Source: an uncultured Gemmatimonadales bacterium
GTDB lineage: Bacteria; Gemmatimonadota; Gemmatimonadetes; Gemmatimonadales; GWC2-71-9
DNA: 64,000 bases
Assembly (NCBI GenBank): GCA_963726955.1
Contig: CAVSEC010000006.1
Location: forward strand, 350,601-414,600
Direction of reading: 5' to 3'
How positions within the stretch are numbered: the stretch's first letter is position 1; each line of letters opens with the position of its first letter. The position numbers and the translations under genes are program-made. Below are positions 1 to 64,000 of the stretch, one piece after another. The notes beneath the pieces were generated by a model that was given only the letters and a program-made list of their open reading frames with translations, made no database searches and was not told where the DNA came from.

Positions 1-1598
1 CGATCGATACCTACCTGCCGCTGCTCGCCGCGTTGCGGCGGCTTGCCGCCGAGGATGTGCCGACGCCGCTGACCATCGGGATCACGCCGATCCTGGCCAA
101 TCAGCTGGAGAGTCCGGTCTTCGTCGCCGAGCTCGAGGCGTACTTTGCCCAGCGGCTGAAGACCTGCGACGAATCGGAGACCTCGCTCGCCTCCACCGGG
201 GACGAGCACCTCCTCCCGCTCGCCCGCTACTGGAAGAGCCACCTCCTCGGGCTGCGCGGCCTGTTCCGCAGCGTCGACGGCAATCTGGCCGCCGCCTTCC
301 GCCAGCTGGAGGCGGAGGGGAAGATCGAGCTGATCTCGAGCGGGGCCACGCACGGCTTCCTGCCGCTGCTCGCCCGCGACGAGAGCATCCGGCTGCAGCT
401 CGGTCTCGGCCGCGCGGAGCACCGCCGCATCTTCGGCCGCGACCCGGACGGCCTCTGGCTCCCCGAGTGCGCCTACCGACCGCGCGGCCCCTGGGCCCCG
501 CTACCGGAGGCGCCGCGGAGCCCGATGCGGCGCGGCATCGAGGAGCATGTCGCCGACGCCGGATTCAAGTACTTCTTCGTCGACAGTCACCTGGCCTCGG
601 CGGGACATGCGTTCCGGCTCTATGGCGCACAGGGAGGGCAGACCGGGGACGGTGAGGTGAAGAACTCCGCCTATCGCGCGTACCGGGTGGCGTCCGCCAA
701 GGGCGCGACGCCGGTCTCCGCTCTGATCCGCGACCCGCTGGCCTCGCGTCAGGTGTGGAGCCGACAGGAGGGATACCCGGGCGACGAGTGGTATCTCGAA
801 TTCCACAAGATCCGCTGGCCCGGCGGGCTCAAGTACTGGCGGGTGAGCGCGCCCGGCTCCGACCTCGGGGCCAAGCAGCCGTACGACCCGAGCCGCGCGC
901 TCGAGCGCGCCGGCGGACATGCTCGGCACTTCGTGGATCTGTTAGGCAGGATCGCCACGGAGCGGAGCGCCGCCGGTTCCGGAGACGCGGCCGGACGGCG
1001 CGCACCGGAGGACCTGATCGCCGTGCCGTTCGACACCGAGCTCTTCGGCCACTGGTGGCACGAGGGCGTGGACTTCCTGGCGCAGGTCTACCGGACCCTG
1101 AAGAGCAATCCGGTCGTCCGGGCCAGAACCGCCCGCGAGCACCTCGCCGAGCAGCCTTCCGCGCGGGGCATCCACCTGAGCACCGGGTCCTGGGGCGCCA
1201 ACGGCGACTTCAGCATGTGGCTCAACGACGAGACCGCCTGGACCTGGCCCCGGCTCTGGGCCATCGAGGCCGGCTTCTGGGACCGGGCGGGCGACGCGCT
1301 CGAGTCGCCGGCGCTCCGACCGGTGCTGGCGCAGGCGGCCCGCGAGATGCTCCTCGCGATGGGCTCCGACTGGCAGTTCATCATCTCCACGGGCGCGGTG
1401 ACGGACTACGCCATCAAGCGCTTCACGGAACACTGCACCGACGCGGAATTCCTCATTGCGGCCCTCGCCCCGGGCGCGGAACACCTCGCCGCCGCCCAGG
1501 CCCGGGCCGAGGAGCTGTGGGTGCAGGACCACGTCTTCCCGAACGTGCTGGACGCCGTGCGCGCAGCATTGTCAGGCAGCCGCGCCCTGTCGATGTAG
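1..1598 (+). CDS. GH57-family 1,4-alpha-glucan branching enzyme (5' end outside window)
   Basis: The frame of ORF 33..1598 stays open to the window edge. The translation carries GH57 branching-enzyme blocks (ITPILANQLE, SGATHGFLPLLA, LWLPECAY, PFDTELFGHWWHEG) and a DUF1957-type C-terminal half. Confidence 0.85.
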   Translation, partial: IDTYLPLLAALRRLAAEDVPTPLTIGITPILANQLESPVFVAELEAYFAQRLKTCDESETSLASTGDEHLLPLARYWKSHLLGLRGLFRSVDGNLAAAFRQLEAEGKIELISSGATHGFLPLLARDESIRLQLGLGRAEHRRIFGRDPDGLWLPECAYRPRGPWAPLPEAPRSPMRRGIEEHVADAGFKYFFVDSHLASAGHAFRLYGAQGGQTGDGEVKNSAYRAYRVASAKGATPVSALIRDPLASRQVWSRQEGYPGDEWYLEFHKIRWPGGLKYWRVSAPGSDLGAKQPYDPSRALERAGGHARHFVDLLGRIATERSAAGSGDAAGRRAPEDLIAVPFDTELFGHWWHEGVDFLAQVYRTLKSNPVVRARTAREHLAEQPSARGIHLSTGSWGANGDFSMWLNDETAWTWPRLWAIEAGFWDRAGDALESPALRPVLAQAAREMLLAMGSDWQFIISTGAVTDYAIKRFTEHCTDAEFLIAALAPGAEHLAAAQARAEELWVQDHVFPNVLDAVRAALSGSRALSM

Positions 1599-1712
1599 CG
1601 GGGAACGCCCCTACCCGAGATGCCCACCACCGATGGCACCCCCCGCACGACCCGCCCCGCATGGCGGTGCCGCGCCGGACGCGCCTGGGCCGCCGCCGGT
1701 GACGGCCTCCGG

Positions 1713-3485
1713 ATGTACCGTGGCACCACACTCCTCCTCGCCATCACGGCGACGCTCGCGCTCGCCTCGGTACTGCCCGTCGCCGGGCTTCTCGCTCCCG
1801 ATGTGGGCCGGCTCGCGCCGCGGCTCGGGCTGACGGCGGGCCGGGGCGGCGACCTCGGACTCCCGTGGGTCACTGCCTGGCAGGGGCCGGCGGAGATCGC
1901 GTCGGGCGGGCTCACCTTCTTCTTCAACCTGCTCCTCACCTCCGCGGCCGCGACGCTGGCCATTGCGGGCATTTCACTGCTCACCCTCTGCGGGGCCCGC
2001 GCGCTGGCGCGCGAGGGGGAAGTGTCGGTACGCCGAGCCGTGGGGGCGTCGCGCCGATCGCTCATCGCGGCCGCGGTGCTGGAGGGGTTGCTGATTGGAG
2101 GGGTCGCGGCGTTCTTCGGCGGCGCACTGGGTCTGACCGGCGCCACGATCGCCGCCCGCAGCTGGCCCGGACCCCTGCACCCCGGCTCCGCCACGGCAGG
2201 ACTCGTGGCCGTCGCCGGCGTGACGATGATCGTCCTGACCGGCGCCCTGCTGCCGGTGATATTCGCCAGGCGGAACCGGATCGGGGAAGCCGAAACCGCC
2301 GCCTTTGCGCTCTTCTGGCCTGCGCTGCTGCAACTCGGCCTGAGCCTCATTGTCCTGGCGACCGGCGCCCTCCTCGCCCGCCATGCCAGCCGCTCCCACC
2401 ATCCCGCCGCGGGACAGACCGACCCGCTACTGCAGCTCGAGATGCCGGCCACTTCCGCTGGAGAACGCGCAACGCGGTACGGGCGACTCCTGACGGACCT
2501 CGCAGGCCGACCGGAACTCGGGCTCGCGAGCCTGACAAGTCCCGGGGCGATTGTCGGCCTCGGCACCGTCGCGCGGATCACGACCGACTGCGGCCTCTGC
2601 TATGATGGGGGACTGCCCATCAAGTGGCACACACCGAGGGTGGTCCACCAGTTCGTGAGCGCCGACAGCTTCAAGGCCCTCGGAATCCCGCTCCTCGCCG
2701 GCCGCGGCATCACCCCCGCCGACCGCCTGGGCGCCGAGAAGGTCGCAGTGGTCAGCCGGTCTCTTGCGCGGGACCACTTCCAGTTTGGCGAGCCGATCGG
2801 CCGGACTCTCAAGGCCGGCGACGACGCCGATGACTGGTACACCGTCGTCGGCGTGGTCGATGACGTGGTTCCCACCGGATTCGGCGCCGGCCGGCAGCCG
2901 GGCTACACGCTCTACCTGAGCATCCTGCAGCATCCGGTCACCTCCGCCGATCTGCTGCTGCGCCGACCGTCGGGTCCCGTTGCTCCGAGCGGTGCCCCCA
3001 CGCTCGCGAGCGCCGTGGCCCAGACCCGCGCGACGGTCCTCGCCATCACCTCGGACGCCGCGCTCTTCGCGGCGGAACAGGCACCGCTCGACTGGTTCGG
3101 ACGGGGACTCCGCTGGCAGGGATGGAGCATGCTCGCGATCGCCGCGATCGGTCTCCTCGCCGTCATCCGCATCTGGGTCCGCTCGGCCTGGCCGGAGTTC
3201 GGGATGCGCCGGGCTGTCGGCGCCCGGAAGGGGCAGATTACGGGCATCGTCGTTCGTCAGGCGATCGCCGTCGCCATCGGCGGTCTCGGCCTCGGGCTCT
3301 GGTTCGGGCCGGCGCTGTGGAGTTCGCTCCCCGATCTCGTCACCGGTCTCTCACCCTGGGACGCCGGCGCGCTGCTGCCGTACGCCTCTGCGCTGATCAC
3401 CGTGACGCTGCTCGGCGCGATCGAACCGGCCTGGGCCGCCGCACGCGCCACCCCGCACGCCCTGCTGGGCTCCACCGGAGCGTAA
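1713..3485 (+). CDS. Duplicated FtsX-family ABC permease (ADOP/MacB-like), no ATPase partner in window
   Basis: ORF 1620..3485; ATG at 1713 precedes an N-terminal TM helix (TTLLLAITATLALASVL). There are two FtsX-type modules (RRAVGASRRSL and MRRAVGARKGQI, each followed by TM helices). A MacB-periplasmic-like domain separates them (VSADSFKALGIPLLAGRG). Confidence 0.7.
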   Translation: MYRGTTLLLAITATLALASVLPVAGLLAPDVGRLAPRLGLTAGRGGDLGLPWVTAWQGPAEIASGGLTFFFNLLLTSAAATLAIAGISLLTLCGARALAREGEVSVRRAVGASRRSLIAAAVLEGLLIGGVAAFFGGALGLTGATIAARSWPGPLHPGSATAGLVAVAGVTMIVLTGALLPVIFARRNRIGEAETAAFALFWPALLQLGLSLIVLATGALLARHASRSHHPAAGQTDPLLQLEMPATSAGERATRYGRLLTDLAGRPELGLASLTSPGAIVGLGTVARITTDCGLCYDGGLPIKWHTPRVVHQFVSADSFKALGIPLLAGRGITPADRLGAEKVAVVSRSLARDHFQFGEPIGRTLKAGDDADDWYTVVGVVDDVVPTGFGAGRQPGYTLYLSILQHPVTSADLLLRRPSGPVAPSGAPTLASAVAQTRATVLAITSDAALFAAEQAPLDWFGRGLRWQGWSMLAIAAIGLLAVIRIWVRSAWPEFGMRRAVGARKGQITGIVVRQAIAVAIGGLGLGLWFGPALWSSLPDLVTGLSPWDAGALLPYASALITVTLLGAIEPAWAAARATPHALLGSTGA

Positions 3486-3502
3486 TTCCGATTCCCTCCT
3501 CA

Positions 3503-5527
3503 ATGCCGTCGACCCGTTCCATCGTCATCCACGGCCACTTCTACCAGCCGCCTCGCGAAGATCCCTGGCTCGACGAGGTGGAGGCCGAACCCTCGGCCGC
3601 GCCGGCGCACGACTGGAACGAGCGGATCGAGCAGGAGTGCTACCGCGCGGTCGCGGCGGCCCGGCTCCCGGGGCATGGGGGCCGAATCGCCCGGATCGTG
3701 AATCTGTACGAATGGGTGAGCTTCAACTTCGGGCCGACCCTGCTGGAGTGGCTGGAGCGCGCCGCGCCTGACACATACCAGGCAGTGCTCGGCGCCGATC
3801 GCGCGAGTGCCCAACGTCTCGGCCACGGCAACGCGGTGGCGATGCCGTATCACCACGCGATCCTGCCGCTCTCCTCACGACGGGAAAAGGTCACCGAGGT
3901 ACGCTGGGGCATCGCCGACTTCCGGCGTCGCTTCGGCCGCGAGCCACTCGGGATGTGGCTGCCCGAGACTGCGGTCGACGAGGAGACCCTCGACGTGCTC
4001 GCCCAGGAGGGGATCGGGTTCACGATCCTGGCGCCGCACCAGGTGGACCACGTGCCGGCCCGGGGGCTCCCCGGCCGGGTGCGCACCGCCGGTGGGCGCT
4101 CGATCGTGGTGTTCGTCTATGATGGCCCGATCAGCCACGATGTCGCGTTCGGTCCCCTGGTGCGGGACGCGACGAGCTGGTCCACCCGGCTCCTCGCCAC
4201 GCCGGCCGATGGACCTCCGCCCGCGCTGGTCTCCGTGGCGACCGACGGCGAGACCTACGGTCATCATCACCACTTCGGCGAGATGGCCCTGGCGATGACG
4301 ATCGAGCGGATCCGCGAGGCGCCCGGAGCGGTCATCGAGAACTTCGCCGCCTTCCTGGCGCGGCATGGCGCGGAGGAGGAGGTCCGCATCGTTTCACCCA
4401 GCGCCTGGAGCTGCACCCACGGGGTCGAGCGCTGGCGGAGCGATTGCGGGTGCCGCATGGCGCATGACCAGCCGACCAGTCAGGCGTGGCGCACGCCGCT
4501 CCGCGACGCGGTGAGCTGGCTCACGACGACCTGCCACGGCTGCTTCGATCGCGACGCCCCTGCCCTGCTCCGGGAGCCGGCGGAGGCGCTCGCCGGATAT
4601 GGCAGCGTGATCGGCGCCGGTGCGGCAGCTGTACAGCAGTACGTTCGCGCCGCCGCGCGACCCGATCTCACTCCCGAGGCGCTGATGCGTGCCGCGGAGC
4701 TTCTGGAGATGGAGCGCGGTGCGCTCCGCACCCTCACCAGCTGCGCCTGGTTCTTCGATGATATCGGCGGGCTCGAGCCGCTCCAGGTGCTGCGGTACGC
4801 AGCCTGGGTCATCGCGCTTGGGGGCAATGATGCGCACATGCTGGAGGAGGGCTTCACCCGCCGCCTCGCGCCGGCGGAAAGCAACGTCCCGGCCCTCGGC
4901 AGCGGCCGGGACATCTACCTCCTCCGTGCCAGGCCGCACCTGGTGCCGTCGGCGCGCATCGCCGCCGGCCTTGCCGCAGCACGGCAGCTGGCGCCCGCCG
5001 CGGCGGAGAGCTTGACGTGGCGGATCGACGGCGCGGACGACGCCCTCCTCCTGACCAACCGGCGTACCGGGCGGACCTACACTTTTTCCGTCAGCCTCGA
5101 GCGTACCGCCCTCGCCGTCCTGGCGACGGTGCGCTCCCCACTGCTCGATGCCCCAGTGGCGCTGCCGCTCGCGGAGCTGCCGGAGCGCCAGCGCGAGGCG
5201 ATCACGGGAGTGCTGCGCGGTGAGGCGCTGGCGCGGCTGCTTTCGGCCGCTGAGCGGGGGGCACTCGAGCGCGGCGACCCGCTGCGACCCCTCGTGCGTG
5301 CGGCACTGGTGCGCCGGGTAGCAGACCTGGGAGATGGGCACGACGTGGAGGGACGGGCCGACGTCACGGAGCTGCTGCTGTTCCTGGATCAGCTCGGGCA
5401 GGCCGCGCCCTTCGAGGCGCAGACGCTGTTCTACAGGATCTGGCGGGCGGGCAATCCGGCGGACCGGGGCATGGCGGAGCTGGCGGCACGGATGGGGTTC
5501 GCGACCGATGAGGGCGGCCCGGCCTGA
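3503..5527 (+). CDS. GH57-family glycoside hydrolase (alpha-amylase-like, long C-terminal extension)
   Basis: In-frame ATG at 3503 inside ORF 3122..5527. The N-terminus SIVIHGHFYQPPREDPW, together with FNFGPTLLEWL, MWLPETAV and ATDGETYGHHH, are GH57 catalytic-domain blocks. The upstream 127 codons overlap the permease and are Arg/Pro-rich noise. Confidence 0.8.
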   Translation: MPSTRSIVIHGHFYQPPREDPWLDEVEAEPSAAPAHDWNERIEQECYRAVAAARLPGHGGRIARIVNLYEWVSFNFGPTLLEWLERAAPDTYQAVLGADRASAQRLGHGNAVAMPYHHAILPLSSRREKVTEVRWGIADFRRRFGREPLGMWLPETAVDEETLDVLAQEGIGFTILAPHQVDHVPARGLPGRVRTAGGRSIVVFVYDGPISHDVAFGPLVRDATSWSTRLLATPADGPPPALVSVATDGETYGHHHHFGEMALAMTIERIREAPGAVIENFAAFLARHGAEEEVRIVSPSAWSCTHGVERWRSDCGCRMAHDQPTSQAWRTPLRDAVSWLTTTCHGCFDRDAPALLREPAEALAGYGSVIGAGAAAVQQYVRAAARPDLTPEALMRAAELLEMERGALRTLTSCAWFFDDIGGLEPLQVLRYAAWVIALGGNDAHMLEEGFTRRLAPAESNVPALGSGRDIYLLRARPHLVPSARIAAGLAAARQLAPAAAESLTWRIDGADDALLLTNRRTGRTYTFSVSLERTALAVLATVRSPLLDAPVALPLAELPERQREAITGVLRGEALARLLSAAERGALERGDPLRPLVRAALVRRVADLGDGHDVEGRADVTELLLFLDQLGQAAPFEAQTLFYRIWRAGNPADRGMAELAARMGFATDEGGPA

Positions 5528-5539
5528 GGCCGGCACCAG

Positions 5540-6301
5540 TCAGTGGCCGCGAAAGTTCCGCGAGGCAGTGATGAACGCCCGGAAGAGCTGCCGGGTGTGA
5601 GGATCGGTCATCTCGAACATCTCCGGATGCCACTGCACGCCGACCATGAAGTGATCGGCGTCCCGCTCGACCGCCTCCACCAGGCCATCCGGCGCCACCG
5701 CGGCCGACGCCAGCTCCGGGGAGAGCCGCTTGATTCCCTGGTGGTGCATGCTGTTCACCAGCATGGTCGGCTTCTCGATGATCGCCATCAGCCGGCTCCC
5801 CTGGGCCAGCGAGACCTCATGCGCGAGGTGATCGCGCCTGAATCCGGCGGTCGGGAAATAGTCGTGCTTGATCCCGTCAGGCTGCTGCGCCGCCAGATCC
5901 TGATAGAGCGACCCGCCCAGCGCCACGTTCATGACCTGGATGCCTCGGCAGAGGCCGAGGATCGGCTTCCGGTCCTCGATGGCCCAGCGGGTGAGCTGCA
6001 GCTCCACCCGATCCCGGGCGGCGTCCAGGGAGCCGAGTTTGGGGTGGCGCTCCTCCCCAAAGGTGGCAGGATCCATGTCGACGCCGCCGGGAATGAGGAG
6101 ACCGTCCAGGCGATCGTAGATTTCGCGCAAGGTGTCTTCATCGTGATCCAGCAGCGGAATCATCCAGGGCACCCCGCCCACGATCGTCGCGGCGAGAAAA
6201 TACCGCTGATTCATGACCCAGGACTCCGGGAGCCCGGCGGGGATCCCGTCGATGGCGTGGAGCGTCTGGGTGGTAACCCCGATCACAGGGCGGTTGGACA
6301 T
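5540..6301 (-). CDS. Peptidase C26 / class-I glutamine amidotransferase-like gamma-glutamyl hydrolase (PuuD-like)
   Basis: ORF 5540..6370 with internal ATG at 6301 (MSNRPVIGVT). It carries GLCRGIQVMNVALGG (nucleophile Cys) and VGVQWHPE (His-Glu), both typical of the C26 family. The reading frame is intact. Confidence 0.8.
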   Translation of the reverse strand: MSNRPVIGVTTQTLHAIDGIPAGLPESWVMNQRYFLAATIVGGVPWMIPLLDHDEDTLREIYDRLDGLLIPGGVDMDPATFGEERHPKLGSLDAARDRVELQLTRWAIEDRKPILGLCRGIQVMNVALGGSLYQDLAAQQPDGIKHDYFPTAGFRRDHLAHEVSLAQGSRLMAIIEKPTMLVNSMHHQGIKRLSPELASAAVAPDGLVEAVERDADHFMVGVQWHPEMFEMTDPHTRQLFRAFITASRNFRGH

Positions 6302-6462
6302 CGGTGTCGAGTTCCGGATTCCGGGTGTCGAGTGCGAAGCATCGGCCTTCCCGCATGGGCAGGAGAGCAATACTCATGCTACAAAGGTAGTCAGCCGGCA
6401 CCGCCGCCATCCAGAGGCTAACACCAACGGGGACACTGCTGTTCCCTCCAGGGCGGCGCTCC

Positions 6463-7569
6463 CTACACGATTCCTTCGGCGGTCTCCCCGATCAGCTGAT
6501 CGACCACGGCCTTCAGGTCGCCGGTCCGCTCGAAGGTCGCGATCTGGCGGTCGGCGCTCGTCCCCCCCTCGAGGATCGTGAAGGCGTACTCGACTTCCTT
6601 GCGGGTGCCCAGCTCGTCGAGCACGTCGTCGAGGAACCACTCGATCATCTCGCGGATCAGGTCGCGGGCGGGCAGCTCCTCGTTCTTTGCCGAAATCGAT
6701 CAGCTTGCCGTCGAGACCGTAGCGGACGGCCCGCCACTTGTTCTCCTCGATCAGCGCGGCGGGATAGACGCGGAACGTCAGGTTGTCGCGACGCAGCTTC
6801 CAGAGCTTGGCGATGATCGCCTGGAAGATCGCCGCGATGCAGACCGCCTCGTCGACCCGCGTGCAGACATCGCAGATGCGGAACTCGAGCGTCGGATAGC
6901 TCCAGTTCGGCCGGACGTCCCACCAGATCTTCGAGCCGTCCGGAATGCACTTGGTGTCCACCATGCGTGCCGACCAGCTGCTCGAACTCCGCCCAGGAGT
7001 GCAGCGAGCGCGGAATGCCGGTCCGCGGGAAAGTCGCGGAAGATGATGCTCCGGTAGGACTTCAGGCCGGTCTTCCGCCCCATCCAGAAGGGCGAGCTCG
7101 TGGAGAGCGAGAGCACGTGCGGCAGGAAGTAGCGGGAGACGTTCATCGCATCGATCAGGAATTCGCGATCCTCGATGCCGATGTGGACGTGCGTGCCGAA
7201 GATCAGCAGCTGCTGCGCGAGGTCCTGCAGGTCCTCCTTCACGCCGATGTAGCGCTCGAGCGGCGTGATCTCCTGCTCCATCCAGGACGAGAACGGATGG
7301 CTGCCGGCCGCGAGCACCGAGCCCCTGCTTGGCCGCGAGGTCCATCACCAGCCTGCGCAGCCGCACCAGCTCGCTCCGCACCTCGGCCGGGTGTGGCAGA
7401 CCTTGGTGCCGACCTCGACCATCGACTGGTGCAGTTCCGGCTTGACCTCGCCGAGGATCAGCGAGTCCTCCTTGAGGATCTCGGTGATGTAGGACCGCAG
7501 CTCGCGCGTCTCCGGGTCGATGATCTGGTACTCTTCCTCGATGCCGATCGTGAGGCTGGGCGGCTTCAT
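6463..7569 (-). pseudogene. GCS2-family carboxylate-amine ligase (YbdK-like); frame broken at least 5 times
   Basis: The N-terminus [24 protein letters not shown] starts at ATG 7569. Later blocks ([53 protein letters not shown]...GIV stop at 6463) lie in alternating frames. By manual tracing the shifts fall near 7385, 7320, 7035, 6965 and 6690. I saw no in-frame stops inside the conserved blocks. Confidence 0.8.
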
Positions 7570-7598
7570 GACAATCCTCAGGCAGAAGGCTTGGCTGG

Positions 7599-7639
7599 GC
7601 GATTGCGAGCGATTGGCGATTGGGCGATCGGGCGATCGG
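7599..7639. repeat. Tandem array of five GCGATYGG octamers in the intergenic spacer between the Gsp-like ligase and the GCS2 gene
   Basis: Direct reading of the plus strand gives gcgattgc-ga-gcgattg-gcgattgg-gcgatcgg-gcgatcgg. It lies within the 101-nt spacer 7570..7670. Confidence 0.8.
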
Positions 7640-7670
7640 CCGGTGAGCCGACGGCCCGAGGGCTCGCTGC

Positions 7671-9039
7671 TCAGGCCCGCTGCTCCACGACGAAGCATGG
7701 CACCGTGCTCCCGCCGCCCGCCGTGACGTTGAGCAGCGCGGCGGTGGAGAGCCGAGTCAGGCAGCCGTCCACTGCGGTGCCGTCGAGCACGAACGGCGCC
7801 GTGTCGAGCATCCGGTCGACCAGGTGGAGCGTGCCGTCGACCACGCTCGGGTACGGCTCCGTCGGCAATCGCGATCCGCTCCTGCACGATGTACGGCTCG
7901 GCGAGCGCCCGTGCCAGCGCCGCGCCCCACGTCGCGTCGTCGACCGTCCCAGCCGAGCACGATGCCGGCGCCGCCGTAGTCGTCGTTCGGCTTGAGCACG
8001 AGCTGATCGCGGTGCGTCGCCGATGAACGGCAGCAGGTCGATCCGGCTGCCGTCCAGCATCGTGTCCGGCGCTCCTCGACCACGCGCGTCCACGGAATGA
8101 ACTCGCGCGATGGCCGCCTGCTCGTCCGCGCGTGAAGAGACTCGCGTTGCGCTCGTCGCACAGCACGGCGAGGCTCGCCTTCTTGTGCAGCATCTTGCAG
8201 CGGAAGGGATTCACCATGCAGACCGCGCCGTCGCGCACCGCGCGCACGATCGGATGATCGACGCCGCTCCCGCTCGACCAGCTCGTGGATCAGCACCCGC
8301 TTGTAGATCAGGTCGATCGGCCGCGCCGCCGCCGTACAGCTTGCCGTTCCGGTACTCCATCGTCGCGCGGATCGACGATCACCGTCTCCAGGCCCAGCGA
8401 CTCGAAGTAGTCCTGGAAGAGCACGAACTCGCTCCGGGTCGGCACGTCGTCCCAGTCGACGATCGCGATCCGCGGCCGCTGCGCACCGGCCGGAGAACTC
8501 CTGCCACGCGTCGAGCAGCAGCGTGGAGCACGCCGTGCCGCGCCGGGAGCGGGCGCACGTCGTACCGCATCGCGGAACGCCCGCATCACCGGCAGGCCGC
8601 AGAAGACCTCGGCCAGCGCGTCGTTGTACGCCGCGCCCGCCGGGCGTCTCGGCGTTGTACTCGGTCAGCGCCATCGCGCCGGTCGGATCGACAGGAAGCA
8701 GTCGAGCCGCGCCGTGCGGGCTCGGGCTCCGAAAGCCCGGATCGGCGAGCACCAGCGGCTCCTCCCACTCCGCCAGGCGGAACTGCGCCCGCAGCGCGGC
8801 GTCGGCCAGCGCCGCCTCGTGCGCCCGGGCGAACGCGCCCATCAGGCGGCTGGATCCGGCCGCTCAGCGTCCGCACTGCGCCGGGCGTGAGGAACCGCGG
8901 CCGCAGCACGGTGCAGAGCGGCCGGTCGCCGAAGACCAGGCTGCCGCCGGCGCAGCTGGTCGTCGAGCATCGCATGCGACGCCTGGGCGACGTCTCCGTC
9001 GCCGAGGAGGTCGTGGTAGATCGCGATGGCGTCGGTCAT
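7671..9039 (-). pseudogene. Glutathionylspermidine-synthetase-like (pre-ATP-grasp) amidoligase; frame broken about 10 times
   Basis: Starts MTDAIAIYHDLLGDG (ATG 9039). Conserved blocks are scattered over all three minus frames: [116 protein letters not shown]. The family assignment comes from motif resemblance only. Confidence 0.6.
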
Positions 9040-10055
9040 GCGGTTCCGAGTTCAGTTCCGATCGTCCCGGGTCGACGTGCATGCCTCGGAATCTCGCACG
9101 CTCGGAATCTGTCCAGCGCCACTGCTTCGTGCTCGAGGCAAACATGCCCGCCCATCCCGATTCCGTCACCTGCCGCCGGCCGCCCTTGGCGAGCCGGATC
9201 ACCATGTCGGCCATGTGCGTGACCACCCACTCGAAGTAGTCCGGCGTCAGCGAGTTGATGTCCATGTCCGGCGCCGGGTTCATGAAGTCGATCGCGTACG
9301 GCATGCCGTCGCGGATCGCCAACTCGACCGAGTTCATGTCGTAGCCCAGCGCCCGCACGATCGTGCGGCAGTCGCGCACCACCCGCTCCCGGAGCGCCGG
9401 CGCGAGGTAGTCCTGGTCGACGATGTAGCGGCGCTGCCTCGGGATCGTACTGCATCACCAGAATCTCCTCCTGGCCGAGGCACATGCAGCGGACGAACTG
9501 CTCCCACTCGATGAACTCCTGCACGATCATCGTGAGCAGGCCCGACTGTCGTAGTGCGTGATCAGCTCCTCCAGCGTGCGGCAGACGTAGACGTCCCTCC
9601 AGCCGCCGCCGTGCGCGTCCTTGAGGATGCACGGCAGGCCGATGCTCCGCGACGAGTCCCTCCCAGTCGAGCGGCTGCAGGTTGCGCAGACTCTCCGTCG
9701 GCACGATGCCCGGGACGTACTCCTTGTTCGGCAGCACCACCGTCTTCGGGCTGGCGACGCCGAGCTTGGTGACCAGCGCGGCGCCGAAGAACTTGTCGTC
9801 GGCCGTCCACATGAACGGGTTGTTGACGACCGCGACGCCCTCGAGCACGGCGTGCTTGAGGTAGGTGCGGTAGTACGGCACCTCGTGCGAGATGCGGTCG
9901 ACGATCACGTCGTACGGACAGGGCTCGTCCATCGCCACGCCGCCGAGCGTCACGAACTCCGCCACGACGCCGGCGTCGCGACGATTCACTTCCTCGATGA
10001 ACGCCGGCGGAAAGGACCACTCGCGCCCGACCAGAAGCCCCACGCGCTTTGTCAT
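9036..10055 (-). pseudogene. RimK/GshB-type ATP-grasp ligase; about 3 frame breaks
   Basis: ATG at 10055 (MTKRVGLLVGREWSFPP) is preceded by a GGGAGCAGG SD-like sequence. Blocks IGLPCILKDAHGGGWRDVYVC, MIVQEFIEWEQFVRCMCLG and AIDFMNPAPDMD lie in different frames, with shifts near 9640, 9545 and 9437. The 3' end is uncertain. The N-terminal frame stops at 9036 in an ATGA overlap with the next gene. Confidence 0.65.
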
Positions 10056-10095
10056 ACCTGCTCCCGAAGTGTGATGATGCGAGCGAGAGGCTGCT

Positions 10096-10118
10096 CGATC
10101 CCCCAATCGCCCAATCGC
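10096..10118. repeat. Two to three GCGATTGG octamers, inverted relative to the 7599..7639 array
   Basis: The plus strand reads cgatccc-ccaatcgc-ccaatcgc, so the minus strand reads gcgattgg-gcgattgg-gggatcg. It lies in the 77-nt spacer between the esterase stop (10133) and the ATP-grasp start (10055). Confidence 0.75.
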
Positions 10119-10132
10119 CCGGCGCCCCCCGG

Positions 10133-10854
10133 CTAGTCGTGCCCCCGCAGGTAGATCCGCACCATCTGCTCCCAGTACGGCCAGTCGTGTGCATTCCCGT
10201 CCCACACCCGGAGCGCGTTGCCGATGCCCCGGCTCCACAGCAGCGCCGAGAACTCGGCATTGTTCGGATACATCGGATCGTCGCGACCGATCGCGAGGAT
10301 CGATGTCCTGACGGCGAAACGCGTCGAGGCGGGCCGGGTCGTGCTCGTGCTGCATGAAGTCCATCGGATTCACGGCGTACACGTTGTCGTCCGAGTAGCC
10401 GCCGGTCATCCGCGTGATATCGTAGAGGCCGCTCATGCCGAGGATCCGTCCCACCGACCCCGGGTACTTGAGCCCGAAGGTGACCGCGTGGCTGGCGCCG
10501 AGACTCGCGCCGGTCGCGATCACGAAGGGGTTGGGGTTCAGCCAGGCGGAGTATGGCAGCACCTCGTCCTGGACGTATCGGTAGTACTGGATGTGGGTCC
10601 ACGCCCGATGCCCCGCGCCCACCGCCTCATTCCCCCAGTTCTCCTCGTGCGGCTGGTCCAGGCAGAAGAGCTGGATCCAGCCGTTGTCGAGGTGGTCCTG
10701 CAGCACCAGGTGCATCCGGCGGTCGGGCCACTCGCTAGTGGGTCCCCATGCTGGTGGGAAAGACCAGGACCCGGGCGCCGGCGTGCCCGATGACCTGCAT
10801 GGCCATCGTGCGGCCCAGCGGAGGGCTGTACCAGGAGACGGTTTCGTGGTGCAT
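10133..10854 (-). pseudogene. Esterase-family alpha/beta hydrolase; 2 frame breaks
   Basis: ATG at 10854 (MHHETVSWYSPPLGRTMAMQVIGHAGARVLVFPTSMG). The protein continues in other frames: EWPDRRMHLVLQDHLDNGWIQLFCLD, GASLGASHAVTFGLKYP (GxSxG) and ILAIGRDDPMYPNNAEF...YLRGHD, stopping at 10133. Shifts fall near 10740 and 10290. Confidence 0.65.
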
Positions 10855-11018
10855 GAACGGGGCTGAGAACGGGGACGGACGACCACCGACGAAGGGAGGG
10901 AATCTATCCCGGAACGGGGATTCCTCCATGCCCCCCGGCGCGGCTGGCCGCCAGGGGGTGGATGCTGCGGGGGGGCGGCACTCCCGAGTGGCGAGGGAGG
11001 CCGTGGAGAATCGGTCGG

Positions 11019-12482
11019 CTATCGCAGTCCCCGGATACGGCGCGAACTCCACTCGATCAGCAGCGCGGAGAGCAGGACGGCGAAGATCCAGGCCGGGATG
11101 GCGTCGCGTTCCGCCTGCGCATCACTGAAGGCAGCGGTTGAGGGCCCCAACCGGTCGAGCAGGCCGGCCACTGGCACGGGATCGGTTCCTCCCGAGCCGA
11201 CGGGCACCCGGCCCACGAGCGCCACCTGCGCGACCAATCCGGCCAGCCATGCACGATACCGTTCCGGGGCGGATTCCCCGCCGCCCATCGGCCAGCGCCA
11301 GCTGTCGACGTAGCCGATCTCCACCACTCGCCCCATCCCGATCCGACGCGCCCCGACGGCGATCAGCGACCCGCGAGTTTCGAGCGCCACAGCGTCGTGG
11401 TGGAGCGGGACAATGGGGACCAGACCCAGCGCGGCGCGTGGCAACGAATCGGGGACGGCGCCCGACTGCACCGGAATCTCGGTCCCGCTCCCCCCCGCGG
11501 CAAAGGGGTGGAGCGCCGGCGTCGCGGCCGCGTCGGACCAGAGCACCAGACCGCCGCCGTCGCGAAGGTATCGGGCGATCGCGGCTCCGTGACGTGCGGC
11601 GGTGGAGTCGATCGCCAGCACCGCACTGTAGCGCGCAGTGTCGATCGCGATCCGCACCGGCGGCTCCGTCACGGGCGCTGCAACTGGTGGTGCCGGGGCG
11701 CCGAACGCCCGGGGCATTCCCGGCGCCCCGCCGTCGACCTGCGGGGCGATGCGATTCGGGGCCTGTGATTGCCGCGCGGCCGGCTCCTCCGCCGGGCTGG
11801 CCTGTGCCGGTCGCGGCGCGACGATTCCCTGATACACATCACTTCCCGGCGCGACGACGAACCGGGCATCCACGATCCACCCCCGTTCGGTCAGCGCGGC
11901 TGCGACAAAGCGTGATTCCCAACTGGCCCGGCCGAGGAGCAACAGGCGGCGAAAGGCGAGCGAGTCCCGTGGGAGGTCGTGCGCAACGACCACCCCTACC
12001 ACGGCGGAGGTGCCTTCCTCCAGTCGGGTGAGCTGGAAACGCTGCGGCGCATTCGGCGCGACCACACTGTCCCGGAGTCCGAGCGTGTCCCGCAGCAGCA
12101 CCGTTGCTCCCGCGGGGGCCGCGACCGAGACCTCGACGCCTCCGGCCGGGTCGACTGACCGTGCGACGGTCGCGGCCATCGGCGCCATGGCCGGCCCGGA
12201 CCAGCGGACCACCGTCCCGGCCCGGCGCAGGGCGGCGAGCCAGTCGCGCTCCACCACTGCGGGCGGCGCGTCGAACCGCACGGTGACCTCGCGCGGCGGG
12301 GCCACCGTGCTCCAGCGTTCCAGCCGCGCGCGGAGGGTCATGGATTCGGCGGTCTCCGCGCCGTGCCGGTGCACCGCCCCCAGTGACAGGAGCCAGGCCC
12401 ACGCCAGCAGGGCTACCGCCAGCGCCCGCAGCACCGACTCGGCGCCACCCCGGAGGAGGTCAGCGGCTGAGCGCATACACAA
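11019..12482 (-). CDS. Membrane protein, last gene of the MoxR/BatA-type operon (N- and C-terminal TM helices)
   Basis: Intact 487-aa ORF with TM helices at LRALAVALLAWAWLLSLGAV and IPAWIFAVLLSALLIEW. It overlaps the upstream gene by 23 nt. An alternative GTG start at 12434 is possible. I recognised no catalytic motif. Confidence 0.5.
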   Translation of the reverse strand: MCMRSAADLLRGGAESVLRALAVALLAWAWLLSLGAVHRHGAETAESMTLRARLERWSTVAPPREVTVRFDAPPAVVERDWLAALRRAGTVVRWSGPAMAPMAATVARSVDPAGGVEVSVAAPAGATVLLRDTLGLRDSVVAPNAPQRFQLTRLEEGTSAVVGVVVAHDLPRDSLAFRRLLLLGRASWESRFVAAALTERGWIVDARFVVAPGSDVYQGIVAPRPAQASPAEEPAARQSQAPNRIAPQVDGGAPGMPRAFGAPAPPVAAPVTEPPVRIAIDTARYSAVLAIDSTAARHGAAIARYLRDGGGLVLWSDAAATPALHPFAAGGSGTEIPVQSGAVPDSLPRAALGLVPIVPLHHDAVALETRGSLIAVGARRIGMGRVVEIGYVDSWRWPMGGGESAPERYRAWLAGLVAQVALVGRVPVGSGGTDPVPVAGLLDRLGPSTAAFSDAQAERDAIPAWIFAVLLSALLIEWSSRRIRGLR

Positions 12483-13071
12483 TCAGGTTGACGGAAAACT
12501 TGGTGACATCTTCTGTCATGAACCGTTTGCGCTCGGGACTGAAGTCCCACTCCGAGCTGTAGTCCTTGCTGCTGTAGAGCAGTCCGATCCGCCCGTTCAC
12601 CAGCACGGCATCGAGATAGGGGTGGAGCAGGTCGTCGCCCCAGCCATTCAGTTCGTGGTGGGTATTCGGCGGGCCGTCGGGAAAGTTGAAGAAGCAGCGA
12701 TACAGCTCATGGTCCTTCGGCAGCCGGGTCATCTTGCCGAAGGCGCGCGCGATCTCCTCATGCGCCGTCAGGTGAAAGGCGCCGTTGATATCGTGGTTAT
12801 GGTCGTCGATGACCAGGAATCCGCCCCGCTCGACGTACTGCTTGAGATGGGCCCGCTCCCGATCGGTAAACCGCACCGGAAGGTGGCCCGTCAGCCAGAG
12901 AAAGGGATACCCGAACACCAGCTCCGACGCGAGCGGGACGTTGACCCCGCTCGGCTCGACTTCGATGCTGGTGTAGCGAGCCAGCGTGTCGATCAGGTTG
13001 GCCGGCAGCGTCGGCGCGCTCTCCCAGTCGCCCGACTCGTACTGTGCCGTTGCAAAGGTGAAGCGGCTCAC
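12460..13071 (-). CDS. DUF4159-domain protein
   Basis: ORF 12460..13092. It carries DUF4159-type blocks: FTFATAQYESGDW, YPFLWLTGH, LKQYVERGGFLVIDDHNHD, LLYSSKDYSSEW. I preferred the GTG at 13071 because it makes a GTGA overlap with the upstream stop, matching the coupling style of this operon. Confidence 0.75.
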   Translation of the reverse strand: MSRFTFATAQYESGDWESAPTLPANLIDTLARYTSIEVEPSGVNVPLASELVFGYPFLWLTGHLPVRFTDRERAHLKQYVERGGFLVIDDHNHDINGAFHLTAHEEIARAFGKMTRLPKDHELYRCFFNFPDGPPNTHHELNGWGDDLLHPYLDAVLVNGRIGLLYSSKDYSSEWDFSPERKRFMTEDVTKFSVNLIVYALSR

Positions 13072-15012
13072 GGGGCGTTCCCTCCGGCCCACTCGGCCGG
13101 CCCCGACAACCTGACAGGCGCCGAGGAGAGTTGCAGGCGCGCGGGGGCAAGGGCAACCGCGATGCCGGTCCCCGCACGCAACCGGTCGAGTCCCTGCGTG
13201 AGGATCCGGGCCAGCTCCGGGCGCCGCAGCAGCAGCGACGCCCGCAGGAAGACGAGCGAGTCCGTCGCTCCCTGCGGGTCCGACCGATAGAGGCGAATGA
13301 ACTGCTGCAGCCGCTCCGCCAGCTGCCGATCGAGCGCGGTGAGCGGCGGTCGCCCCGCGGCGGCGGCCGGCTCCCCTCGGTCGGTGCCGGTGAGCCGGGC
13401 CCGCGCCACGTCGACTGGCGGCGGCCGGAGCACCCCGCGCATGTGGTACCGGCGCGCGGTGCGGATTTCATCCAGGATCGCCAGCGCCTTGCGCATAGGC
13501 GGGCGGGCGGAGTCCACCTCGGCCATCGCGAGCCGCAGTCTCGCCTCCAGCATCGCCTCGGCCGCCTCACGGAGCCGGCGACTCTCGTCGGTCGGGGCGG
13601 AACCGCCCATGCCGTCGTCCTCGAGCAGCGCGATGACCGCGATTACCCGCTCCCGGATCTGCTGCTGGGTGTTGCTGTAGCTCATCGCGCGATCGGTGAT
13701 GACGGCCCGGGTCAATCGGCCACGGACGTTCCACAGGGTGTCGGTCCGCAGGTTGAGCAGCCGCTGGCTGATCCACATCGAGTCGATCGGAATTGGCGGC
13801 TCGGCGGCGGCGGCGCTGCTGTCCATCGGCGCCGCGATCCGGATGGTTCTCGTCTCCGAGACGCCGCGCCCGGGGCCGGTCAGGTCGTTCGCATCCAGGG
13901 CCACCGCGCGCAGGTTCACCACGCTTCCCGGCGTCAGCTTGAGGGTATCGAGCCGGAGAGACAATCGGAAGGTCGCCTCGCGGGCACCGCCTAACGGAGC
14001 CCTGCGGCTCTGCCGGGCGACGGTCTCGAACTGCTCGCCGGCGCCCGTGGTGATCAGGAGTTCCCAGTACCCCGCCGCCAGGCCGAGGTCATCCGTCGCA
14101 TGCGCCTCCAGCCGGAGCGGGGAGAGCGGCAACGATTGATAGGTCGTATCATGCGCCGGGGCGCGGAGCACCACCTCGGGGATGGCAGTCGGGCCGCGGT
14201 TCGAGACTCACCAGGCGGCGGAAGGTCCGATCGTGCAGCACCAGCACCGTCGGTTCCAGGGGAAGCCGGAGGGTCAGGCGCCAGCCACCGTCACGCATGG
14301 CCGCCGTGAACGAATCCGAGGCCAGCACGCCGGTGACGCCGTCCGGAGATCCATCGCCCTGAAGGGTGACATCCGTCCCCGCCAGTGCGGCGACGACCTC
14401 GGGCTCTCGCAGCAGCAGGGTCGGCAGCCGGCTGTAGCTCGGCGGCCTGACCTCGGCCGCGAGGGGTATCAGTCGATTGGGAACGACGACGAGCGGCCGG
14501 TCGGCCAAACCGCCCGTTCCACCGACTTCACCAGCGCGGTGAGCCGATCGAGCGACGAGCCACAGCGCGGCGCCAACGGTGATGACACCGGTCAGCGCGT
14601 GGCGGAGTTCCCGCCGCGCCGTCCGGCGGACGAGTCCTTCGATGTCCGCGCACTCCGCCGCTGCCAGCAGCTCACCGGGGAGGGGCGGCCCCGCGACGTC
14701 GGCGGCGACTGCGGTCACCAGCGCATAGTCGAGCGACGGATCGTGTTCCTCGATCCAGAGTGCGGTACTGAGTGACGACCGGGTCTTCCGGCCGCGCCAC
14801 AGCACCCAACCGCCCACGCCGAGCGCAGCGGCCAACCCGGTCACGGTGAACGCCTGCCTCGCCCCCGAGGACAGGGGGGCGGCCAGACCGATCAGAAGCG
14901 CCATGACCCGCACGGCGCTGGCCACGCATAGACCCCAGAGGAGCGCGGTGCTGATGACGACGAGCGACAGGAGTCGTCGAGCGCGGGAGACGCGCGTGAC
15001 GGGCCGGTTCAT
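13068..15012 (-). pseudogene. Large membrane-anchored protein of the Bat-type operon (DUF4175-like), one frame break near 14160
   Basis: ORFs 14149..15123 (ATG at 15012, MNRPVTRVSRARRLLSLVVISTALLWGL, multiple TM helices) and 13068..14174 overlap by 26 nt. They read as a continuous sequence (..VSLEPRPD / PEVVLRAPAHDT..) if one indel is allowed. The DUF4175 assignment is tentative. Confidence 0.45.
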
Positions 15013-16327
15013 GGCGTGCGCCCGAGTGATGCGGCGGTCTCGGAGTTGCCGTCCGCGACGGGCCGGCGGCGGCGGACCCAGAGCTCCAGCAGGGCCAGCA
15101 GCAGGGCGGCGGCCAGGAGCCACGGGATCAGCGGCGTCTCCGGGGCTTCTGGTGGGCGGAGGTCGCCGCGCGACGCGAGTCGACCGCTACCCGCAAGAAT
15201 GGCTCTGTCCCCGGCTCCGAGCAGCTGCACCGGTCCTGCACCAGCGCAGGGACCGCTGAGGGCGCGGAAGAGTCTGACCACATCGGGCCGGACGGCGAAG
15301 TCGCCGCGACCGGAGATGCCGATCGTCACGGTCCTGATGCAGCCGCTGCCCAGCGAACGTTCCAGCGCCGCCGGGGCACCGTCGACCCAGCGGGCGACCA
15401 CCCGTGCACCCAGCAGAGACGCAGAGTCGGGTCCCCAGCGCCTCTCGAAGGGGAAGACCACCGCCTGATCTCCCGCCACCACCGCGCCAACAGTGTCAGG
15501 CGAAAGGATCGCACTCCATCCCGGAGGCGCCCCGTCGGCCGGCCACGCCACCCAGGTGCCGCCTCCCTCGACCCATCGCGCGTCGACCGGAGTGTGACTG
15601 CTCCGCTCGAGGCGCACCCGGGCATCGCCGGAGCGGGAGCGCGCCAGAAGCGACGTGACGCCCAGCGGATCGTCGCGGCCGGCATCGAACGCCAACGCCG
15701 GTGACACTGCGGAATCGTCACGAGGCCTGACCGCGATCAGACGCACCCGCCCGGGCCAGAGCGCGCGAATCGTCGCGGTGGCGCCGTCCCACTCTTCGGT
15801 GAGCAGGGGAGCGACGAGCACCAGCTCGACACTGTCCACCTCGAGGCTGAGCTCACTGCCGGTGCGCCGGGCGGCCAGCAGCGCCGCAGAGAGCGAACCG
15901 GTCCCTGCCCCGGCAGTAAGTGAATCGACGCCTGGGTGCGACAGCATAGTCACCGTCGAGTCAAACGTCAGCATCCGGTCACCGGGGCGAGCGAACGCGC
16001 GCAGCGAGTCCGTCACCTCCGCGATGGAGGCCACGCTCGCCGAGCGGTCTGCCACGACGACACGGGCCATCGCCCGGCGGCTCGACAGCAGCACCGGCCG
16101 CGCAAAGGCGGCGCCGATCAGGAGCAGGGCCAGCACACGAAGGGAAAGGAGCAGCAGCTCTCCGGCCGGCGCGTCAGACTGGTGACGATGACGGACGCGG
16201 GCGGGATAAACCGGGCCGTGGGGAGTGGGACCAACGGCGGGGGCCGAGTCACCAGGAAATGCAGCGCGACCACCACGCCGGCGGCGGCGAATGCAGCGAC
16301 GAGGAAGAGCGGGGCGAGGAACATCAT
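15009..16327 (-). pseudogene. BatA-N-terminal-domain (aerotolerance regulator N-terminal) membrane protein, one frame break near 16160
   Basis: ATG at 16327 overlaps the DUF58 stop (ATGA). The N-terminus [40 protein letters not shown] is the BatA_N pattern. After TSLTRR the frame shifts by one base, and ELLLLSLRVLALLLIGAAFARP continues in ORF 15009..16136. Confidence 0.6.
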
Positions 16328-17196
16328 CGTGGCCGCGCCACGGTCGTGATGCGGCGGGCGAGTTGCCGGATCGGCTCGGCGCCGGTCACCACCTCTGTGT
16401 AGCTGGCGCCGGCGCCGCGCCACGCGCGCGCCACATCCTCCCGCCAGTCGCCGAAGCGCCGCTGATATTCGGCGCGGGTTGCCGCGGGGAGCGGGCGGCG
16501 CAGGTCGGCGGCCTCCGGGTCGGTGCAGAGGAGCGTCTTCCGCTCCGGCTCCAGCTCGGTAGCCGACACGATGTGCACGGCGTGCACCTCGCCGCCGGAC
16601 GAGATGAACCGACCGGCCAGGCCGAGCAGCGCCTCGGCATCGCCGAGAAAATCACTGAGCACCGCGAGCCGGGCGCAGCGTCGCAGCACCGGCGCGACGG
16701 CCGGCGTCAACGGCAGCGCACCGGATGGGGGCGTCTCGACGGCATGCATCATCTGGTCGAGGACGCTGCGCCGAGTGCGGGGTTCGATCCATCGCGTTCC
16801 CGACTCGTGCACCAGAAGGAGGCCCACCGGGTCGCCGTCCGCGCGGCTAATCGCAGCGAGCGCCAGCGCCAGCTGCCGCGCGAGCTGCCACTTTGCGAGC
16901 GTATCCACAGGAAAGGCCATCGACGCGCTGGCATCGAGCACCACGACGGTCGGCAGCAGGGCGCGCTCCGGCGACAGCCGGACATAAACCCGGTCGGTGC
17001 GGGCCACCAGCTTCCAGTCGATCCGCGCCGGGTCGTCGCCCTGTCGATAGGGGCGATACTCGACCAGCTCCGCGGACGCACGGTGGGTCGTCGCCACGTG
17101 GGCCCCGGGCAGGGCGGCGCGGGCCCGGCGTCTCGCAGCCCAGGTGAGGCCGCGGACCGCCTCCAGGACCGGGGCGAATGCCGCGGTGTCCGCCAT
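16324..17196 (-). CDS. DUF58-domain protein (vWA-like, MoxR partner)
   Basis: Intact 290-aa ORF with the DUF58 signature blocks [17 protein letters not shown] and [10 protein letters not shown]. It lies 3 nt after the MoxR stop. Confidence 0.85.
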
Positions 17197-17199
17197 GGG

Positions 17200-18232
<1,033 letters not shown>

Positions 18233-18326
18233 CCCATCCCGCCTCTCTGAAGTGTGCATCTGCCCGTGCAGACGCCGGGGCACGCCTCTCGGTAACAGGG
18301 CGCCGTATCGTCCGGGCAACCGATCA

Positions 18327-18749
18327 TCAGTGCTGCACCACGACGATCGCGCCGCCGCCCGCCTCGGGCCAACGCGTCACGGCCGTCCGTCCATCCAGGT
18401 ACCGAAGCTCGACGATATTCGCCGCGGGGATCCGGCGGAGACTCTCCGCACCGCCCAAGCTCCGGTTGCCATCGGTGTACACCGTGACCTCCTGACCCGT
18501 GAGCCGATCCTTGAACCAGGGGTGGTGGAGCCGGTCGACCGCCTCGTAGGCAGTTGCGACCCGGCTGGCCGCAATGTCAGCGGCAGTGATCCGCGTCGGG
18601 TCGGGCTTGGCCGGCGGTGTCGCCGGCATGGCAATGGAGTCCGGCGCCGCCGCGGAATCGGCCGGCGCCTGGGCCAGGAGGGACGGCCCGGTGGCAGCGC
18701 CGATCAGTACGATCAGCGCGAGGCTGGAGAGTGAGCGCGAAAGCAGCAT
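18327..18749 (-). CDS. Small secreted protein, unknown function
   Basis: In-frame ATG at 18749 gives a 140-aa protein with a signal peptide ([28 protein letters not shown]). The upstream 73 codons of the ORF do not look coding. Confidence 0.5.
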
Positions 18750-19045
18750 AGGAGATCTCGCTACCAGAGGAAGAGCGACCGGGTGAACGTGACCCCAGAA
18801 GGCAGAAACGGAGTGACCGCCGGGCATCACGAGTAAGACTCGTAACGGTGAGGGCACCCCTACTGCGGTGGGAAGGTGTGGCGAGCATCCCATCCGCGCC
18901 ACGAGTCTGGGTCTGCAGCCCGGGCTCGGCCATCTGTCAGTGAACTGACGACCGATCCACATCCCCAATGCATCATCGCCGCTTCAGCGGCGGTCTGTTG
19001 GCCGAGCCGCGGCTTCAACCGCAGAGCCTGAGGCGAGCCGCGGGG

Positions 19046-19098
19046 TCAGCCGCTGGAGTTGGGACGAGATGCGGCTCGAGACTCGAGACACGGCGCGC
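19046..19098. repeat. Copy A of a ~50-nt intergenic element (core TTGGGACGAGATGCGGCTCGAGAC at 19059..19082)
   Basis: It aligns with 19661..19706. The 24-nt core matches at 23 of 24 positions. Copy A carries an extra tandem CTCGAGA. It lies 24 to 76 nt downstream of the stop of gene 19122..19535 (minus strand). Confidence 0.75.
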
Positions 19099-19121
19099 CC
19101 CAATGTGCCACGGTCTTGGAC

Positions 19122-19535
19122 CTACTTCGAGGTGGAATCGGTAATCACGGTGTCCACCACGGTGTCTCCCACGGTACCTGGAGGCAGCGGCATCTCCGCC
19201 AGCTCTCCCGTCACCCAGATGTATTCACAGGTGCGCACATTGATGGCGGTCTCCCACTCGGTCCGGTGCCCGGCGGCAAACGTGCCCGAGTCGCCCAGTT
19301 CGCAGCCGTCCGCCAACTTCCGCCCCCGCATCGTGCGCCGGCTGTACTCAACGGAGCCGGGCCGCCTGGGAAAGTAGATCCAGCCGTCGGCATCGGGTAC
19401 GGGGAGCGAATCACTGTGGAGTCTGCTCGCGGTGAGTACGCTGGGAGTGGCCGGCGCTGAAGATCCATCTCGACCGCCCTCGTTGCAGGCGACGCCGGCG
19501 AGAGCGGCAATCACAATCAATTTCTTCGGAGTCAT
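19122..19535 (-). CDS. Small lipoprotein, unknown function
   Basis: ATG at 19535 is preceded by AGGAGA. The N-terminus MTPKKLIVIAALAGVAC has a lipobox-type Cys. Length 137 aa. Confidence 0.5.
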   Translation of the reverse strand: MTPKKLIVIAALAGVACNEGGRDGSSAPATPSVLTASRLHSDSLPVPDADGWIYFPRRPGSVEYSRRTMRGRKLADGCELGDSGTFAAGHRTEWETAINVRTCEYIWVTGELAEMPLPPGTVGDTVVDTVITDSTSK

Positions 19536-19660
19536 GGATGTCTCCTGGTGCTGAATTCGCGTGCCCAGGAAGCTTAACGTGCCAACCGGGCCACGTCCTG
19601 GGCTGATGCTCTCGTTGGGGTCCGGGGCTTCAGCCACAGGCCCCGAAGCAGGCCACGGCT

Positions 19661-19706
19661 TCAGGCGCCAGACTTGGGAGGAGATGCGGCTCGAGACGCG
19701 CGCGCC
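19661..19706. repeat. Copy B of the ~50-nt intergenic element (core at 19674..19697)
   Basis: See 19046..19098. It lies 88 to 133 nt downstream of the stop of gene 19794..21143 and about 125 nt upstream of the 19535 start. Confidence 0.75.
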
Positions 19707-19793
19707 GCTGACCCGGCTACAGGCCGCAGGGGTCCCTCGTCCCTTCGGTCCTCGGGATGACATGGGGGAGCCCACTGCAGCTCCGCCCCCGCC

Positions 19794-21143
19794 CTACTCC
19801 CCCTGCGCCTCCAGCAGCTTCTGGATCAACCGCTCCAGCGCCCGCTCCGAACCGGTGTAAAGCCCGAGAAAGTCCGCGAGGATCAGGATCCCGCGCTTGT
19901 CGATGATCAGGGCGCCGCCGCCATACATGACTTGCCCGAGTTCCGCGATCGGCTGCATTCTCCGCCGGCGATCGGGGGCGGGGAGGGCGGTGAACTGCGT
20001 GGTATAGACACCAACCGTCGCGTCCCCCTTCCACTCCTCGAGCACACGCCGGCTCAGCATCGCCGCCTCCTCGGCCGGCTCGAGCTGCACCCGGCCATTG
20101 AAGTGCCCGTGCGTCTGGGCCAGTAGCACCAGGTCCAGTGCATCCCCGAATCGGGCCTTCAGCCGGTGGACAGTCGCTGCGAGATTATCGTAGGGGCCGT
20201 TCGATGGATCGACGTATTGAACGATCGTGATGTGTCCTTGCCGCGGGAGCGTCGCCCCCGCTCCGGGGCGGTGAAACCAGAAATCGGGATGCAGCTCCGG
20301 AAAGTGCTCGCCGAGGAGACCGAGACCGGCCCCGTAGAGGGACCGTTCCTGGTTGAGCCCGTACAGCTCGATCGCCCTGGCCTTGAGCGCTCGTACCAGG
20401 GAATCCGCCCGGGGATGCTGCAACAGCTCCAGCAGCAGCTCCTGACTCTGCACGCTGAGCAGCATCCCATCGGTTCCGCCGCGCGCCGTCAGCGGAAGCG
20501 AGGCGTAGTTCTTCCGCTGCAGGCCGATCTCCCGGCGCATCGCGCTGGTATCGAGTCGGGCGGTCGCCACCCAGCCGGGCGTCGCATGCTGGCTGCTCCA
20601 GCCGCTGTCGTCAGGCAGGTAAGGGCGCTCACCGATGGCGCCCAACGTATCCAGCCAGGCGGCCATCCGCGCCGACACCTCGAGGCTCCGCGGCAGGCCA
20701 CTGGAGTAGGCGTGCATGCCATACCAGACCACATGGATCGAATCGTCCAGCGTCCGTTCCCCGCTCAGAAAGCGGTGGAATGCCTTGTCCGCGAGGGTAT
20801 CCTCGGAAAGCATCCGTCCCAGGAAGAACAGCGCCGGCACGTCCTCCGGCGGCGCCGATGCGACGCGGGGCCCGGCAGGAACCACGATCTTCAGACAGGC
20901 GGCTCCGGCGGCACGGGCGTCCGGGTCCACCCGACGTGCCTCATCGTATGGGAGTGTGTCGAACGGCTCACCCCAGGTCTGGAGAACGGCCACCCGCCGG
21001 GCCACCGACACGCAGGCGGCGGGTCGGGGATACTCGGCATAGGGACCCGGCGCGGCGGCCGGCGACTGTGCCAGGAGTGGCTGGGCGAGCCCCGCCAGCG
21101 CGAGCACACCCCCGAGGCACCGGCCAATCGCGAGGCGTCTCAT
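19794..21143 (-). CDS. Secreted protein with C-terminal thioredoxin/redoxin-like region lacking CxxC
   Basis: Intact 449-aa ORF whose ATG at 21143 overlaps the PmbA-like stop (ATGA). It has a signal peptide (LGGVLALAGLAQPLLAQ). The C-terminal blocks ITIVQYVDPSNGP, LVLLAQTHGHF and LIIDKRGIL resemble a TlpA/redoxin fold without the Cys pair (motif-level impression only). Confidence 0.5.
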   Translation of the reverse strand: MRRLAIGRCLGGVLALAGLAQPLLAQSPAAAPGPYAEYPRPAACVSVARRVAVLQTWGEPFDTLPYDEARRVDPDARAAGAACLKIVVPAGPRVASAPPEDVPALFFLGRMLSEDTLADKAFHRFLSGERTLDDSIHVVWYGMHAYSSGLPRSLEVSARMAAWLDTLGAIGERPYLPDDSGWSSQHATPGWVATARLDTSAMRREIGLQRKNYASLPLTARGGTDGMLLSVQSQELLLELLQHPRADSLVRALKARAIELYGLNQERSLYGAGLGLLGEHFPELHPDFWFHRPGAGATLPRQGHITIVQYVDPSNGPYDNLAATVHRLKARFGDALDLVLLAQTHGHFNGRVQLEPAEEAAMLSRRVLEEWKGDATVGVYTTQFTALPAPDRRRRMQPIAELGQVMYGGGALIIDKRGILILADFLGLYTGSERALERLIQKLLEAQGE

Positions 21144-22537
21144 ACCGCGTCCACCAGTCGGGTGAAGTTGAAGCTGCTCGCCTTGAGCGGGGGCACGACC
21201 ATCGGCGCCCTGGGCCGGAAGATCGGCACCGGCTTTCCCATCGCCTCGACCCCGTTCAGCATGAGGAGGGGGGAGTCGGTGAAGCGGAAGTTCTTCACCG
21301 GACGGGTGACCTTGCCATTCTCGATGAGCCAGAGCCCATCGCGGGTGTGCCCGGTGGAGAGCAGCGAAGCGTCGTCGAGCGTCTCGATCCCGTAGAAGCG
21401 GGTCACCAGCAGCCCGCGCTTGGTGCTCTTGATCATCTCCTCCAGCGTCGACTCTCCGCCACTCATCCTGACCGCCTCGGTGTACGGCAGCGCCCGGTTC
21501 TCGTTGAACTGGTTGACGGCGTAGGTCCGGTTGTAGGCCAGCGCCATGAGGACGCCATGCTCGAACCAGGGGGCGCGCACCATCGGCTCGCCGTGGTCGT
21601 TGAAGGGACAGACGCCGAGCAGCGGGTCGGCAGGATCGAAGGTGATGTCGATGCGCGGATCGATCAGCCGCTGCCCGAGCTTGGAGAAGCCCGCTCGGCT
21701 CCGGTCGGCGAAGGGCCCTATCCCGGCCTCGGCCGGCTCACGCATCCACGCCGACACGATCAGGTCGAGGAGGTCGCCGACTGCCTGCGGCTCAAGAACC
21801 ACGGTGTAGCGGCCCGGCTCAAGGGCAGAGGGGAGGCGGCTGGTTTCGCACTTGGTACGGGCGCGCTCCGCCAGCGCGACGGAATCGATCGTGGCCCAGT
21901 CATACGAGGAGGCGCCGGCCCAGCCCGACCCGCCCCCCTTGGGATCGCGGACGGTGAGCGAGCATTCGGACGAGGATCGAGTCGCGTAGAGGTCCTCGCC
22001 GTCGGTCCCGATCCAGAAATCGGCGTCGGCCCCGACCGACAGGTAGCCGGCCGACCAGAGCCCGGCCGCGGCGGAGGGCTGGATCAGGCGATCGACCAGT
22101 TCGGCGCGGGCCTCTGGGAGGAGGCGAGTCGAAGCGTCGCTCCACACCACCGGGGTCGGAAAGTCGGTGGGCCGGGGCGGCAGCTTGTCGGTGTCCGGAA
22201 TCGTCCCGTTGTCGCGGAGAAGCAGCTCCAGCTCGGCCACGGCCTCCGCGAGGCCGGCATCGTCAGTGCGGCTGGTCGTCAGGTCCATCCCCCCCAGCCC
22301 GAAGCGGCGCTGCAGCGTCACTGTGAGGTCCCGCCGATCGCCGGCCGTCGTGATCCGGTTGCGTGCCCAGCGGACGTCGCCCCGCCAGCTGTTGGCGATG
22401 CCGACCCGCATCTCCCCCGGCCCGGTCTGGAGCTTCATGGCCCGTCGAGCGATCTCCCGACACTCCGCGTGCGTGAGCAGCGGGACACCCGCCGCCGGGC
22501 GGAGAGCGCGAATCGGCTGAAAGAGAGCAGAAAGCAC
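21140..22537 (-). CDS. PmbA/TldE-family protein, no signal peptide
   Basis: GTG at 22537 lies 2 nt after the TldD-like stop. ORF 21140..22972 upstream of that point overlaps the previous gene and is Arg/Gly noise. C-terminal blocks (GLLVTRFYGIE, DGLWLIENGKVTRPVKNFRF) are typical of the PmbA_TldD family. Confidence 0.8.
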   Translation of the reverse strand: MLSALFQPIRALRPAAGVPLLTHAECREIARRAMKLQTGPGEMRVGIANSWRGDVRWARNRITTAGDRRDLTVTLQRRFGLGGMDLTTSRTDDAGLAEAVAELELLLRDNGTIPDTDKLPPRPTDFPTPVVWSDASTRLLPEARAELVDRLIQPSAAAGLWSAGYLSVGADADFWIGTDGEDLYATRSSSECSLTVRDPKGGGSGWAGASSYDWATIDSVALAERARTKCETSRLPSALEPGRYTVVLEPQAVGDLLDLIVSAWMREPAEAGIGPFADRSRAGFSKLGQRLIDPRIDITFDPADPLLGVCPFNDHGEPMVRAPWFEHGVLMALAYNRTYAVNQFNENRALPYTEAVRMSGGESTLEEMIKSTKRGLLVTRFYGIETLDDASLLSTGHTRDGLWLIENGKVTRPVKNFRFTDSPLLMLNGVEAMGKPVPIFRPRAPMVVPPLKASSFNFTRLVDAV

Positions 22538-22539
22538 GG

Positions 22540-24201
22540 TTATCTCGTGGGATCGATGACAGCCATCTGGCGGACCAGGATGGGCGGGGCTTCGACGGTG
22601 TGCCAGGTGGTCTGGGCCGGCTCTCCCTTTTGCATCTCTACGCCAATCGGCAGCACACTCTCGGGGCCGCCGAAGGCAAGAACCGATTTCCATAACTCCG
22701 GGGCGCGGAACATCACGGCGCAGTTCTTCAGTCGGGCGACCTTCTTTCCTTTCCGGACCTCGAAGTACCGGGTGACAGGCAGCGCCTCGTCGCCCATGGT
22801 CATCCCGTTGAGCGCGTTGAAATCCATGCTCATGTCGGCCCCCTCCACGGCGATCCCGGTGGCCATGCCGCTGACTAGTGTGGCGTAGTCGGCGCGCTCC
22901 TTCCCCGGGGCCAATCGCAGGTTGGGCCGCTGCAGCTGGGTGGCGTCCAGCGCGGTGGCGCCACCCGCGCACCCGTGCGAACGGACCGGCCGGCCGGCCT
23001 GGGCGTAGCGTTCCCGGAGCCAGGTGGCGGACTCGCGCGTCGTCTGGAAATCAGCGAGGACTCCGTCCTGCACCAGGGGGAATTCCTCGGGCGCCACGCC
23101 TTCCTCGTCCCAGCGTACCGTGGCGAGCCCACCCGGCAGCGAGCGGTTGGCGCTCACCTGGAGACCCGGGACGCCGACCGGCTCGCGGCCCATCATCGCA
23201 ACCGGGTCGGTGAGGTAGCTGGTGCCGCCGGCATTGGCCTCATACCCCATCGCCCGGTCCATCTCGGTGGCGGTCCCGATGGTGCCGGAGAGCAGCCGGG
23301 CGGTACTGCGCTGGTCGAACACGACGTCGTAGCGGCCGACGTCCACCGCCTTGAGCGGCAGGGCCATCTCCGCCTCCTGCTCGGCCTGCACCCGGCGCAC
23401 GATCTCCGGCCAGGGCGCCCGGCCGACGTACTCCCACCCCCGCCCCGCGCGCGGGCAGGCATACGCCGAGTTGGGATCCCACTGCTCGACGATCTGATGA
23501 TCACGGAACCTGGGCCGCGCGCCGACGCCAATCCGGGCCTCGGTGGCATAGCGCACCTGAGTGAGGTAGCTCCCCTCGGCATTGGCGAACGCCGTCTCCA
23601 GGCGCGACAGCGAGACCGCAATCGCCGGCACCCCCCATTCGCGGAGGGTGAGATAGGCGGTACCGTTGACGGTGTCGAGTATCTCGTCGCGGGCGACGGT
23701 GAAGGGATCCCGCTCGATCGGCGTCGACCAGTGACCATCCTTCACCACCGGCGTGGAGGCCAGCTCCACCGGAGCCATCCCCGCCCGCGCCGTGGTCCGC
23801 GCCTGAGAGACGGCAGCCGCGCCTAACCGAGCGGCTTCGTCGAGCGTCCAGATAGTGCTCGATGAGAAGCCCCAGGCTCCACCGACCAGGGCGCGGACCC
23901 CGATCGCCAGCGCGTCCGCCCGGTCCCCGTAGATCCCGGGAGCGACCGTCCCGGTGATGCCGGCGCCGCCACTGACGAACTCGTGCATCTCCCAGGTCCG
24001 CAGGTGCGACACCCGCACCTCGGCGTGACGCGCGCCGGCGCTGGTGGCTGCCTCCAGCGCCTGGGCGGTGAGGCGGCGTACCTGATCGTCATCAAACAGC
24101 AGCGGTACACGGCGCTTCGGCAGGAACAGCCCGCGCGGCAACACCGCGCCAGCGGCGAACAGAGTGCCCGCCTGAACGAAATCCCGGCGACTCCAGCTCA
24201 T
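22540..24201 (-). CDS. TldD-family protein with twin-arginine signal, HExxxH motif absent
   Basis: Intact 553-aa ORF. The N-terminus MSWSRRDFVQAGTLFAAGAVL is a Tat motif (SRRDFV). It resembles TldD along its length, but where E. coli TldD has LLHEAVGHGLE this protein reads LLSGTIGTATE. Confidence 0.85.
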   Translation of the reverse strand: MSWSRRDFVQAGTLFAAGAVLPRGLFLPKRRVPLLFDDDQVRRLTAQALEAATSAGARHAEVRVSHLRTWEMHEFVSGGAGITGTVAPGIYGDRADALAIGVRALVGGAWGFSSSTIWTLDEAARLGAAAVSQARTTARAGMAPVELASTPVVKDGHWSTPIERDPFTVARDEILDTVNGTAYLTLREWGVPAIAVSLSRLETAFANAEGSYLTQVRYATEARIGVGARPRFRDHQIVEQWDPNSAYACPRAGRGWEYVGRAPWPEIVRRVQAEQEAEMALPLKAVDVGRYDVVFDQRSTARLLSGTIGTATEMDRAMGYEANAGGTSYLTDPVAMMGREPVGVPGLQVSANRSLPGGLATVRWDEEGVAPEEFPLVQDGVLADFQTTRESATWLRERYAQAGRPVRSHGCAGGATALDATQLQRPNLRLAPGKERADYATLVSGMATGIAVEGADMSMDFNALNGMTMGDEALPVTRYFEVRKGKKVARLKNCAVMFRAPELWKSVLAFGGPESVLPIGVEMQKGEPAQTTWHTVEAPPILVRQMAVIDPTR

Positions 24202-25313
24202 GGCGTCGACTCATCTACCACGACGATCACGCCGTGCGTGCCCCAGATGGTGCTCTGGTAGTGATAGACCCCCGGCTGGGTGAAGCGCCGGGCGCGGAAG
24301 AACTCACCGCTGCAGTCTCCGTTGCAGTCCAGCGGCCATCCGAATGACGGGATGCTGCCGGTACCGTCGCAGTCGACTCCGTAGTTGGCGCAGGACGTCC
24401 CTTCCGGCACCGACTCCAGCGGGCCGGGATTGTCGAATTGCATGTCCATGAGCTCCCCGACCGGGATGCCGAAGTTCCACCACTCCACGACGGCGCCGAC
24501 CCCCATCCGCACACTGTCGGGACTGAAGCTTCCCACCGGACTGTGCTGGGTATCGTAGGGACCGAGGACAAAGATCCGGGCATAGCCCGGCAGGCCGATG
24601 GTGTACGCGAGCGTGTCGGTGAAGCTCTCGCCGTAGGCGGTCATCGTCGCCACGAAACGGACGGGCCCGGGCCGGACCCCGGCCACGACCCCACCGAAGG
24701 GGTCGATCGACGCCGTGGTGACGTCCAGCGAGGTGAAGTGCACCGGCAGACCGAAGAGGGGGTCGCCGTTCGGATCGAGGACCGTCGGACTGAGAAAGCG
24801 GTACGGCTCTAGCAGCGTGCCCGCGAGCGCGTACTTGGCGCTGTCACCCGGCGCGGGCTGGAGGGAGAACGAGGCAACGGTCAGGCCGGCGGGATCATCG
24901 GTGACCGCGACGATGGCGGTATCTGCGTGGGTGATGCCGTTGGCGGTCAGCGACGCGACGATGGTGGCACCAGGCGTAAGGTCGATCGCGGTGAGGAGCC
25001 CGTTCGAGTCGACCGCGACCGTGAGGCCGTTGCTGGTCGAGAAGCGGACCGCCGGGAGGCCGGCGATCGGCGTCCCATCGACGGTGCGGGGCGTCGCGGT
25101 GAGCCGCAGGGTGTCGTAGGGCGCGGCGATGGCCAGCGTGATGCCGTGATGGTCGAGTTCGAGCGCCCAGTAGGCCGTGGCCGCGTCATCCGAGGTACTG
25201 GTCACGGTGTCGGAGTTGCAGGCCCCGACGGTCAGCCCGAGGAGCGCCAGCCAGAGAGCGGCGCGGGGCGCGGGCGACCGCGCGGGGCGGAAGGCATGGA
25301 ATCGCATGCTCAC
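24198..25313 (-). CDS. Lipoprotein with Ig-like (Big_2-type) repeats and a Cys-rich cupredoxin-like C-terminal domain
   Basis: Intact 371-aa ORF with ATGA overlaps at both ends. Lipobox LLGLTVGAC. Repeated beta-rich segments (LRLTATPRTVDGTPI, VASLTANGITHADTAIVAV). The C-terminus ends GVYHYQSTIWGTHGVIVVV and has four Cys in SCANYGVDCDGTG...DCNGDC. Confidence 0.6.
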   Translation of the reverse strand: MSMRFHAFRPARSPAPRAALWLALLGLTVGACNSDTVTSTSDDAATAYWALELDHHGITLAIAAPYDTLRLTATPRTVDGTPIAGLPAVRFSTSNGLTVAVDSNGLLTAIDLTPGATIVASLTANGITHADTAIVAVTDDPAGLTVASFSLQPAPGDSAKYALAGTLLEPYRFLSPTVLDPNGDPLFGLPVHFTSLDVTTASIDPFGGVVAGVRPGPVRFVATMTAYGESFTDTLAYTIGLPGYARIFVLGPYDTQHSPVGSFSPDSVRMGVGAVVEWWNFGIPVGELMDMQFDNPGPLESVPEGTSCANYGVDCDGTGSIPSFGWPLDCNGDCSGEFFRARRFTQPGVYHYQSTIWGTHGVIVVVDESTP

Positions 25314-26716
25314 GCTCCCCGATCGATGCAGCCGGAGAAGCGCGGGTTGTAGCGCCGCTCCTCCGCCGGAATCGGCGCATTGACGCTGGGGCCGTAGAGG
25401 GCGCCGCTGAGGTGGCGTCCGATCGGGAAGACGGTACTCGCGTCGCGTCCGTACTGCCTGACAAGGCGCCGCAGGTCGCCGAGTCGCCGGCCGGTGAGAT
25501 AGAACCAGAAGCCCCGCTCGCGGAAGAGCAGGTCTACCCGCGCCTCCGGCGTGCCCGGGTCCACGAGGTCCGGCAGCGCCGGATCACCGGTGGCCTGGCG
25601 CAGCAGATTCAGCTTGGCCAGCCACCCGGGCACATCATTCGCAGCGAGCGCCGCCTCGGCCTCGATCAGCCGGGCCTCCCGCCAGTCGGCGACGCTGACC
25701 GGGGACCCGCCCGTCGGGAGCTGATTCGCCGGGACGTACCGCGGAGTGCCGTTGTTGTCGTTCGAGTAGGTCACGGCGAGGGTGCGCGGATCGCCGCTGG
25801 ACATCCAGTCCAGCCCATTGATCCCCTCGGCATCCGACATCCCCGGCCCCGACCCAGCCTCCTGGCTCATCTGGTACATGAAGCTGGGGGCAGCCGGCTG
25901 GGGCGCATCGACAGTGCCGATGTTGTTGTCGCTGTACTCCAGCAGGTACTCGAAGCCATCCGGCACATTGGCGACGGCGGCCGCCGCTGCCGCGTACTGG
26001 CCCAGCGCGAGCAGCGCCCGCCCCTTGCCGACACTCGCCATGTACTCGATCCGGCTGCTGTCCGTGGCGCCGGCGAGTGCCGAGTCGAAGATCGCCACGG
26101 CATGCTGGTACACCTCCGCCGTGCTCGACCCCGGCTGCAGGGTGTAGCCCTCGGGGTCCACGGTGCTGAGTGGAATCCCGGAGCAGAACATGTCGGCGAG
26201 GTAGATGTCGGCGTAGCCCTCCATCGCCCGGAGGTGTGCCGCGAGCGCCGGCGACTCCGTCGGAGCGAAGTTGCCGAGCAACCACGCGCCCACCCGGGCC
26301 TTGGCCCGCAGCGCATGGAGCCCCTTGTACGGCGCCACGTATGGTGCGGCAAAGCCCAGACCGAAGGGCGAGAGCCGCGCCTCCGCATCCGGATCGGTGA
26401 ACTCCGGCAGACTGCGTCGATCCATGAGTGGATTCACATCGGTGTACGTCTCCATCGAGCCGAGCTCATCACTGAGCAGCCCGGACTGGATGATGAACGA
26501 TTCGAACTCGTCGGCGCCGAGCACCGTCCGTTCGGCGATCACCGCGCCTCGATAGGCGCGCAAGGCGCCCTCGTGGGTCTGCGTCTCCTTCGGATCGCTC
26601 ACCCCTGGCGGCAGCTCGCCGTTGCCCACGATGTCCGAGGGAGAGCAGGCTGCCGCCGCGAGCAGCAGGCCGAGCAGCGGCGGAGCGCAGCAGAGGCGGT
26701 AACAACGCATCGACAT
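25310..26716 (-). CDS. SusD/RagB-family outer-membrane lipoprotein
   Basis: ATG at 26716 (MSMRCYRLCCAPPLLGLLLAAAACS, lipobox) lies 23 nt after the SusC stop. It is a 468-aa helical/TPR-like protein in the canonical position after SusC. The C-terminal blocks RERGFWFYLTGRRLGDLRR and RYNPRF are SusD-like. Confidence 0.75.
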   Translation of the reverse strand: MSMRCYRLCCAPPLLGLLLAAAACSPSDIVGNGELPPGVSDPKETQTHEGALRAYRGAVIAERTVLGADEFESFIIQSGLLSDELGSMETYTDVNPLMDRRSLPEFTDPDAEARLSPFGLGFAAPYVAPYKGLHALRAKARVGAWLLGNFAPTESPALAAHLRAMEGYADIYLADMFCSGIPLSTVDPEGYTLQPGSSTAEVYQHAVAIFDSALAGATDSSRIEYMASVGKGRALLALGQYAAAAAAVANVPDGFEYLLEYSDNNIGTVDAPQPAAPSFMYQMSQEAGSGPGMSDAEGINGLDWMSSGDPRTLAVTYSNDNNGTPRYVPANQLPTGGSPVSVADWREARLIEAEAALAANDVPGWLAKLNLLRQATGDPALPDLVDPGTPEARVDLLFRERGFWFYLTGRRLGDLRRLVRQYGRDASTVFPIGRHLSGALYGPSVNAPIPAEERRYNPRFSGCIDRGA

Positions 26717-26739
26717 GGACGAAACTCCTGCCTGGAAGT

Positions 26740-29700
26740 TCAGAAGCCGAAGCGAAAGCCGAAGGACCAGGCCCTCGGCAGCGGCAATTGGCCGGTATCC
26801 GCGATCACATTGCCCGTGGAGTAGGCGTTCACACTCGGATCCTTGCCGTGGTAGTTGCTCCACAGCCCGAGGTTGGTGCCCTGCACCGTCACGCTGGCCG
26901 TGCTCGCGCCCATCGCATGCGCGATCCGCTCCGGGAAATTGAAGGCCACCGCCAGCGAGTTGAAGCGGAGGGTGGAGAGCACCTGGGTCAGGCCGTACGG
27001 CGTCTCGCTGCGGACCACGATGGCAGCCTGCTCCCCCAGGGGCGCCTTCGGATCGTTGGCGCCACGCAGGGTATAGGGATTTGCGGTCGCCGTCTCGTTC
27101 ACCTGGAGCTGGCCGTGGGTGTAGGAGAAGCCCGCATTCACCGTGACCAGTCCGCGGGCGAAGGAGAGGTTGGTGAACATCCCCGCCTCGTAGTCCGGCT
27201 CGCTCGCGCCGAGGAAGACCTCCTGGTCGCCGAGCTGCACCTCGGAGCGGGTGATGATCCCGTCGTGGTTGGCATCGGCGAAGTGCAGGATCGGCAGGCC
27301 CCAGCGTCCGAAGAGCGGATACCCCTTCACCACCCGGGTGCCGCCCGGGCCCTCGATTGTGCCGACCTGGCCGGTGCTGAGCACGATGTTGCGGTTCTTG
27401 CTGACGTGGAACTGGGTGCCGACCGTCACGAAGTCGCTCCGCAGCAGGTTGGTGCCGAGGGAGACCTCGAAACCGCTGTTCCGCACCCGGCCGATATTGA
27501 CCAGCACCGACCCGCCCCCGTTCACCGACGGCGGCAGGGGCATCGGCACCAGCGCATCCAGCCGGATCTTGTTGTAGGCGGAGAACTCGAAGGTGAGCTT
27601 GTCATCGAGAAGGTCGGCGTCGAAACCTCCCTCGAACTCGCTGGACTTCTCCGGCCGGAGATCGGCGTTGCCCAGACTCGTCAGGTCGCTCTGATCCACC
27701 GTGCCGTTGATGAAGCCTGGGCTCACCTGGTAGAGACGGAGCCGATCACCGGACCCGGGCTGCACCCCTGCCTGGCCGTAGGCGGCGCGGAGGCGGAGCG
27801 TGCTGAAGAGCTTCTTGAACGGGAAGAACGGCTCGTCGGAGAGCAGGTACGAGAGCGAGACCTTCGGGAAGCGGGCCAGTGCCTGGTGCGCCCCGTAGGT
27901 ATCCCCGCCGTCGAGCCGGAGCCCGGTGGAGAGGAAGAGCCGCTTGTGTTCCAGCGTCGGCTCGACGTACCAGCCGAAGGTGCTGATCTCGCTGTGCTGG
28001 GGCGTGGTGATGATCTTGCGCGCCCCGTCGAGTCCGTTTGCACCTGGGATCAGCTCCGTCCCCTGCGCGATCAGATCGCTGCTCCGGGTCCGGCTGAAGT
28101 TGCCGCCGACCGCCGTGCGGAGCCGGAAGGTGCCTCCCAGCGGCAGATCGGCGATGGTGCCGAGGTTGACCGTGGTCACCGCGGAGCTGCCGGAGCCAAC
28201 GTTGTAGAACCCGTTGGTGACATCGAAGATCGACGCGGAGTTGATGTCCAGATAGGGATCGCCCGGTGGCAGCGTGGGCTGGCGCGACTCGTCGTGCCGG
28301 TCGATGAGGTTGAGCCCGAGATTCGCCGTCGCGCTGAGCCAGCCGAGGGGCCGCCAGTTGAGCGTCGAGGCCTCGGTGAATGCGGTGGAGACGGCCGTGC
28401 TCCGCATGCGAAACCCGGTGGTCAGCGTCGAGCGGTAGTCGCTCGAGCTGCCGGGGTACGGGCCGATGGTAACCCCGGGCCAGAAGCGGTTGTTCACCGT
28501 GTCGGCATAGACCCCCTGCAGCTGGGCTAGCTGATCCTCGAGGGTGGAGCGGCGCTGGCTGGAGCGATCGATGGTGCTGGTGAAGGAGAAGGTGGCCTTG
28601 GGCGACAGCTCGACGCTGAGGTTGCCGGTCGCGGACCAGTCGGAAAGCCCATGAGGCCGGCGCATCCAGCCGGGGGCCGGGGATCCGATCAGCGCCTCGT
28701 AGCGGCGCACCTCGTAGTCCGGCAGCTTCAGGAGCCCCGTCTCCTGGCTGTAGCTGCCGGTGATCGCGTAGCTGATGTTGGACGCGCCGCCGCTCACGCC
28801 CACGTTCAGTCGCTCGCTATGCCCGATGCCAAATGGTGTGAGGCTCGGATCGTTGAGCGCCTGGTAGCGCACGGTACTGTCGACGACGCAGCCGTAGGCG
28901 GTCAGTGGGCAGCGCGTGAGATAGCCGGTCGCGATGTCGTGACCGAACCGGGTGTAGGAGAGCGGGTACTTGCCCGGCTGCGTGGTGAGCCCCACATCGG
29001 TGCCGACTTCCCACCGGGTGGCCCCCGCCTTCCCACGCTTGGTGGTGATCACGATCACCCCGTTGGCCGCATCGGCCCCGTACATCGTGGCCGCCGACGG
29101 CCCCTTGAACACCTCGATCGTGGCGATGCTGTGCACATCGATCTGATCCAGCGGCGAGCGGGTGGGCACCTGGTCGGTGAGCGTCGTTCCCGAGTTCGGA
29201 TTCGTGCCATGGATGGGCTTGCCGGTGATGGGATCCACCACGGCGAGATTGTTGGCCCGCGCGTCGGACTGGTCGGCGTAGATCCGCACCCCGTCGACGA
29301 TCACGATCGGGTCGTTGCTGCGGGTGATGCTGTTGAGCCCCCGCAGCCGGAGCCGGGTGGGATCGCCGGGCGCGCCGGAGGTGTGGGTGGCCGTGAGCCC
29401 CGGCACGCGGGACTCGAGCAGCTCCGCCACGCTGTGCACCGGCTGGGTCGCCACGATGGAGTCGGCCTGAATCGTGGTGATGGCGTTGCCCAGCTCGTAG
29501 CGCCGCTGGGGACCGGTGGCGGTGGTGACCAGATCCTGCATCCGGGTCGGTGCGACCACCAGCACAAAGTCGGCGCTCTCGGTGGCCGAGTCCTGCACCT
29601 CGATCACCTGGCTGGCACTGTGGTAGCCGATCCGGCGCGCCCCGACGGTGTATCGCCCCGCGGGGACCGCCAGCCGGTATCGACCCAGCCGGTTGGTCAG

Positions 29701-30273
29701 TACCCGGAGGTGCAGCGTATCGATGAAGACCTCGGCCGCTTCGATCGGCACATTGGTGGCGGAATCGGTCACGAAGCCGACGATCGCAGCCGTGGTCGGC
29801 GCAACCGCCGGCCGCGCCGCGCGACCGCGACGCACCAGCGTGAACTGATCCTCCGAGGTGACCACGACGTCCACCCCGGCATCGATCAGGACGTCGGTCA
29901 GCACCGCTGCGACGGTCATGTCCTCGGCGTGGAGCGTGACCCGGTTGGCGAGGGGGACATCCGTCCCGCTGTAGGCGAAGCGCAGATGCCCGGCGTGCGC
30001 GATCTCCGCAAGCGCCCGTTCGAGGCTGATGCCCTCGAAGGCGAGGGTGATCCGCCGGCGCAGCAGCGCGACCCGGCTCGCATCGAGCGGGACCGGCGCA
30101 CTCTCGGAGGCGCTCAGGCCGAAGAACTGTACCGCGGCGCCGCGGGAGGTATCGCCGGAGCCGATCACCTGGGCCGGCAGGATTGTCGGCAGCGTGGCGA
30201 GAACGAGGAGCGCGAGACTCCCCGACAGACCCAGACGCCGGGACGGTGCGGCGCATCGAGCGTGGTGGATCAT
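26740..30273 (-). CDS. SusC/RagA-type TonB-dependent receptor with N-terminal STN signalling domain
   Basis: Intact 1177-aa ORF. It contains an STN-like segment (ITLAFEGISLERALAEIAHAGHLRFAY), a carboxypeptidase-regulatory-like domain (IVGFVTDSATNVPIEAAEVFI...GRYRLAVPAGRY), a plug (IEVFKGPSAATMYGADAANGVIVITTKRG) and a beta-barrel ending FGFRFGF. Confidence 0.9.
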   Translation of the reverse strand: MIHHARCAAPSRRLGLSGSLALLVLATLPTILPAQVIGSGDTSRGAAVQFFGLSASESAPVPLDASRVALLRRRITLAFEGISLERALAEIAHAGHLRFAYSGTDVPLANRVTLHAEDMTVAAVLTDVLIDAGVDVVVTSEDQFTLVRRGRAARPAVAPTTAAIVGFVTDSATNVPIEAAEVFIDTLHLRVLTNRLGRYRLAVPAGRYTVGARRIGYHSASQVIEVQDSATESADFVLVVAPTRMQDLVTTATGPQRRYELGNAITTIQADSIVATQPVHSVAELLESRVPGLTATHTSGAPGDPTRLRLRGLNSITRSNDPIVIVDGVRIYADQSDARANNLAVVDPITGKPIHGTNPNSGTTLTDQVPTRSPLDQIDVHSIATIEVFKGPSAATMYGADAANGVIVITTKRGKAGATRWEVGTDVGLTTQPGKYPLSYTRFGHDIATGYLTRCPLTAYGCVVDSTVRYQALNDPSLTPFGIGHSERLNVGVSGGASNISYAITGSYSQETGLLKLPDYEVRRYEALIGSPAPGWMRRPHGLSDWSATGNLSVELSPKATFSFTSTIDRSSQRRSTLEDQLAQLQGVYADTVNNRFWPGVTIGPYPGSSSDYRSTLTTGFRMRSTAVSTAFTEASTLNWRPLGWLSATANLGLNLIDRHDESRQPTLPPGDPYLDINSASIFDVTNGFYNVGSGSSAVTTVNLGTIADLPLGGTFRLRTAVGGNFSRTRSSDLIAQGTELIPGANGLDGARKIITTPQHSEISTFGWYVEPTLEHKRLFLSTGLRLDGGDTYGAHQALARFPKVSLSYLLSDEPFFPFKKLFSTLRLRAAYGQAGVQPGSGDRLRLYQVSPGFINGTVDQSDLTSLGNADLRPEKSSEFEGGFDADLLDDKLTFEFSAYNKIRLDALVPMPLPPSVNGGGSVLVNIGRVRNSGFEVSLGTNLLRSDFVTVGTQFHVSKNRNIVLSTGQVGTIEGPGGTRVVKGYPLFGRWGLPILHFADANHDGIITRSEVQLGDQEVFLGASEPDYEAGMFTNLSFARGLVTVNAGFSYTHGQLQVNETATANPYTLRGANDPKAPLGEQAAIVVRSETPYGLTQVLSTLRFNSLAVAFNFPERIAHAMGASTASVTVQGTNLGLWSNYHGKDPSVNAYSTGNVIADTGQLPLPRAWSFGFRFGF

Positions 30274-31380
30274 CGATTCTTCCCTGGGGCACGATCGGGG
30301 AGGACGAGGAGCAGCGAGCCGCGGTGTTCGTAGCGGAGGCCGAGAGCGAGGGCGAGCGTGCGCAGCACCTGTTCGGTGGTCTCGTGTTCGAAGGTGGCAG
30401 TGAACGGTCGGGCGGCGAGGGTGGAATCCCCCAGTTCGATCTCCAGGTCGTACCAGATCGACAGCCGGTAGAGGACCTCCCGGAGCGACGTCTCCCGGAA
30501 GACCAGTCGGCCGTCGCGCCAGGCCAGGTAGCTCTCGACATCCACGTTGCGGCGGCGCACCAGCCGGCCGTCGCTGCCGACCTGTCCCAGGTCGGCCGGC
30601 TCCAGCAGGAGACTATCACCCATGGGAGTGTCAGGCTGCTCGGCGCGCGGTCGGGACGTGGAGCATCACCGAACCCTCCGCCACCACCACGCGGAATATC
30701 GATTCCCCATGATCGGACACCGCGAAGGTGGTTCCGACGTCCTCGGTCATGCCCCGGCTGCTGTAGACCCGGAGCGGGTGCTCCGGATCGTGGGCGACCT
30801 CGAACAACGCATCGCCATCCAGGAAGAGCTCCCGCGACCGGCCGAATGCCTTGGCGGCGTACTGCAGCGTACTGGCGGGCCCCAGCAGCACTCGGCTTCC
30901 GTCAGGCAGCGCGAGCCTGGCGCGCTGACCGCGCTGCGTGCTCAGCACCGCCATCGGCTCGGGCGTTTCCGCCGGCGGCGTCTCCCGGTCGCGGAGCAGC
31001 CAGGCGCCGGTCGCCGCGCCGAACAGCACCAGGGCCAGCCCCGCTGCGATCAGAGATGGACCAGTATGCGGCAGCGCAAAATGCCGGGGAGCGGCCTCGA
31101 CCCGGAGCCGGTCGGATCTGCGGACTTCGACCAGGGCCGAGCCGGCAGCACGGTCCGCCTTCTCCTTGAAGGTCTGGAGTGCGGCCTCGGCGTCCCACCG
31201 CTGCAGCGGACGCCCCGCAACTTCCCAGAGGGAGCGCAACCGCTCCACCTGGCCCCGGCGCGACGGGTCGGCGTCGAGCCACGCCTCGTACCGGGCGAGA
31301 TCCTCCGGCGGCAGCTCCGCCGCGAAGTAGGCGGCGAGCACGCTCCAATCGAAGTCGTCTGTGCCAAAGAGTGGATTCAC
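30270..31380 (-). pseudogene. FecR-family anti-sigma factor, one frame break near 30630
   Basis: GTG at 31380 (MNPLFGTDDFDWSVLAAYF). A TM helix (LIAAGLALVLFGAATGAWLL) and a FecR domain lie in ORF 30631..31380. The C-terminal domain (YLAWRDGRLVFRETSLREVLYRLSIWYDLEIE) is in ORF 30270..30623, in a different frame. The stop overlaps the SusC start (ATGA). Confidence 0.8.
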
Positions 31381-31449
31381 GGGATCCTCAGTCGAACGGC
31401 GATCGCGTCAGGGGAGCCACATCACCAGATATCACGCTTCAGCCGGAGT

Positions 31450-31460
31450 GGACCCTGACA
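31450..31460 (-). promoter_or_regulatory. TGTCAGGGTCC motif, copy 2 (69 nt upstream of the FecR start)
   Basis: Exact 11-mer shared with 32134..32144. It lies 4 nt after the sigma-factor stop. It is also the left arm of a 7-bp inverted repeat (GTCAGGG ... CCCTGAC). Confidence 0.4.
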
Positions 31461-31463
31461 ACC

Positions 31464-32063
31464 TCACCCGACCAGGAATGGGCCGACGAGGAGCGACCCG
31501 GCCGCAACGAGGCAGAGTACGAGGTAGGGAGCCAGCCGCTGGCGCAGGGTCTTGAGCGCGCGGCCCATCTGGGTCTCGACGGTCTTGATCGAGATCTCGA
31601 GAGTGGCCGCGATCGCGGCATAGGTGAGGTGCTGCTCGCGGTGCAGCGTGAAGATCAGACGGCGGCGTTCAGGGAGTGCCTGTACCTCACGCTCCAGGGC
31701 GATCGCCAATTCGCTGAGGTCGGATTCCTCCGCCGCCGGCGAGCGCTCGCCGAGGACGTCACCGGCGCGGCTGGCGAGCGTGAGAAAGCGCCAGCGCTCC
31801 CGCCGACCGTGGGTGATCGCGCGGTTCCGCACCGACGCGAACAGGTATGGCACCGGATCGACGAGGTCGACCTCCCCCCGCCGGGACCAGAGCGAAAGGA
31901 AGAGGTCCTGGACGATATCCTCCGCCGCCGCCCGGGACCCGGTGATCCGGTACGCGAATTGACACAACCGGGCGTAGTGAGCCAGGAAGAGCGCGTCGAA
32001 GTCCGGCGAGGTTGCCGGAACCGGCGCGACCAAAGGACGCCGCGGTCGGAACGGAAGGGTCAT
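31464..32063 (-). CDS. ECF (group 4) sigma-70 family RNA polymerase sigma factor
   Basis: Intact 199-aa ORF. Region 2 (AAEDIVQDLFLSLW) and the region 4 helix-turn-helix (LTYAAIAATLEISIKTVETQMGRALKTLRQ) are present. Confidence 0.9.
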   Translation of the reverse strand: MTLPFRPRRPLVAPVPATSPDFDALFLAHYARLCQFAYRITGSRAAAEDIVQDLFLSLWSRRGEVDLVDPVPYLFASVRNRAITHGRRERWRFLTLASRAGDVLGERSPAAEESDLSELAIALEREVQALPERRRLIFTLHREQHLTYAAIAATLEISIKTVETQMGRALKTLRQRLAPYLVLCLVAAGSLLVGPFLVG

Positions 32064-32133
32064 GCGTCAGTATCGGCCTTCGGAATGGAAAGCAGGACGG
32101 CACCCGGATGAGTGAAGACTCCCGGGCGAGCCC

Positions 32134-32144
32134 GGACCCTGACA
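32134..32144 (-). promoter_or_regulatory. TGTCAGGGTCC motif, copy 1 (70 nt upstream of the ECF sigma start)
   Basis: Exact 11-mer shared with 31450..31460. It overlaps a TCCGGG-CTCG-CCCGGA hairpin. Confidence 0.4.
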
Positions 32145-32235
32145 GCGACGGAGCCGGGCGAGGGATCGGGGGGAACCCGGATCGCGCGGGGCTGAAAAGG
32201 TAGTCCGTCCTTCGATGGCGTCCAGCCAGGAAAGC

Positions 32236-35067
32236 CTACTCCGGCAGCAGGGTTACCCGGATCCGGCCCGCCTTGTCGAGGAACTGCTCGGCGGCCATCC
32301 TGACCTGCGACTCGGTCAGCTCCTCGGCCTCCCGATCCGAGGGAATCTCCGCCAGCGGCCAGCCGCGCTGGTCCGCCACTGCGATCGCCGAGAGCCAGTA
32401 ACCATTGGTCTTCCGCGCCGTCTCGAGTCCGCGACTCCGCTCGGTCCGGTAGCTGTCCATCTCGGCCGCGGTCGGACCATCGGCCACGAGATGCTCGATC
32501 TCCTGATACACCGCCGTGGTCAGCTCCTCCTGCCGTCCCGGATCGGCGTCGAACTCCACACTGATCCGATAGGAGATCCCGGGGACAGGCGTGATTGCGG
32601 AGCTCACCGAGACGCCGTACACCCCTCCCAGCACCTGCCGCAGCCGGTCCTGCAGGCGCTGACGGAGGACGTGCTCCATCGCGAGGGCCGCCACGGACTC
32701 GAGACGGGACACCGGACCCTCGCGATGAAAGACCAGTGCCGTCGTGCTCCGCGGCTCCCTGCCGCGGTGCAGCACCCGTTCCACCGCTCCCTCGGGCGGC
32801 GTGATGCTGCGGCGGACGAGGCTGTCTGCCCGGGGCTGCGTCGGGAGCCCGCCCAGGTACCGCTCGAGCAGCGGGACGATCGCCTCCGGGTCGAAATTCC
32901 CCACGAGAACGAAGGTGAAGCCCGAGGCGTCGCCAAATCTCTGCTGGAAGAATGACAGCGATGCGGTCGGATCGAGCTGCTGGACGAAACTCGAATCCAG
33001 CAACCGCAACTCCGGACTGTGATTCGAGAGCAGCAGGCGGAGCGTGTCCGCCATCGCCTCATGCGGGTCGGCGCTGCGGTTCCGCACGGCCTCATCGAGG
33101 CCGGCGCGGTACCTCGCCACCACCAGCGTATCCAGTCTCGGCGCCGTGGACTGCAGGTACACCAGTTGCAACAGGGTTTCGAGGTCGGCCGGAGCGCTGG
33201 ACCCCGAGAGACCCTCGGCGTAGCGATTGATGCTGCATCCCAGGGTCACCACCCTGCCAGTCAGCATTCGGGAGAGCGTCACCGGATCGAAGCGCGAGAT
33301 CCCGCTGCCGCAGATAATCGATTGTGCCGTCGCGGCGGGGATCAGTACCGCCTCGGCCGCTGCCGCGAAGCCGCCCGATCGATAGCTCGAGAACAGGATC
33401 TCGCCGCGATTGAACGTGGTCGGCTTGAGCAGCACCCGCACACCGTTCGACAGCTCGAGGCGCTGAACGCCGATCGCCTCGATCCGGTCGGAGCGCAGCA
33501 CCCGCCCACCGACCGGTTGGTCCTTCATCAGGATGGTCTCGGCGGCAGGCTCAGTGAAGCTGGCGAGCCGTTCGGCAGGGCCGGTGACGACGGCGAGCAG
33601 CTCCTCCTCGGTCGGCTTGGGGCCGGCGGCCGGCACGCTGGCGATGACGATCGGTGGGCTCACCTTGCGGCGCGCATCTCCAGCGGTGCGAATCTCGACT
33701 TCGGTGAGCAGGGGCAACAGCCGCCGGCTCAGCTCGAGCTGGGTGTCGAAGGAGAGGGTCGGGTCGCCGACGAGGTGGTCATCGACGAGCTGCGCCGCCA
33801 GCGAAGCCGAGGAGATCCGCTCCCGCTGGTCCTCTGCCTGTGACAGGCCGCGGAGCATGTCGGTCCGGGCCCGGGTGAGTTCGGTCGCCGTGAACCCCTC
33901 CGTCTCCACCCGGCCGACTTCGGCCAGCAGCGCCTTGAGCGCGGTGGTGATGCCTCCTGCCGGTGCTCCGGCGGAGAGCTGGTAGGCCTGGACTCCGCGG
34001 ACCAGTCCGCCATCTCCAGCGCCGGCGCTCAGGAACGGCGGTGCGGCCTCCATGGCACGAGCCCCCAGCCGCTCGTTGAGCATCGCATCGTAGAGGTTCA
34101 GTGCGATCAGCCGGCGGAAATCGGCTTCCGTCCGCGTCGGTCGGCTGCCCTGCCGGTAGAGGACGGTGACACTCGTGCTTGAGATCTCGGAGTCGGCGAG
34201 CACCGCCGCCCTGGCGGCCTCGACCGGCGGCACCTCTCGCGTCGGCTCCTCCCGCGGCGGGCCCCCTGGGGGAATCACTCCGAACTGGCGCCGCACCCGC
34301 GCCTCCAACGCAGCGACGTCGATGTCGCCGACGATCACGATCGCCATCCGCTCCGGACGATACCAGTCCGCATAGAATCGCCGTACGGCCGATATCGGCG
34401 CCGCCGCCACCAGGGCTGGCACGCCGATCGGTGCCCGGTCCAGGTAGCGGCTGCCCCGCAGGATCACCGCGGACTGGCGCTCGGACAGCCGCTGTCCCGC
34501 GCCGAGCGTGGAACGCCACTCCTCGACGACAACTTTGCGCTCCCGCAGCAACTGCGCAGGATCGAGGGTCAGCCGATGGGCCCACTCTTCGAGCAGGGTG
34601 ATCCCGGCCGTGAGCAGGGCGGCACTGTCGGTGGGGACCGTCAGCTGATAGACGGTCTCCTCGTACCCGGTCCGGGCATTCACGTCGGCGCCGACCCGCA
34701 AGCCGATCCGCTCGAAGAACTTCCAGACCGAGTTGCCGGGAAACTGCGGGGTCCCGTCAAAGGCGAGATGTTCGAGGAGATGCGCCAGCCCGAGCTGGTC
34801 CTGGTCTTCGTTCATCGAGCCGGCGTCGACCACCAGCCGCAATTCGGCCCGCTGGGCCGGGTAGCTGTTCTGCCTGATATAATAGGAAAGGCCGTTCGCC
34901 AGCACGCCGTGCCGGACCGCCGGGTCCACAGGGAGAATCGGGCTTGAATCGGTGCTCGCCTGTGCGGCGGCATCCCGGGGTTGAACCGCCAACGCCGGGA
35001 GCAGCAGCAGGGTGCTTGCAACCACGCGACCAACCAGCGCCAGCTTCCGATCCATGGGGAGTTCCAT
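32236..35067 (-). CDS. Secreted two-unit M16 (pitrilysin/insulinase) zinc peptidase
   Basis: Intact 943-aa ORF with a signal peptide (LLLLPALAVQPRDAAAQ). The inverted zinc motif HLLEHLAF (HxxEH) is present. The length fits two M16 active/inactive domain pairs. Confidence 0.9.
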   Translation of the reverse strand: MELPMDRKLALVGRVVASTLLLLPALAVQPRDAAAQASTDSSPILPVDPAVRHGVLANGLSYYIRQNSYPAQRAELRLVVDAGSMNEDQDQLGLAHLLEHLAFDGTPQFPGNSVWKFFERIGLRVGADVNARTGYEETVYQLTVPTDSAALLTAGITLLEEWAHRLTLDPAQLLRERKVVVEEWRSTLGAGQRLSERQSAVILRGSRYLDRAPIGVPALVAAAPISAVRRFYADWYRPERMAIVIVGDIDVAALEARVRRQFGVIPPGGPPREEPTREVPPVEAARAAVLADSEISSTSVTVLYRQGSRPTRTEADFRRLIALNLYDAMLNERLGARAMEAAPPFLSAGAGDGGLVRGVQAYQLSAGAPAGGITTALKALLAEVGRVETEGFTATELTRARTDMLRGLSQAEDQRERISSASLAAQLVDDHLVGDPTLSFDTQLELSRRLLPLLTEVEIRTAGDARRKVSPPIVIASVPAAGPKPTEEELLAVVTGPAERLASFTEPAAETILMKDQPVGGRVLRSDRIEAIGVQRLELSNGVRVLLKPTTFNRGEILFSSYRSGGFAAAAEAVLIPAATAQSIICGSGISRFDPVTLSRMLTGRVVTLGCSINRYAEGLSGSSAPADLETLLQLVYLQSTAPRLDTLVVARYRAGLDEAVRNRSADPHEAMADTLRLLLSNHSPELRLLDSSFVQQLDPTASLSFFQQRFGDASGFTFVLVGNFDPEAIVPLLERYLGGLPTQPRADSLVRRSITPPEGAVERVLHRGREPRSTTALVFHREGPVSRLESVAALAMEHVLRQRLQDRLRQVLGGVYGVSVSSAITPVPGISYRISVEFDADPGRQEELTTAVYQEIEHLVADGPTAAEMDSYRTERSRGLETARKTNGYWLSAIAVADQRGWPLAEIPSDREAEELTESQVRMAAEQFLDKAGRIRVTLLPE

Positions 35068-35183
35068 CGTGTCAGGGCGAATTCGATGAGCCGGCGCCGG
35101 GCCGGGTCAGAGCTAAGACTCGCGAAGCCCGCGGCGCCCCTATTCCCTAGACCTCACCCGATCTCCTCGGGCGGGCACGGAGG

Positions 35184-35244
35184 CCCTCCCCACACCCTTT
35201 CCCCTTCCCCTTTCCCCCTCCCCGCCTTCCCCTAACTTCCCCTC
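35184..35244 (+). other. 61-nt polypyrimidine, C-tract-rich leader directly upstream of the GH57 start (G-tract-rich on the minus strand)
   Basis: The sequence reads ccctccccacaccctttccccttcccctttccccctccccgccttcccctaacttcccctc followed by ATG. It has at least 8 runs of C3-5 within 61 nt. Confidence 0.7.
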
Positions 35245-37196
35245 ATGCCCAACCCCATCCGGTTCGTGTTCGGAGTCCACCTGCATCAGCCGGTGGGCAA
35301 CTTCGATTCGGTCTTCGAGCAGCACGTGGCCGAGGTCTACCGGCCGTTCCTCCAAAAGGTGGACGAGCGGGACTTCCTGCCGATCGTGCTGCACCTCTCG
35401 GGGCCGCTGCTCGAATGGCTGGAACGCCACGACCGCCGCTACCTCGATCTCCTCGGCCGGCTCGTCGCGGACGGCAAGGTCGAGCTGCTCTGCGCGGGCA
35501 TGTACGAGCCGGTCCTCGCGGCGCTGCCGCGCCGGGACCGGGTGGAGCAGATCGGGTGGCTACGGGACGCCATCGCGCACCGCTTCGGCGTCGAACGCGA
35601 TCGGCCTCTGGCTCACCGAGCGCGTCTGGGAACCGGAGCTCGCCGCCGACCTGGTCGACGCCGGCGTCCGCTACGCGCTCGTCGACGACCGCCACTTCCT
35701 GGTCAGCGGGTTCCGGCGCGACGATCTGCACGTCCCCTTCGTGACCGAGAGCGACGGCCGCCAGCTGGCCCTCTTCCCGATCGACGAACGACTGCGCTAC
35801 CTGATCCCCTTCCGTCCGCCGGCGGAGACGGCCACCTATCTGCGCGAGCTGCGCGGCCCGGGGCAAGCCGCTGGCGGTGCTGGCCGACGACGGCGAGAAG
35901 TTCGGCGGCTGGCCCGGCACCGAATGATTGGGTCTACGAGAAGGGCTGGCTGGACCAGTTCATCACCACGATGTCGGCGCTGGTCGACGGCGGCGAGGTG
36001 CAGCTGACCACGCTCTCACGAGGCGCTCGACTCGCGTCCCGTCGGGCGGCCTCGCCTACCTGCCGACCGCGTCGTACCGCGAGATGGAGGGGTGGTCGCT
36101 CCCGCCGGAGCCGGCGCGGCATCTGCATCGCGCTCGAACAGGAGCTGGGAGAGGAGCGCGCTCGCGGGGCGCGGATGGCGCGCTGCATCCGCGGCGCCCA
36201 CTGGCGCAACTTCCTGGTGAAGTACGCCGAGGCGAACCGCATGCACAAGAAGATGGTGGCGCTCTCCGCCTCTGCCGCGACGCGGGCGACCCGCCCGAGG
36301 CGCGCCGCGCCATCGGCCGGGCCCAGTGCAACGACGCCTACTGGCATGGCGTCTTCGGCGGACTCTATCTGCCCCACCTGCGCGACCACATCTGGTACGA
36401 GCTCGCCGGCGCCGAGGCGATCCTCCGCGAGGGTCAGCCGGTGGCGTGGGAGTCTCGCGACATCGACTGCGACGGCTACGAGGAGCTGTGGATCCACGAC
36501 GAGACCTTCTCCGCCATCATCAGCCCGGCGCGTGGCGGGGTGATCGAGGAGTACACCGTCTTCGAACACCGGATCAACTACGCCAACACGCTCACCCGTC
36601 GTCGCGAGGCCTATCATGAGCCGAGCCCGGACCATGCGCAGAGGGACGAGTGACCACGACGAGGCGGGCGCCCCCACCATTCACGGCCTCGAAGAGCAGA
36701 TGCGGCAGAGCAGCTGCCGCCGATCGACGCCGAGCCGCGGGTGCTGATCCGGGAGCGCGCGCTCGGCTCCGAGGTGGGTGAGGCGATGTACGCCCGGGGT
36801 GACTACGATGCCCCGTGGAGCGTGAGTGAGGCTCGACTGGAGATGGATGTCGTCGGGGAACCCGAGGGCGTCGCCGTGTCGTTCCGGGCGGTCGAGGCGG
36901 GGGTCACGGTCTTCGAGAAGTGCTACCACTTCGTGTCCGGCGGCCGGCTGGTGGTCGACTATCGCTGGCTCCCCGCGGCCTTTGGGCCGACCGACATCTT
37001 TGCGCCGGAGTTGAGCTACGCGGGGCCGATGGAGATCACCTGCAGCCCCGGCGCACCAGTCTGGAGTCACGACATCGTGACGGTGGCCAAGTCGGAGAAG
37101 GAGCTGGAGACCACCATTCAGGGCCGATCCTCGACGCCCCGGTGGCCTGCGCAGCTGGGTGAGTCGCGGATCGAGATCAGTACTTCCGGGCGATGA
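35245..37196 (+). pseudogene. GH57-family enzyme (4-alpha-glucanotransferase/amylase-like with DUF1925/DUF1926-type C-terminal region); at least 6 frame breaks
   Basis: The N-terminus MPNPIRFVFGVHLHQPVGNF...LSGPLLEWL is intact to about 35600. Later blocks GLWLTERVWEPELAADLVDAGVRYALVDD, LAVLADDGEKFGGWPGT, AYLPTASYREMEGWSLP, RAQCNDAYWHGVFGGLYLPHLR and the C-terminal part ending ..RIEISTSGR (stop 37196) lie in alternating frames. Confidence 0.75.
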
Positions 37197-37204
37197 GGTC
37201 AGCT

Positions 37205-37224
37205 CCGGTGCCCCTGGGCACCGG
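37205..37224. terminator. GC-rich hairpin between convergent genes (possible bidirectional terminator)
   Basis: CCGGTGCC-CCTG-GGCACCGG is a perfect 8-bp stem. It lies between the stops at 37196 (+) and 37251 (-). No U-run follows. Confidence 0.45.
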
Positions 37225-37250
37225 AACCGGTACCAAGTCCCCCCGCACTT

Positions 37251-39222
37251 CTAGGGAAGGTACTTCCCGACTTTCGGCTCCACCTTCAGCACCCAGAGCC
37301 CGCTGTTGATGTCCGGCACGTACATCACCCCGTTCTTCACAACCACACCCCAGGCGAACGGCACATGGGGCTTCTTCCCCATGGAATCGGCGGTGAAGAT
37401 CCAGCTGATCTCCCGCCCCTGACGCAGCAGGTCGCCCTTGAGCTCGCCGGAGATGTCGAGGACCCGGGCGCCGCCCTGGTAGTTGCCGAGGTACAGCGTG
37501 TCCCCCTCCACCCAGACGTTGTGCACGCCGCCGTCGGTCGGCTCATACCACGCCACTTCCTTCGGATGCTCGATGTCCGAGACATCGATCACATGCAGCC
37601 GGCCCCAGGTCAGGTTGTTGCCGTCCTTGAGCCCCTTCGACTCCCGCGAGGCGTACACCTCGTCCCCGGCAAAGACGTACTTGCCGGCCCGCCAGGCGGT
37701 GTGGGTGCCGCGGTAACCGAGTCCGTAGAGCTGATCGACCCGGGCGTAGGTCTCGGAGAGGTTGTACTTGTACTGCGACGACCAGCACCGGTTTCTCGGG
37801 CGTGCCCCCCTTCATGCCGTTGCCGACATCGAGGATGATCACGCCGTCGTTCCAGTAGGCCAGATAGGCGAGCCCGTCGACGACCATGATGTCGTGCAGG
37901 TAGCGCCCGGCTTCGGTCTGCTCGGTCTGCCAGCGGCCCACCTCGGCCGGATGGTACGGGTCGCGGATGTCGATCACCCGCATCGAGCCGGTGGCGTCAT
38001 CGGTGAGGAAGACGTGGCCCTGATAGACGTAACTCGAATGCACCCCGCCGGTGACGGTCTCGTTGTAGTCGGCGATGACCTTCGGATGGCAGGGATCGCT
38101 GGCGTCGAAGACCTTGATCCCGTTCTTCCGGTTGGAGGCGCCCTCACGGGAGAAGACGCCGAACTTGCCGTCCTCCGTCGTCATGATGTCGTTGAGCAGC
38201 CGCGCGTCCGCCATCATGGAGTCGACGATGTGTGGCGTGGTGGGATCCTGGATGTCGATCACGTAGGCCCGGTCCGCGATGGTGGTCATGTAGGCGCACT
38301 AGCCCCGACGGATGCACCCACACCTCGGCGGCCAGCTCCTTGATCGGCAACCGGCCCAGCACCTCCATGCCGCGCGTCACCCGCCGGAGCGTCACGCTGA
38401 CGACCGCATCCGCCGCTTTGCCTTCCCGCCTCGGCGGTGACGGTGTACCGCCCCGGCTTCTCCGCCACAAAGGCGCCGTCGTCATCGATCTGGGCGACGC
38501 CATCACCGCCCGCCACCGACCAGCGGGCGGCGAATCCGGTCACCTTCTTGCCCGGTCGGGGCCCGTCCCACGGCGGTGAAGCGGACCACATCTCCGGTCC
38601 GGATCACCGGTGCACCAGGCTCGATCTCGAGCCGAGTCAGGGAACTCGGCACCACCTGGAGCGCAAGCGAGCTCTTCGCCGCACCCGCGGCACCCGAGAT
38701 GGTGACCTTGCCGGGCGCGAGCGCACGCAGTCGTCCATCCGCCGTGATCGAGGCGATCCGCGGATTGCTGGAGCTGAATCGAATCGCGTCGTCACGGGGA
38801 TCGTTGTGGACGCTGAAGGCGGCGCCGGAGATCGTGCGCCGGCTGCCGACGAGGAGGTTCCCGTCGACCGGGGTGAGCGTCACCCGGAACGCCGCCTCCG
38901 GCTGCACCTCGACTTTCGCGTTGCCGTAGACCGCCTTGGTGTCCTTCACGGACACCACCGCCGTGACCAGCACCGTCCCGCGGTACCCCGCCGTCAGCAG
39001 GCCGGTCGAGTCGATCTCCCCCTGGCCGCCGCCGTCGAACCAGCGCACCTGGACGCCGGGGACCGGTTGACCGGAGGCGTCGAGGGCGCGAGCGGAGAAT
39101 TGAAGCGTCTGCCCCACCTGCAGCGTGGCGGTGGCCGGAGTGACGTCCACCGTGGCAATCGGTGACGGCGCCTGAGCCGGCAAAGGCGCCTGCAGGAGTC
39201 CGAGCAAGAGAGCTGGCAGCAT
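37251..39222 (-). pseudogene. Secreted Big_2-domain plus LVIVD-repeat beta-propeller protein; 4 frame breaks
   Basis: ATG at 39222 (MLPALLLGLLQAPLPAQA signal peptide). Big_2-like repeats (VTPATATLQVGQTLQFSARALDASGQPV). LVIVD-type repeats (AYVIDIQDPTTPHIV, MRVIDIRDPYHPAEV, LHVIDVSDIEHPKEV). Segments change frame near 38595, 38440, 38295 and 37790. Confidence 0.7.
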
Positions 39223-39344
39223 GGAGATCGAGGGAAAGAGGGAGTGGGGATGAGGAATCATTCCAGGCAACGTGGAAATCTACTCCCGGGTTTCGTCGGC
39301 GCGAGGGCAGCCCCCATCCCCCGCCGCCGCGTGGCCGTTCCGGG

Positions 39345-39386
39345 TCCCCGTTCCCTCTGCCCCTTTCTCTCTTATCTTTCCGCCCC
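39345..39386 (+). other. Polypyrimidine leader upstream of aguB; a mirror-image pyrimidine-rich leader serves the divergent gene at 39223..39257 (minus strand)
   Basis: The plus strand reads tccccgttccctctgcccctttctctcttatctttccgcccc followed by ATG. The minus-strand leader of the LVIVD gene reads tcctcatccccactccctctttccctcgatctcc followed by ATG. Confidence 0.6.
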
Positions 39387-40296
39387 ATGTCGACCCCCGA
39401 TCCCACGCAGGTGATCCTCGGCCTCATCCAGATGCGGATGACCGCGGACCCGGAGGAGAACTTCTCCCGCGCGATCGCACGCATTCGTGATGCGGCGCAG
39501 CGCGGCGCGCAGGTGATCTGCCTGCCCGAGCTGTTCCGCAGCCCGTACTTCTGCCAGACGGAGAACCACGATTTCTTCTCGCTCGCCGAGCCGATGCCAG
39601 GCCCGAGTACCGAGCGACTCGGCAGGCTCGCGGGCGAACTGGGCGTCGTGATCATCGCCTCGCTTTTCGAGAAGCGGGCCGAGGGGCTCTATCACAATAC
39701 GACCGCCGTCCTCGATGCCGACGGCAGCTACCTGGGCAAGTACCGGAAGATGCACATTCCGGACGACCCCAACTATTACGAAAAGTTCTACTTCACGCCG
39801 GGCGATCTCGGCTACCGCTCGTGGGACACCAGGTTTGCCAAGGCGGGCGTGCTCATCTGCTGGGACCAGTGGTACCCGGAGGCGGCGCGGCTCACCGCGC
39901 TCACCGGCGCACAGCTCCTCTTCTATCCCACCGCGATCGGCTGGCTGGTGCCGGAAAAGGCCGAGTACGGTCCGGCGCAGCAGGCGTCGTGGGAAACGAT
40001 TCAGCGGAGCCATGCGATCGCCAACGGCGTCTTTGTCGCCGCGGTGAATCGGGTCGGGGTCGAGAGCGGGCCCGAATCAGGGGATCGAATTCTGGGGCGG
40101 AAGCTTCGTCTGCGCCCCCAACGGCGAGATCGTCGCCCGGGCCGGCACCGGCGAGGAGACACTGATCGTCCCCATCGACACCCGAAAGGTGGACTTCGCG
40201 CGGACGCACTGGCCCTTCCTCCGGGACCGGCGCGTCGACAGCTACGGCGATCTGACCAGGCGCTACATCGACGAGCCCCTCTCTCCCGGCCCCTCG
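39387..40296 (+). pseudogene. aguB: N-carbamoylputrescine amidase (CN-hydrolase), one frame break near 40085; no stop before aguA
   Basis: MSTPDPTQVILGLIQMRM, CLPELF, YRKMHIPDDPNYYEKFYFTPGD and ICWDQWYPEAAR (catalytic Cys) are all present. After GPESG, a 1-nt offset at a G4 run restores IEFWGGSFVCAPNGEIV...WPFLRDRRVDSYGDL. Confidence 0.85.
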
Positions 40297-41359
40297 ATGG
40301 CCGAGCCCACCCCCGCCTCACTCGGCTTCCGCATGCCGGCCGAGTGGGCACCCCATCGCGGCACCTGGCTGAGCTGGCCCCATCGCGAGGCGTCGTGGCC
40401 TGGCCGCTTCGAGGCCGGTGCCCGGCGTCTTCGTGGAAATCGTGCGCCACCTCGTGCCCCACGAGGAGGTGCACATCAACGTCACCGGCGCCGAGATGGC
40501 CGCCGACGTGCGTCGCCGCCTCGAAAAGGCGGGTGTGCCCACTCGTCCCGCGTGACCCTGCATCCGAATCCGACCAACGACGCCTGGTGCCGGGACCACG
40601 GGCCGATCTTCGTGCAACGGGAGACCGCCAGCGGCCGCCGCGAGCAGGCCATCGTCGACTGGGGCTACAACGCCTGGGGCGGGAAGTATCCGCCGTTCGA
40701 CTCCGACGACGTCATCCCTACGCGCATCGGCGCGACGTTCAAGCTCCGGGTGTTCCACCCGGCGATCGTGATGGAGGGGGGAAGCCTCGACGTCAATGGC
40801 CGGGGCACGCTGCTCACCACCGAGAGCTGCCTGCTCAATCCCAATCGCAACCCCTCGCTCACCCGCGCGGCAGATCGAGCAGCACCTCAAGGACTTCCTG
40901 GGCGTCACCCACATTCTCTGGCTGGGCGACGGGATCGAGGGCGATGATACCGACGGCCACGTGGACGATCTCACCCGTTTCGTGGACGAGAACACCGTCG
41001 TGACCGTGGTCGAGGACGATCCCCGCGACCGCAACTTCGCGCCGCTCAAGGACAATCTCGAGCGCCTGCGCCGCATGGCGGATCAGGACGGCCGCCCGCT
41101 CCGCGTGGTGACGCTGCCCATGCCACCGGCGATGCACATCGACGCGCAACGCCTCCCGGCGAGCTACGCGAACTTCTACATCGCCAATGGCGTGGTCCTG
41201 CTCCCCGCCTATCACCCTCCGACGGACGAGATCGCGCGGGCCACACTGCAGAAGTACTTCCCGACCCGCAGGGTCATGCTGGTCGACTCGCGCGACCTCG
41301 CCTGGGGCCTGGGCTCCTTTCACTGCGTGACTCAGCAATGGCCCTCCCTCACCACCTGA
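40297..41359 (+). pseudogene. aguA: Agmatine deiminase; 3 frame breaks
   Basis: MAEPTPASLGFRMPAEWAPHRGTWLSWPH, NDAWCRDHGPIF, VMEGGSLDVNGRGTLLTTESCLLNPNRNP, GDDTDGHVDDLTRFV and GSFHCVTQQ (catalytic Cys) are all present. Frame changes fall near 40410, 40545 and 40870. Confidence 0.85.
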
Positions 41360-41468
41360 TGCGGTCCCTCGATCCGTCGAGCCGGGCGCAGCATGAATCC
41401 ATGGCGCCCGGGATCGGCCGTCAGTCTTTCCCAGCACTGCACCAGTCAACCTCCATCCACGAGTCGCC

Positions 41469-42316
41469 ATGTTGCGCCTGACAACCGCCGGCACCCTGCT
41501 GCTGGCCCTCGCCTGCGCCGTCCCCCTCGCCGCCCAGAACTACTCCGGCACCTACCTGCTCCAGACGCCGAGCGGGGGCACCGTCACACTCACCCTGCGG
41601 CAGGACGGCGCGGGCCGTGCGGCCGGCACGATGAGCGGGAACGGCGCGTCGTTCCAGCTCACCGGGCAGTTGCAGTCGAGCGAACTGGTCGGCCAGGCCG
41701 TCGGGGGGGGCAACACGGTCTGGTTCGAGGCGAGTCTCGACGGCACCGAACTCCATCTGGTGCTCGCCGACGTCGGCGCCAACGGCCAGCCGGATCTCGC
41801 CCAGGCCAAGGAGATCGTCTTCACCCGCTCCGGCAGCGCGCAGGCCGCTCCGCCCCGCCGGCCGGAGGGGCACGCCTAACGCTCCGCCCCCACCGGCCCG
41901 CGCGCCCATCGCGGCCGCGCCCCCCGCCCCGCAGGCGTACCACCCAGGACGCCCAGCTCCGCAATTTCCTGACCGCCTCGGCGTGGTGCACCTTCACGTA
42001 CAGCCAGACCAGCGGCAGCACGAGCACCAGCCGGAACGTCTTCCAGCCCAACGGCATGCTGCTCATCGGCACCAATCAGGAAGGGGGCACGGTCAACCAG
42101 AACGGCGGCGGCAGCGTCGATCTCGGCGGCGGCGCCTCCGGGAGCTACTACGGACAGAGTCAGGGCGGGCAGCAGGCCCGGTGGCAGGTCCAGGGCGGAC
42201 AGCTGTATGTGGATCTGGGCCAGGGAATGCAGGCGGTGCCGATGCAGATCAGCCGCAATTCCAGCGGGAATCCGATCGTCACCTCGGGCGGGAAGGAGTA
42301 TTACCAGTGCCAGTAG
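41469..42316 (+). pseudogene. Secreted protein of unknown function, one frame break between about 41850 and 41940
   Basis: ORF 41469..41879 has a signal peptide (MLRLTTAGTLLLALACAVPLAAQ). A coding-looking continuation (DAQLRNFLTASAWCTFTYSQ...GKEYYQCQ) lies in the frame of ORF 41393..42316. Joining the two is my inference. Confidence 0.4.
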
Positions 42317-42337
42317 GCGTGATGGCGCCCAGGCGGA

Positions 42338-44177
42338 TTGCAGCTCCTGGTCCCACCTGCCGATACTCGGGACCATGAGATCTCCCTACAGGACCGCCTG
42401 CTGCCCGCCCTGAAGCAACTCGGTTCGTCCCGCTGGTTCATCGCTGCAATCGTCGCCATCGGCGCAGGCGGTGTGCTGTCGTACCTGAACGCCCGGTCGC
42501 TGAACCATGCCCAGGATCAGCTGAACCTCACGGTGGAGGTGCTGGATGAACTCAGCGCGACCTTCACCGCAGTGCAGGACGTCGCACTCGGTGCGCGCGG
42601 CTTCGCCCTGACCGGCGATGATCGCTTCCTGCGCCCGTACGACCGCGCCCTCGGCGCAGCCGACGATCATCTGCTGCAGCTGGCACCGCATGGTCGCCGC
42701 CGAGCCCGATCAGCGCAATCGCCTGGTGCGGCTGCGCACTGCGGTGGCCGATCGGTTCCGTTCGGCGGAGGAATCGGTCCGGCTCCGCCGGGCCCAGGGA
42801 CCGGGGTTCGCCATCAGCCCGACCGTCGTTGCTGAAGGGGAGAGCCGGATGGAGGAGGTCCGTGCGACGATCGCCGAGATGCGGGAGGTCGAGTCCGCCC
42901 AACGGGTGCTCCGCACCGCCACAGTCAGAGCGCAGGCGACCACCGTGCTCATCACCCTGATCCTCATCTGTCTGCTCGCCGTCGGGATCGTGGCCAGCGC
43001 GGCGGTCTGGGTCGGTCGTGATCGGGGCGAACGGCTCAAGGCGGAGCAGGCCGCCGCCTCCGCGCATGCACTGCTGAGCGATTCGCTCGCCAACGTCGAG
43101 GCGCATACCCTCGAGCTGACTCTGGTGAACGAGACCAGCGAGATGCTCCGGCTCTGCCTCACCCAGGCTGAAGCGTACCACGCCATTCAGCGGGTCATGG
43201 AACGGCTCTGCCCCGGCGCCTCCGGGACACTCAGCATCATCTCCAGTCCACGCGATCAGGTGGACCAGACAACCCCGTTGGCGCAGGTAGTTCAGGCGGC
43301 CCAGGCGACCGTGCTCAATCAGGTGGCCGGCTGGGGACCGGGGGAGTCGCTGCCGGAGCGCTTCGCACCGCGGGAGTGCTGCGGACTCCGGAGCGGCCGG
43401 GTGTTCGAGCGGTCCCTCGCCGGTCTCCAGGTGTGCGAGCACATCGGCACGCCGGCACCCGAAGGTTCGATCTGTGTCCCCCTCACCGCGCAGGGGGAAA
43501 CCATCGGCCTGCTCAACCTCAGGCGGCATGAACCGGACGGGCAGGCCCGGCTCGCGGCCCGGCGCCTGATGATTGTGACGCTAGCCGAGCACTTCTCCCT
43601 GGCCGTGGCCAATCTCCGGACCCAGCAGAATCTGCATGAGCTGTCCCTGCGGGATCCGCTCACGGGAGCCTACAATCGTCGCCACCTCAGCGAGGTGTTC
43701 GAGCGCGAGCTGTCGAGGGCGCGCCGCCAGCAGCAGCCGGTCGGCGTGCTGATGCTGGATGTGGACCACTTCAAGCAGTTCAACGACACCCATGGTCACG
43801 AGACCGGCGACGAGGTCCTGCGCCTGGTCGCGAGGAGCATCCTCACCACGATTCGCGGTGAGGATGTGCTCTGCCGCTATGGCGGCGAAGAGTTCGCCCT
43901 GATCCTCCCCGGCGCGCCGATCGAGGCGGTGCTCTCCCGCGCCGAATCCATTCGCGACAATGTCCGCCAGCAGTCGGCGATGTTCCACGGTGGCCGCGCG
44001 GGCCAGGTCACTCTGTCCATCGGCATCGCGATGTTCCCCACCGACTCCATGCAGCAGGCCCAGCTGCTGGCACACGCCGACCAGGCGCTGTACCAGGCCA
44101 AGCACAATGGCCGGGACCGGGTGGAACAGTTCCAGTCTGGCCAGCGCCCGCTCAACACGCTCGTCGCGGTCGCCTGA
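42338..44177 (+). pseudogene. CHASE3-TM-GAF-GGDEF diguanylate cyclase, one frame break near 42685
   Basis: The CHASE3-like N-terminus (VLSYLNARSLNHAQDQLNLTVEVLDEL...RGFALTGDDRFLRPY) is in ORF 42338..42835. The rest is in ORF 42618..44177: a TM helix, a GAF-like region and a GGDEF domain with an RGED I-site 5 residues before GGEEF. The start codon is uncertain. Confidence 0.8.
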
Positions 44178-44253
44178 ACGATCGGGCCAAGGCCTTCCGG
44201 GGCACCACGGAGCCCGGCTAGACTACCCGCTCCCTCGAGACCAGGGCCGCGCC

Positions 44254-44679
44254 GTGTCCATCCCGATTGCCGTCTTCTCCGATGACTGGGCCATGGCCTG
44301 CGCCGAACTGCTCAACCGCAATGCCGCCTATCGTGCGGCCGCGGCGACGTGGGAAGGGGCGATCCTCCTGCTCATGACGCCTGACAGTGCGGGCGGCGAG
44401 GAGCGCCGGGTCTACCTCGATCTCTGGCATGGGGAGTGCCGTTTGGCGCGGGCGGCGAGCGCTGCGGACGAGGCCGAGGCCCGCTACATCCTCTCGGGCA
44501 CGGAGGCGTCATGGAGACTGGTGCTGACCGGCCGCGTCGGCCCGCTGGTCGCGATCATGACCGGCAGGCTCCGTCTGGCCAAGGGGTCGCTGGTAGAGCT
44601 GGTGCCGTACACGGCCGCGGCGAAGGAGCTGGTCACCGCCGCCGCCGCCATCGAAGCGACCTTCCCCGCCGCAGACTGA
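44254..44679 (+). CDS. SCP2 (sterol-carrier-like) domain protein
   Basis: GTG at 44254 inside ORF 43960..44679. VFSDDWAMACAELLNRNAAYRAAA...GRLRLAKGSLVELVPYTAAAKELV resembles SCP2-type lipid-binding domains. Confidence 0.55.
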   Translation: MSIPIAVFSDDWAMACAELLNRNAAYRAAAATWEGAILLLMTPDSAGGEERRVYLDLWHGECRLARAASAADEAEARYILSGTEASWRLVLTGRVGPLVAIMTGRLRLAKGSLVELVPYTAAAKELVTAAAAIEATFPAAD

Positions 44680-44757
44680 CGCGCCTCTCCCCGCTTCCTG
44701 ACCTCCGGAACACGCGTCGCCCCTCAAGCCCTGCCTGCCGCCGCCGACAGTACAGAG

Positions 44758-46479
44758 ATGGACTCTCCGCTGTTCCACGCCTCGCCTCGGGGGCGCCGCC
44801 TTGCGTTTCTGGGAGCGACGGTCGCCGTGCTTGCCGCGCTCTTCAGTCTCGAGCGGTCGCTCGCCGCGAGCGCGGCGTTTGCCACGGTCTCATTCCCCCG
44901 GCTGGTCGCCGAGGAATGCGCCCGGTGGGCGCTCTGGCTCGCCCTGCTGCCCTGGCTGGCTCGGCTGGGCCGGACGGCGCGCCAACCCCGGTATCAGTCC
45001 GCCGCCGTCGCGCTGGTGCATGTGCTGGCGGCGCTGGGCTTCGCCCTGCTGCACCTCAGCGCGCTCAGCCTGATGGCCCACGCCGCGGTGTCCCCTGACG
45101 TCGCCGCGCCTCCGATGCCGTCGCTGCTGCAGCACATCGCCGCAAACCTGCTGCGGAGTCTGCTGGAGTTTCTGGGTATCGCCGGCATCTATCACAGTAC
45201 GGAGCACATCGCGGAGCTGAAGGTCGCGGAGGAGGCGCTGCGGCGGAGTCAGGAGCAGCTCATCCAGTCGCAGAAGATGGAGGCGGTGGGTCGGCTGGCC
45301 GGCGGGGTGGCGCACGACTTCAACAACCTGCTGACCGTCATCGGCAACTACACGGCATTGGTCCTCGAGGACATGCCGGAGGACGACCGGCGCCGCACCG
45401 ACCTCGAGGAGGTGCACAAGGCGAGCGAGCGCGCCGCCGGGCTGACGCGACAGCTCCTCGCCTTCAGCCGGCGCCAGATGATGCAGCCCCGCGCCATCGA
45501 CCTCACGGCGGTCGTGAGCGATATGCTGGGGATGCTCCGCCGTCTGATCGGCGAGAACATCACGCTGGTGTCCCCGGTGCGGCCCGGCATCGGGCTGGCG
45601 CTGGCGGACCCGGTGCAGGTGGAGCAGATCCTGCTCAATCTGGTGGTCAACGCGCGGGACGCGATCTCCCACCAGGGGATCATCACCATCGAGGCCGGCA
45701 ATGCCGACCTGGACGAGGAATTCGCCCGGTTGCACGCGGGCGCCCGGTCGGGCTCCTACGTGATGCTCGCGGTGACCGACACCGGCTGCGGCATGGACCG
45801 GGAGACCCAGCGACAGGTCTTCGAGCCGTTCTTCACCACCAAGGAGTTAGGCAAGGGGACCGGACTCGGCCTCTCGACCGTCTACGGTATCGTGAAGCAG
45901 AGTGGCGGCTACATCTCGGTCTACAGCGAACCGGGGAGGGGGAGCGTCTTTCGCGTGTACCTGCCTCGGGCCGGCATGGAGCAGCCGACCCCACTCGTCC
46001 CGGAGCGTACCGTCGCCCCTGCCGCGACCGGGACCGGCACCATCCTGCTTGTGGAAGACGAACTGAATGTGCGGGAGCTGGTACGGAAAGTCCTGCTCCG
46101 CCAGGGCTATCAGGTTCTCGCCGCCGAGCATGGGCAGGACGCACTGGAGGTCGTGGCGCGTCACCAGGGTCCCATCCACCTGGTGCTGACGGACGTCATC
46201 ATGCCGTACCTCTCCGGCCCGGAGCTGGTGGAACGGATTCGATCGCACCAGCCCATGATCCGCGTCATCTACATGTCGGGCTACACCGACCAGGTGCTGG
46301 TCCAGCGCGATGCCCTGGGACCCGAGGCGACCCTTCTCCCCAAGCCGTTCGCGACCCGCGAGCTGCTCCGGACCGTGCGGGACGCGCTCGCCCCACTCCG
46401 CCTCGGCCCTGTCACACCCGAAGGCCAGACCCCAAGCTCGATCGGCCGGCCCATGGGCCGGCCGACAGCGAAGTCCTGA
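44758..46479 (+). CDS. Hybrid sensor histidine kinase (TM region, HisKA, HATPase_c, receiver)
   Basis: Intact 573-aa ORF. It has an H-box ([11 protein letters not shown]), N/G boxes ([23 protein letters not shown]) and a C-terminal receiver (ILLVEDE...LVLTDVIMP). Confidence 0.85.
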
Positions 46480-46509
46480 GCGCTGGAGCTCTCACGGACC
46501 CGACCCGCC

Positions 46510-47682
46510 TCAGGCGGCTCCAGCAGGCACCGCCGCCACCCGGGCAGTCACCCGCACCGGTCCCGGAAGCTCGAGATCGGCCCAGAAATTTTCGATGCGA
46601 CCGATCAGGCTGGCCGTCACCTCCTGCCCGCGGGCGACCAGCAGCGTACCATCCCGGGCGCGCACATCATCCACGAATACCATGCCGACCTTGACGTCCT
46701 GGAATCGGAGTTCGACGATCTCTCCTTCGGTCTCCGCCCCGACCACGGTGGCCAGATCGCTGAGCAGGGCGGGATCGTACCAGCCGGTGTGCGCATGGAG
46801 CCGATTCATGGCATCGGATGACGAATGGCCCGACGAGCGGAGCAGATCGTAGTCGAGGATCGCCCGGAGCATCCGGGCCCCGAGCGGGATGGCATCGCCG
46901 GCCAATGGCTGATCGACGTGCCCAGGCACGTAGCGAGCATTCACGTGCCGGAGAATCTCCCGGATCTCGTCGAGCCGGGGAATCTCCCCCAGGAGGCGCA
47001 GCGCCACACCGGGCAGTTCCGCGACGAGCCGGGCATCCGTGCCTGACAATTCTGCCCCAGTCGCGTAGCGCTCCGCCACCGCCGGTGGCAGCGTGACGAC
47101 CCCCACCTGGGAGAGCATGGCGGCCATCTCCATCTGCCACCGGTCGCGGAACCCGATCAGCTGCGCCAGATCCCCGATCAGCCGCCGGGCCCGCTCCGCC
47201 CGGCCAAAGGCCACCGGACTGGTGAGCGCCAGCACTTCGATCAGCGCCTGGACGCTGCCGCGCAGCGTCTGTTCCAGCAGGACCCGCTCGCCGCTGATCA
47301 ATCGATGCTGCTCGACTCCCTGAAACAGCACCGCCCGCAGGACCTCCGGTGCGCAGGGCTTGGTGAGAAACCGGAAGATCTGCCCCTCGTTGACTGCCGC
47401 CGCCGCGGAGGCGGTATCCGCATGGCCCGTGAGCACGATCCGCACCGCCTCCGGCGCCAGCTTGCGGGCGGCGGTGAGCACCGCCACACCGTTGATCGCC
47501 GGCATGCGCATGTCGCTGAGGACGACAGCAAAGGGCCGGCCGGAGTGCAGTTCAGCCACCCCGGCCGCACCACCGGTCGCGAGGACCAGCTCGAAGTCGC
47601 GGCGGAGGATTCGGGAGAACCCATCGAGCACCGCGCGGTCGTCGTCCACGCAAAGCACCAGCGGCAGCGTTTCCGTCGTCAT
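46510..47682 (-). CDS. Response regulator with degenerate HD-GYP-like output domain
   Basis: Intact 390-aa ORF with an ATGA overlap to the upstream gene. It has a receiver (LVLCVDDD...VVLSDMRMP). Where HD-GYP proteins have HHERWDGSGYP it reads LRHVNARYVPGHVDQP. The flanking IPLGARMLRAILDYDLL is retained. Confidence 0.7.
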   Translation of the reverse strand: MTTETLPLVLCVDDDRAVLDGFSRILRRDFELVLATGGAAGVAELHSGRPFAVVLSDMRMPAINGVAVLTAARKLAPEAVRIVLTGHADTASAAAAVNEGQIFRFLTKPCAPEVLRAVLFQGVEQHRLISGERVLLEQTLRGSVQALIEVLALTSPVAFGRAERARRLIGDLAQLIGFRDRWQMEMAAMLSQVGVVTLPPAVAERYATGAELSGTDARLVAELPGVALRLLGEIPRLDEIREILRHVNARYVPGHVDQPLAGDAIPLGARMLRAILDYDLLRSSGHSSSDAMNRLHAHTGWYDPALLSDLATVVGAETEGEIVELRFQDVKVGMVFVDDVRARDGTLLVARGQEVTASLIGRIENFWADLELPGPVRVTARVAAVPAGAA

Positions 47683-48869
47683 GCCTCCTCCGCGAGGGTA
47701 CCGGCGAGGTCCCTCCAGTGGTCCAGCGCTTCCGGCGACCCTGCGTCGCCCACGGCGACCGGATCCAGTCGCATCGCCTCCGCCTCGGGGCCTTCGGTGC
47801 CGCCATGCGTCAGCGCGTCCGCCAGGTGCACCGCGAGGAGTACGCGCTGGTCACCCGGTTCCGCCGCGGAAGGCGTGTGGTGATAGGCAACCGCCTCGGT
47901 GATCGAGCGCGGGAGCCCCCAGAGGCTCAGCAGATAGGCACCGACTTCGGCGTGACTGACACCGGCCCGCTCGTGCTCGACGCGGTGCAGGGGCACGCCC
48001 CGCCGCGCCGCCTCGGCCAGATCGTCCGCGAAGGTCTGGGGCAGCCGGCTCGCGAGGATCAGCTTGCCGAGATCGTGCAGCAGGCCGGCGGAAAATGCAG
48101 CTTCCGAGAGGGCGGGATCGGCGACGATGCGCTGCGCCAGTCGCCCCACCGCGATGCCGTGGGCCTGTTCCCGCTCGAGAGTGCATCCGGGCTGGCGGGC
48201 GGTGAATGCCGCCGAGAAGAGCTGCTCTGCTGTCGCGAGAGAACGGATGACGCCAGTGCCGAGGAGGATGGTCGCCTGGGCGATGCCGGTGACCTGGCGC
48301 CCATGACCGAAGAAGGAAGAGTTCACCAGCTGGAGCATCTTGGCGGACAGACCGGCGTCCTGCTCGATGAGCGCGGCGATCTGGTCGACGCTGGCACCGG
48401 TGCTGGCGAGGATGCGCCGCATCGCGAGCCACACCGCCGGGACCGTCGGCAGCCCGTCCATGTTGCCCACGATCCGCCGGAGGCCCGGGCTCCGCAGCGC
48501 ATCACGCAGCGCGAACGCCCGATTCACCACCTCGCGAACCTCGGTGACCTGGCACGGCTTGGTCAGAAACTGATGCGCGACCGGCAGCGCCCGCCGGGCC
48601 GCCTCGGCATCGGTCTGGCCAGACAGCACGATTCGGATCGTGTCGGGGTACCGCAGGGCCACCTGCTCCAGCAGAGCGGCGCCATCCATGCCGGGCATAC
48701 GCATGTCGCTGAGCACGACGTCCACCGGCGCCCGGGCCATCTCCTCCAGCGCCGCCGCGCCGCTGTTGGCCAGCAGCACCTCCCACTCCCCCCGTTCGCG
48801 ATGCAGCAGCCGACGGAATCCGTCGAGAATCTTCGCCTCGTCGTCGACGAACAGAATGCGGCGCATCAC
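47679..48869 (-). CDS. Response regulator with HDOD domain
   Basis: Intact 396-aa ORF. It has a receiver (ILFVDDE...VVLSDMRMPGMDG) and HDOD blocks (IEQDAGLSAKMLQLVNSSFFG, HDLGKLILA). The start (GTG 48869 or ATG 48866) overlaps the kinase stop. Confidence 0.8.
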   Translation of the reverse strand: MMRRILFVDDEAKILDGFRRLLHRERGEWEVLLANSGAAALEEMARAPVDVVLSDMRMPGMDGAALLEQVALRYPDTIRIVLSGQTDAEAARRALPVAHQFLTKPCQVTEVREVVNRAFALRDALRSPGLRRIVGNMDGLPTVPAVWLAMRRILASTGASVDQIAALIEQDAGLSAKMLQLVNSSFFGHGRQVTGIAQATILLGTGVIRSLATAEQLFSAAFTARQPGCTLEREQAHGIAVGRLAQRIVADPALSEAAFSAGLLHDLGKLILASRLPQTFADDLAEAARRGVPLHRVEHERAGVSHAEVGAYLLSLWGLPRSITEAVAYHHTPSAAEPGDQRVLLAVHLADALTHGGTEGPEAEAMRLDPVAVGDAGSPEALDHWRDLAGTLAEEA

Positions 48870-51070
48870 CGCTCCACCCCCAGTCGATCGTCCACATGAA
48901 GCGGCAGGCGGACGAGAAAGCTGGTCCCCTTCCCCATCTCGGTCTGGAAGGTGATGGTCCCCCGGTGCTTCCGCACCACGAAGTCGCGTGCCAGCGCCAG
49001 CCCCTGTCCCGTCCCGCGCCCGACGTCCTTGGTGGTGAAGAAGGGATCGAAGATGCGGCCCTGCACCTCGGGCGGAATGCCGGTCCCGCTGTCGTTCACC
49101 CGGATCTCCACGATATCGTCCACCAGCGCGGTCGAGACCGTGATCGTGCCCTTCTCGTCACCCCGGTCGACCACATCGCCGATGGCATGTGCCGCGTTGA
49201 CAATGAGATTCAGCACGACCTGCTGAATTTCGCCAAGCCGACAGGGCACCGGTGGAAGGTTCGGAGTCGGCGTGAACTCCAGTTCGGCGAGATACTTCCA
49301 TTCATTCCGCGAGACGGCGATGGTGTTCTCGATGGCCCGATTCAGGTCCACCAGGACCTGCTCATCGCCATCCGGATGGCTGAACTCCTTCATCGCCCGC
49401 ACGATGCTGGTCACCCGGTCGATCCCGTCCCGGGCCTGGGCGGCGGCCTTCGGCGCCTCCTCCAGGATGAACGGCCCGTCCACCAGCTTCCACGCGGCAT
49501 CGGCCACGGCGACCGGCAGCCCCGCGGCGCGGGCGGTCTCCACCACTTCCCCGTAGGCCACCACGACCTGGAGCAGGCCGTCGAACGACTCCTGCAGGAA
49601 TCGCAGATTGTCTCCCACATACTGGGTGGGAGTGTTGATCTCGTGCGCGATCCCCGCGGCCAGTTGACCGATGGCCTCGATCTTCTGCGACTGCAGCACC
49701 TGATGCTCGAGCACCCGCCGGTCGGTGACATCCATGACCGCGCCATACATCCGGCTGGCCTGCCCGTCATGATCCTGGTGGAACTGGCCTCGGCCGAGGA
49801 TCCAGTGGATCGAACCGTCGCGCCAGACGACCCGATGGGAGTGGGAATATTCCGCGCCGCTGGTCAGGGCCGTGGTCATCGCCCGCTCGACACCCTGGCG
49901 ATCCTCGGGGTGCACGCAGGCGAGAAAGGTCTCGTACCGGCCGTCGAAGCCACCCGGCGGCAGGCCAAAGATCGCCTCGTGCTGACCCAGCCAGGTGATC
50001 CGCCCGCTGACGATGTCCCAGTCCCAGACCCCGAGCTGCGCCGCCGCCATCGCCGAGCTCAGCAGCGCCTCGCTTTCACGCAGCGCCGCCAGTGTCGTGG
50101 TGCGCTCCTCCAGGAGCTTCCGATTGGCATCGAATGCGACAGCGCGTGCCAACGCGGCGGAGAGCAGTCCGCCGACCAGCAGGACGGTCTGCCTGGTCGC
50201 CTCATCAAAGAATTCGGCTCGCGCTGCGACCACCTCCAGCACCCCGAGGATCGTGGCTCCATCCCGCAGCGGGACGGCCATCATCGGCCGGCACCACGCC
50301 GACCCGCAGACGTTGAGGCCGCCAGGGTTCCCTGCCTCGGCATCGCCGCCATACTGGGAATTGCCGGTGCGAAGGCAGGTACCGACCGGGCAACCATCGC
50401 TCAGAATCCGCTGACCCAGCCGATCCACCGCGCACCCCGAGGCCGCATGACAGACGAGGCCGCCGTCCTCGGCCAGCAGAATCGCCGCCCCCTCCGCGCC
50501 CAGCAGATCGAGGGTGCGATCGACGATCTGCTGCATCGCCTCCCGGGGTTCCAGCGTCGCGGTGCCGACCGCCTGCTGCAGCTCGATGATATCGGTGAAT
50601 CGGTCTCGTTCGGTGCGCTCGAGTCCCGCCGGCCGCTTGCCCGCGGTGATATCCTTGGAGACGCCGATCAGCCCGATGATCCGCCCGTCAGCCGCATGGC
50701 ACGGGGTCTTGGTCACCAGGTGATCGGTGGTGTGTCCCGCACGGGTGACCGATTCCTGATAGACCTCCGCCCGCCCCATCGCCAGCGTGGCCCGATCGTA
50801 CGCGACCAGGCTGTCGGCCAGTTCCCGCGGGAAGATGTCGTGGTCGGTCCGTCCCAGGATCTCGTGCCGCGGCCGGCGGCAGTCCTCAGCGCCCGCCTGA
50901 TTGATGTAGAGATACCGCCCCTCGAGATCCTTCAGGAAGACGGCGTCCGGAATGGCCTCCAGGATCACCTGGCACAGCTCCGCCCCCGTCGGAAGGACGC
51001 CGGGGACCGGAATAGCCGCCTCGTGGCCCCGGCGATCACCGGCTCCGACTGCCACCAAACCTTCCTTCAT
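48866..51070 (-). CDS. PAS-GAF-PAS sensor histidine kinase
   Basis: ORF 48866..51136; I preferred the ATG at 51070 (MKEGLVAV), with low confidence. It has PAS (ILEAIPDAVFLKDLEGRYLYIN), GAF, a second PAS, an H-box (AAGIAHEINTP) and HATPase blocks (NLIVNAAHA, DSGTGIP, GTGQGLA). Confidence 0.85.
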   Translation of the reverse strand: MKEGLVAVGAGDRRGHEAAIPVPGVLPTGAELCQVILEAIPDAVFLKDLEGRYLYINQAGAEDCRRPRHEILGRTDHDIFPRELADSLVAYDRATLAMGRAEVYQESVTRAGHTTDHLVTKTPCHAADGRIIGLIGVSKDITAGKRPAGLERTERDRFTDIIELQQAVGTATLEPREAMQQIVDRTLDLLGAEGAAILLAEDGGLVCHAASGCAVDRLGQRILSDGCPVGTCLRTGNSQYGGDAEAGNPGGLNVCGSAWCRPMMAVPLRDGATILGVLEVVAARAEFFDEATRQTVLLVGGLLSAALARAVAFDANRKLLEERTTTLAALRESEALLSSAMAAAQLGVWDWDIVSGRITWLGQHEAIFGLPPGGFDGRYETFLACVHPEDRQGVERAMTTALTSGAEYSHSHRVVWRDGSIHWILGRGQFHQDHDGQASRMYGAVMDVTDRRVLEHQVLQSQKIEAIGQLAAGIAHEINTPTQYVGDNLRFLQESFDGLLQVVVAYGEVVETARAAGLPVAVADAAWKLVDGPFILEEAPKAAAQARDGIDRVTSIVRAMKEFSHPDGDEQVLVDLNRAIENTIAVSRNEWKYLAELEFTPTPNLPPVPCRLGEIQQVVLNLIVNAAHAIGDVVDRGDEKGTITVSTALVDDIVEIRVNDSGTGIPPEVQGRIFDPFFTTKDVGRGTGQGLALARDFVVRKHRGTITFQTEMGKGTSFLVRLPLHVDDRLGVER

Positions 51071-51214
51071 GGAGTCCCCCAGGCGGAGCGGACGACACGT
51101 CGCTCTCGTGGTTGAGTATCGACCGCGGGCACTCAAACCCTTATGGCGCAGGTGGAGGGCCCGGGGGTTGGGCAGGGTTCATCGGCGACGGGGCGCAGGG
51201 CACCCACACGGAGA

Positions 51215-51244
51215 ACGGGGGAGCCTCTTGCGAAGCCCCCCCGT
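51215..51244 (-). terminator. GC-rich hairpin 28-57 nt downstream of the GSIII stop
   Basis: The plus strand reads acggggg-agcctcttgcgaagcc-cccccgt, giving a 7-bp G/C stem with extra inner pairs. No U-run follows. Confidence 0.4.
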
Positions 51245-51271
51245 CCAGACCGTCTCGTGACCCCGAAGCGA

Positions 51272-53417
<2,146 letters not shown>

Positions 53418-53472
53418 CGGGGGAAGCCCTCAGGCTGAAAGGTTGCGCACGGGGGCGCGGACTGGCGGCGGG

Positions 53473-53500
53473 AAGATAATGCCCCGGGAATGGCTGTCAA
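53473..53500 (-). promoter_or_regulatory. Sigma-70-like promoter for GSIII (TTGACA-16 nt-TATCTT)
   Basis: The minus strand reads TTGACA (53495..53500), a 16-nt spacer, then TATCTT (53473..53478). It is about 55 nt upstream of the GTG at 53417 and directly after the rpsU terminator. Confidence 0.5.
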
Positions 53501-53540
53501 AAACACCAAGGGCGGGGTGGCGCATCGCGCCTCCCCGCCC
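53498..53540 (-). terminator. Rho-independent terminator of rpsU
   Basis: The minus strand reads GGGCGGGG-A-GGCGC-GAT-GCGCC-A-CCCCGCCC followed by TTGGTGTTTTT. It starts 27 nt after the rpsU stop. Confidence 0.7.
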
Positions 53541-53566
53541 TTCCCATTCCGGTCCGGCAGCCGGGA

Positions 53567-53761
53567 CTAACGGTCCCCGCGGCTCGCCTTCCGGCGCCGA
53601 CGGCGCTTGGCCTCGGCCTGCTTGAGCGCCTTGGCGACGCTCGGCTTCACGTAATAGCGACGGCGACGGACCTCCCGCAGGATTCCCGACTTCGCCAGCT
53701 TCCGCCGAAAGGCCTTGAGGGCCCAGTCCAGACGGTCATCTTCACCGAGTACAATTTCCAT
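53567..53761 (-). CDS. rpsU: 30S ribosomal protein S21
   Basis: In-frame ATG at 53761 gives 64 aa: MEIVLGEDDRLDWALKAFRRKLAKSGILREVRRRRYYVKPSVAKALKQAEAKRRRRRK. This is the S21 pattern. Confidence 0.9.
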   Translation of the reverse strand: MEIVLGEDDRLDWALKAFRRKLAKSGILREVRRRRYYVKPSVAKALKQAEAKRRRRRKASRGDR

Positions 53762-53924
53762 GGAAATCTCGCCTGCTTCTGCGTGCGGGTGACCTGCTGT
53801 CCGTCGTTCTGGATGACGACGCCAAACCCCTTGCCAAAAAAAAAGATCTCGGTTGGATCCAGATCCCTGGTAAGGACTGCTCGCCGACGCCGGCGGCCGA
53901 TACAGCCTCCATCGGCGAGCGCAA

Positions 53925-53953
53925 AAACTAGCTGGAAGGCCAACCGGTGTCAA
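53925..53953 (-). promoter_or_regulatory. Sigma-70-like promoter for rpsU (TTGACA-17 nt-TAGTTT)
   Basis: The minus strand reads TTGACA (53948..53953), a 17-nt spacer, then TAGTTT (53925..53930). This predicts a leader of about 155 nt. Confidence 0.5.
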
Positions 53954-53962
53954 ACCGGGGAC

Positions 53963-55102
53963 TTAGGGGCTCGGGGGACCCTCATCAGCCGGTACCAGCT
54001 CTCCCCGCCGAACCACCCCAACCCGTACCTGCAGTGTCGGCGCATCGCCCACAGAATCAAAGGCCACGGCACCGACCACCCCGTCGTAGGTGGCCGTCGC
54101 TCCACCCACCGCAGCCAGCCGGTCGCGGAGCCCGCGCCGCCCACCGCCGCCCCGCGCCACCTGCGCGAGCAACCGGACCGCATCGTAACTGCTGGCCGCC
54201 CCCTGATCCGGCAGCCCGGCGTCCGGGTAGGCGCGCCGGTATGCAGCCACGAATCGGCGATTGATTCGCCGGGAGTCCCCGGCAAGATAGGCGGTGGAGA
54301 CGAAGACTCCTTCCATGAGCGCCGGTGCCACCCGTTCCGCACCGACCATCCCGTCGGCGGCTAGGACCGGAATCCGGAGGCCCGCGGCGCTGATCTGACG
54401 CAGCACCTCGAGGCCCTCGTCCTGGTTGGCCGCCAGAATCAGGACGTCCACGCGCCGCTGCCGGGCGATCCGGGCCAGGTAGGCGCGGATGTCGACCGGG
54501 CTCGCGAGAAAGGGGTCGGTCTCGATCAGGTCACCGCCCAGACGGAGGTACTCGCTGGCAAAGGTGCGCCGGACGCCGCGACCGTATTCGTCGTTGACGA
54601 ACAGCACCGCAGCGTGATTGAGGCCCCAGTCGCGAGCGAAGTGGGCCAGGCTCGCGCCGTAGGCGAGGTCGCTGGGGCAGATGCGGAAGGTGAAATCGCC
54701 GGCGCGGGAGAGGAGCGGTGACGAGGCCGACGGGGAGAGCTGCACCAGCGGGCGATGGCCGCCGTTGTAGACCGGGGCGGCGGCGAGCGTGACGCCGGAA
54801 TACGCACCACCGATCACCGCCGAGACATCGGAGTCATACAGCCGGCCTGCGACCGCGACGGCGGAGTCGGGATCGCCGAAGTCATCCAGTGCCACCAGCT
54901 CGATCGGTGTGCCGCCGACACCCCCCGAGTCGTTGATCTCGCGCAGCGCAAGCTCGGCCCCGCGCCGCATCGGCAGTACGCCCGCTTCATTTAATGAAAG
55001 CGCCAGCCCGAAACGCACCGCCTCGGGCCGGGAGCGGCAGCCCGGCGCCAGCAGCGCCAGGCCAGCCAGGACCGGCATCAATTTTCGGAAAGCGACGATC
55101 AT
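53963..55102 (-). CDS. ABC-transporter substrate-binding lipoprotein, LivK / type-1 periplasmic-binding-fold (branched-chain amino acid type)
   Basis: ATG at 55102 (MIVAFRKLMPVLAGLALLAPGC, lipobox) is preceded by GAGGAG. Blocks IELVALDDFGDP, VSAVIGGAYSGVTLAAAPVY and FVNDEYGRG are typical of this fold. Confidence 0.8.
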   Translation of the reverse strand: MIVAFRKLMPVLAGLALLAPGCRSRPEAVRFGLALSLNEAGVLPMRRGAELALREINDSGGVGGTPIELVALDDFGDPDSAVAVAGRLYDSDVSAVIGGAYSGVTLAAAPVYNGGHRPLVQLSPSASSPLLSRAGDFTFRICPSDLAYGASLAHFARDWGLNHAAVLFVNDEYGRGVRRTFASEYLRLGGDLIETDPFLASPVDIRAYLARIARQRRVDVLILAANQDEGLEVLRQISAAGLRIPVLAADGMVGAERVAPALMEGVFVSTAYLAGDSRRINRRFVAAYRRAYPDAGLPDQGAASSYDAVRLLAQVARGGGGRRGLRDRLAAVGGATATYDGVVGAVAFDSVGDAPTLQVRVGVVRRGELVPADEGPPSP

Positions 55103-55185
55103 CCCGGCACCATCTCCTCGGCGTCCGTCCGTGGCCTGCAAGACTCCTCGGCCGCCGCCCAAGATAACCCGCCCTGCAGCATGGA

Positions 55186-56307
55186 TCAGGGGCGACCGCC
55201 ACAGGCGCCGGGGATGGCGGCCGCAGCCGTCGCATTCCACTGGCGCACATCGAGGCCGAGACAGGCGAGGAGCGTCCCCGCGACGTTCGCCTGGTGTACG
55301 TCCGCCTGGTGGGCGACCACGCCTCGGTCGGGCGTGTACGGACCGACGACCGCGATCCAGATATTCTCCGAGCCCTTCACCCCTTCGCCGTGGTCGGTCC
55401 AGTCTTCGGGGGTCTGCCCGCGACCGTGATCGGTGGTCACGATCAGGGTGGTCTGCCCGCGATAGGCGGGGAGGGCCTCGGCCGTCTGCCACAGCTCCCG
55501 GAGAAAGCCGTCGAGCGCGTGCAGGCCGTCGAGCACCCGATCGTAGCGGCGCGCGTGGGCCAGGTCATCGGTGTCGTTCATTGCGACGTAGAGCACCCGT
55601 GGCTGATAGCGGCGCAGGTAGGCGAGCGCCATCGCTCCGGTAAAGGCGTCGAGCCGGCTCCCTTCCCACAGCGCCAGGGCGCGGGTCTGCAGCACGGCGA
55701 GGCGCCGCATCTCGGGCGTCGCGATCGAATCGGGGAGGGCGTCATAGCCCGCATTCACGAACACGGCGTCCTCCCGGCTCGCCGCGTACTCCCGGAAATT
55801 CTCCCAGCTCCCGAACACGGCAACCTGCGACGATCGCAGTCCCAGCCGCCGGCGGGCGTATTCGAGTGCCGTCTCGTGGGCGTAGCGGATGCGGTCGTTG
55901 CTGGTCACATCGGGCTGGGCCTGCCCGGTGAGGATCTCCTGGTAGCCGGGCGCGGAGAACCCCTGGGTGTTGGTGATCGTCACCCGGCTCCCGACCGCGG
56001 GGTCGCCGAGCAGGATGCCGCGGGGGACGAGGGAGTCCCAGAAGAAGGGCATGAGGGCGCGGCGCCGCTCCTCGGCGGTGGGTCGCCAGTAGTCGGCGCG
56101 CACCCGATCGATCCGGTAGACCCCGCTCAGGGAATCGACCGCAGTCACGATCGAGTCCATGCCGCCGAAGAGATCCTCGGGTCGGATCCCGTCCAGAGTG
56201 ACGAGAATCACGTTGCTCCTGGCGCTGGTCTGGGCGGGGAGTGCCTGAGTGCCGGCCACGAGGAGGGCAGCCGCAAGGAGGACTCGACGGAGGTCGGCGA
56301 AGGGCAT
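55186..56307 (-). CDS. Secreted alkaline-phosphatase-superfamily enzyme (type I phosphodiesterase/nucleotide pyrophosphatase-like)
   Basis: ATG at 56307 (MPFADLRRVLLAAALLVAGTQALPAQ signal peptide). It has VILVTLDGIRPEDL (metal/nucleophile loop) and LIVTTDHGRG. Confidence 0.65.
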   Translation of the reverse strand: MPFADLRRVLLAAALLVAGTQALPAQTSARSNVILVTLDGIRPEDLFGGMDSIVTAVDSLSGVYRIDRVRADYWRPTAEERRRALMPFFWDSLVPRGILLGDPAVGSRVTITNTQGFSAPGYQEILTGQAQPDVTSNDRIRYAHETALEYARRRLGLRSSQVAVFGSWENFREYAASREDAVFVNAGYDALPDSIATPEMRRLAVLQTRALALWEGSRLDAFTGAMALAYLRRYQPRVLYVAMNDTDDLAHARRYDRVLDGLHALDGFLRELWQTAEALPAYRGQTTLIVTTDHGRGQTPEDWTDHGEGVKGSENIWIAVVGPYTPDRGVVAHQADVHQANVAGTLLACLGLDVRQWNATAAAAIPGACGGRP

Positions 56308-56400
56308 GGCAGTCCGTGGGGGAGGAGGAGGGCTCAATCTAGTCCGTAAGATGGAGTTACAAGGTGCGGTAGTGACTCGTTCTTGACAAAAACGGGCAAA

Positions 56401-56416
56401 ATGTAAACGTTTACAT
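56401..56416. promoter_or_regulatory. Perfect 16-bp palindrome ATGTAAACGTTTACAT, a LacI-family operator candidate
   Basis: The sequence equals its own reverse complement and fits the LacI/GalR operator core TGnAAnCGnTTnCA. It sits in the AT-richer divergent region, 13 nt downstream of a TTGACA hexamer (56383..56388) and 113 nt upstream of the LacI start. Confidence 0.65.
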
Positions 56417-56528
56417 CGCCTTTCCAATCCGACAGAATCGTCGGAACTCGACCAAAAATGTGTTCCCGCGAGTCGCCGCTCCGCCCCTCTGGGCAGGCTG
56501 GCGGTCCCTCGTCGCTGAGCTTCCGCTG

Positions 56529-57566
56529 ATGGTCACCATCAAGGATGTCGCCCGGTCGGCCGGGGTCTCGGTCGCCACGGTCTCCCGGGTCTACAACGGG
56601 AGCACGCTGGTCCGGGAGGCGACCCGGGACCGGGTCCGGCAGGTGGCCGAGGAGCTGGGCTACAGCCCGCACGGCGCCGCCCGGAGTCTGATCACCAGCC
56701 GCACCCACACCATCGGCGTGCTGCTGCCCGACATCTACGGCGAGTTTTTCTCGGAGGTCATCCGGGGGATCGACCAGGCGGCGCAGCAGGAAGGGTACCA
56801 CCTGCTGGTATCGAGTGCACGGGACGATCTCGAGACCGCCCTGCGCTCCATGCGTGGCCGGGTCGATGGACTGATCGTGATGTCACCGGCGCTGGATGCC
56901 AGCGCCTCCCGGAGGAGTCTCCCCGATCGCTTTCCGGTGATCATGCTCAACTGCCCGCCGAACGACGCCGCGTACGACAGTCTGGGGATCGCGAACTTCG
57001 AGGGCGCCTACGCCATGATTGGCCACCTCGGTGCCCAGGGGCACCAGCGGATCGCGATCATTCGCGGGGCGGAGCAGAACTTCGACGCCGCCGAGCGGCT
57101 GCGCGGGTATCGCGCGGCGGTACGCGACCTGGGTCTCGATGCCTCGCCGACGCTCGAACTGCCCGGGGATTTCAGTGAGGCGGCCGGGCACGCTGCCGCC
57201 CTGACACTTGTCAATGCCCGCGACCGGCCGACCGCCGTGTTCGCCACCAATGATGGCATGGCGATCGGGGCGCTGAGCGCCTTCCGCGAGGCGGGGCTCC
57301 GGGTGCCGGAGGACATTGCGGTCACCGGTTTCGACGACATCCCGATGGCCCGCTACGTGGAGCCGGCGCTCACCTCCGTCCACGTCGATATCAGCGCGCT
57401 GGGCGCGCGCGCGACCAGTTGGCTGCTCCGCGCCCTGAGTGAACCGTCCGATCGAGAGCTCCGCCGCGAGATGCTGCCTACGACGCTCGTCGTCAGGCGC
57501 TCCTGCGGCACCCGGAGGCCGCGAGGCCCCGTGTCATCACCACCCCCAGGAGGAAGTGTCGCATGA
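56529..57566 (+). CDS. LacI-family transcriptional regulator
   Basis: ATG at 56529. The HTH is MVTIKDVARSAGVSVATVSRVYNG, followed by a sugar-binding fold. The stop overlaps the receptor start (ATGA). Confidence 0.9.
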   Translation: MVTIKDVARSAGVSVATVSRVYNGSTLVREATRDRVRQVAEELGYSPHGAARSLITSRTHTIGVLLPDIYGEFFSEVIRGIDQAAQQEGYHLLVSSARDDLETALRSMRGRVDGLIVMSPALDASASRRSLPDRFPVIMLNCPPNDAAYDSLGIANFEGAYAMIGHLGAQGHQRIAIIRGAEQNFDAAERLRGYRAAVRDLGLDASPTLELPGDFSEAAGHAAALTLVNARDRPTAVFATNDGMAIGALSAFREAGLRVPEDIAVTGFDDIPMARYVEPALTSVHVDISALGARATSWLLRALSEPSDRELRREMLPTTLVVRRSCGTRRPRGPVSSPPPGGSVA

Positions 57567-60535
57567 TCACCCGAAATGTGGTTCGATGGCTGGGAGGGGC
57601 GCTGGCGGTTGTCGCGCTGCTCCTTCTGGCCGCGGGCAGCCTCACCGCCCAGACCAGCACCGGCAGCATCCGTGGCAGCATCACCTCGGCGGACGGCAAG
57701 GCCGTCGCCGGCGCCGAGATCGAGGCGAAGAACCTCGCGAGTGGCGTCCCGCGGACCACGACCAGCCGCAACGACGGCAGCTACAACCTCTCCGGCCTCG
57801 TGCCGGCCGCCTACCAGCTGACCGTGCGCCACATCGGCAACGGCGCGCAGGCGCGGCAGGTCGTGGTACAGATCGGCGCGGTATCGACCCAGGACTTCGC
57901 GCTGACCGAGCAGGCGGTGGATATCGGCGAGATCGTGGTGCAGGGCGCGGCGACTCCCGAAACACGCACCTCCGAGGTCGCGACCAACATCACCTCCGCC
58001 CAGATCGAGAAGCTGCCGACGCCGAGCCGGAACTTCCTCGACCTGGCCGCACTTGCACCGGGCATCACGGTGAGCGAGGACCGGATCGGTGGGACGTCGA
58101 AGACATTTTCCGCCGGCGGTCAGACCGCTGACGCAGTCAATATCTTCATCGACGGCACCAGCCTCAAGAATGATCTGACCGGCGGCGGCGTCACGGGGCA
58201 GGACGCGAGCAAGGGGAATCCCTTCCCGCGAAACGCCATCCAGGAATACCGCGTGATCAGTCAGAACTTCAAGGCCGAGTACCAGAAGGCTTCGAGCGCG
58301 GTGATCACCGCGACGACCAAGTCGGGCGGCAATGAATGGGCGGGCAACCTCTTCTTCAACTATCAGGACCGGGGCCTCGTCGCCCTGGACACCTTCCAGC
58401 GGGCGACCAAGGCGGCAAACCCCGGCTTCACCAAGCCGGACTACGCCCGCTACCTCGGCGGCTTCAGCGCTGGCGGGCCGATCATCCGGAACAAGCTCCA
58501 CGTCTTTGCGTCGTACGAAGGCAACTACCAGAACCGTTCCAACCTGGTCGGCTTCGCGCCTCCGGCGACGGGGCTCTTCCCCGCGCTCGACACGGTCAAT
58601 CTGAGTCAGTACAACGGCAACTTCCAGTCGCCGTTCCGGGAGTCGCTCGTCTTCGGGAAGCTGAGTTACGCGGTCAGCGCCAAGTCCACGGCGGAGCTCA
58701 GCTTCAGCAACCGGCATGAGACCGACGTGCGTGATTTCGGCACGTTTTGCTGCGGGGTGAACTCGTTCCAGGAAGCGGTCAACTTCCGCCAGAACGTGAG
58801 CATCGGGCAGTTCCGCTACAACTACTTCTCCGGTGCGTGGCTCAACGAAGCGAAGATCGACTACTCCCGCTTCCGCCGAAACCCGAGTCCTAACACGGCG
58901 GGCCTGCCGAGTCGCTCGTACCGGATCAACGGCAACGAGAACATCATCGGCAGCAACCTCAGTACCCAGGATTTCATTCAGAAGCGCATCGGCTTTCGCG
59001 ATGACGTCACCTACTCGGGCTTCCAGGCCGGGGGGCAGCACGTGATCAAGCTGGGCGCCAACTTTGACTTCTTGAGCTACGACGTCTTCAAGGGCAACGA
59101 TGAGACGCCGAGATTCAACTATACCGACGTCTTCAACGGAAGCCCGTACGACTACCGCAATCCGTACGAGCTCCGCTTCGGCACCGGCAACGCCGCGTTG
59201 AACAAGAACAACAATCAGCTCGGGATCTACCTGCAGGACGACTGGAGCCCGACGCCGCGGCTGACGATCAACGCCGGCATCCGGTGGGACTACGAGTCGA
59301 AGATGATGAACTACGACTACAAGACCCCGCAGGAAGTCATCGACACACTGACACGCTACAACGACTCCCTGCCCAATCCGCTGGACCTGAATCGATACAT
59401 CAGCACCGGCAGCAACCGGAAACCGTTCTACGGCGCCTTCCAGCCGCGGCTCGGATTCTCGTACGCGCTCGACCGCGAGAACAAGACGACGATCTTCGGC
59501 GGCTTCGGCATCTACTACGACCGCTCGCTGTTCGACGTCTCGGTGGACGAGACCCTGAAGCTGACCCATCCGACGTATACGGTGAGCTTCGCCAATCCCG
59601 ACTCGACCCCGAGCGCCGGGCAGATCGCCTGGAGCGATTCGTACCTGACGGCCAACAAGACCGTCCTTGACAACCTGGTGCACACCCAGGGACAGCCCGA
59701 GGCCTGGCTGATCGACAGCAAGGCCAAGGTGCCCAAGTCGCGCGAGTGGAATCTTGGCGTGCGCCGCCTGCTGGGGAATTTCGTGGTTTCGGTGACGTAC
59801 GCCGGCGTCCGCGGCGTCGATCAGCTGGCTCTCAACTTCGGAAACTCCGGCGTCAACCCGGACGGCAGCTGCTGCGCCCCCGGGTTCAACACCGGCGCGC
59901 ACGGGTTCAGCAATTTCATCTACTCCACCAACGACAAGAAGACCTGGTATGATGCCCTGCTGATCCAGATCGACCGCCCGTACCGCCGGGTGTCGACCAG
60001 CAATTTCGGTTGGGGCGCCGGCCTGGCGTACACCTACGCCAAGCGCCAGGTGGCGGGCGCGGACGCTCTCGGTGACCTGTTCGAATTCCCGACCTCGAAG
60101 AGCATCGCGAAACACGTCGCCAATGATGAGAAGAGCCACGTGGTGGCGAACTGGATCCTGGATGTTCCATACGTCTTCGGCATCCAGTTCTCGGGCGTGA
60201 TCACGCTCGGCAGCGGCGCGCGGCAGGACATCGGCTGCCCGCCTCGCTTCTGTGGCGCGAACTATCGCCCAGGCGGCTTCACGCCCAAGAAGTACGACTT
60301 CATCATCCCGGGCGCCTGGGCCTACCGCAACGTCGACCTCAGGCTGCGCAAGGATCTCCCGAATATTTCGGGAACCACGATCGGTCTGACGGCGGACCTC
60401 TACAATGCATTCAACTACAACAACTTCGGCTGCTTTGACACAGGGTTCGGCACCCCGAACCCGAACCTGGGCAAGGCGAACTGCGTTGTGAGCGACGCCC
60501 GTCGCTTCCAGCTCGGTGTCGAGTACAACTTCTAG
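57563..60535 (+). CDS. TonB-dependent outer-membrane receptor with carboxypeptidase-regulatory-like N-domain
   Basis: Intact 990-aa ORF with AGGAGG upstream. It has a signal peptide, a CarbopepD_reg-like segment (GSIRGSITSADGKAVAGAEIEAKN...GSYNLSGLVPAAYQL), a plug and a barrel ending LGVEYNF. Confidence 0.9.
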   Translation: MITRNVVRWLGGALAVVALLLLAAGSLTAQTSTGSIRGSITSADGKAVAGAEIEAKNLASGVPRTTTSRNDGSYNLSGLVPAAYQLTVRHIGNGAQARQVVVQIGAVSTQDFALTEQAVDIGEIVVQGAATPETRTSEVATNITSAQIEKLPTPSRNFLDLAALAPGITVSEDRIGGTSKTFSAGGQTADAVNIFIDGTSLKNDLTGGGVTGQDASKGNPFPRNAIQEYRVISQNFKAEYQKASSAVITATTKSGGNEWAGNLFFNYQDRGLVALDTFQRATKAANPGFTKPDYARYLGGFSAGGPIIRNKLHVFASYEGNYQNRSNLVGFAPPATGLFPALDTVNLSQYNGNFQSPFRESLVFGKLSYAVSAKSTAELSFSNRHETDVRDFGTFCCGVNSFQEAVNFRQNVSIGQFRYNYFSGAWLNEAKIDYSRFRRNPSPNTAGLPSRSYRINGNENIIGSNLSTQDFIQKRIGFRDDVTYSGFQAGGQHVIKLGANFDFLSYDVFKGNDETPRFNYTDVFNGSPYDYRNPYELRFGTGNAALNKNNNQLGIYLQDDWSPTPRLTINAGIRWDYESKMMNYDYKTPQEVIDTLTRYNDSLPNPLDLNRYISTGSNRKPFYGAFQPRLGFSYALDRENKTTIFGGFGIYYDRSLFDVSVDETLKLTHPTYTVSFANPDSTPSAGQIAWSDSYLTANKTVLDNLVHTQGQPEAWLIDSKAKVPKSREWNLGVRRLLGNFVVSVTYAGVRGVDQLALNFGNSGVNPDGSCCAPGFNTGAHGFSNFIYSTNDKKTWYDALLIQIDRPYRRVSTSNFGWGAGLAYTYAKRQVAGADALGDLFEFPTSKSIAKHVANDEKSHVVANWILDVPYVFGIQFSGVITLGSGARQDIGCPPRFCGANYRPGGFTPKKYDFIIPGAWAYRNVDLRLRKDLPNISGTTIGLTADLYNAFNYNNFGCFDTGFGTPNPNLGKANCVVSDARRFQLGVEYNF

Positions 60536-60609
60536 CTGACCTCTCAACCGTGGGGCATCCACTCCGGGTGCCTCACGGTGCTTCACCCCTCACGGGGGCG
60601 GAACGACCC

Positions 60610-62046
60610 ATGCGTGCACTCCTGACTCGGCTCCCTCCTCCCGCCAGCCTCCTCCTCCTCGGCCTCCTCGCCTGCAGCGGCAGTCGTGCGGTTGCCCCGA
60701 CGCCGGACCCGATCACCTCCCCACAGACCCAGGCGTTCCTCGACACCCTCGAGCAGCGCACCTTCGCCTTCTTCTGGGAACGGAGCGACCCGGTCACCGG
60801 CCTTACCCCGGACCGCTGGCCGCATCAGAGCTTTGCCAGCATCGCGGCGGTGGGATTCGCGCTGACGGCCTACCCGGTGGGCGTCGAACGGGGCTACGTG
60901 AGCCGCGCCGACGCGGCGGGGCGCACCCTGAACACCCTCAGGTGGTTCTGGCAGGCACCGCAGGGCGTGGCCGCCGCCGGCCTCACCGGCTACAAGGGAT
61001 TCTTCTACCACTTCCTGGACCAGCAGAGCGGCGCGCGCTTCAAGGATGTGGAGCTGTCGACGGTGGACACCTCCCTCCTGCTCATGGGCGTGCTGTTCTG
61101 CCAGCAGTACTTCGACGGCCCCGACCTCACCGAGTCGGCGATCCGTGCCTACGCCGATTCGCTCTACCGCCGGGTGGACTGGCGCTGGGCCGAACGCACC
61201 CCGCCGCTCGTCAACATGGGGTGGAAGCCGGAGAGCGGCTGGCTGCCGCTCGACTGGCGCGGCTTCAACGAGGCGATGCTGGTGTACGTCCTGGCCCTCG
61301 GCTCGCCGACCTCGCCGATCGATTCGACGGCCTGGGCCGAGTGGTCGAGCAGCTACGAATGGGGGACCTACTACGGCCAGTCGCATCTGGGCTTCGCGCC
61401 GCTCTTCGGACACCACTACACCCAGGTCTGGATCGACTTCCGCGGGATCCAGGATCCGTTCATGCGCGCCCATGGCCTCGACTACTTCGAGAACTCCCGC
61501 CGGGCGACGCTGGCCCAGCGAGGCTACGCCATCGCCAATCCCGCCGGCTGGGCCGGCTACGGTGGCGATCTCTGGGGACTCTCCGCCTCTGACGGACCCG
61601 CCGACGTGACCCTCTCCTACAAGGGCCTGCCGCGCCGCTTCTATACCTACGCCGCGCGCGGCGCCTCCTTCACCGAAGTGCGCGATGACGGCACGCTGGC
61701 CCCTACGGCGGCCGGCGGCTCGATCGCCTTTGCACCCGAGGTCGTCATCCCCACTCTCCGCGCCATGCACGATCGCTATGGCCCGTGGCTGTACGGCGAG
61801 TACGGCTTCTTCGACGCCTTCAACCCGAGCTGGCCATCCTCCTCCTCCGTGAGTCAGGGTCGAGTCGTGACCGGCCAGGGATGGTTCGACGACGACTATC
61901 TCGGCATCGACCAGGGCCCGATCGTGGCGATGATCGCCAACTACCGCACCGATCTGGTGTGGAAGTACATGCGGAAGAGTCCCTACATCATCCGGGGCCT
62001 GCGTCGCGCGGGGTTCACGGGTGGCTGGCTGATGACGGCACCATGA
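60610..62046 (+). CDS. GH144-type (Pfam Glycoamylase family) endo-beta-1,2-glucanase-like lipoprotein
   Basis: ATG at 60610 with lipobox LLLGLLACS. Blocks TFAFFWERSDPVTGLTPDR, GFFYHFLD, STVDTSLLLMGVLF, NEAMLVYVLALGSP, YTQVWIDFRG and YGFFDAFNPSW match my recollection of the GH144 / putative-glucoamylase family. Confidence 0.7.
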   Translation: MRALLTRLPPPASLLLLGLLACSGSRAVAPTPDPITSPQTQAFLDTLEQRTFAFFWERSDPVTGLTPDRWPHQSFASIAAVGFALTAYPVGVERGYVSRADAAGRTLNTLRWFWQAPQGVAAAGLTGYKGFFYHFLDQQSGARFKDVELSTVDTSLLLMGVLFCQQYFDGPDLTESAIRAYADSLYRRVDWRWAERTPPLVNMGWKPESGWLPLDWRGFNEAMLVYVLALGSPTSPIDSTAWAEWSSSYEWGTYYGQSHLGFAPLFGHHYTQVWIDFRGIQDPFMRAHGLDYFENSRRATLAQRGYAIANPAGWAGYGGDLWGLSASDGPADVTLSYKGLPRRFYTYAARGASFTEVRDDGTLAPTAAGGSIAFAPEVVIPTLRAMHDRYGPWLYGEYGFFDAFNPSWPSSSSVSQGRVVTGQGWFDDDYLGIDQGPIVAMIANYRTDLVWKYMRKSPYIIRGLRRAGFTGGWLMTAP

Positions 62047-62060
62047 GCCCCATGTCGCCC

Positions 62061-62118
62061 CGAGCGCAGCGAGGGATCTCTCCTGGTGCACACCGACGGA
62101 TCCCTCGGTCGCTGCGCT
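62061..62118 (+). promoter_or_regulatory. Long imperfect intercistronic hairpin (17 bp in two helices) between GH144 and the binding-protein gene
   Basis: GAGCGCAGCG-AGGGATC, a 20-nt loop, then GATCCCT-cggt-CGCTGCGCTC. It ends 9 nt before the ATG at 62127. Confidence 0.55.
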
Positions 62119-62126
62119 CCCTCGGG

Positions 62127-63380
62127 ATGACAGCACACGGCACGGCGATCACCCTGCTGCTCCTCCTCGGCTGCCGGAGTGCGGAGGACCCTGACACGCT
62201 CCGCTTCTGGGCCTTCGGCCGGGAGGGAGAGGTCGTGCAGAAGCTGGCGCGCGGCTTCGAGCGGGAGCACCCCGGCGTGCACGTCCGGGTGCAGCAGATT
62301 CCCTGGAGTGCGGCCCACGAGAAGCTGCTGACCTCCATCGTCGGCCGGTCCACCCCGGACATCGCGCAGATGGGCAACACCTGGATTCCGGAGATGGTGG
62401 CGCTCGGCGCCCTCGCGCCGATCACCACGCCGCTCGGGGACAGCAGCTACTTCCCCGGGATCGTCGCGACCAACGTCGTCCACGACACCCTCTATGGTCT
62501 CCCCTGGTATGTCGACACCCGGGTGCTGTTCTACCGGAAGGACATCCTCGCCCAGGCGGGTTACGACCGGATGCCTGACACCTGGGCCGGCTGGCGCGAG
62601 GCGATGCTCGCCATCAAGCGCACGGTGGGTCCCGACCGCTATGCGATCTTCCTGCCGACCAACGAATGGCCGCCGCAGGTGATCCTCGGGCTGCAGGCCG
62701 GCTCCCCGCTGATCACCGCCGAGGGGCGCGGCGCCTTTGCCGCCCCCGCCTTTGCGAGCGCATTCGACTTCCTGCTCTCCCTCTATCGCGATCACCTGGC
62801 GCCGCCGGTGAGCAACACCGAGATCGCGAACCTCTACCAGGAATTCGGGCGCGGCTACTTCTCGATGTACATCAGCGGGCCCTGGAACCTCGGTGAGTTC
62901 CGCCGCCGGCTGCCGCCGGAGCTGCAGCACGCCTGGGGCACCGCCCCGCTCCCCGGCCCCACCGGCGCCGAGTCAGGCGTATCGCTCGCGGGCGGATCGA
63001 GCCTCGTGGTCTTCCGGAGTTCCCGGCATCGGGAGCTGGCGACGGCGCTGATCGAGTACCTCTGCCGCCCGGAGCAGCAGGCCGCCTTCTACCATCTCAC
63101 CGGCGATCTCCCCGCCCGGCGCGAGGCGTGGGCCGACTCGGCGCTGGCCGCCGATCGGGAGGCAGACGCCTTTCGGATCCAGCTGCTCCGTGCCGTCCCC
63201 ACCCCGATGGTACCGGAGTGGGAACAGGTGACGACCAAGATCATGGACCATACCGAAGCCGCGGTGCGTGGCGGCACGTCCCCCGTCGCCGCACTCCGCG
63301 CCCTGGACGAGGACGTGGACCGGCTGCTGGAGCGGCGCCGCTACCTCCTGGCGCGGGCCCGCGTCGGAGCCGAGCGATGA
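62127..63380 (+). CDS. ABC sugar-transporter substrate-binding lipoprotein
   Basis: ATG at 62127 (MTAHGTAITLLLLLGC). Blocks LRFWAFGREGEVV, PDIAQMGNTWIPE, LPWYVDTRVLFYRKD and SLVVFRSSRH are typical of family-1 sugar-binding proteins. Confidence 0.85.
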   Translation: MTAHGTAITLLLLLGCRSAEDPDTLRFWAFGREGEVVQKLARGFEREHPGVHVRVQQIPWSAAHEKLLTSIVGRSTPDIAQMGNTWIPEMVALGALAPITTPLGDSSYFPGIVATNVVHDTLYGLPWYVDTRVLFYRKDILAQAGYDRMPDTWAGWREAMLAIKRTVGPDRYAIFLPTNEWPPQVILGLQAGSPLITAEGRGAFAAPAFASAFDFLLSLYRDHLAPPVSNTEIANLYQEFGRGYFSMYISGPWNLGEFRRRLPPELQHAWGTAPLPGPTGAESGVSLAGGSSLVVFRSSRHRELATALIEYLCRPEQQAAFYHLTGDLPARREAWADSALAADREADAFRIQLLRAVPTPMVPEWEQVTTKIMDHTEAAVRGGTSPVAALRALDEDVDRLLERRRYLLARARVGAER

Positions 63381-64000
63381 GCGCGGGGACCAGCCAGGGG
63401 GAATCGCGGGCGGGATGGGGGTTCGTGACCCCCGCCCTGCTGCTGATCGGCGTCTTCTTCGCGATCCCGGTCTTCGGCGCCTTCCTGCTTTCGTTCACCG
63501 ATTTCGATCTGTATTCGATCGCCGATTTCGGCAGCACCCGTTTCGTGGGACTCAAGAACTATCGCGATCTCATGGCGGCGCCGCTCTTCTGGACGGCGCT
63601 CCGGAATACCAGCTACTTCGTCGTGATCGGCGGGCCGCTCTCGGCGGCGGCGTCCCTCGCCGCCGCCGTGCTGGTGAACGGAAAGCTGGTCCGGCTCAAG
63701 CCGCTCTTCCGGAGCGCTTTCTTCGCCCCCTGGGTGACCACCCTCGTCGCCGTCGCCATCGTGTGGCGCTACATCTACCATCCGCAGTACGGGCTGGTGA
63801 ATGCGGCGCTGAGCCAGCTCGGCATCGGCCCGATCGACTGGCTTGGCAATCCGCACTGGGCGATGCCGGCGATCATCCTGCTCTCGGTCTGGAAAAACTT
63901 CGGCTACAACATGCTGGTCTTCCTGGCGGGACTGCAGGCGATTCCGGAGGAGCTGTACGAGGCGGCATCGCTCGACGGCGCCGGCGCGTGGCACCGGTTC
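63376..64000 (+). CDS. ABC sugar-transporter permease (3' end outside window)
   Basis: Not in the ORF track because no stop lies in the window. The ATG at 63376 overlaps the upstream stop (ATGA). The translation MSAGTSQGESRAGWGFVTPALLLIGVFFAIPV...SVWKNFGYNMLVFLAGLQAIPEELYEAASLDGAG carries the MalF/UgpA-type EAA loop. Confidence 0.85.

Follow-up and report, generated by a model that had tools for sequence, protein, structure and literature searches.

A conserved five-gene cluster of predicted ligases and hydrolases in Gemmatimonadota, probably for assembly of a small peptide-like metabolite

What might be made by five neighbouring genes that encode three predicted ligases and two hydrolases is the question raised by a locus in an uncultured Gemmatimonadales bacterium. 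The genes lie on the minus strand, from position 10854 to 5540 of a 64,000-nucleotide stretch of DNA that we refer to as the window, in the order esterase, agA, cpag, GCS2 and C26 (Table 1). A sequence-only reading had proposed both the consecutive arrangement and the protein families, and these were confirmed when the frame-corrected proteins were compared with Pfam and NCBIfam profiles; no protein fell into an unrelated characterised family.

Table 1. Genes of the cluster and their coordinates in the window.
Gene	Position	Strand	Product
est	10133..10854	-	239-aa alpha/beta-hydrolase, PF00756 'putative esterase' family
agA	9110..10055 (3' end approximate)	-	ATP-grasp ligase of ~311 aa, family without Pfam model
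cpag	7671..9039	-	450-aa circularly permuted ATP-grasp, probable CP_ATPgrasp_2 (PF14403)
gcs2	6463..7569	-	368-aa YbdK-type carboxylate-amine ligase, PF04107
c26	5540..6301	-	253-aa C26-family (class-I glutamine-amidotransferase-like) thiol amidase

Frameshifts in the window copy

Four of the five genes are disrupted in the window, which the sequence-only reading probably noticed, as it spoke of frame correction. We counted the indels by nucleotide alignment to the intact orthologue in locus L002, tblastn being misleading in that its HSPs crossed out-of-frame stretches. The alignment revealed about 29 frameshifting indels across about 4.4 kb, 25 of which were +1 insertions; the neighbouring GH57 gene had none. 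The esterase gene contained 2 one-base insertions (~10734 and ~10301), agA had 3 frameshifts (~9650, ~9548 and ~9444) and a stop codon that was lost or obscured, while 18 and 5 frameshifting indels were found in cpag and gcs2, respectively, leaving c26 as the sole intact ORF. No premature stops were present after removal of the indels, and the corrected proteins were 80-90% identical to the intact orthologue with dN/dS ratios of 0.12-0.26, as compared to 87% and 0.10 for the intact c26. Likewise, 277 of the 279 family-invariant residues were kept. Since correction left no true stops, the dN/dS ratios were low and the invariant residues were retained, the indels are, judging from these sequence comparisons, assembly errors and not signs of gene decay.

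That the window instead holds a decaying pseudogene cluster with biological frameshifts is very improbable. The density of the indels would fit such decay, as would the clean state of the flanking c26, the adjacent GH57 gene and the upstream 487-aa ORF, but the absence of nonsense codons and the retention of invariant residues at dN/dS ratios as low as that of c26 argue against it. Moreover, deletions usually prevail in bacterial pseudogenes, which is the opposite of the 25:4 excess of +1 insertions observed here. Rapid switches of coding phase also occur in other patches of the window, one of which contains two overlapping ORFs in different frames, each with LVIVD repeats, and the related long-read contig L001 carries 2 comparable single-base insertions. 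The cluster is thus not decayed, but located within a dense patch of assembly indels, and the intact orthologues in L002 and L004 are better suited to experiments.

One feature of the earlier reading did not survive the correction, namely an ATGA gene junction (9036..9039). The letters do occur, at 9039..9036, but the TGA is the stop codon of a 616-aa ORF (9036..10886), a chimera that joins the esterase and agA across reading frames and exists only through the frameshifts. The homologous C-terminus of agA (..GWAGMFASS, ~9126) is in a different frame, which is stop-free there until 8867. Among the orthologues, agA directly adjoins cpag in some loci, while others have a spacer of about 5 to 136 nt between the two genes (69 nt in L002). 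Because the TGA belongs to the chimeric ORF and the spacing varies this widely, the overlap is an artefact of the frameshifts and not a case of translational coupling.

Family assignments of the five proteins

The esterase scored 27.8 bits against PF00756 in the window copy and 32.7 bits in L002 (cut-off 22). The GASxG motif, Asp192 and His222, which form the Ser-Asp-His triad, were invariant in 20 orthologues, and the window copy retained all 50 invariant residues. A sequence search of the PDB matched feruloyl esterases (E = 6e-9), with no specific affinity to S-formylglutathione hydrolases, the best such chain being 7yvt (E = 0.097).

For agA there was no match in Pfam, and hence none to PF08443, and the score against the rimK_fam model TIGR00768 (39 bits, E = 4e-10) did not reach the cut-off of 143. 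The AlphaFold2 model (pLDDT 80) gave ArgX/LysX, Ddl, RimK, PsnB and MdnC as top Foldseek matches in the PDB, with a probability of 1.0 for ArgX, Ddl and RimK, at TM scores of 0.6-0.7 and 12-18% identity. K145, G149-G151 and a DFMN motif were invariant in the alignment, and the Lys/Gly-rich loop reads ILKDAHGGGW. On the strength of its predicted structure, agA is a member of the ATP-grasp superfamily at the fold level, with the classical three-domain fold. It has this fold and the loop in common with RimK, LysX/ArgX and the D-Ala-D-Ala ligases, but differs from them in the low identity, the score below the TIGR00768 cut-off and the lack of a PF08443 match; neither an S6 nor a LysW-type partner gene was located near the cluster. 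The window copy keeps 128 of 129 invariant residues. The family is large, with more than 8000 matches and 66-76% identity across phyla. A tblastn search of plasmids gave no match to agA.

The permuted ATP-grasp cpag scored 34.0 bits against PF14403 in the window reconstruction and 27.7 bits in the intact L002 protein, on either side of the gathering cut-off of 32, and PF14403 is the precomputed assignment of most of its close homologues. Membership of CP_ATPgrasp_2 is likely, with cpag on a divergent branch. By sequence it matched PDB entry 3n6x (E = 1.7e-8), and YgiC and YjfC only at E = 0.08 and 0.4. Foldseek searches with the AlphaFold2 model (pLDDT 82) placed eukaryotic-type glutathione and homoglutathione synthetases, among them hGS and plant GS/hGSH-S, at the top, followed by 3n6x, GspS, YgiC/YjfC and TryS (E = 1e-14 to 1e-8), so that the modelled protein has the circularly permuted ATP-grasp topology common to glutathione synthetase and GspS. 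There was no match to the GSP_synth or glutathione-synthetase families in Pfam (E <= 0.01). The window copy keeps 99 of 100 invariant residues.

GCS2 scored 187 bits against PF04107 (cut-off 21, E = 5e-55) and 521 bits against NF010039 over residues 4-368 (cut-off 371), and matched YbdK (1r8g) at E = 1.6e-43. The GhExE Mg/ATP-site signature, as defined in PMC2588565, is present in the corrected protein as LTIGIEEEY. All glutamate-cysteine ligase equivalog scores were below their cut-offs (NF010043, 346/409 bits; NF010042, 246/427; NF010044, 231/437; NF010045, 174/395; TIGR02048, 66/249). C26 scored 212.6 bits against PF07722 (Peptidase_C26; cut-off 20.5, E = 8e-63) and contains the triad motifs (GLCRG with the Cys, WHPE with the His and Glu). 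Its matches include PuuD (6vtv, E = 5e-35), Lin1909 and 7d4r, although the score against the PuuD equivalog NF008471 (132.6 bits) did not reach the cut-off of 266.

Conservation of the cluster across phyla

We scanned for agA relatives in one genome per species, which confirmed 561 loci, and fetched 80 loci. All five genes were present in 49 of the 80, in Gemmatimonadota, Acidobacteriota and Rubricoccaceae, and were always colinear, an arrangement far beyond chance. A neighbourhood search, which had been suggested as a check, thus recovered the five genes in synteny in dozens of genomes, spanning three or more phyla. Counting only contigs that reach far enough, the Gemmatimonadota loci contained est in 58 of 59 cases, cpag in 61 of 61, gcs2 in 56 of 56 and c26 in 49 of 51. 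The set was also complete in both Acidobacteriota loci and in the single Rubricoccaceae locus, and no non-colinear locus was found. Most loci in Chloroflexota and Planctomycetota lacked GCS2 and C26; Chloroflexota and one Planctomycete kept only the esterase, agA and cpag. In two loci (L070 and L074), agA stood by itself. The esterase, agA and cpag make up the invariant core, to which GCS2 and C26, ATP-grasps of the L-amino-acid-ligase type and a second esterase are lineage-specific additions. The gamma-glutamyl pair of GCS2 and C26 is accordingly a module of certain lineages and not central to the system.

The extended clusters carry 1-2 such ATP-grasps along with the second esterase. The additional ATP-grasps are about 405-425 aa in size, match PF02222, PF13535 (ATP-grasp_4), Dala_Dala_lig_C and LAL_C2, and are 21-32% identical to each other and to agA; they are absent from the window. 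Enlarged spacers in some loci hold unrelated, lineage-specific genes, such as those for antitoxin-like proteins and lipoproteins, with the exception of est2 in Anaerolineales. agA and GCS2 are unusually conserved, at about 70% identity across phyla, a level more usual for enzymes that have macromolecular partners or that have recently spread by horizontal transfer.

Little else is conserved around the genes. No small ORF that could encode a precursor or carrier was conserved in or near the cluster in the 80 loci, where only spurious high-GC or antisense clusters were seen, and no precursor-peptide gene of the graspetide/RiPP kind was conserved next to it across loci. The neighbourhood held neither a conserved oxidase, dehydrogenase, aminotransferase or transporter nor an exporter or regulator that would define a role. 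Rfam searches, run at E <= 1 for positions 5000-12000 and at gathering score for the entire window, gave no riboswitch, only a chance psaA match (E = 0.014), and a scan for promoter and terminator consensus sequences yielded nothing beyond shuffle expectation.

Proposed function and alternatives

On balance, we favour the reading that the operon serves the ATP-dependent assembly of a small peptide-like metabolite independently of ribosomes and NRPS, with the hydrolases maturing or recycling the product; the metabolite is possibly a gamma-glutamyl compound, although the sequence names neither a substrate nor the product. By analogy with characterised relatives, GCS2 would phosphorylate a carboxylate, for which the gamma-carboxylate of glutamate is the family precedent, and couple it to an amine. 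The glutathione-synthetase/GspS-like cpag and the RimK/LysX/Ddl-like agA may then each add a further amide bond via an acyl-phosphate. The Cys-His-Glu amidase C26 would cut off a gamma-glutamyl unit, either in turnover or because the unit serves only as a temporary handle, as with EgtC and PuuD, and the Ser-Asp-His esterase may hydrolyse an ester or amide bond of the product or of a by-product. Such an ordered scheme with three ligases is not universal, because GCS2 and C26 are missing in most Chloroflexota loci. A small metabolite is supported by the assignment of each protein to a named fold or family with its catalytic signatures kept, by the co-oriented, tightly spaced and colinear genes in many genomes, and by the lack of a conserved precursor or carrier ORF. 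L-amino-acid ligases use free amino acids, and partners of this and the Ddl type in the extended clusters therefore point to small-molecule chemistry.

Neighbourhoods of this kind were already flagged by comparative genomics in 2008-2009, and the present cluster adds a member to a known but uncharacterised kind. Peptide-synthesis neighbourhoods around CP_ATPgrasp_2 and GCS2-like ligases were reportedly predicted by Iyer, Abhiman, Burroughs and Aravind (2009, Mol Biosyst) and in the Pfam family note on PF14403 (CP_ATPgrasp_2). Like the present cluster, these predicted neighbourhoods bring together a permuted ATP-grasp, which in the present case is a probable member of PF14403, with a ligase of the GCS2 type, an amidotransferase-like thiol peptidase and an alpha/beta-hydrolase, and have no small tag ORF. 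The present cluster differs in that its amidase is of class I (C26), its most conserved member is a second, unmodelled ATP-grasp (agA), and its core is esterase-agA-cpag with GCS2 and C26 optional. The literature reports no product for any of these neighbourhoods, and searches on PF14403, CP_ATPgrasp_2, RoseRS_2616 and the combination of a carboxylate-amine ligase, an ATP-grasp and C26 turned up no study that characterises them. In the neighbourhoods described in 2008, GCS2-like COOH-NH2 ligases likewise stand beside amidotransferase-like thiol peptidases and were predicted to make glutathione-like or other small peptide metabolites (PMC2588565). The earlier proposal that ligases and hydrolases here synthesise and turn over a small peptide-like compound agrees with these predictions and is the best-supported inference in general form, while none of our results singles out either of the more specific identities that it offered, a gamma-glutamyl-polyamine or a thiol.

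The main competitor is modification of a protein or peptide encoded elsewhere, to the C-terminus or side chain of which agA and/or cpag would add amino acids much as RimK or LysX/ArgX do, with the esterase and C26 as erasers. We consider this unlikely. Running against a small metabolite, and in line with a macromolecular target, the nearest folds of agA include the protein- or peptide-acting ArgX/LysX, RimK and PsnB as well as the other graspetide macrocyclase, MdnC; agA and GCS2 are conserved across phyla, agA extremely so, and agA can stand without the other genes, as in the two solitary loci. On the other hand, the fold similarity is generic, with Ddl ranking equally, no carrier gene or small ORF is conserved in or beside the cluster in the 80 loci, and free amino acids are the substrates of the L-amino-acid-ligase-type partners in extended clusters.

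Lower still is the probability of a route of amine or polyamine catabolism or salvage via gamma-glutamylation, with GCS2 in the place of PuuA and C26 in that of PuuD. The Puu/Pau (PuuA/PuuD, PauA/PauD) and ergothioneine (EgtA/EgtC) systems do resemble the cluster in pairing a ligase for the glutamate gamma-carboxylate with an amidotransferase-like hydrolase by which the glutamyl group is taken off later, and C26 is closest to PuuD and the amidotransferase-like 7d4r. However, the carboxylate-amine ligase is of the GCS2 type rather than a glutamine synthetase of type III, C26 reaches only half of the PuuD equivalog cut-off, and the redox and aminotransferase partners of Puu and the sulfoxide synthase and methyltransferase of Egt are lacking, as is a transporter. 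Such a pathway would leave two further ligases without a role, and the core trio occurs without GCS2 and C26. A glutathione-like low-molecular-weight thiol is similarly improbable as the product. GCS2 would then act as gamma-Glu-Cys ligase, cpag would carry out the step of glutathione synthetase, and the esterase would be a thioesterase. The logic of glutathione biosynthesis is indeed alike, in that a GS-fold ligase of the kind represented by the YbdK family makes a gamma-glutamyl amide and a permuted ATP-grasp, whose eukaryotic type provides the best folds for cpag, extends the C-terminus. PF00756 includes S-formylglutathione hydrolases, but feruloyl esterases score better against est. GCS2-family members such as YbdK can make gamma-Glu-Cys (cited in PMC2588565), but the present protein is under the glutamate-cysteine ligase cut-offs, cpag is outside the glutathione-synthetase families in Pfam, and the cluster adds a third ligase and two hydrolases. 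Furthermore, most Chloroflexota loci lack GCS2, and Gemmatimonadetes have already been predicted to make bacillithiol-type thiols (PMC6282198). Neither the PDB neighbours of the esterase nor the thiol literature lent specific weight to this reading.

More tentatively, the preferred assembly of a small metabolite may be extended to the system as a whole. The esterase-agA-cpag trio with its lineage-specific extensions could form a modular assembly line that builds peptides independently of NRPS. Its product would be an intracellular metabolite, such as a compatible solute, a redox buffer or a new cofactor, common to many bacteria of soil and sediment (Gemmatimonadota, Chloroflexota, Acidobacteriota, Planctomycetota, Rhodothermota), and agA would found an ATP-grasp family beyond the curated models. 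The 1-2 ATP-grasps with ATP-grasp_4, Dala_Dala_lig_C and LAL_C2 matches in the extended clusters resemble L-amino acid ligases of the BacD/YwfE, TabS and RizA type, a likeness in which the window copy has no part. Identification of the product could reveal a widespread metabolite of poorly studied soil phyla and would give a function to several large "hypothetical" families, of which that of agA by itself comprises over 8000 homologues and occurs in at least 561 genomes at the species level.

Reading frames and gene content of the window copy

In a six-frame reading of the region at 5400-11100, recognisable protein sequence switches among the three minus-strand frames, and five proteins were obtained by stitching the frame pieces. 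Since family searches with all five stitched proteins agreed, the gene list, order, strand and outer coordinates (10854..5540) proposed in the sequence-only reading hold: after frame correction, four proteins were recovered in their Pfam families and the fifth, agA, is an ATP-grasp with no Pfam match. The G+C content of the cluster is 65-69%, slightly lower than that of its flanks (70-73%) and of the window (~70%). A weak Rfam match to the psaA RNA at 6464-6647 on the plus strand, antisense to the 3' end of gcs2, was regarded as chance (24 bits, below the gathering score of 50, E 0.014).

Features of the cluster and its surroundings in the window, with frameshifting indels and protein lengths relative to the intact reference locus L002
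Feature	Position	Strand	Match or content	Frameshifting indels	Protein in L002 (aa)
Esterase (est)		minus	PF00756, 27.8 bits, cut-off 22	2	239
agA, ATP-grasp	9110-10055	minus	no Pfam match; rimK_fam below threshold, E 4e-10	3, and disrupted stop region	311
cpag, permuted ATP-grasp		minus	CP_ATPgrasp_2, PF14403, 34 bits, cut-off 32	18	450
GCS2 (gcs2), YbdK-type ligase		minus	PF04107, E 5e-55; NF010039, 521 bits, cut-off 371	5	368
C26 (c26), peptidase		minus	PF07722, E 8e-63	0	254
Glycoside hydrolase gene	3509-5527	plus	GH57/DUF3536		
est-agA spacer	10098-10120		(GGGCGATT)x3		
cpag-gcs2 spacer	7596-7640		reverse complement of (GGGCGATT)x3		
gcs2-c26 spacer block, part	~6365-6390		GTATTGCT		

The reference locus, L002, belongs to a closely related Gemmatimonadales MAG (GCA_044229445.1) in which all five genes are intact and GH57, FtsX, GH57 and glycogen-synthase genes come next, as in the window; L001, a 1-Mb long-read contig, has the same arrangement. 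The nucleotide alignment of the window with L002 showed 82% identity and 29 frameshifting indels in the window, 25 of which were +1 insertions. With the indels removed there were no real internal stops, and the sole apparent one, in the esterase gene, coincides with an insertion where a one-base deletion restores ..THSEWP... The indel-free proteins were 80-90% identical to those of L002, with dN/dS values of 0.12-0.26 for the frame-corrected genes versus 0.10 for the intact C26 gene, and family-invariant residues were retained at 128 of 129 positions in agA, 99 of 100 in cpag and 50 of 50 in the esterase. It is not biologically credible that these are 29 independent real frameshifts, because they are biased towards insertions and no nonsense or missense decay accompanies them.

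The GH57 gene adjoining the cluster gave a single uninterrupted HSP against its orthologues. A GC3-phase plot of the window revealed that the coding phase also switches every 100-400 bp at ~14200-16300, ~35500-41400 and ~53400-54100; within the second of these patches (37251-38289), LVIVD repeats are found in both of two overlapping ORFs in different frames. In L001 itself, single-base insertions were seen at two sites, in cpag and GCS2. The indels in the window are therefore patchy consensus errors, and the further phase-switching patches suggest that such errors are spread patchily over the assembly and are not specific to the cluster.

The same errors bear on the ATGA overlap at 9036..9039, which the sequence-only reading had listed as one of the gene junctions. 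The letters are present in the window, but the TGA ends a mechanical 616-aa ORF (9036..10886) that is a chimera of the esterase and agA frames, while the homologous C-terminus of agA lies in another frame, for which the next stop in the window is met only at 8867. In orthologues, the agA-cpag junction varies from abutting to a spacer of ~136 nt (69 nt in L002), and the abutting pair in L001 and L002 is the esterase and agA. The overlap is no feature of the operon. The original observation was largely right, except that its ORFs were broken and the ATGA detail was artefactual.

Distribution and extended forms of the cluster

The databases contained more than 8000 homologues of agA, of which the top 120 were 73-87% identical. 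A scan with an agA alignment, using one genome per species, confirmed at least 561 loci, and the best 80 of these were fetched and searched with the five L002 proteins using tblastn. All five genes were present and colinear in 49 of these 80 loci, from Gemmatimonadota, Acidobacteriota and Rubricoccaceae, and none of the best 80 of at least 561 loci was non-colinear. The cluster is inherited as an operon for three different ATP-dependent carboxylate-amine ligases together with two hydrolases. A Fimbriiglobus MAG contained only the esterase-agA-cpag trio, and in two loci (L070 and L074) agA was present without the other cluster genes.

Presence of the other four genes at agA loci among the best 80 of at least 561 (Gemmatimonadota counted where the contig was long enough)
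Group	est	cpag	gcs2	c26
Gemmatimonadota	58/59	61/61	56/56	49/51
Acidobacteriota (2 MAGs)	2/2	2/2	2/2	2/2
Rubricoccaceae (1 MAG)	1/1	1/1	1/1	1/1
Chloroflexota	10/11	10/10	2/10	0/10

Median identities to L002 across phyla were unusually high, ~70% for agA and 72-74% for GCS2. Between Gemmatimonadota, Chloroflexota, Planctomycetota, Acidobacteriota and Rubricoccaceae, agA was 66-76% identical, and 129 of the ~311 columns were invariant in an alignment of 22 sequences (A1), which points to extreme constraint on agA or to its recent horizontal spread.

Recurrent neighbours were found by an all-against-all comparison of the ORFs in the loci. A second, larger PF00756 esterase (270-300 aa, E 1e-31) was present in ~30 Gemmatimonadota and two Anaerolineales loci, and ATP-grasps of ~405-425 aa, matching ATP-grasp, ATP-grasp_4, Dala_Dala_lig_C and LAL_C2, occurred in one or two copies in seven Gemmatimonadaceae and two Ardenticatenaceae loci. 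These additions raise the maximum in one cluster to five ligases and three hydrolases. The loci with extended forms of the operon, which bring in the second esterase and one L-amino-acid-ligase/Ddl-type ATP-grasp or two in tandem, include L017 (1289-5252), L028, L037, L049, L053, L081, L054/L069 (~10300-11600) and L068/L073 (~7000-7900). Neither the second esterase nor the L-amino-acid-ligase-type ATP-grasps were found anywhere in the window, and no conserved transporter, regulator or small ORF was found near the cluster among the fetched loci.

The GH57/DUF3536 gene adjoins the cluster in 23 loci (L001-L053) in varying arrangements: in Gemmatimonadales it is downstream and convergent, and in Gemmatimonadaceae it precedes the L-amino-acid-ligase pair, upstream of the cluster and in the same orientation. 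This adjacency could come from synteny conserved over the region or from a weak functional connection with alpha-glucan metabolism.

Structural relatives and the predicted product

The AlphaFold2 model of agA (pLDDT 80) is a classical ATP-grasp, with ArgX/LysX, D-Ala-D-Ala ligases, RimK and the graspetide cyclases PsnB and MdnC as best PDB matches (TM 0.6-0.7, 12-18% identity). Sequence searches gave only weak matches to biotin carboxylases and Ddl, and an exhaustive HMMER search with a limit of E <= 1e-30 yielded 317 clusters at 50% identity. The cpag model (pLDDT 82) best matched eukaryotic-type glutathione and homoglutathione synthetases, followed by the CP_ATPgrasp_1 structure 3n6x, GspS, YgiC/YjfC and trypanothione synthetase; by sequence, 3n6x alone was significant. 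The GASxG motif, Asp and His are invariant in the esterase, which among solved structures is closest to feruloyl esterases and to the 'esterase family protein' 6vh9, with S-formylglutathione hydrolase matching at E 0.1 only. GCS2 resembles YbdK and contains the GhExE signature, and C26 resembles Lin1909, PuuD and the 'probable glutamine amidotransferase' 7d4r but falls below the PuuD equivalog cut-off.

From these assignments we infer that the enzymes would build a short peptide-like molecule by sequential amide bond formation through acyl phosphates. The GCS2 step is probably a gamma-glutamylation, which the C26 amidase could reverse, either as turnover or, on the model of PuuA/PuuD or EgtA/EgtC, to take off a transient handle. 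A protein-tagging system is a live alternative, in keeping with the structural neighbours of agA and its extreme conservation. A small-molecule product seems more likely to us than a protein tag, because L-amino-acid-ligase-type partners are present in the extended clusters and no carrier or precursor ORF was found at the fetched loci. As to the identity of such a product, there is some evidence against a thiol and some against a polyamine.

Iyer et al. 2009 and the Pfam note for PF14403 reportedly describe a gene neighbourhood in which this permuted ATP-grasp is accompanied by a GCS2-like ligase, an alpha/beta-hydrolase and amidohydrolases. Where a GCS2-like ligase lies beside an amidotransferase-like thiol peptidase and there is no Pup-like ORF, a 2008 study predicted the products to be glutathione-like peptide metabolites (PMC2588565). 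Given these predictions, and since our literature search found no experimental characterisation of such a system, the window cluster is an error-ridden example of a previously predicted, uncharacterised system. The earlier interpretation as an amidoligase pathway to a peptide or conjugate was reasonable, but generic and already anticipated in the literature. New here are the distinction between an esterase-agA-cpag core and optional modules, the breadth of the distribution, the lack of a curated family model for agA, and the correction of the frameshifts and of the ATGA overlap.

Intercistronic spacers

In many Gemmatimonadales loci (L001-L036), the spacers of the operon consist of tandem 7-8-mer arrays in inverted pairs, such as (GTTCCGAG)n...(CTCGGAAC)n or (GCCGTTAG)n...(CTAACGGC)n, with repeat units that differ between spacers. 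The hairpins into which these arrays fold are very stable, with z about -8 for L007 and L013. The arrays resemble cyanobacterial STRR arrays or REP hairpins. The two arrays in the window, 2.4 kb apart and complementary over 24 nt (92%), are the sole arrays of this type in the 64 kb. The gcs2-c26 spacer of several relatives (L001, L002, L004 and L007) contains a conserved block, CCTTTGTAGCACGAGTATTGCT, part of which is also found in the window, and the start codons of c26 and cpag are directly preceded by CGGAAC(T/C)C units; these elements may be internal promoter or translation signals. Some loci of Longimicrobium and Longimicrobiaceae have small minus-strand genes inserted between gcs2 and c26 (L020, ~6638-7204; L022, ~11642-12520; L044, 7406-7843), which are unrelated and antitoxin-like by eye, and the operon therefore tolerates insertions at this junction.

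Follow-up and report, generated by a model that had tools for sequence, protein, structure and literature searches.

Can a TldD/PmbA-type protein pair in which neither subunit carries an HExxxH motif, and only one carries a twin-arginine signal, still be a metallopeptidase, and if not, what might it do? The question was raised by two adjacent genes, here called A and B, in a 64,000-nucleotide stretch of contig CAVSEC010000006.1 (assembly GCA_963726955.1, positions 350,601 to 414,600) from an uncultured Gemmatimonadales bacterium, referred to below as the window. The pair and the genes around it were as follows:

19794..21143, minus strand: P449, a secreted protein of unknown family (449 aa); its ATG overlaps the B stop (ATGA) and its N-terminus is of the Sec type (MRRLAIGRCLGGVLALAGLAQPLLAQ)
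21140..22537, minus strand: gene B, the PmbA/TldE-type partner (465 aa ORF); GTG start, no signal peptide or metal motif
22540..24201, minus strand: gene A, the TldD-type subunit (553 aa ORF); twin-arginine N-terminus (MSWSRRDFVQAG)
24198..25313, minus strand: lipoprotein with Ig-like repeats (371 aa); lipobox LLGLTVGAC, stop overlapping the A ATG (ATGA)
25310..26716, minus strand: SusD-like outer-membrane lipoprotein with a lipobox, directly after the SusC-like gene
26740..30273, minus strand: SusC/RagA-like TonB-dependent transporter (Pfam Plug, barrel and CarboxypepD_reg)
30631..31407, minus strand: FecR-like anti-sigma factor (Pfam FecR, E 4e-16), found in 65 of 82 loci
31464..32063, minus strand: ECF sigma factor (Pfam Sigma70_r2 and r4_2), found in 66 of 82 loci
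32236..35067, minus strand: secreted M16 (pitrilysin-type) zinc peptidase (Pfam Peptidase_M16 and M16_C), upstream of the cassette

A preliminary description had recognised the two proteins as a TldD-type and a TldE/PmbA-type subunit, a pairing on which sequence profiles and predicted folds agreed. Pfam searches assigned A to PF19289 (E 2e-18) and also to PF01523, and hhalign gave a probability of 98.1% against E. coli TldD over TldD residues 34-477 and of 99.4% against a Tat-signal TldD from Bacteroides. The AlphaFold model of A (pLDDT 90.5) had E. coli TldD as its best PDB match (5njf_C; E 5.7e-31, TM 0.76), with TldD chains ranking above TldE/PmbA chains. As modelled, A is of the TldD-type fold, including the clamp and brace additions. 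B also matched PF19289 (E 3e-31), and its closest solved sequences were 1vpb (3e-10) and 1vl4. The model of B (pLDDT 93.9, residues 1-15 disordered) scored a TM of 0.84-0.86 to the PmbA/TldE structures 1vl4 and 1vpb in Foldseek, compared to 0.71 to TldD.

The metal site of TldD was not retained. Searches for HExxxH, HExxH and HxxEH returned no match in A or B, as the preliminary description had reported for HExxxH, and no intact metal motif was found elsewhere by alignment. The same description had set LLSGTIGTATE (A residues 303-313) against the HExxxH site of TldD, and profile alignments to both E. coli and Bacteroides TldD concurred on this placement, indicating that the earlier alignment was correct. 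In the alignment to E. coli TldD, H262 corresponds to S305, E263 to G306 and H267 to T310 of A; the alignment to the Bacteroides protein gave the identical three positions and placed K525 of A at the Cys ligand. In E. coli TldD this third ligand is Cys454 (Asp in some species), within the motif GxCGKxGQ. A has none of the three metal ligands and no catalytic Glu.

This loss extends across the family. HExxxH was absent from 120 of 120 A homologues and 120 of 120 B homologues, from either protein across 76 locus pairs, and from the aligned site in all of the roughly 400 relatives surveyed; among 150 A-family representatives (50% clusters) a single HExxxH string was found, at residue 94, away from the aligned site. 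The positions of H262, E263 and H267 rank with the most variable sites of the A family (top-residue frequency 0.18-0.30, entropy percentile 69th-92nd). The most conserved block of the family, residues 311-330, follows the lost motif directly. E270 and D272, which tether the clamp in TldD, and the N..GTS stretch have structural roles in that protein (PMC5810440), and the two tether residues correspond to E313 (E or Q in 93%) and D315 (94%) of A. The C-terminal motif of the family is KGEPxQ, compared to GxCGKxGQ in TldD, with Lys at the Cys position in 88%. A family-specific insertion of six residues lies beside the old site, after the central helix, and contains R316 (96%), G319 (99%) and E321 (85%); to judge from this conservation, the insertion could mark a new catalytic or metal site and not scaffold alone. 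No conserved His pair, Cys set or cofactor-binding pattern was found in A or B. Overall, the substitutions suggest that A/B has lost its catalytic activity.

An N-terminal twin-arginine motif had been described for the TldD-like protein, and the N-terminus of A does contain an RR followed by a hydrophobic stretch (SRRDFVQ, then AGTLFAAGAVLP). Only three codons separate the A ATG from the stop upstream of it. A scored slightly under the curated cut-offs of the Tat profiles (TIGR01409, 16.5 compared to 16.7; PF10518, 16.0 compared to 22.7), and the Tat assignment comes mainly from conservation of the RR motif in the family: it was present in 112 of 120 close homologues and in 117 of 138 cluster representatives of full length, and 75 of 76 A paralogues drawn from the loci had it as well. 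PF10518 is among the precomputed Pfam matches of several homologues, and NCBI names at least two as Tat-signal proteins. An obvious AxA cleavage site is lacking in many members, which have a conserved PRPLL stretch in its place, so the signal might persist as a membrane anchor.

The predicted signal is one-sided throughout the surveyed family. The GTG of B lies two nucleotides past the A stop, where it had been placed before (A ends ...CCCACGAGATAA, followed by CC and GTG), and B homologues share the same start position; the public gene call for B begins later, at Met34. An upstream start that might give B a signal peptide of its own was considered: read upstream in frame as far as 22972, B would overlap A and gain a stretch with abundant Arg, His and Gly that lacks a hydrophobic core, and the earlier statement that B has no signal peptide stands. 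None of the B partners in 76 locus pairs had a hydrophobic N-terminus. B followed A in 81 of 82 loci. In 38 of 76 pairs the stop of A and the start of B shared 4 nt, and in 70 of 76 they lay no more than 4 nt apart. Indirect support for a putative heterodimer of A and B comes from this coupling, from the co-divergence of the two proteins and from the E. coli precedent.

The zinc-less pair with its one-sided predicted Tat signal is the defining trait of a large paralogous family and not a peculiarity of one locus. The A family comprised 399 clusters (50% identity) matched at E <= 1e-30, the named members of which were all from Gemmatimonadota, and one genome assembly alone held at least 43 copies of the cassette. 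As the family keeps the cage without the metal site, the names that databases now give it ("metallopeptidase TldD-related", "predicted Zn-dependent protease") probably misdescribe its chemistry.

The surroundings of the pair, which the preliminary description did not take up, were equally regular. The cassette runs from an ECF sigma factor through FecR, a SusC-like transporter, a SusD-like protein, the Ig-like lipoprotein, A and B to a secreted protein of the P449 type, often with an M16 or M13 peptidase; the sigma, FecR, SusC, SusD and lipoprotein genes were each found in 58-76 of 82 loci in constant order. The SusC-like transporter (72 of 82 loci) has an N-terminal extension with CarboxypepD_reg and a weak STN match (E 5e-4). 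Its plug and barrel domains pass, and the SusC/RagA models are its best match, at scores below their curated cut-offs (TIGR04056, 345.8 compared to 368 bits; TIGR04057, 44.8 compared to 46.2). The SusD-like gene (76 of 82 loci) probably starts at the Met before LLGLLLAAAAC; the window protein had no Pfam match, and its homologue at locus L004 has a weak SusD_RagB match. The Ig-like lipoprotein (at its position in 58 of 82 loci) matched Big_1 weakly and its homologues Big_2 faintly. P449 had no match in Pfam, NCBIfam or the PDB, and a gene of 450-530 aa occupied its position in nearly all loci.

Peptidases were frequent companions. The window M16 protein has an intact HLLEH (HxxEH at residue 109) and a Sec-type signal and is encoded about 2 kb upstream of the SusC-like gene, past the sigma and FecR genes; in 24 of the 82 loci there was an M16 gene no more than 10 kb from the pair. 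A scan of 75 proteins (the window P449 and 74 genes downstream of the pair) identified 26 peptidases, consisting of 14 M13, 10 M16, one M28 and one M20. Some cassettes have no M13 or M16 peptidase, and in these A/B or the P449-like protein may have to supply the chemistry. Every other readable cassette protein carried an export or lipoprotein signal or was an outer-membrane protein, which makes hitch-hiking the simplest reading for B: it would be co-exported with A through the Tat pathway.

We propose, and give about an even chance to, the following function: A/B would be a periplasmic, probably non-catalytic, peptide-handling cage that serves each uptake cassette and is exported by Tat hitch-hiking. 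A and B would assemble in the cytoplasm as a hollow heterodimer of the TldD/TldE type, which Tat would carry into the periplasm on the single twin-arginine signal of A, with B as the hitch-hiker. There the pair would form the periplasmic component of a self-contained cassette under sigma/anti-sigma control, in which peptides or small proteins would cross the outer membrane by way of the SusC-like transporter, the SusD-like lid and the Ig-like surface lipoprotein. We infer peptide as the substrate class of the cassette. The shell would still be built like that of TldD, down to the clamp and its tether to the central helix. With the His, Glu, His and Cys of the zinc site gone and a conserved Lys where the Cys was, A/B would most likely bind or hold the imported peptide in a paralogue-specific cleft without cutting it. 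Hydrolysis would be left to M16/M13 zinc oligopeptidases, whose genes close many cassettes or lie in other parts of the genome.

The strongest competitor to a non-catalytic cage is that A/B remains catalytic, as a peptidase or another hydrolase with a remodelled active site, which we consider possible but on balance unlikely. The new site could use the conserved charged residues of ATELDR-x2-G-x-E-A-N, either alone or with a metal bound in another way, or else residues of B. Such an enzyme would account for the most conserved block adjoining the lost motif and holding R316, G319 and E321, for the many invariant charged residues of B, for minimal cassettes with no other recognisable hydrolase, and for dozens of paralogues under strong purifying selection, similar to the enzyme sets of polysaccharide utilisation loci. 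The block, however, consists in part of the structural residues of TldD (E270, D272 and N..GTS; PMC5810440). In addition, positions at the cleft centre vary freely, and a conserved His pair or Cys set is lacking in both proteins. Metal-independent catalysis in the TldD/E fold has no precedent to our knowledge, which also counts against a remodelled enzyme. The loss of every catalytic residue could alternatively mean that the pair is a functionless remnant, in decay, of a TldD/PmbA protease of the periplasm, but the frames are intact, 399 clusters match at E <= 1e-30 with dozens of invariant residues, gene order is kept and model confidence is high; the conservation data effectively refute this reading.

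Export of A without B, as a monomer or homodimer, is improbable, although it would explain at once why B has no signal peptide. B would then stay in the cytoplasm and do something else, such as assist the assembly or proofreading of A as a chaperone, and dedicated cytoplasmic chaperones for Tat substrates do exist. TldD and TldE can also each form homodimers in vitro, but the TldD homodimer of E. coli is unstable and is inactive without TldE (PMC5810440). B has a full-size PmbA/TldE fold, is conserved like A (mean identity 46% compared to 43%), is coupled to A in translation and has diverged in step with it (correlation of the A-A and B-B distance matrices, r = 0.85), and all other readable cassette proteins are extracytoplasmic, all of which counts against this reading. 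Very improbable, finally, is a cassette for glycans or another non-peptide polymer with A/B as a new carbohydrate-active or binding module. SusC/SusD transporters with sigma/anti-sigma control are best known from glycan loci, and the Ig-like repeats of the surface lipoprotein occur in many glycan-binding proteins. Against this, none of the 74 downstream genes scanned encoded a glycoside hydrolase compared to the 26 peptidases (M13, M16, M28 and M20), and the parent TldD fold binds extended peptides (PMC5810440).

So far TldD/E has been regarded as a zinc or iron "pencil-sharpener" peptidase of the cytoplasm, and its many homologues are annotated generically as metallopeptidases. What is new here is a large family that has the cage without the metal site and is predicted to be periplasmic. 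It is the marker of an uptake cassette that had not been described before and occurs in many copies in Gemmatimonadota, a poorly studied phylum of soil and freshwater. If the cassettes import peptides or small proteins, they would give a handle on how Gemmatimonadota feed and a natural setting in which to ask what TonB-dependent protein import requires on the periplasmic side. A/B is also a likely cofactor-free example of Tat hitch-hiking. More tentatively, and with clearly less than even confidence, we suggest that these cassettes are the Gemmatimonadota counterpart, for peptides and proteins, of polysaccharide utilisation loci, with the zinc-less cage as a substrate-specific periplasmic receptor or holding chamber for each SusCD transporter. 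If so, a TldD/E protease would have given rise to a new class of periplasmic binding protein, pre-assembled as a heterodimer, exported by Tat hitch-hiking and now present as more than 40 divergent paralogues in each genome.

Among known systems, a Bacteroides pair matched the A and B families most closely by profile (probabilities of 99.4% and 98.2%, above the E. coli proteins). In B. thetaiotaomicron, a TldD-like gene with a Tat signal (N-terminus MNMDRRNFLKTGG) lies immediately upstream of BT3649 (1VPB). As in A/B, only the TldD-like subunit carries the signal and the PmbA-like partner has none. In contrast to A, this TldD-like protein keeps HEAIGH and CGKDGQ and is, on these motifs, presumably an active zinc peptidase, and at the single contig and locus examined the pair is not beside SusC/SusD genes. 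Tat export alone does not imply loss of the motif, and the link between the two implied by the preliminary description is not a general one. The Bacteroides pair, with its orphan structure 1VPB, provides a comparator with an intact active site.

E. coli TldD/TldE (PDB 5NJ5 and related; PMC5810440) belongs to the same two-subunit fold family, with one subunit TldD-like. E. coli TldD is active only with TldE and binds peptide by backbone beta-strand pairing, independent of sequence (PMC5810440). The closed shell with an internal peptide cleft is presumably shared with A/B, and the clamp-to-helix tether residues are common to TldD (E270, D272) and A (E313, D315). The E. coli proteins are cytoplasmic and signal-less and their genes unlinked, whereas A has a predicted Tat signal and the A/B genes are adjacent, coupled and part of an uptake cassette. 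HExxxH and Cys454 of E. coli TldD bind Zn or Fe, and Glu263 is the catalytic base; in A these four residues are gone, Lys replaces Cys, and the six-residue insertion follows the central helix.

Tat hitch-hiker complexes include the small and large subunits of hydrogenases and DmsAB. They are similar to A/B in having the signal on one subunit with a signal-less partner and, presumably, in the folding of the oligomer before export. The known examples carry redox cofactors, whereas A/B has no detectable cofactor-binding pattern. The principle of hitch-hiking is mentioned in PMC10924467.

Fus (FusA/FusC) and YddB/PqqL (PMC6793856) are known examples of TonB-dependent import that works with a periplasmic M16 protease. 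They share with the window cassette the genetic link between a TonB-dependent transporter and a secreted M16 peptidase, which in Fus-type systems processes the imported protein. Fus-type systems use FusA-type transporters, occur in Proteobacteria and are linked to iron acquisition; unlike the Gemmatimonadota cassette, they have no SusD-like lid or TldD/PmbA pair and are not described as highly multi-copy. PMC6793856 does not mention TldD, PmbA or Gemmatimonadota. The SusCD loci of Bacteroidota have in common with the cassette a SusC-like barrel, a SusD-like lid, an extra surface lipoprotein, ECF sigma/FecR control and many paralogous loci, and one SusCD-type transporter, RagAB, imports peptides (bioRxiv 10.1101/755678). 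The SusC/SusD matches of the cassette sit below the curated family cut-offs. The periplasmic side also differs: SusCD loci encode diverse glycoside hydrolases, whereas in the Gemmatimonadota cassette the putative periplasmic module is always the zinc-less pair together with the unknown protein.

The stretch encodes a TldD-type protein (hereafter A) and a PmbA/TldE-type partner (hereafter B) within a longer cassette of minus-strand genes, and no second pair of this kind was found within the 64-kb window.

Genes of the cassette in the window, in order of transcription
32236-35067, minus strand: M16 peptidase, secreted, HLLEH motif intact
31464-32063, minus strand: ECF sigma factor
30631-31407, minus strand: FecR-like anti-sigma factor
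26740-30273, minus strand: SusC/RagA-like transporter, TonB-dependent (assignment slightly under the curated family threshold)
25310-26716, minus strand: SusD-like lipoprotein (assignment slightly under the curated family threshold)
24198-25313, minus strand: Ig-like lipoprotein
22540-24201, minus strand: A, 553 aa, beginning MSWSRRDFVQAGTLFAAGAVLP and ending ...GATCCCACGAGATAA
21140-22537, minus strand: B, 465 aa
19794-21143, minus strand: P449, a secreted protein of 449 aa without a recognisable family

Pfam PF19289, the C-terminal domain of PmbA/TldD proteins, was matched by both A (E 2e-18) and B (E 3e-31). A profile built from 138 A-family sequences aligned with residues 34-477 of E. coli TldD (hhalign probability 98.1%). 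Among solved structures, the AlphaFold model of A (pLDDT 90.5, pTM 0.89) came closest to E. coli TldD chains (E 5.7e-31), with TldE/PmbA structures ranking behind them. The model of B (pLDDT 93.9) superposed best on the PmbA-type structures 1VL4 and 1VPB (TM 0.84-0.86, compared to 0.71 for TldD). The profile alignments and predicted-structure matches therefore identify A as TldD-type and B as TldE/PmbA-type. The preliminary description had claimed that LLSGTIGTATE (residues 303-313 of A) replaces LLHEAVGHGLE of E. coli TldD and that HExxxH is missing from both proteins, and both claims held. Searches of A and B for HExxxH, HExxH and HxxEH returned nothing, and H262, E263 and H267 of E. coli TldD sat opposite S305, G306 and T310 of A in the hhalign alignment. 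A better alignment of the same A-family profile, to a Bacteroides Tat-signal TldD-like protein (99.4%, E 7e-22), gave the same three positions and set the Cys ligand of the CGKDGQ motif opposite K525. Judged from these alignments, neither the catalytic glutamate nor any of the three metal ligands is present in A, and the site of the pair is very probably not a canonical zinc site. A hidden metal motif was rejected, with no motif string and no conserved His or Cys column in either family; H409 and C411 of A were conserved only among close relatives (deep set: H 38%, C 75%). An Fe-S or other Cys cluster shared by the two proteins was also rejected, as C411 of A and C26, C192 and C230 of B were not co-conserved. 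A plus B contain no conserved His pair and no shared Cys set, and hence nothing that points to a cofactor as the reason for Tat export.

HExxxH was found in none of the 120 best homologues of A, in none of the 120 best homologues of B, and in neither protein of all 76 A/B pairs extracted from genome loci. The search with A, run against representatives of 50% clusters, matched 399 of them at E <= 1e-30, and the 150 best representatives contained a single HExxxH string, at a non-homologous position. By these counts the missing metal site is a trait of the whole family, whose members carry database names such as 'TldD/PmbA family' and 'metallopeptidase TldD-related'. Close homologues were labelled Gemmatimonadota, and a further search that started from a paralogue of low GC content likewise gave Gemmatimonad-labelled records only, the taxonomic breadth being judged from record labels. 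The loci of the assembly labelled 'Gemmatimonas phototrophica isolate T2.bin.114' (L045, L047, L048, L052, L055-L058, L075, L076, L080, L084) had 44-47% G+C compared to ~69% in the window, and the species label or binning of this assembly may be wrong.

The former His, Glu and His positions were among the most variable of the A family, the top residue reaching only 18-30% (69th-92nd entropy percentile). Conservation across the protein peaked in the block directly after the former motif, residues 311-330 (ATEMDRAMGYEANAGGTSYL). In E. coli TldD, Glu270 and Asp272 of the central helix are salt-bridged to the 'clamp' residue Lys456, and the clamp is tied to the helix by Cys454 via zinc (PMC5810440). 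The equivalents in A are E313 for Glu270 (E or Q in 93% of the family), D315 for Asp272 (D in 94%), K525 for Cys454 (K in 88%) and E527 for Lys456 (E or Q in 86%). This pattern suggests that the metal-mediated link between clamp and helix is now replaced by a direct salt bridge, which would keep the architecture of the cleft without its catalytic centre. D315 is followed by a family-specific six-residue insertion (R316, G319, E321).

The operon holding the pair is tight: the ATG of A shares bases with the stop of the lipoprotein gene before it, and the stop of B overlaps the ATG of P449. In the reading frame of A itself, only three codons separate the upstream stop from the ATG, which fixes the N-terminus. 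As the preliminary description had stated, B begins at a GTG 2 nt past the stop of A, following a CC spacer. The public gene call for B (P0121) starts at Met34 and is 432 aa long; homologues of 460-470 aa aligned from residue 1 of the GTG-started protein, and the deposited call therefore probably omits the first 33 codons. The same description had put a twin-arginine motif on the TldD-like partner only, and this one-sided arrangement was borne out across the family. The RR motif was present near the N-terminus in 112 of 120 close A homologues and in 117 of 138 full-length A cluster representatives (the sequences of these two sets without it include truncated or mis-started ones), and in 75 of the 76 A proteins from extracted pairs, and none of the 76 paired B proteins had a hydrophobic N-terminal stretch. 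An upstream start giving B a signal peptide was ruled out, the in-frame extension overlapping A and having no hydrophobic core. A of the window scored marginally under both Tat thresholds (TIGR01409, 16.5 vs 16.7; PF10518, 16.0 vs 22.7), so that the Tat call rests mainly on family conservation. Most A members carry a conserved (V/I)PRPLL segment after the Tat hydrophobic stretch in place of a clear AxA cleavage site; its basic residue would be compatible with a Tat c-region, and the signal might stay uncleaved and serve as a membrane anchor.

The same gene order was present in two contigs with ~50% identical homologues and across 82 public-genome loci, with B after A in 81 of them. SusD-like genes were present in 76 of the 82 loci, SusC-like in 72, sigma factor in 66, FecR in 65 and the lipoprotein in 58, and a gene of 450-530 aa occupied the P449 position in nearly all, making P449 a near-universal cassette member. 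Cassettes were often in tandem, head-to-tail, the next sigma/FecR/SusC set beginning right behind the previous cassette. Among the best 80 of 519 confirmed matches, a single Gemmatimonadaceae assembly accounted for 43 loci and a second assembly for 12 (multi-copy assemblies: L014-L083 on contigs CAYTFY01..., L045-L084 on contigs JBEBRK01...); the cassette is massively paralogous. A scan of 75 proteins, consisting of P449 of the window and 74 genes downstream of an A/B pair called by a length criterion, detected 14 M13, 10 M16, one M28 and one M20 peptidases and no glycoside hydrolases.

Searches of Pfam, NCBIfam and PDB revealed no relative of P449, and a profile of 42 sequences gave noise matches to helical repeats only. 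Its family invariants across 42 positional homologues (alignment A4) were Q26, Y38, C44, R50, C83, G346, E359 and D391, and its C-terminal part (GKVxLVxF...LVDxxGxI) resembles by eye a thioredoxin-type fold without CxxC. The Ig-like lipoprotein, with a weak Big_1 match only, ends ...GVYHYQSTIWGTHGVIVVVDE, by eye similar to a cupredoxin C-terminal strand with Ser at the copper-Cys position. Just past the downstream end of the cassette (16324-18228, minus strand) are genes for a MoxR-type AAA ATPase and a DUF58 protein, and MoxR, DUF58, BatA and DUF4159 genes occupy the equivalent position in another locus (L003, 9974-15731). A separate, apparently sugar-related locus (56376-63380, plus strand) encodes a LacI-type regulator, an OMP_b-brl_4 TonB-dependent receptor, a putative glucoamylase and an ABC solute-binding protein. 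It differs in this from the TldD/PmbA cassettes with their peptidase-only content, and its receptor belongs to a different family.

The analysis shows two subunit types encoded by coupled genes, a metal site missing throughout the family, a signal on one partner only and a cassette present in many copies. On this basis we propose that A joins B in the cytoplasm to form a closed shell like that of E. coli TldD/E, whose activity and stability depend on both subunits (PMC5810440). The shell would then cross the membrane by Tat with B as passenger. That A and B form a periplasmic pair is likely. Retention of B in the cytoplasm is rather improbable given the A/B gene coupling, the co-divergence of the two proteins (r = 0.85) and the instability of TldD homodimers. 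In the periplasm, the shell would receive peptides or small proteins brought in by the cognate SusC/SusD-like transporter, whose expression would be set by the sigma/anti-sigma pair. We consider a peptide cassette the probable identity of the locus, and a glycan substrate very unlikely with its peptidase-only gene content. Precedents are known for other parts of this mechanism: a periplasmic M16 protease works together with TonB-dependent import (PMC6793856), and RagAB is a peptide importer of the SusCD type (bioRxiv 10.1101/755678).

With the catalytic positions free of constraint and the scaffold under strong constraint, the most likely role of the shell is to bind, not to cut; hydrolysis would be left to the M16 or M13 oligopeptidases. 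The conserved six-residue insertion and the minimal cassettes that have no other hydrolase would suit a cage that has remained an enzyme after remodelling of its active site. Metal ligands are not conserved, however, and the centre of the cleft varies, which makes this unlikely, at perhaps one chance in four in our judgement. Conservation effectively excludes a decaying relic. The complete picture of cytoplasmic assembly, Tat hitch-hiking, a peptide uptake cassette and a binding shell we hold to be evenly balanced between right and wrong. Full-text literature searches turned up no paper that connects TldD/PmbA with Tat export, with SusC/SusD or with Gemmatimonadota, and none on zinc-less TldD families or Gemmatimonadota cassettes of this kind; the paper on the M16-coupled import system (PMC6793856) mentions neither TldD/PmbA nor Gemmatimonadota.

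The nearest solved relative of B was 1VPB (BT3649 from Bacteroides thetaiotaomicron), a structural-genomics structure annotated 'putative modulator of DNA gyrase'. Its locus was recovered from a B. thetaiotaomicron-like human-gut metagenome contig (L089, 5789-7336 and 7368-8687) with 100% identity over the 206 residues queried, and a 515-aa TldD-like protein of Tat-signal type, beginning MNMDRRNFLKTGG, is encoded immediately upstream. BT3649 has no signal peptide, like B. The TldD-like protein keeps HEAIGH and CGKDGQ, whereas A of the window has neither, which answers in the negative the question raised in the preliminary description of whether Tat-signal TldD homologues generally lack HExxxH. 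The Bacteroides pair is probably a periplasmic, active TldD/E-type protease, and its one-sided Tat signal together with an intact site indicates that one-sided Tat export exists independently of zinc-site loss. The Gemmatimonadota family looks like a derivative of a periplasmic pair of the Bacteroides kind.
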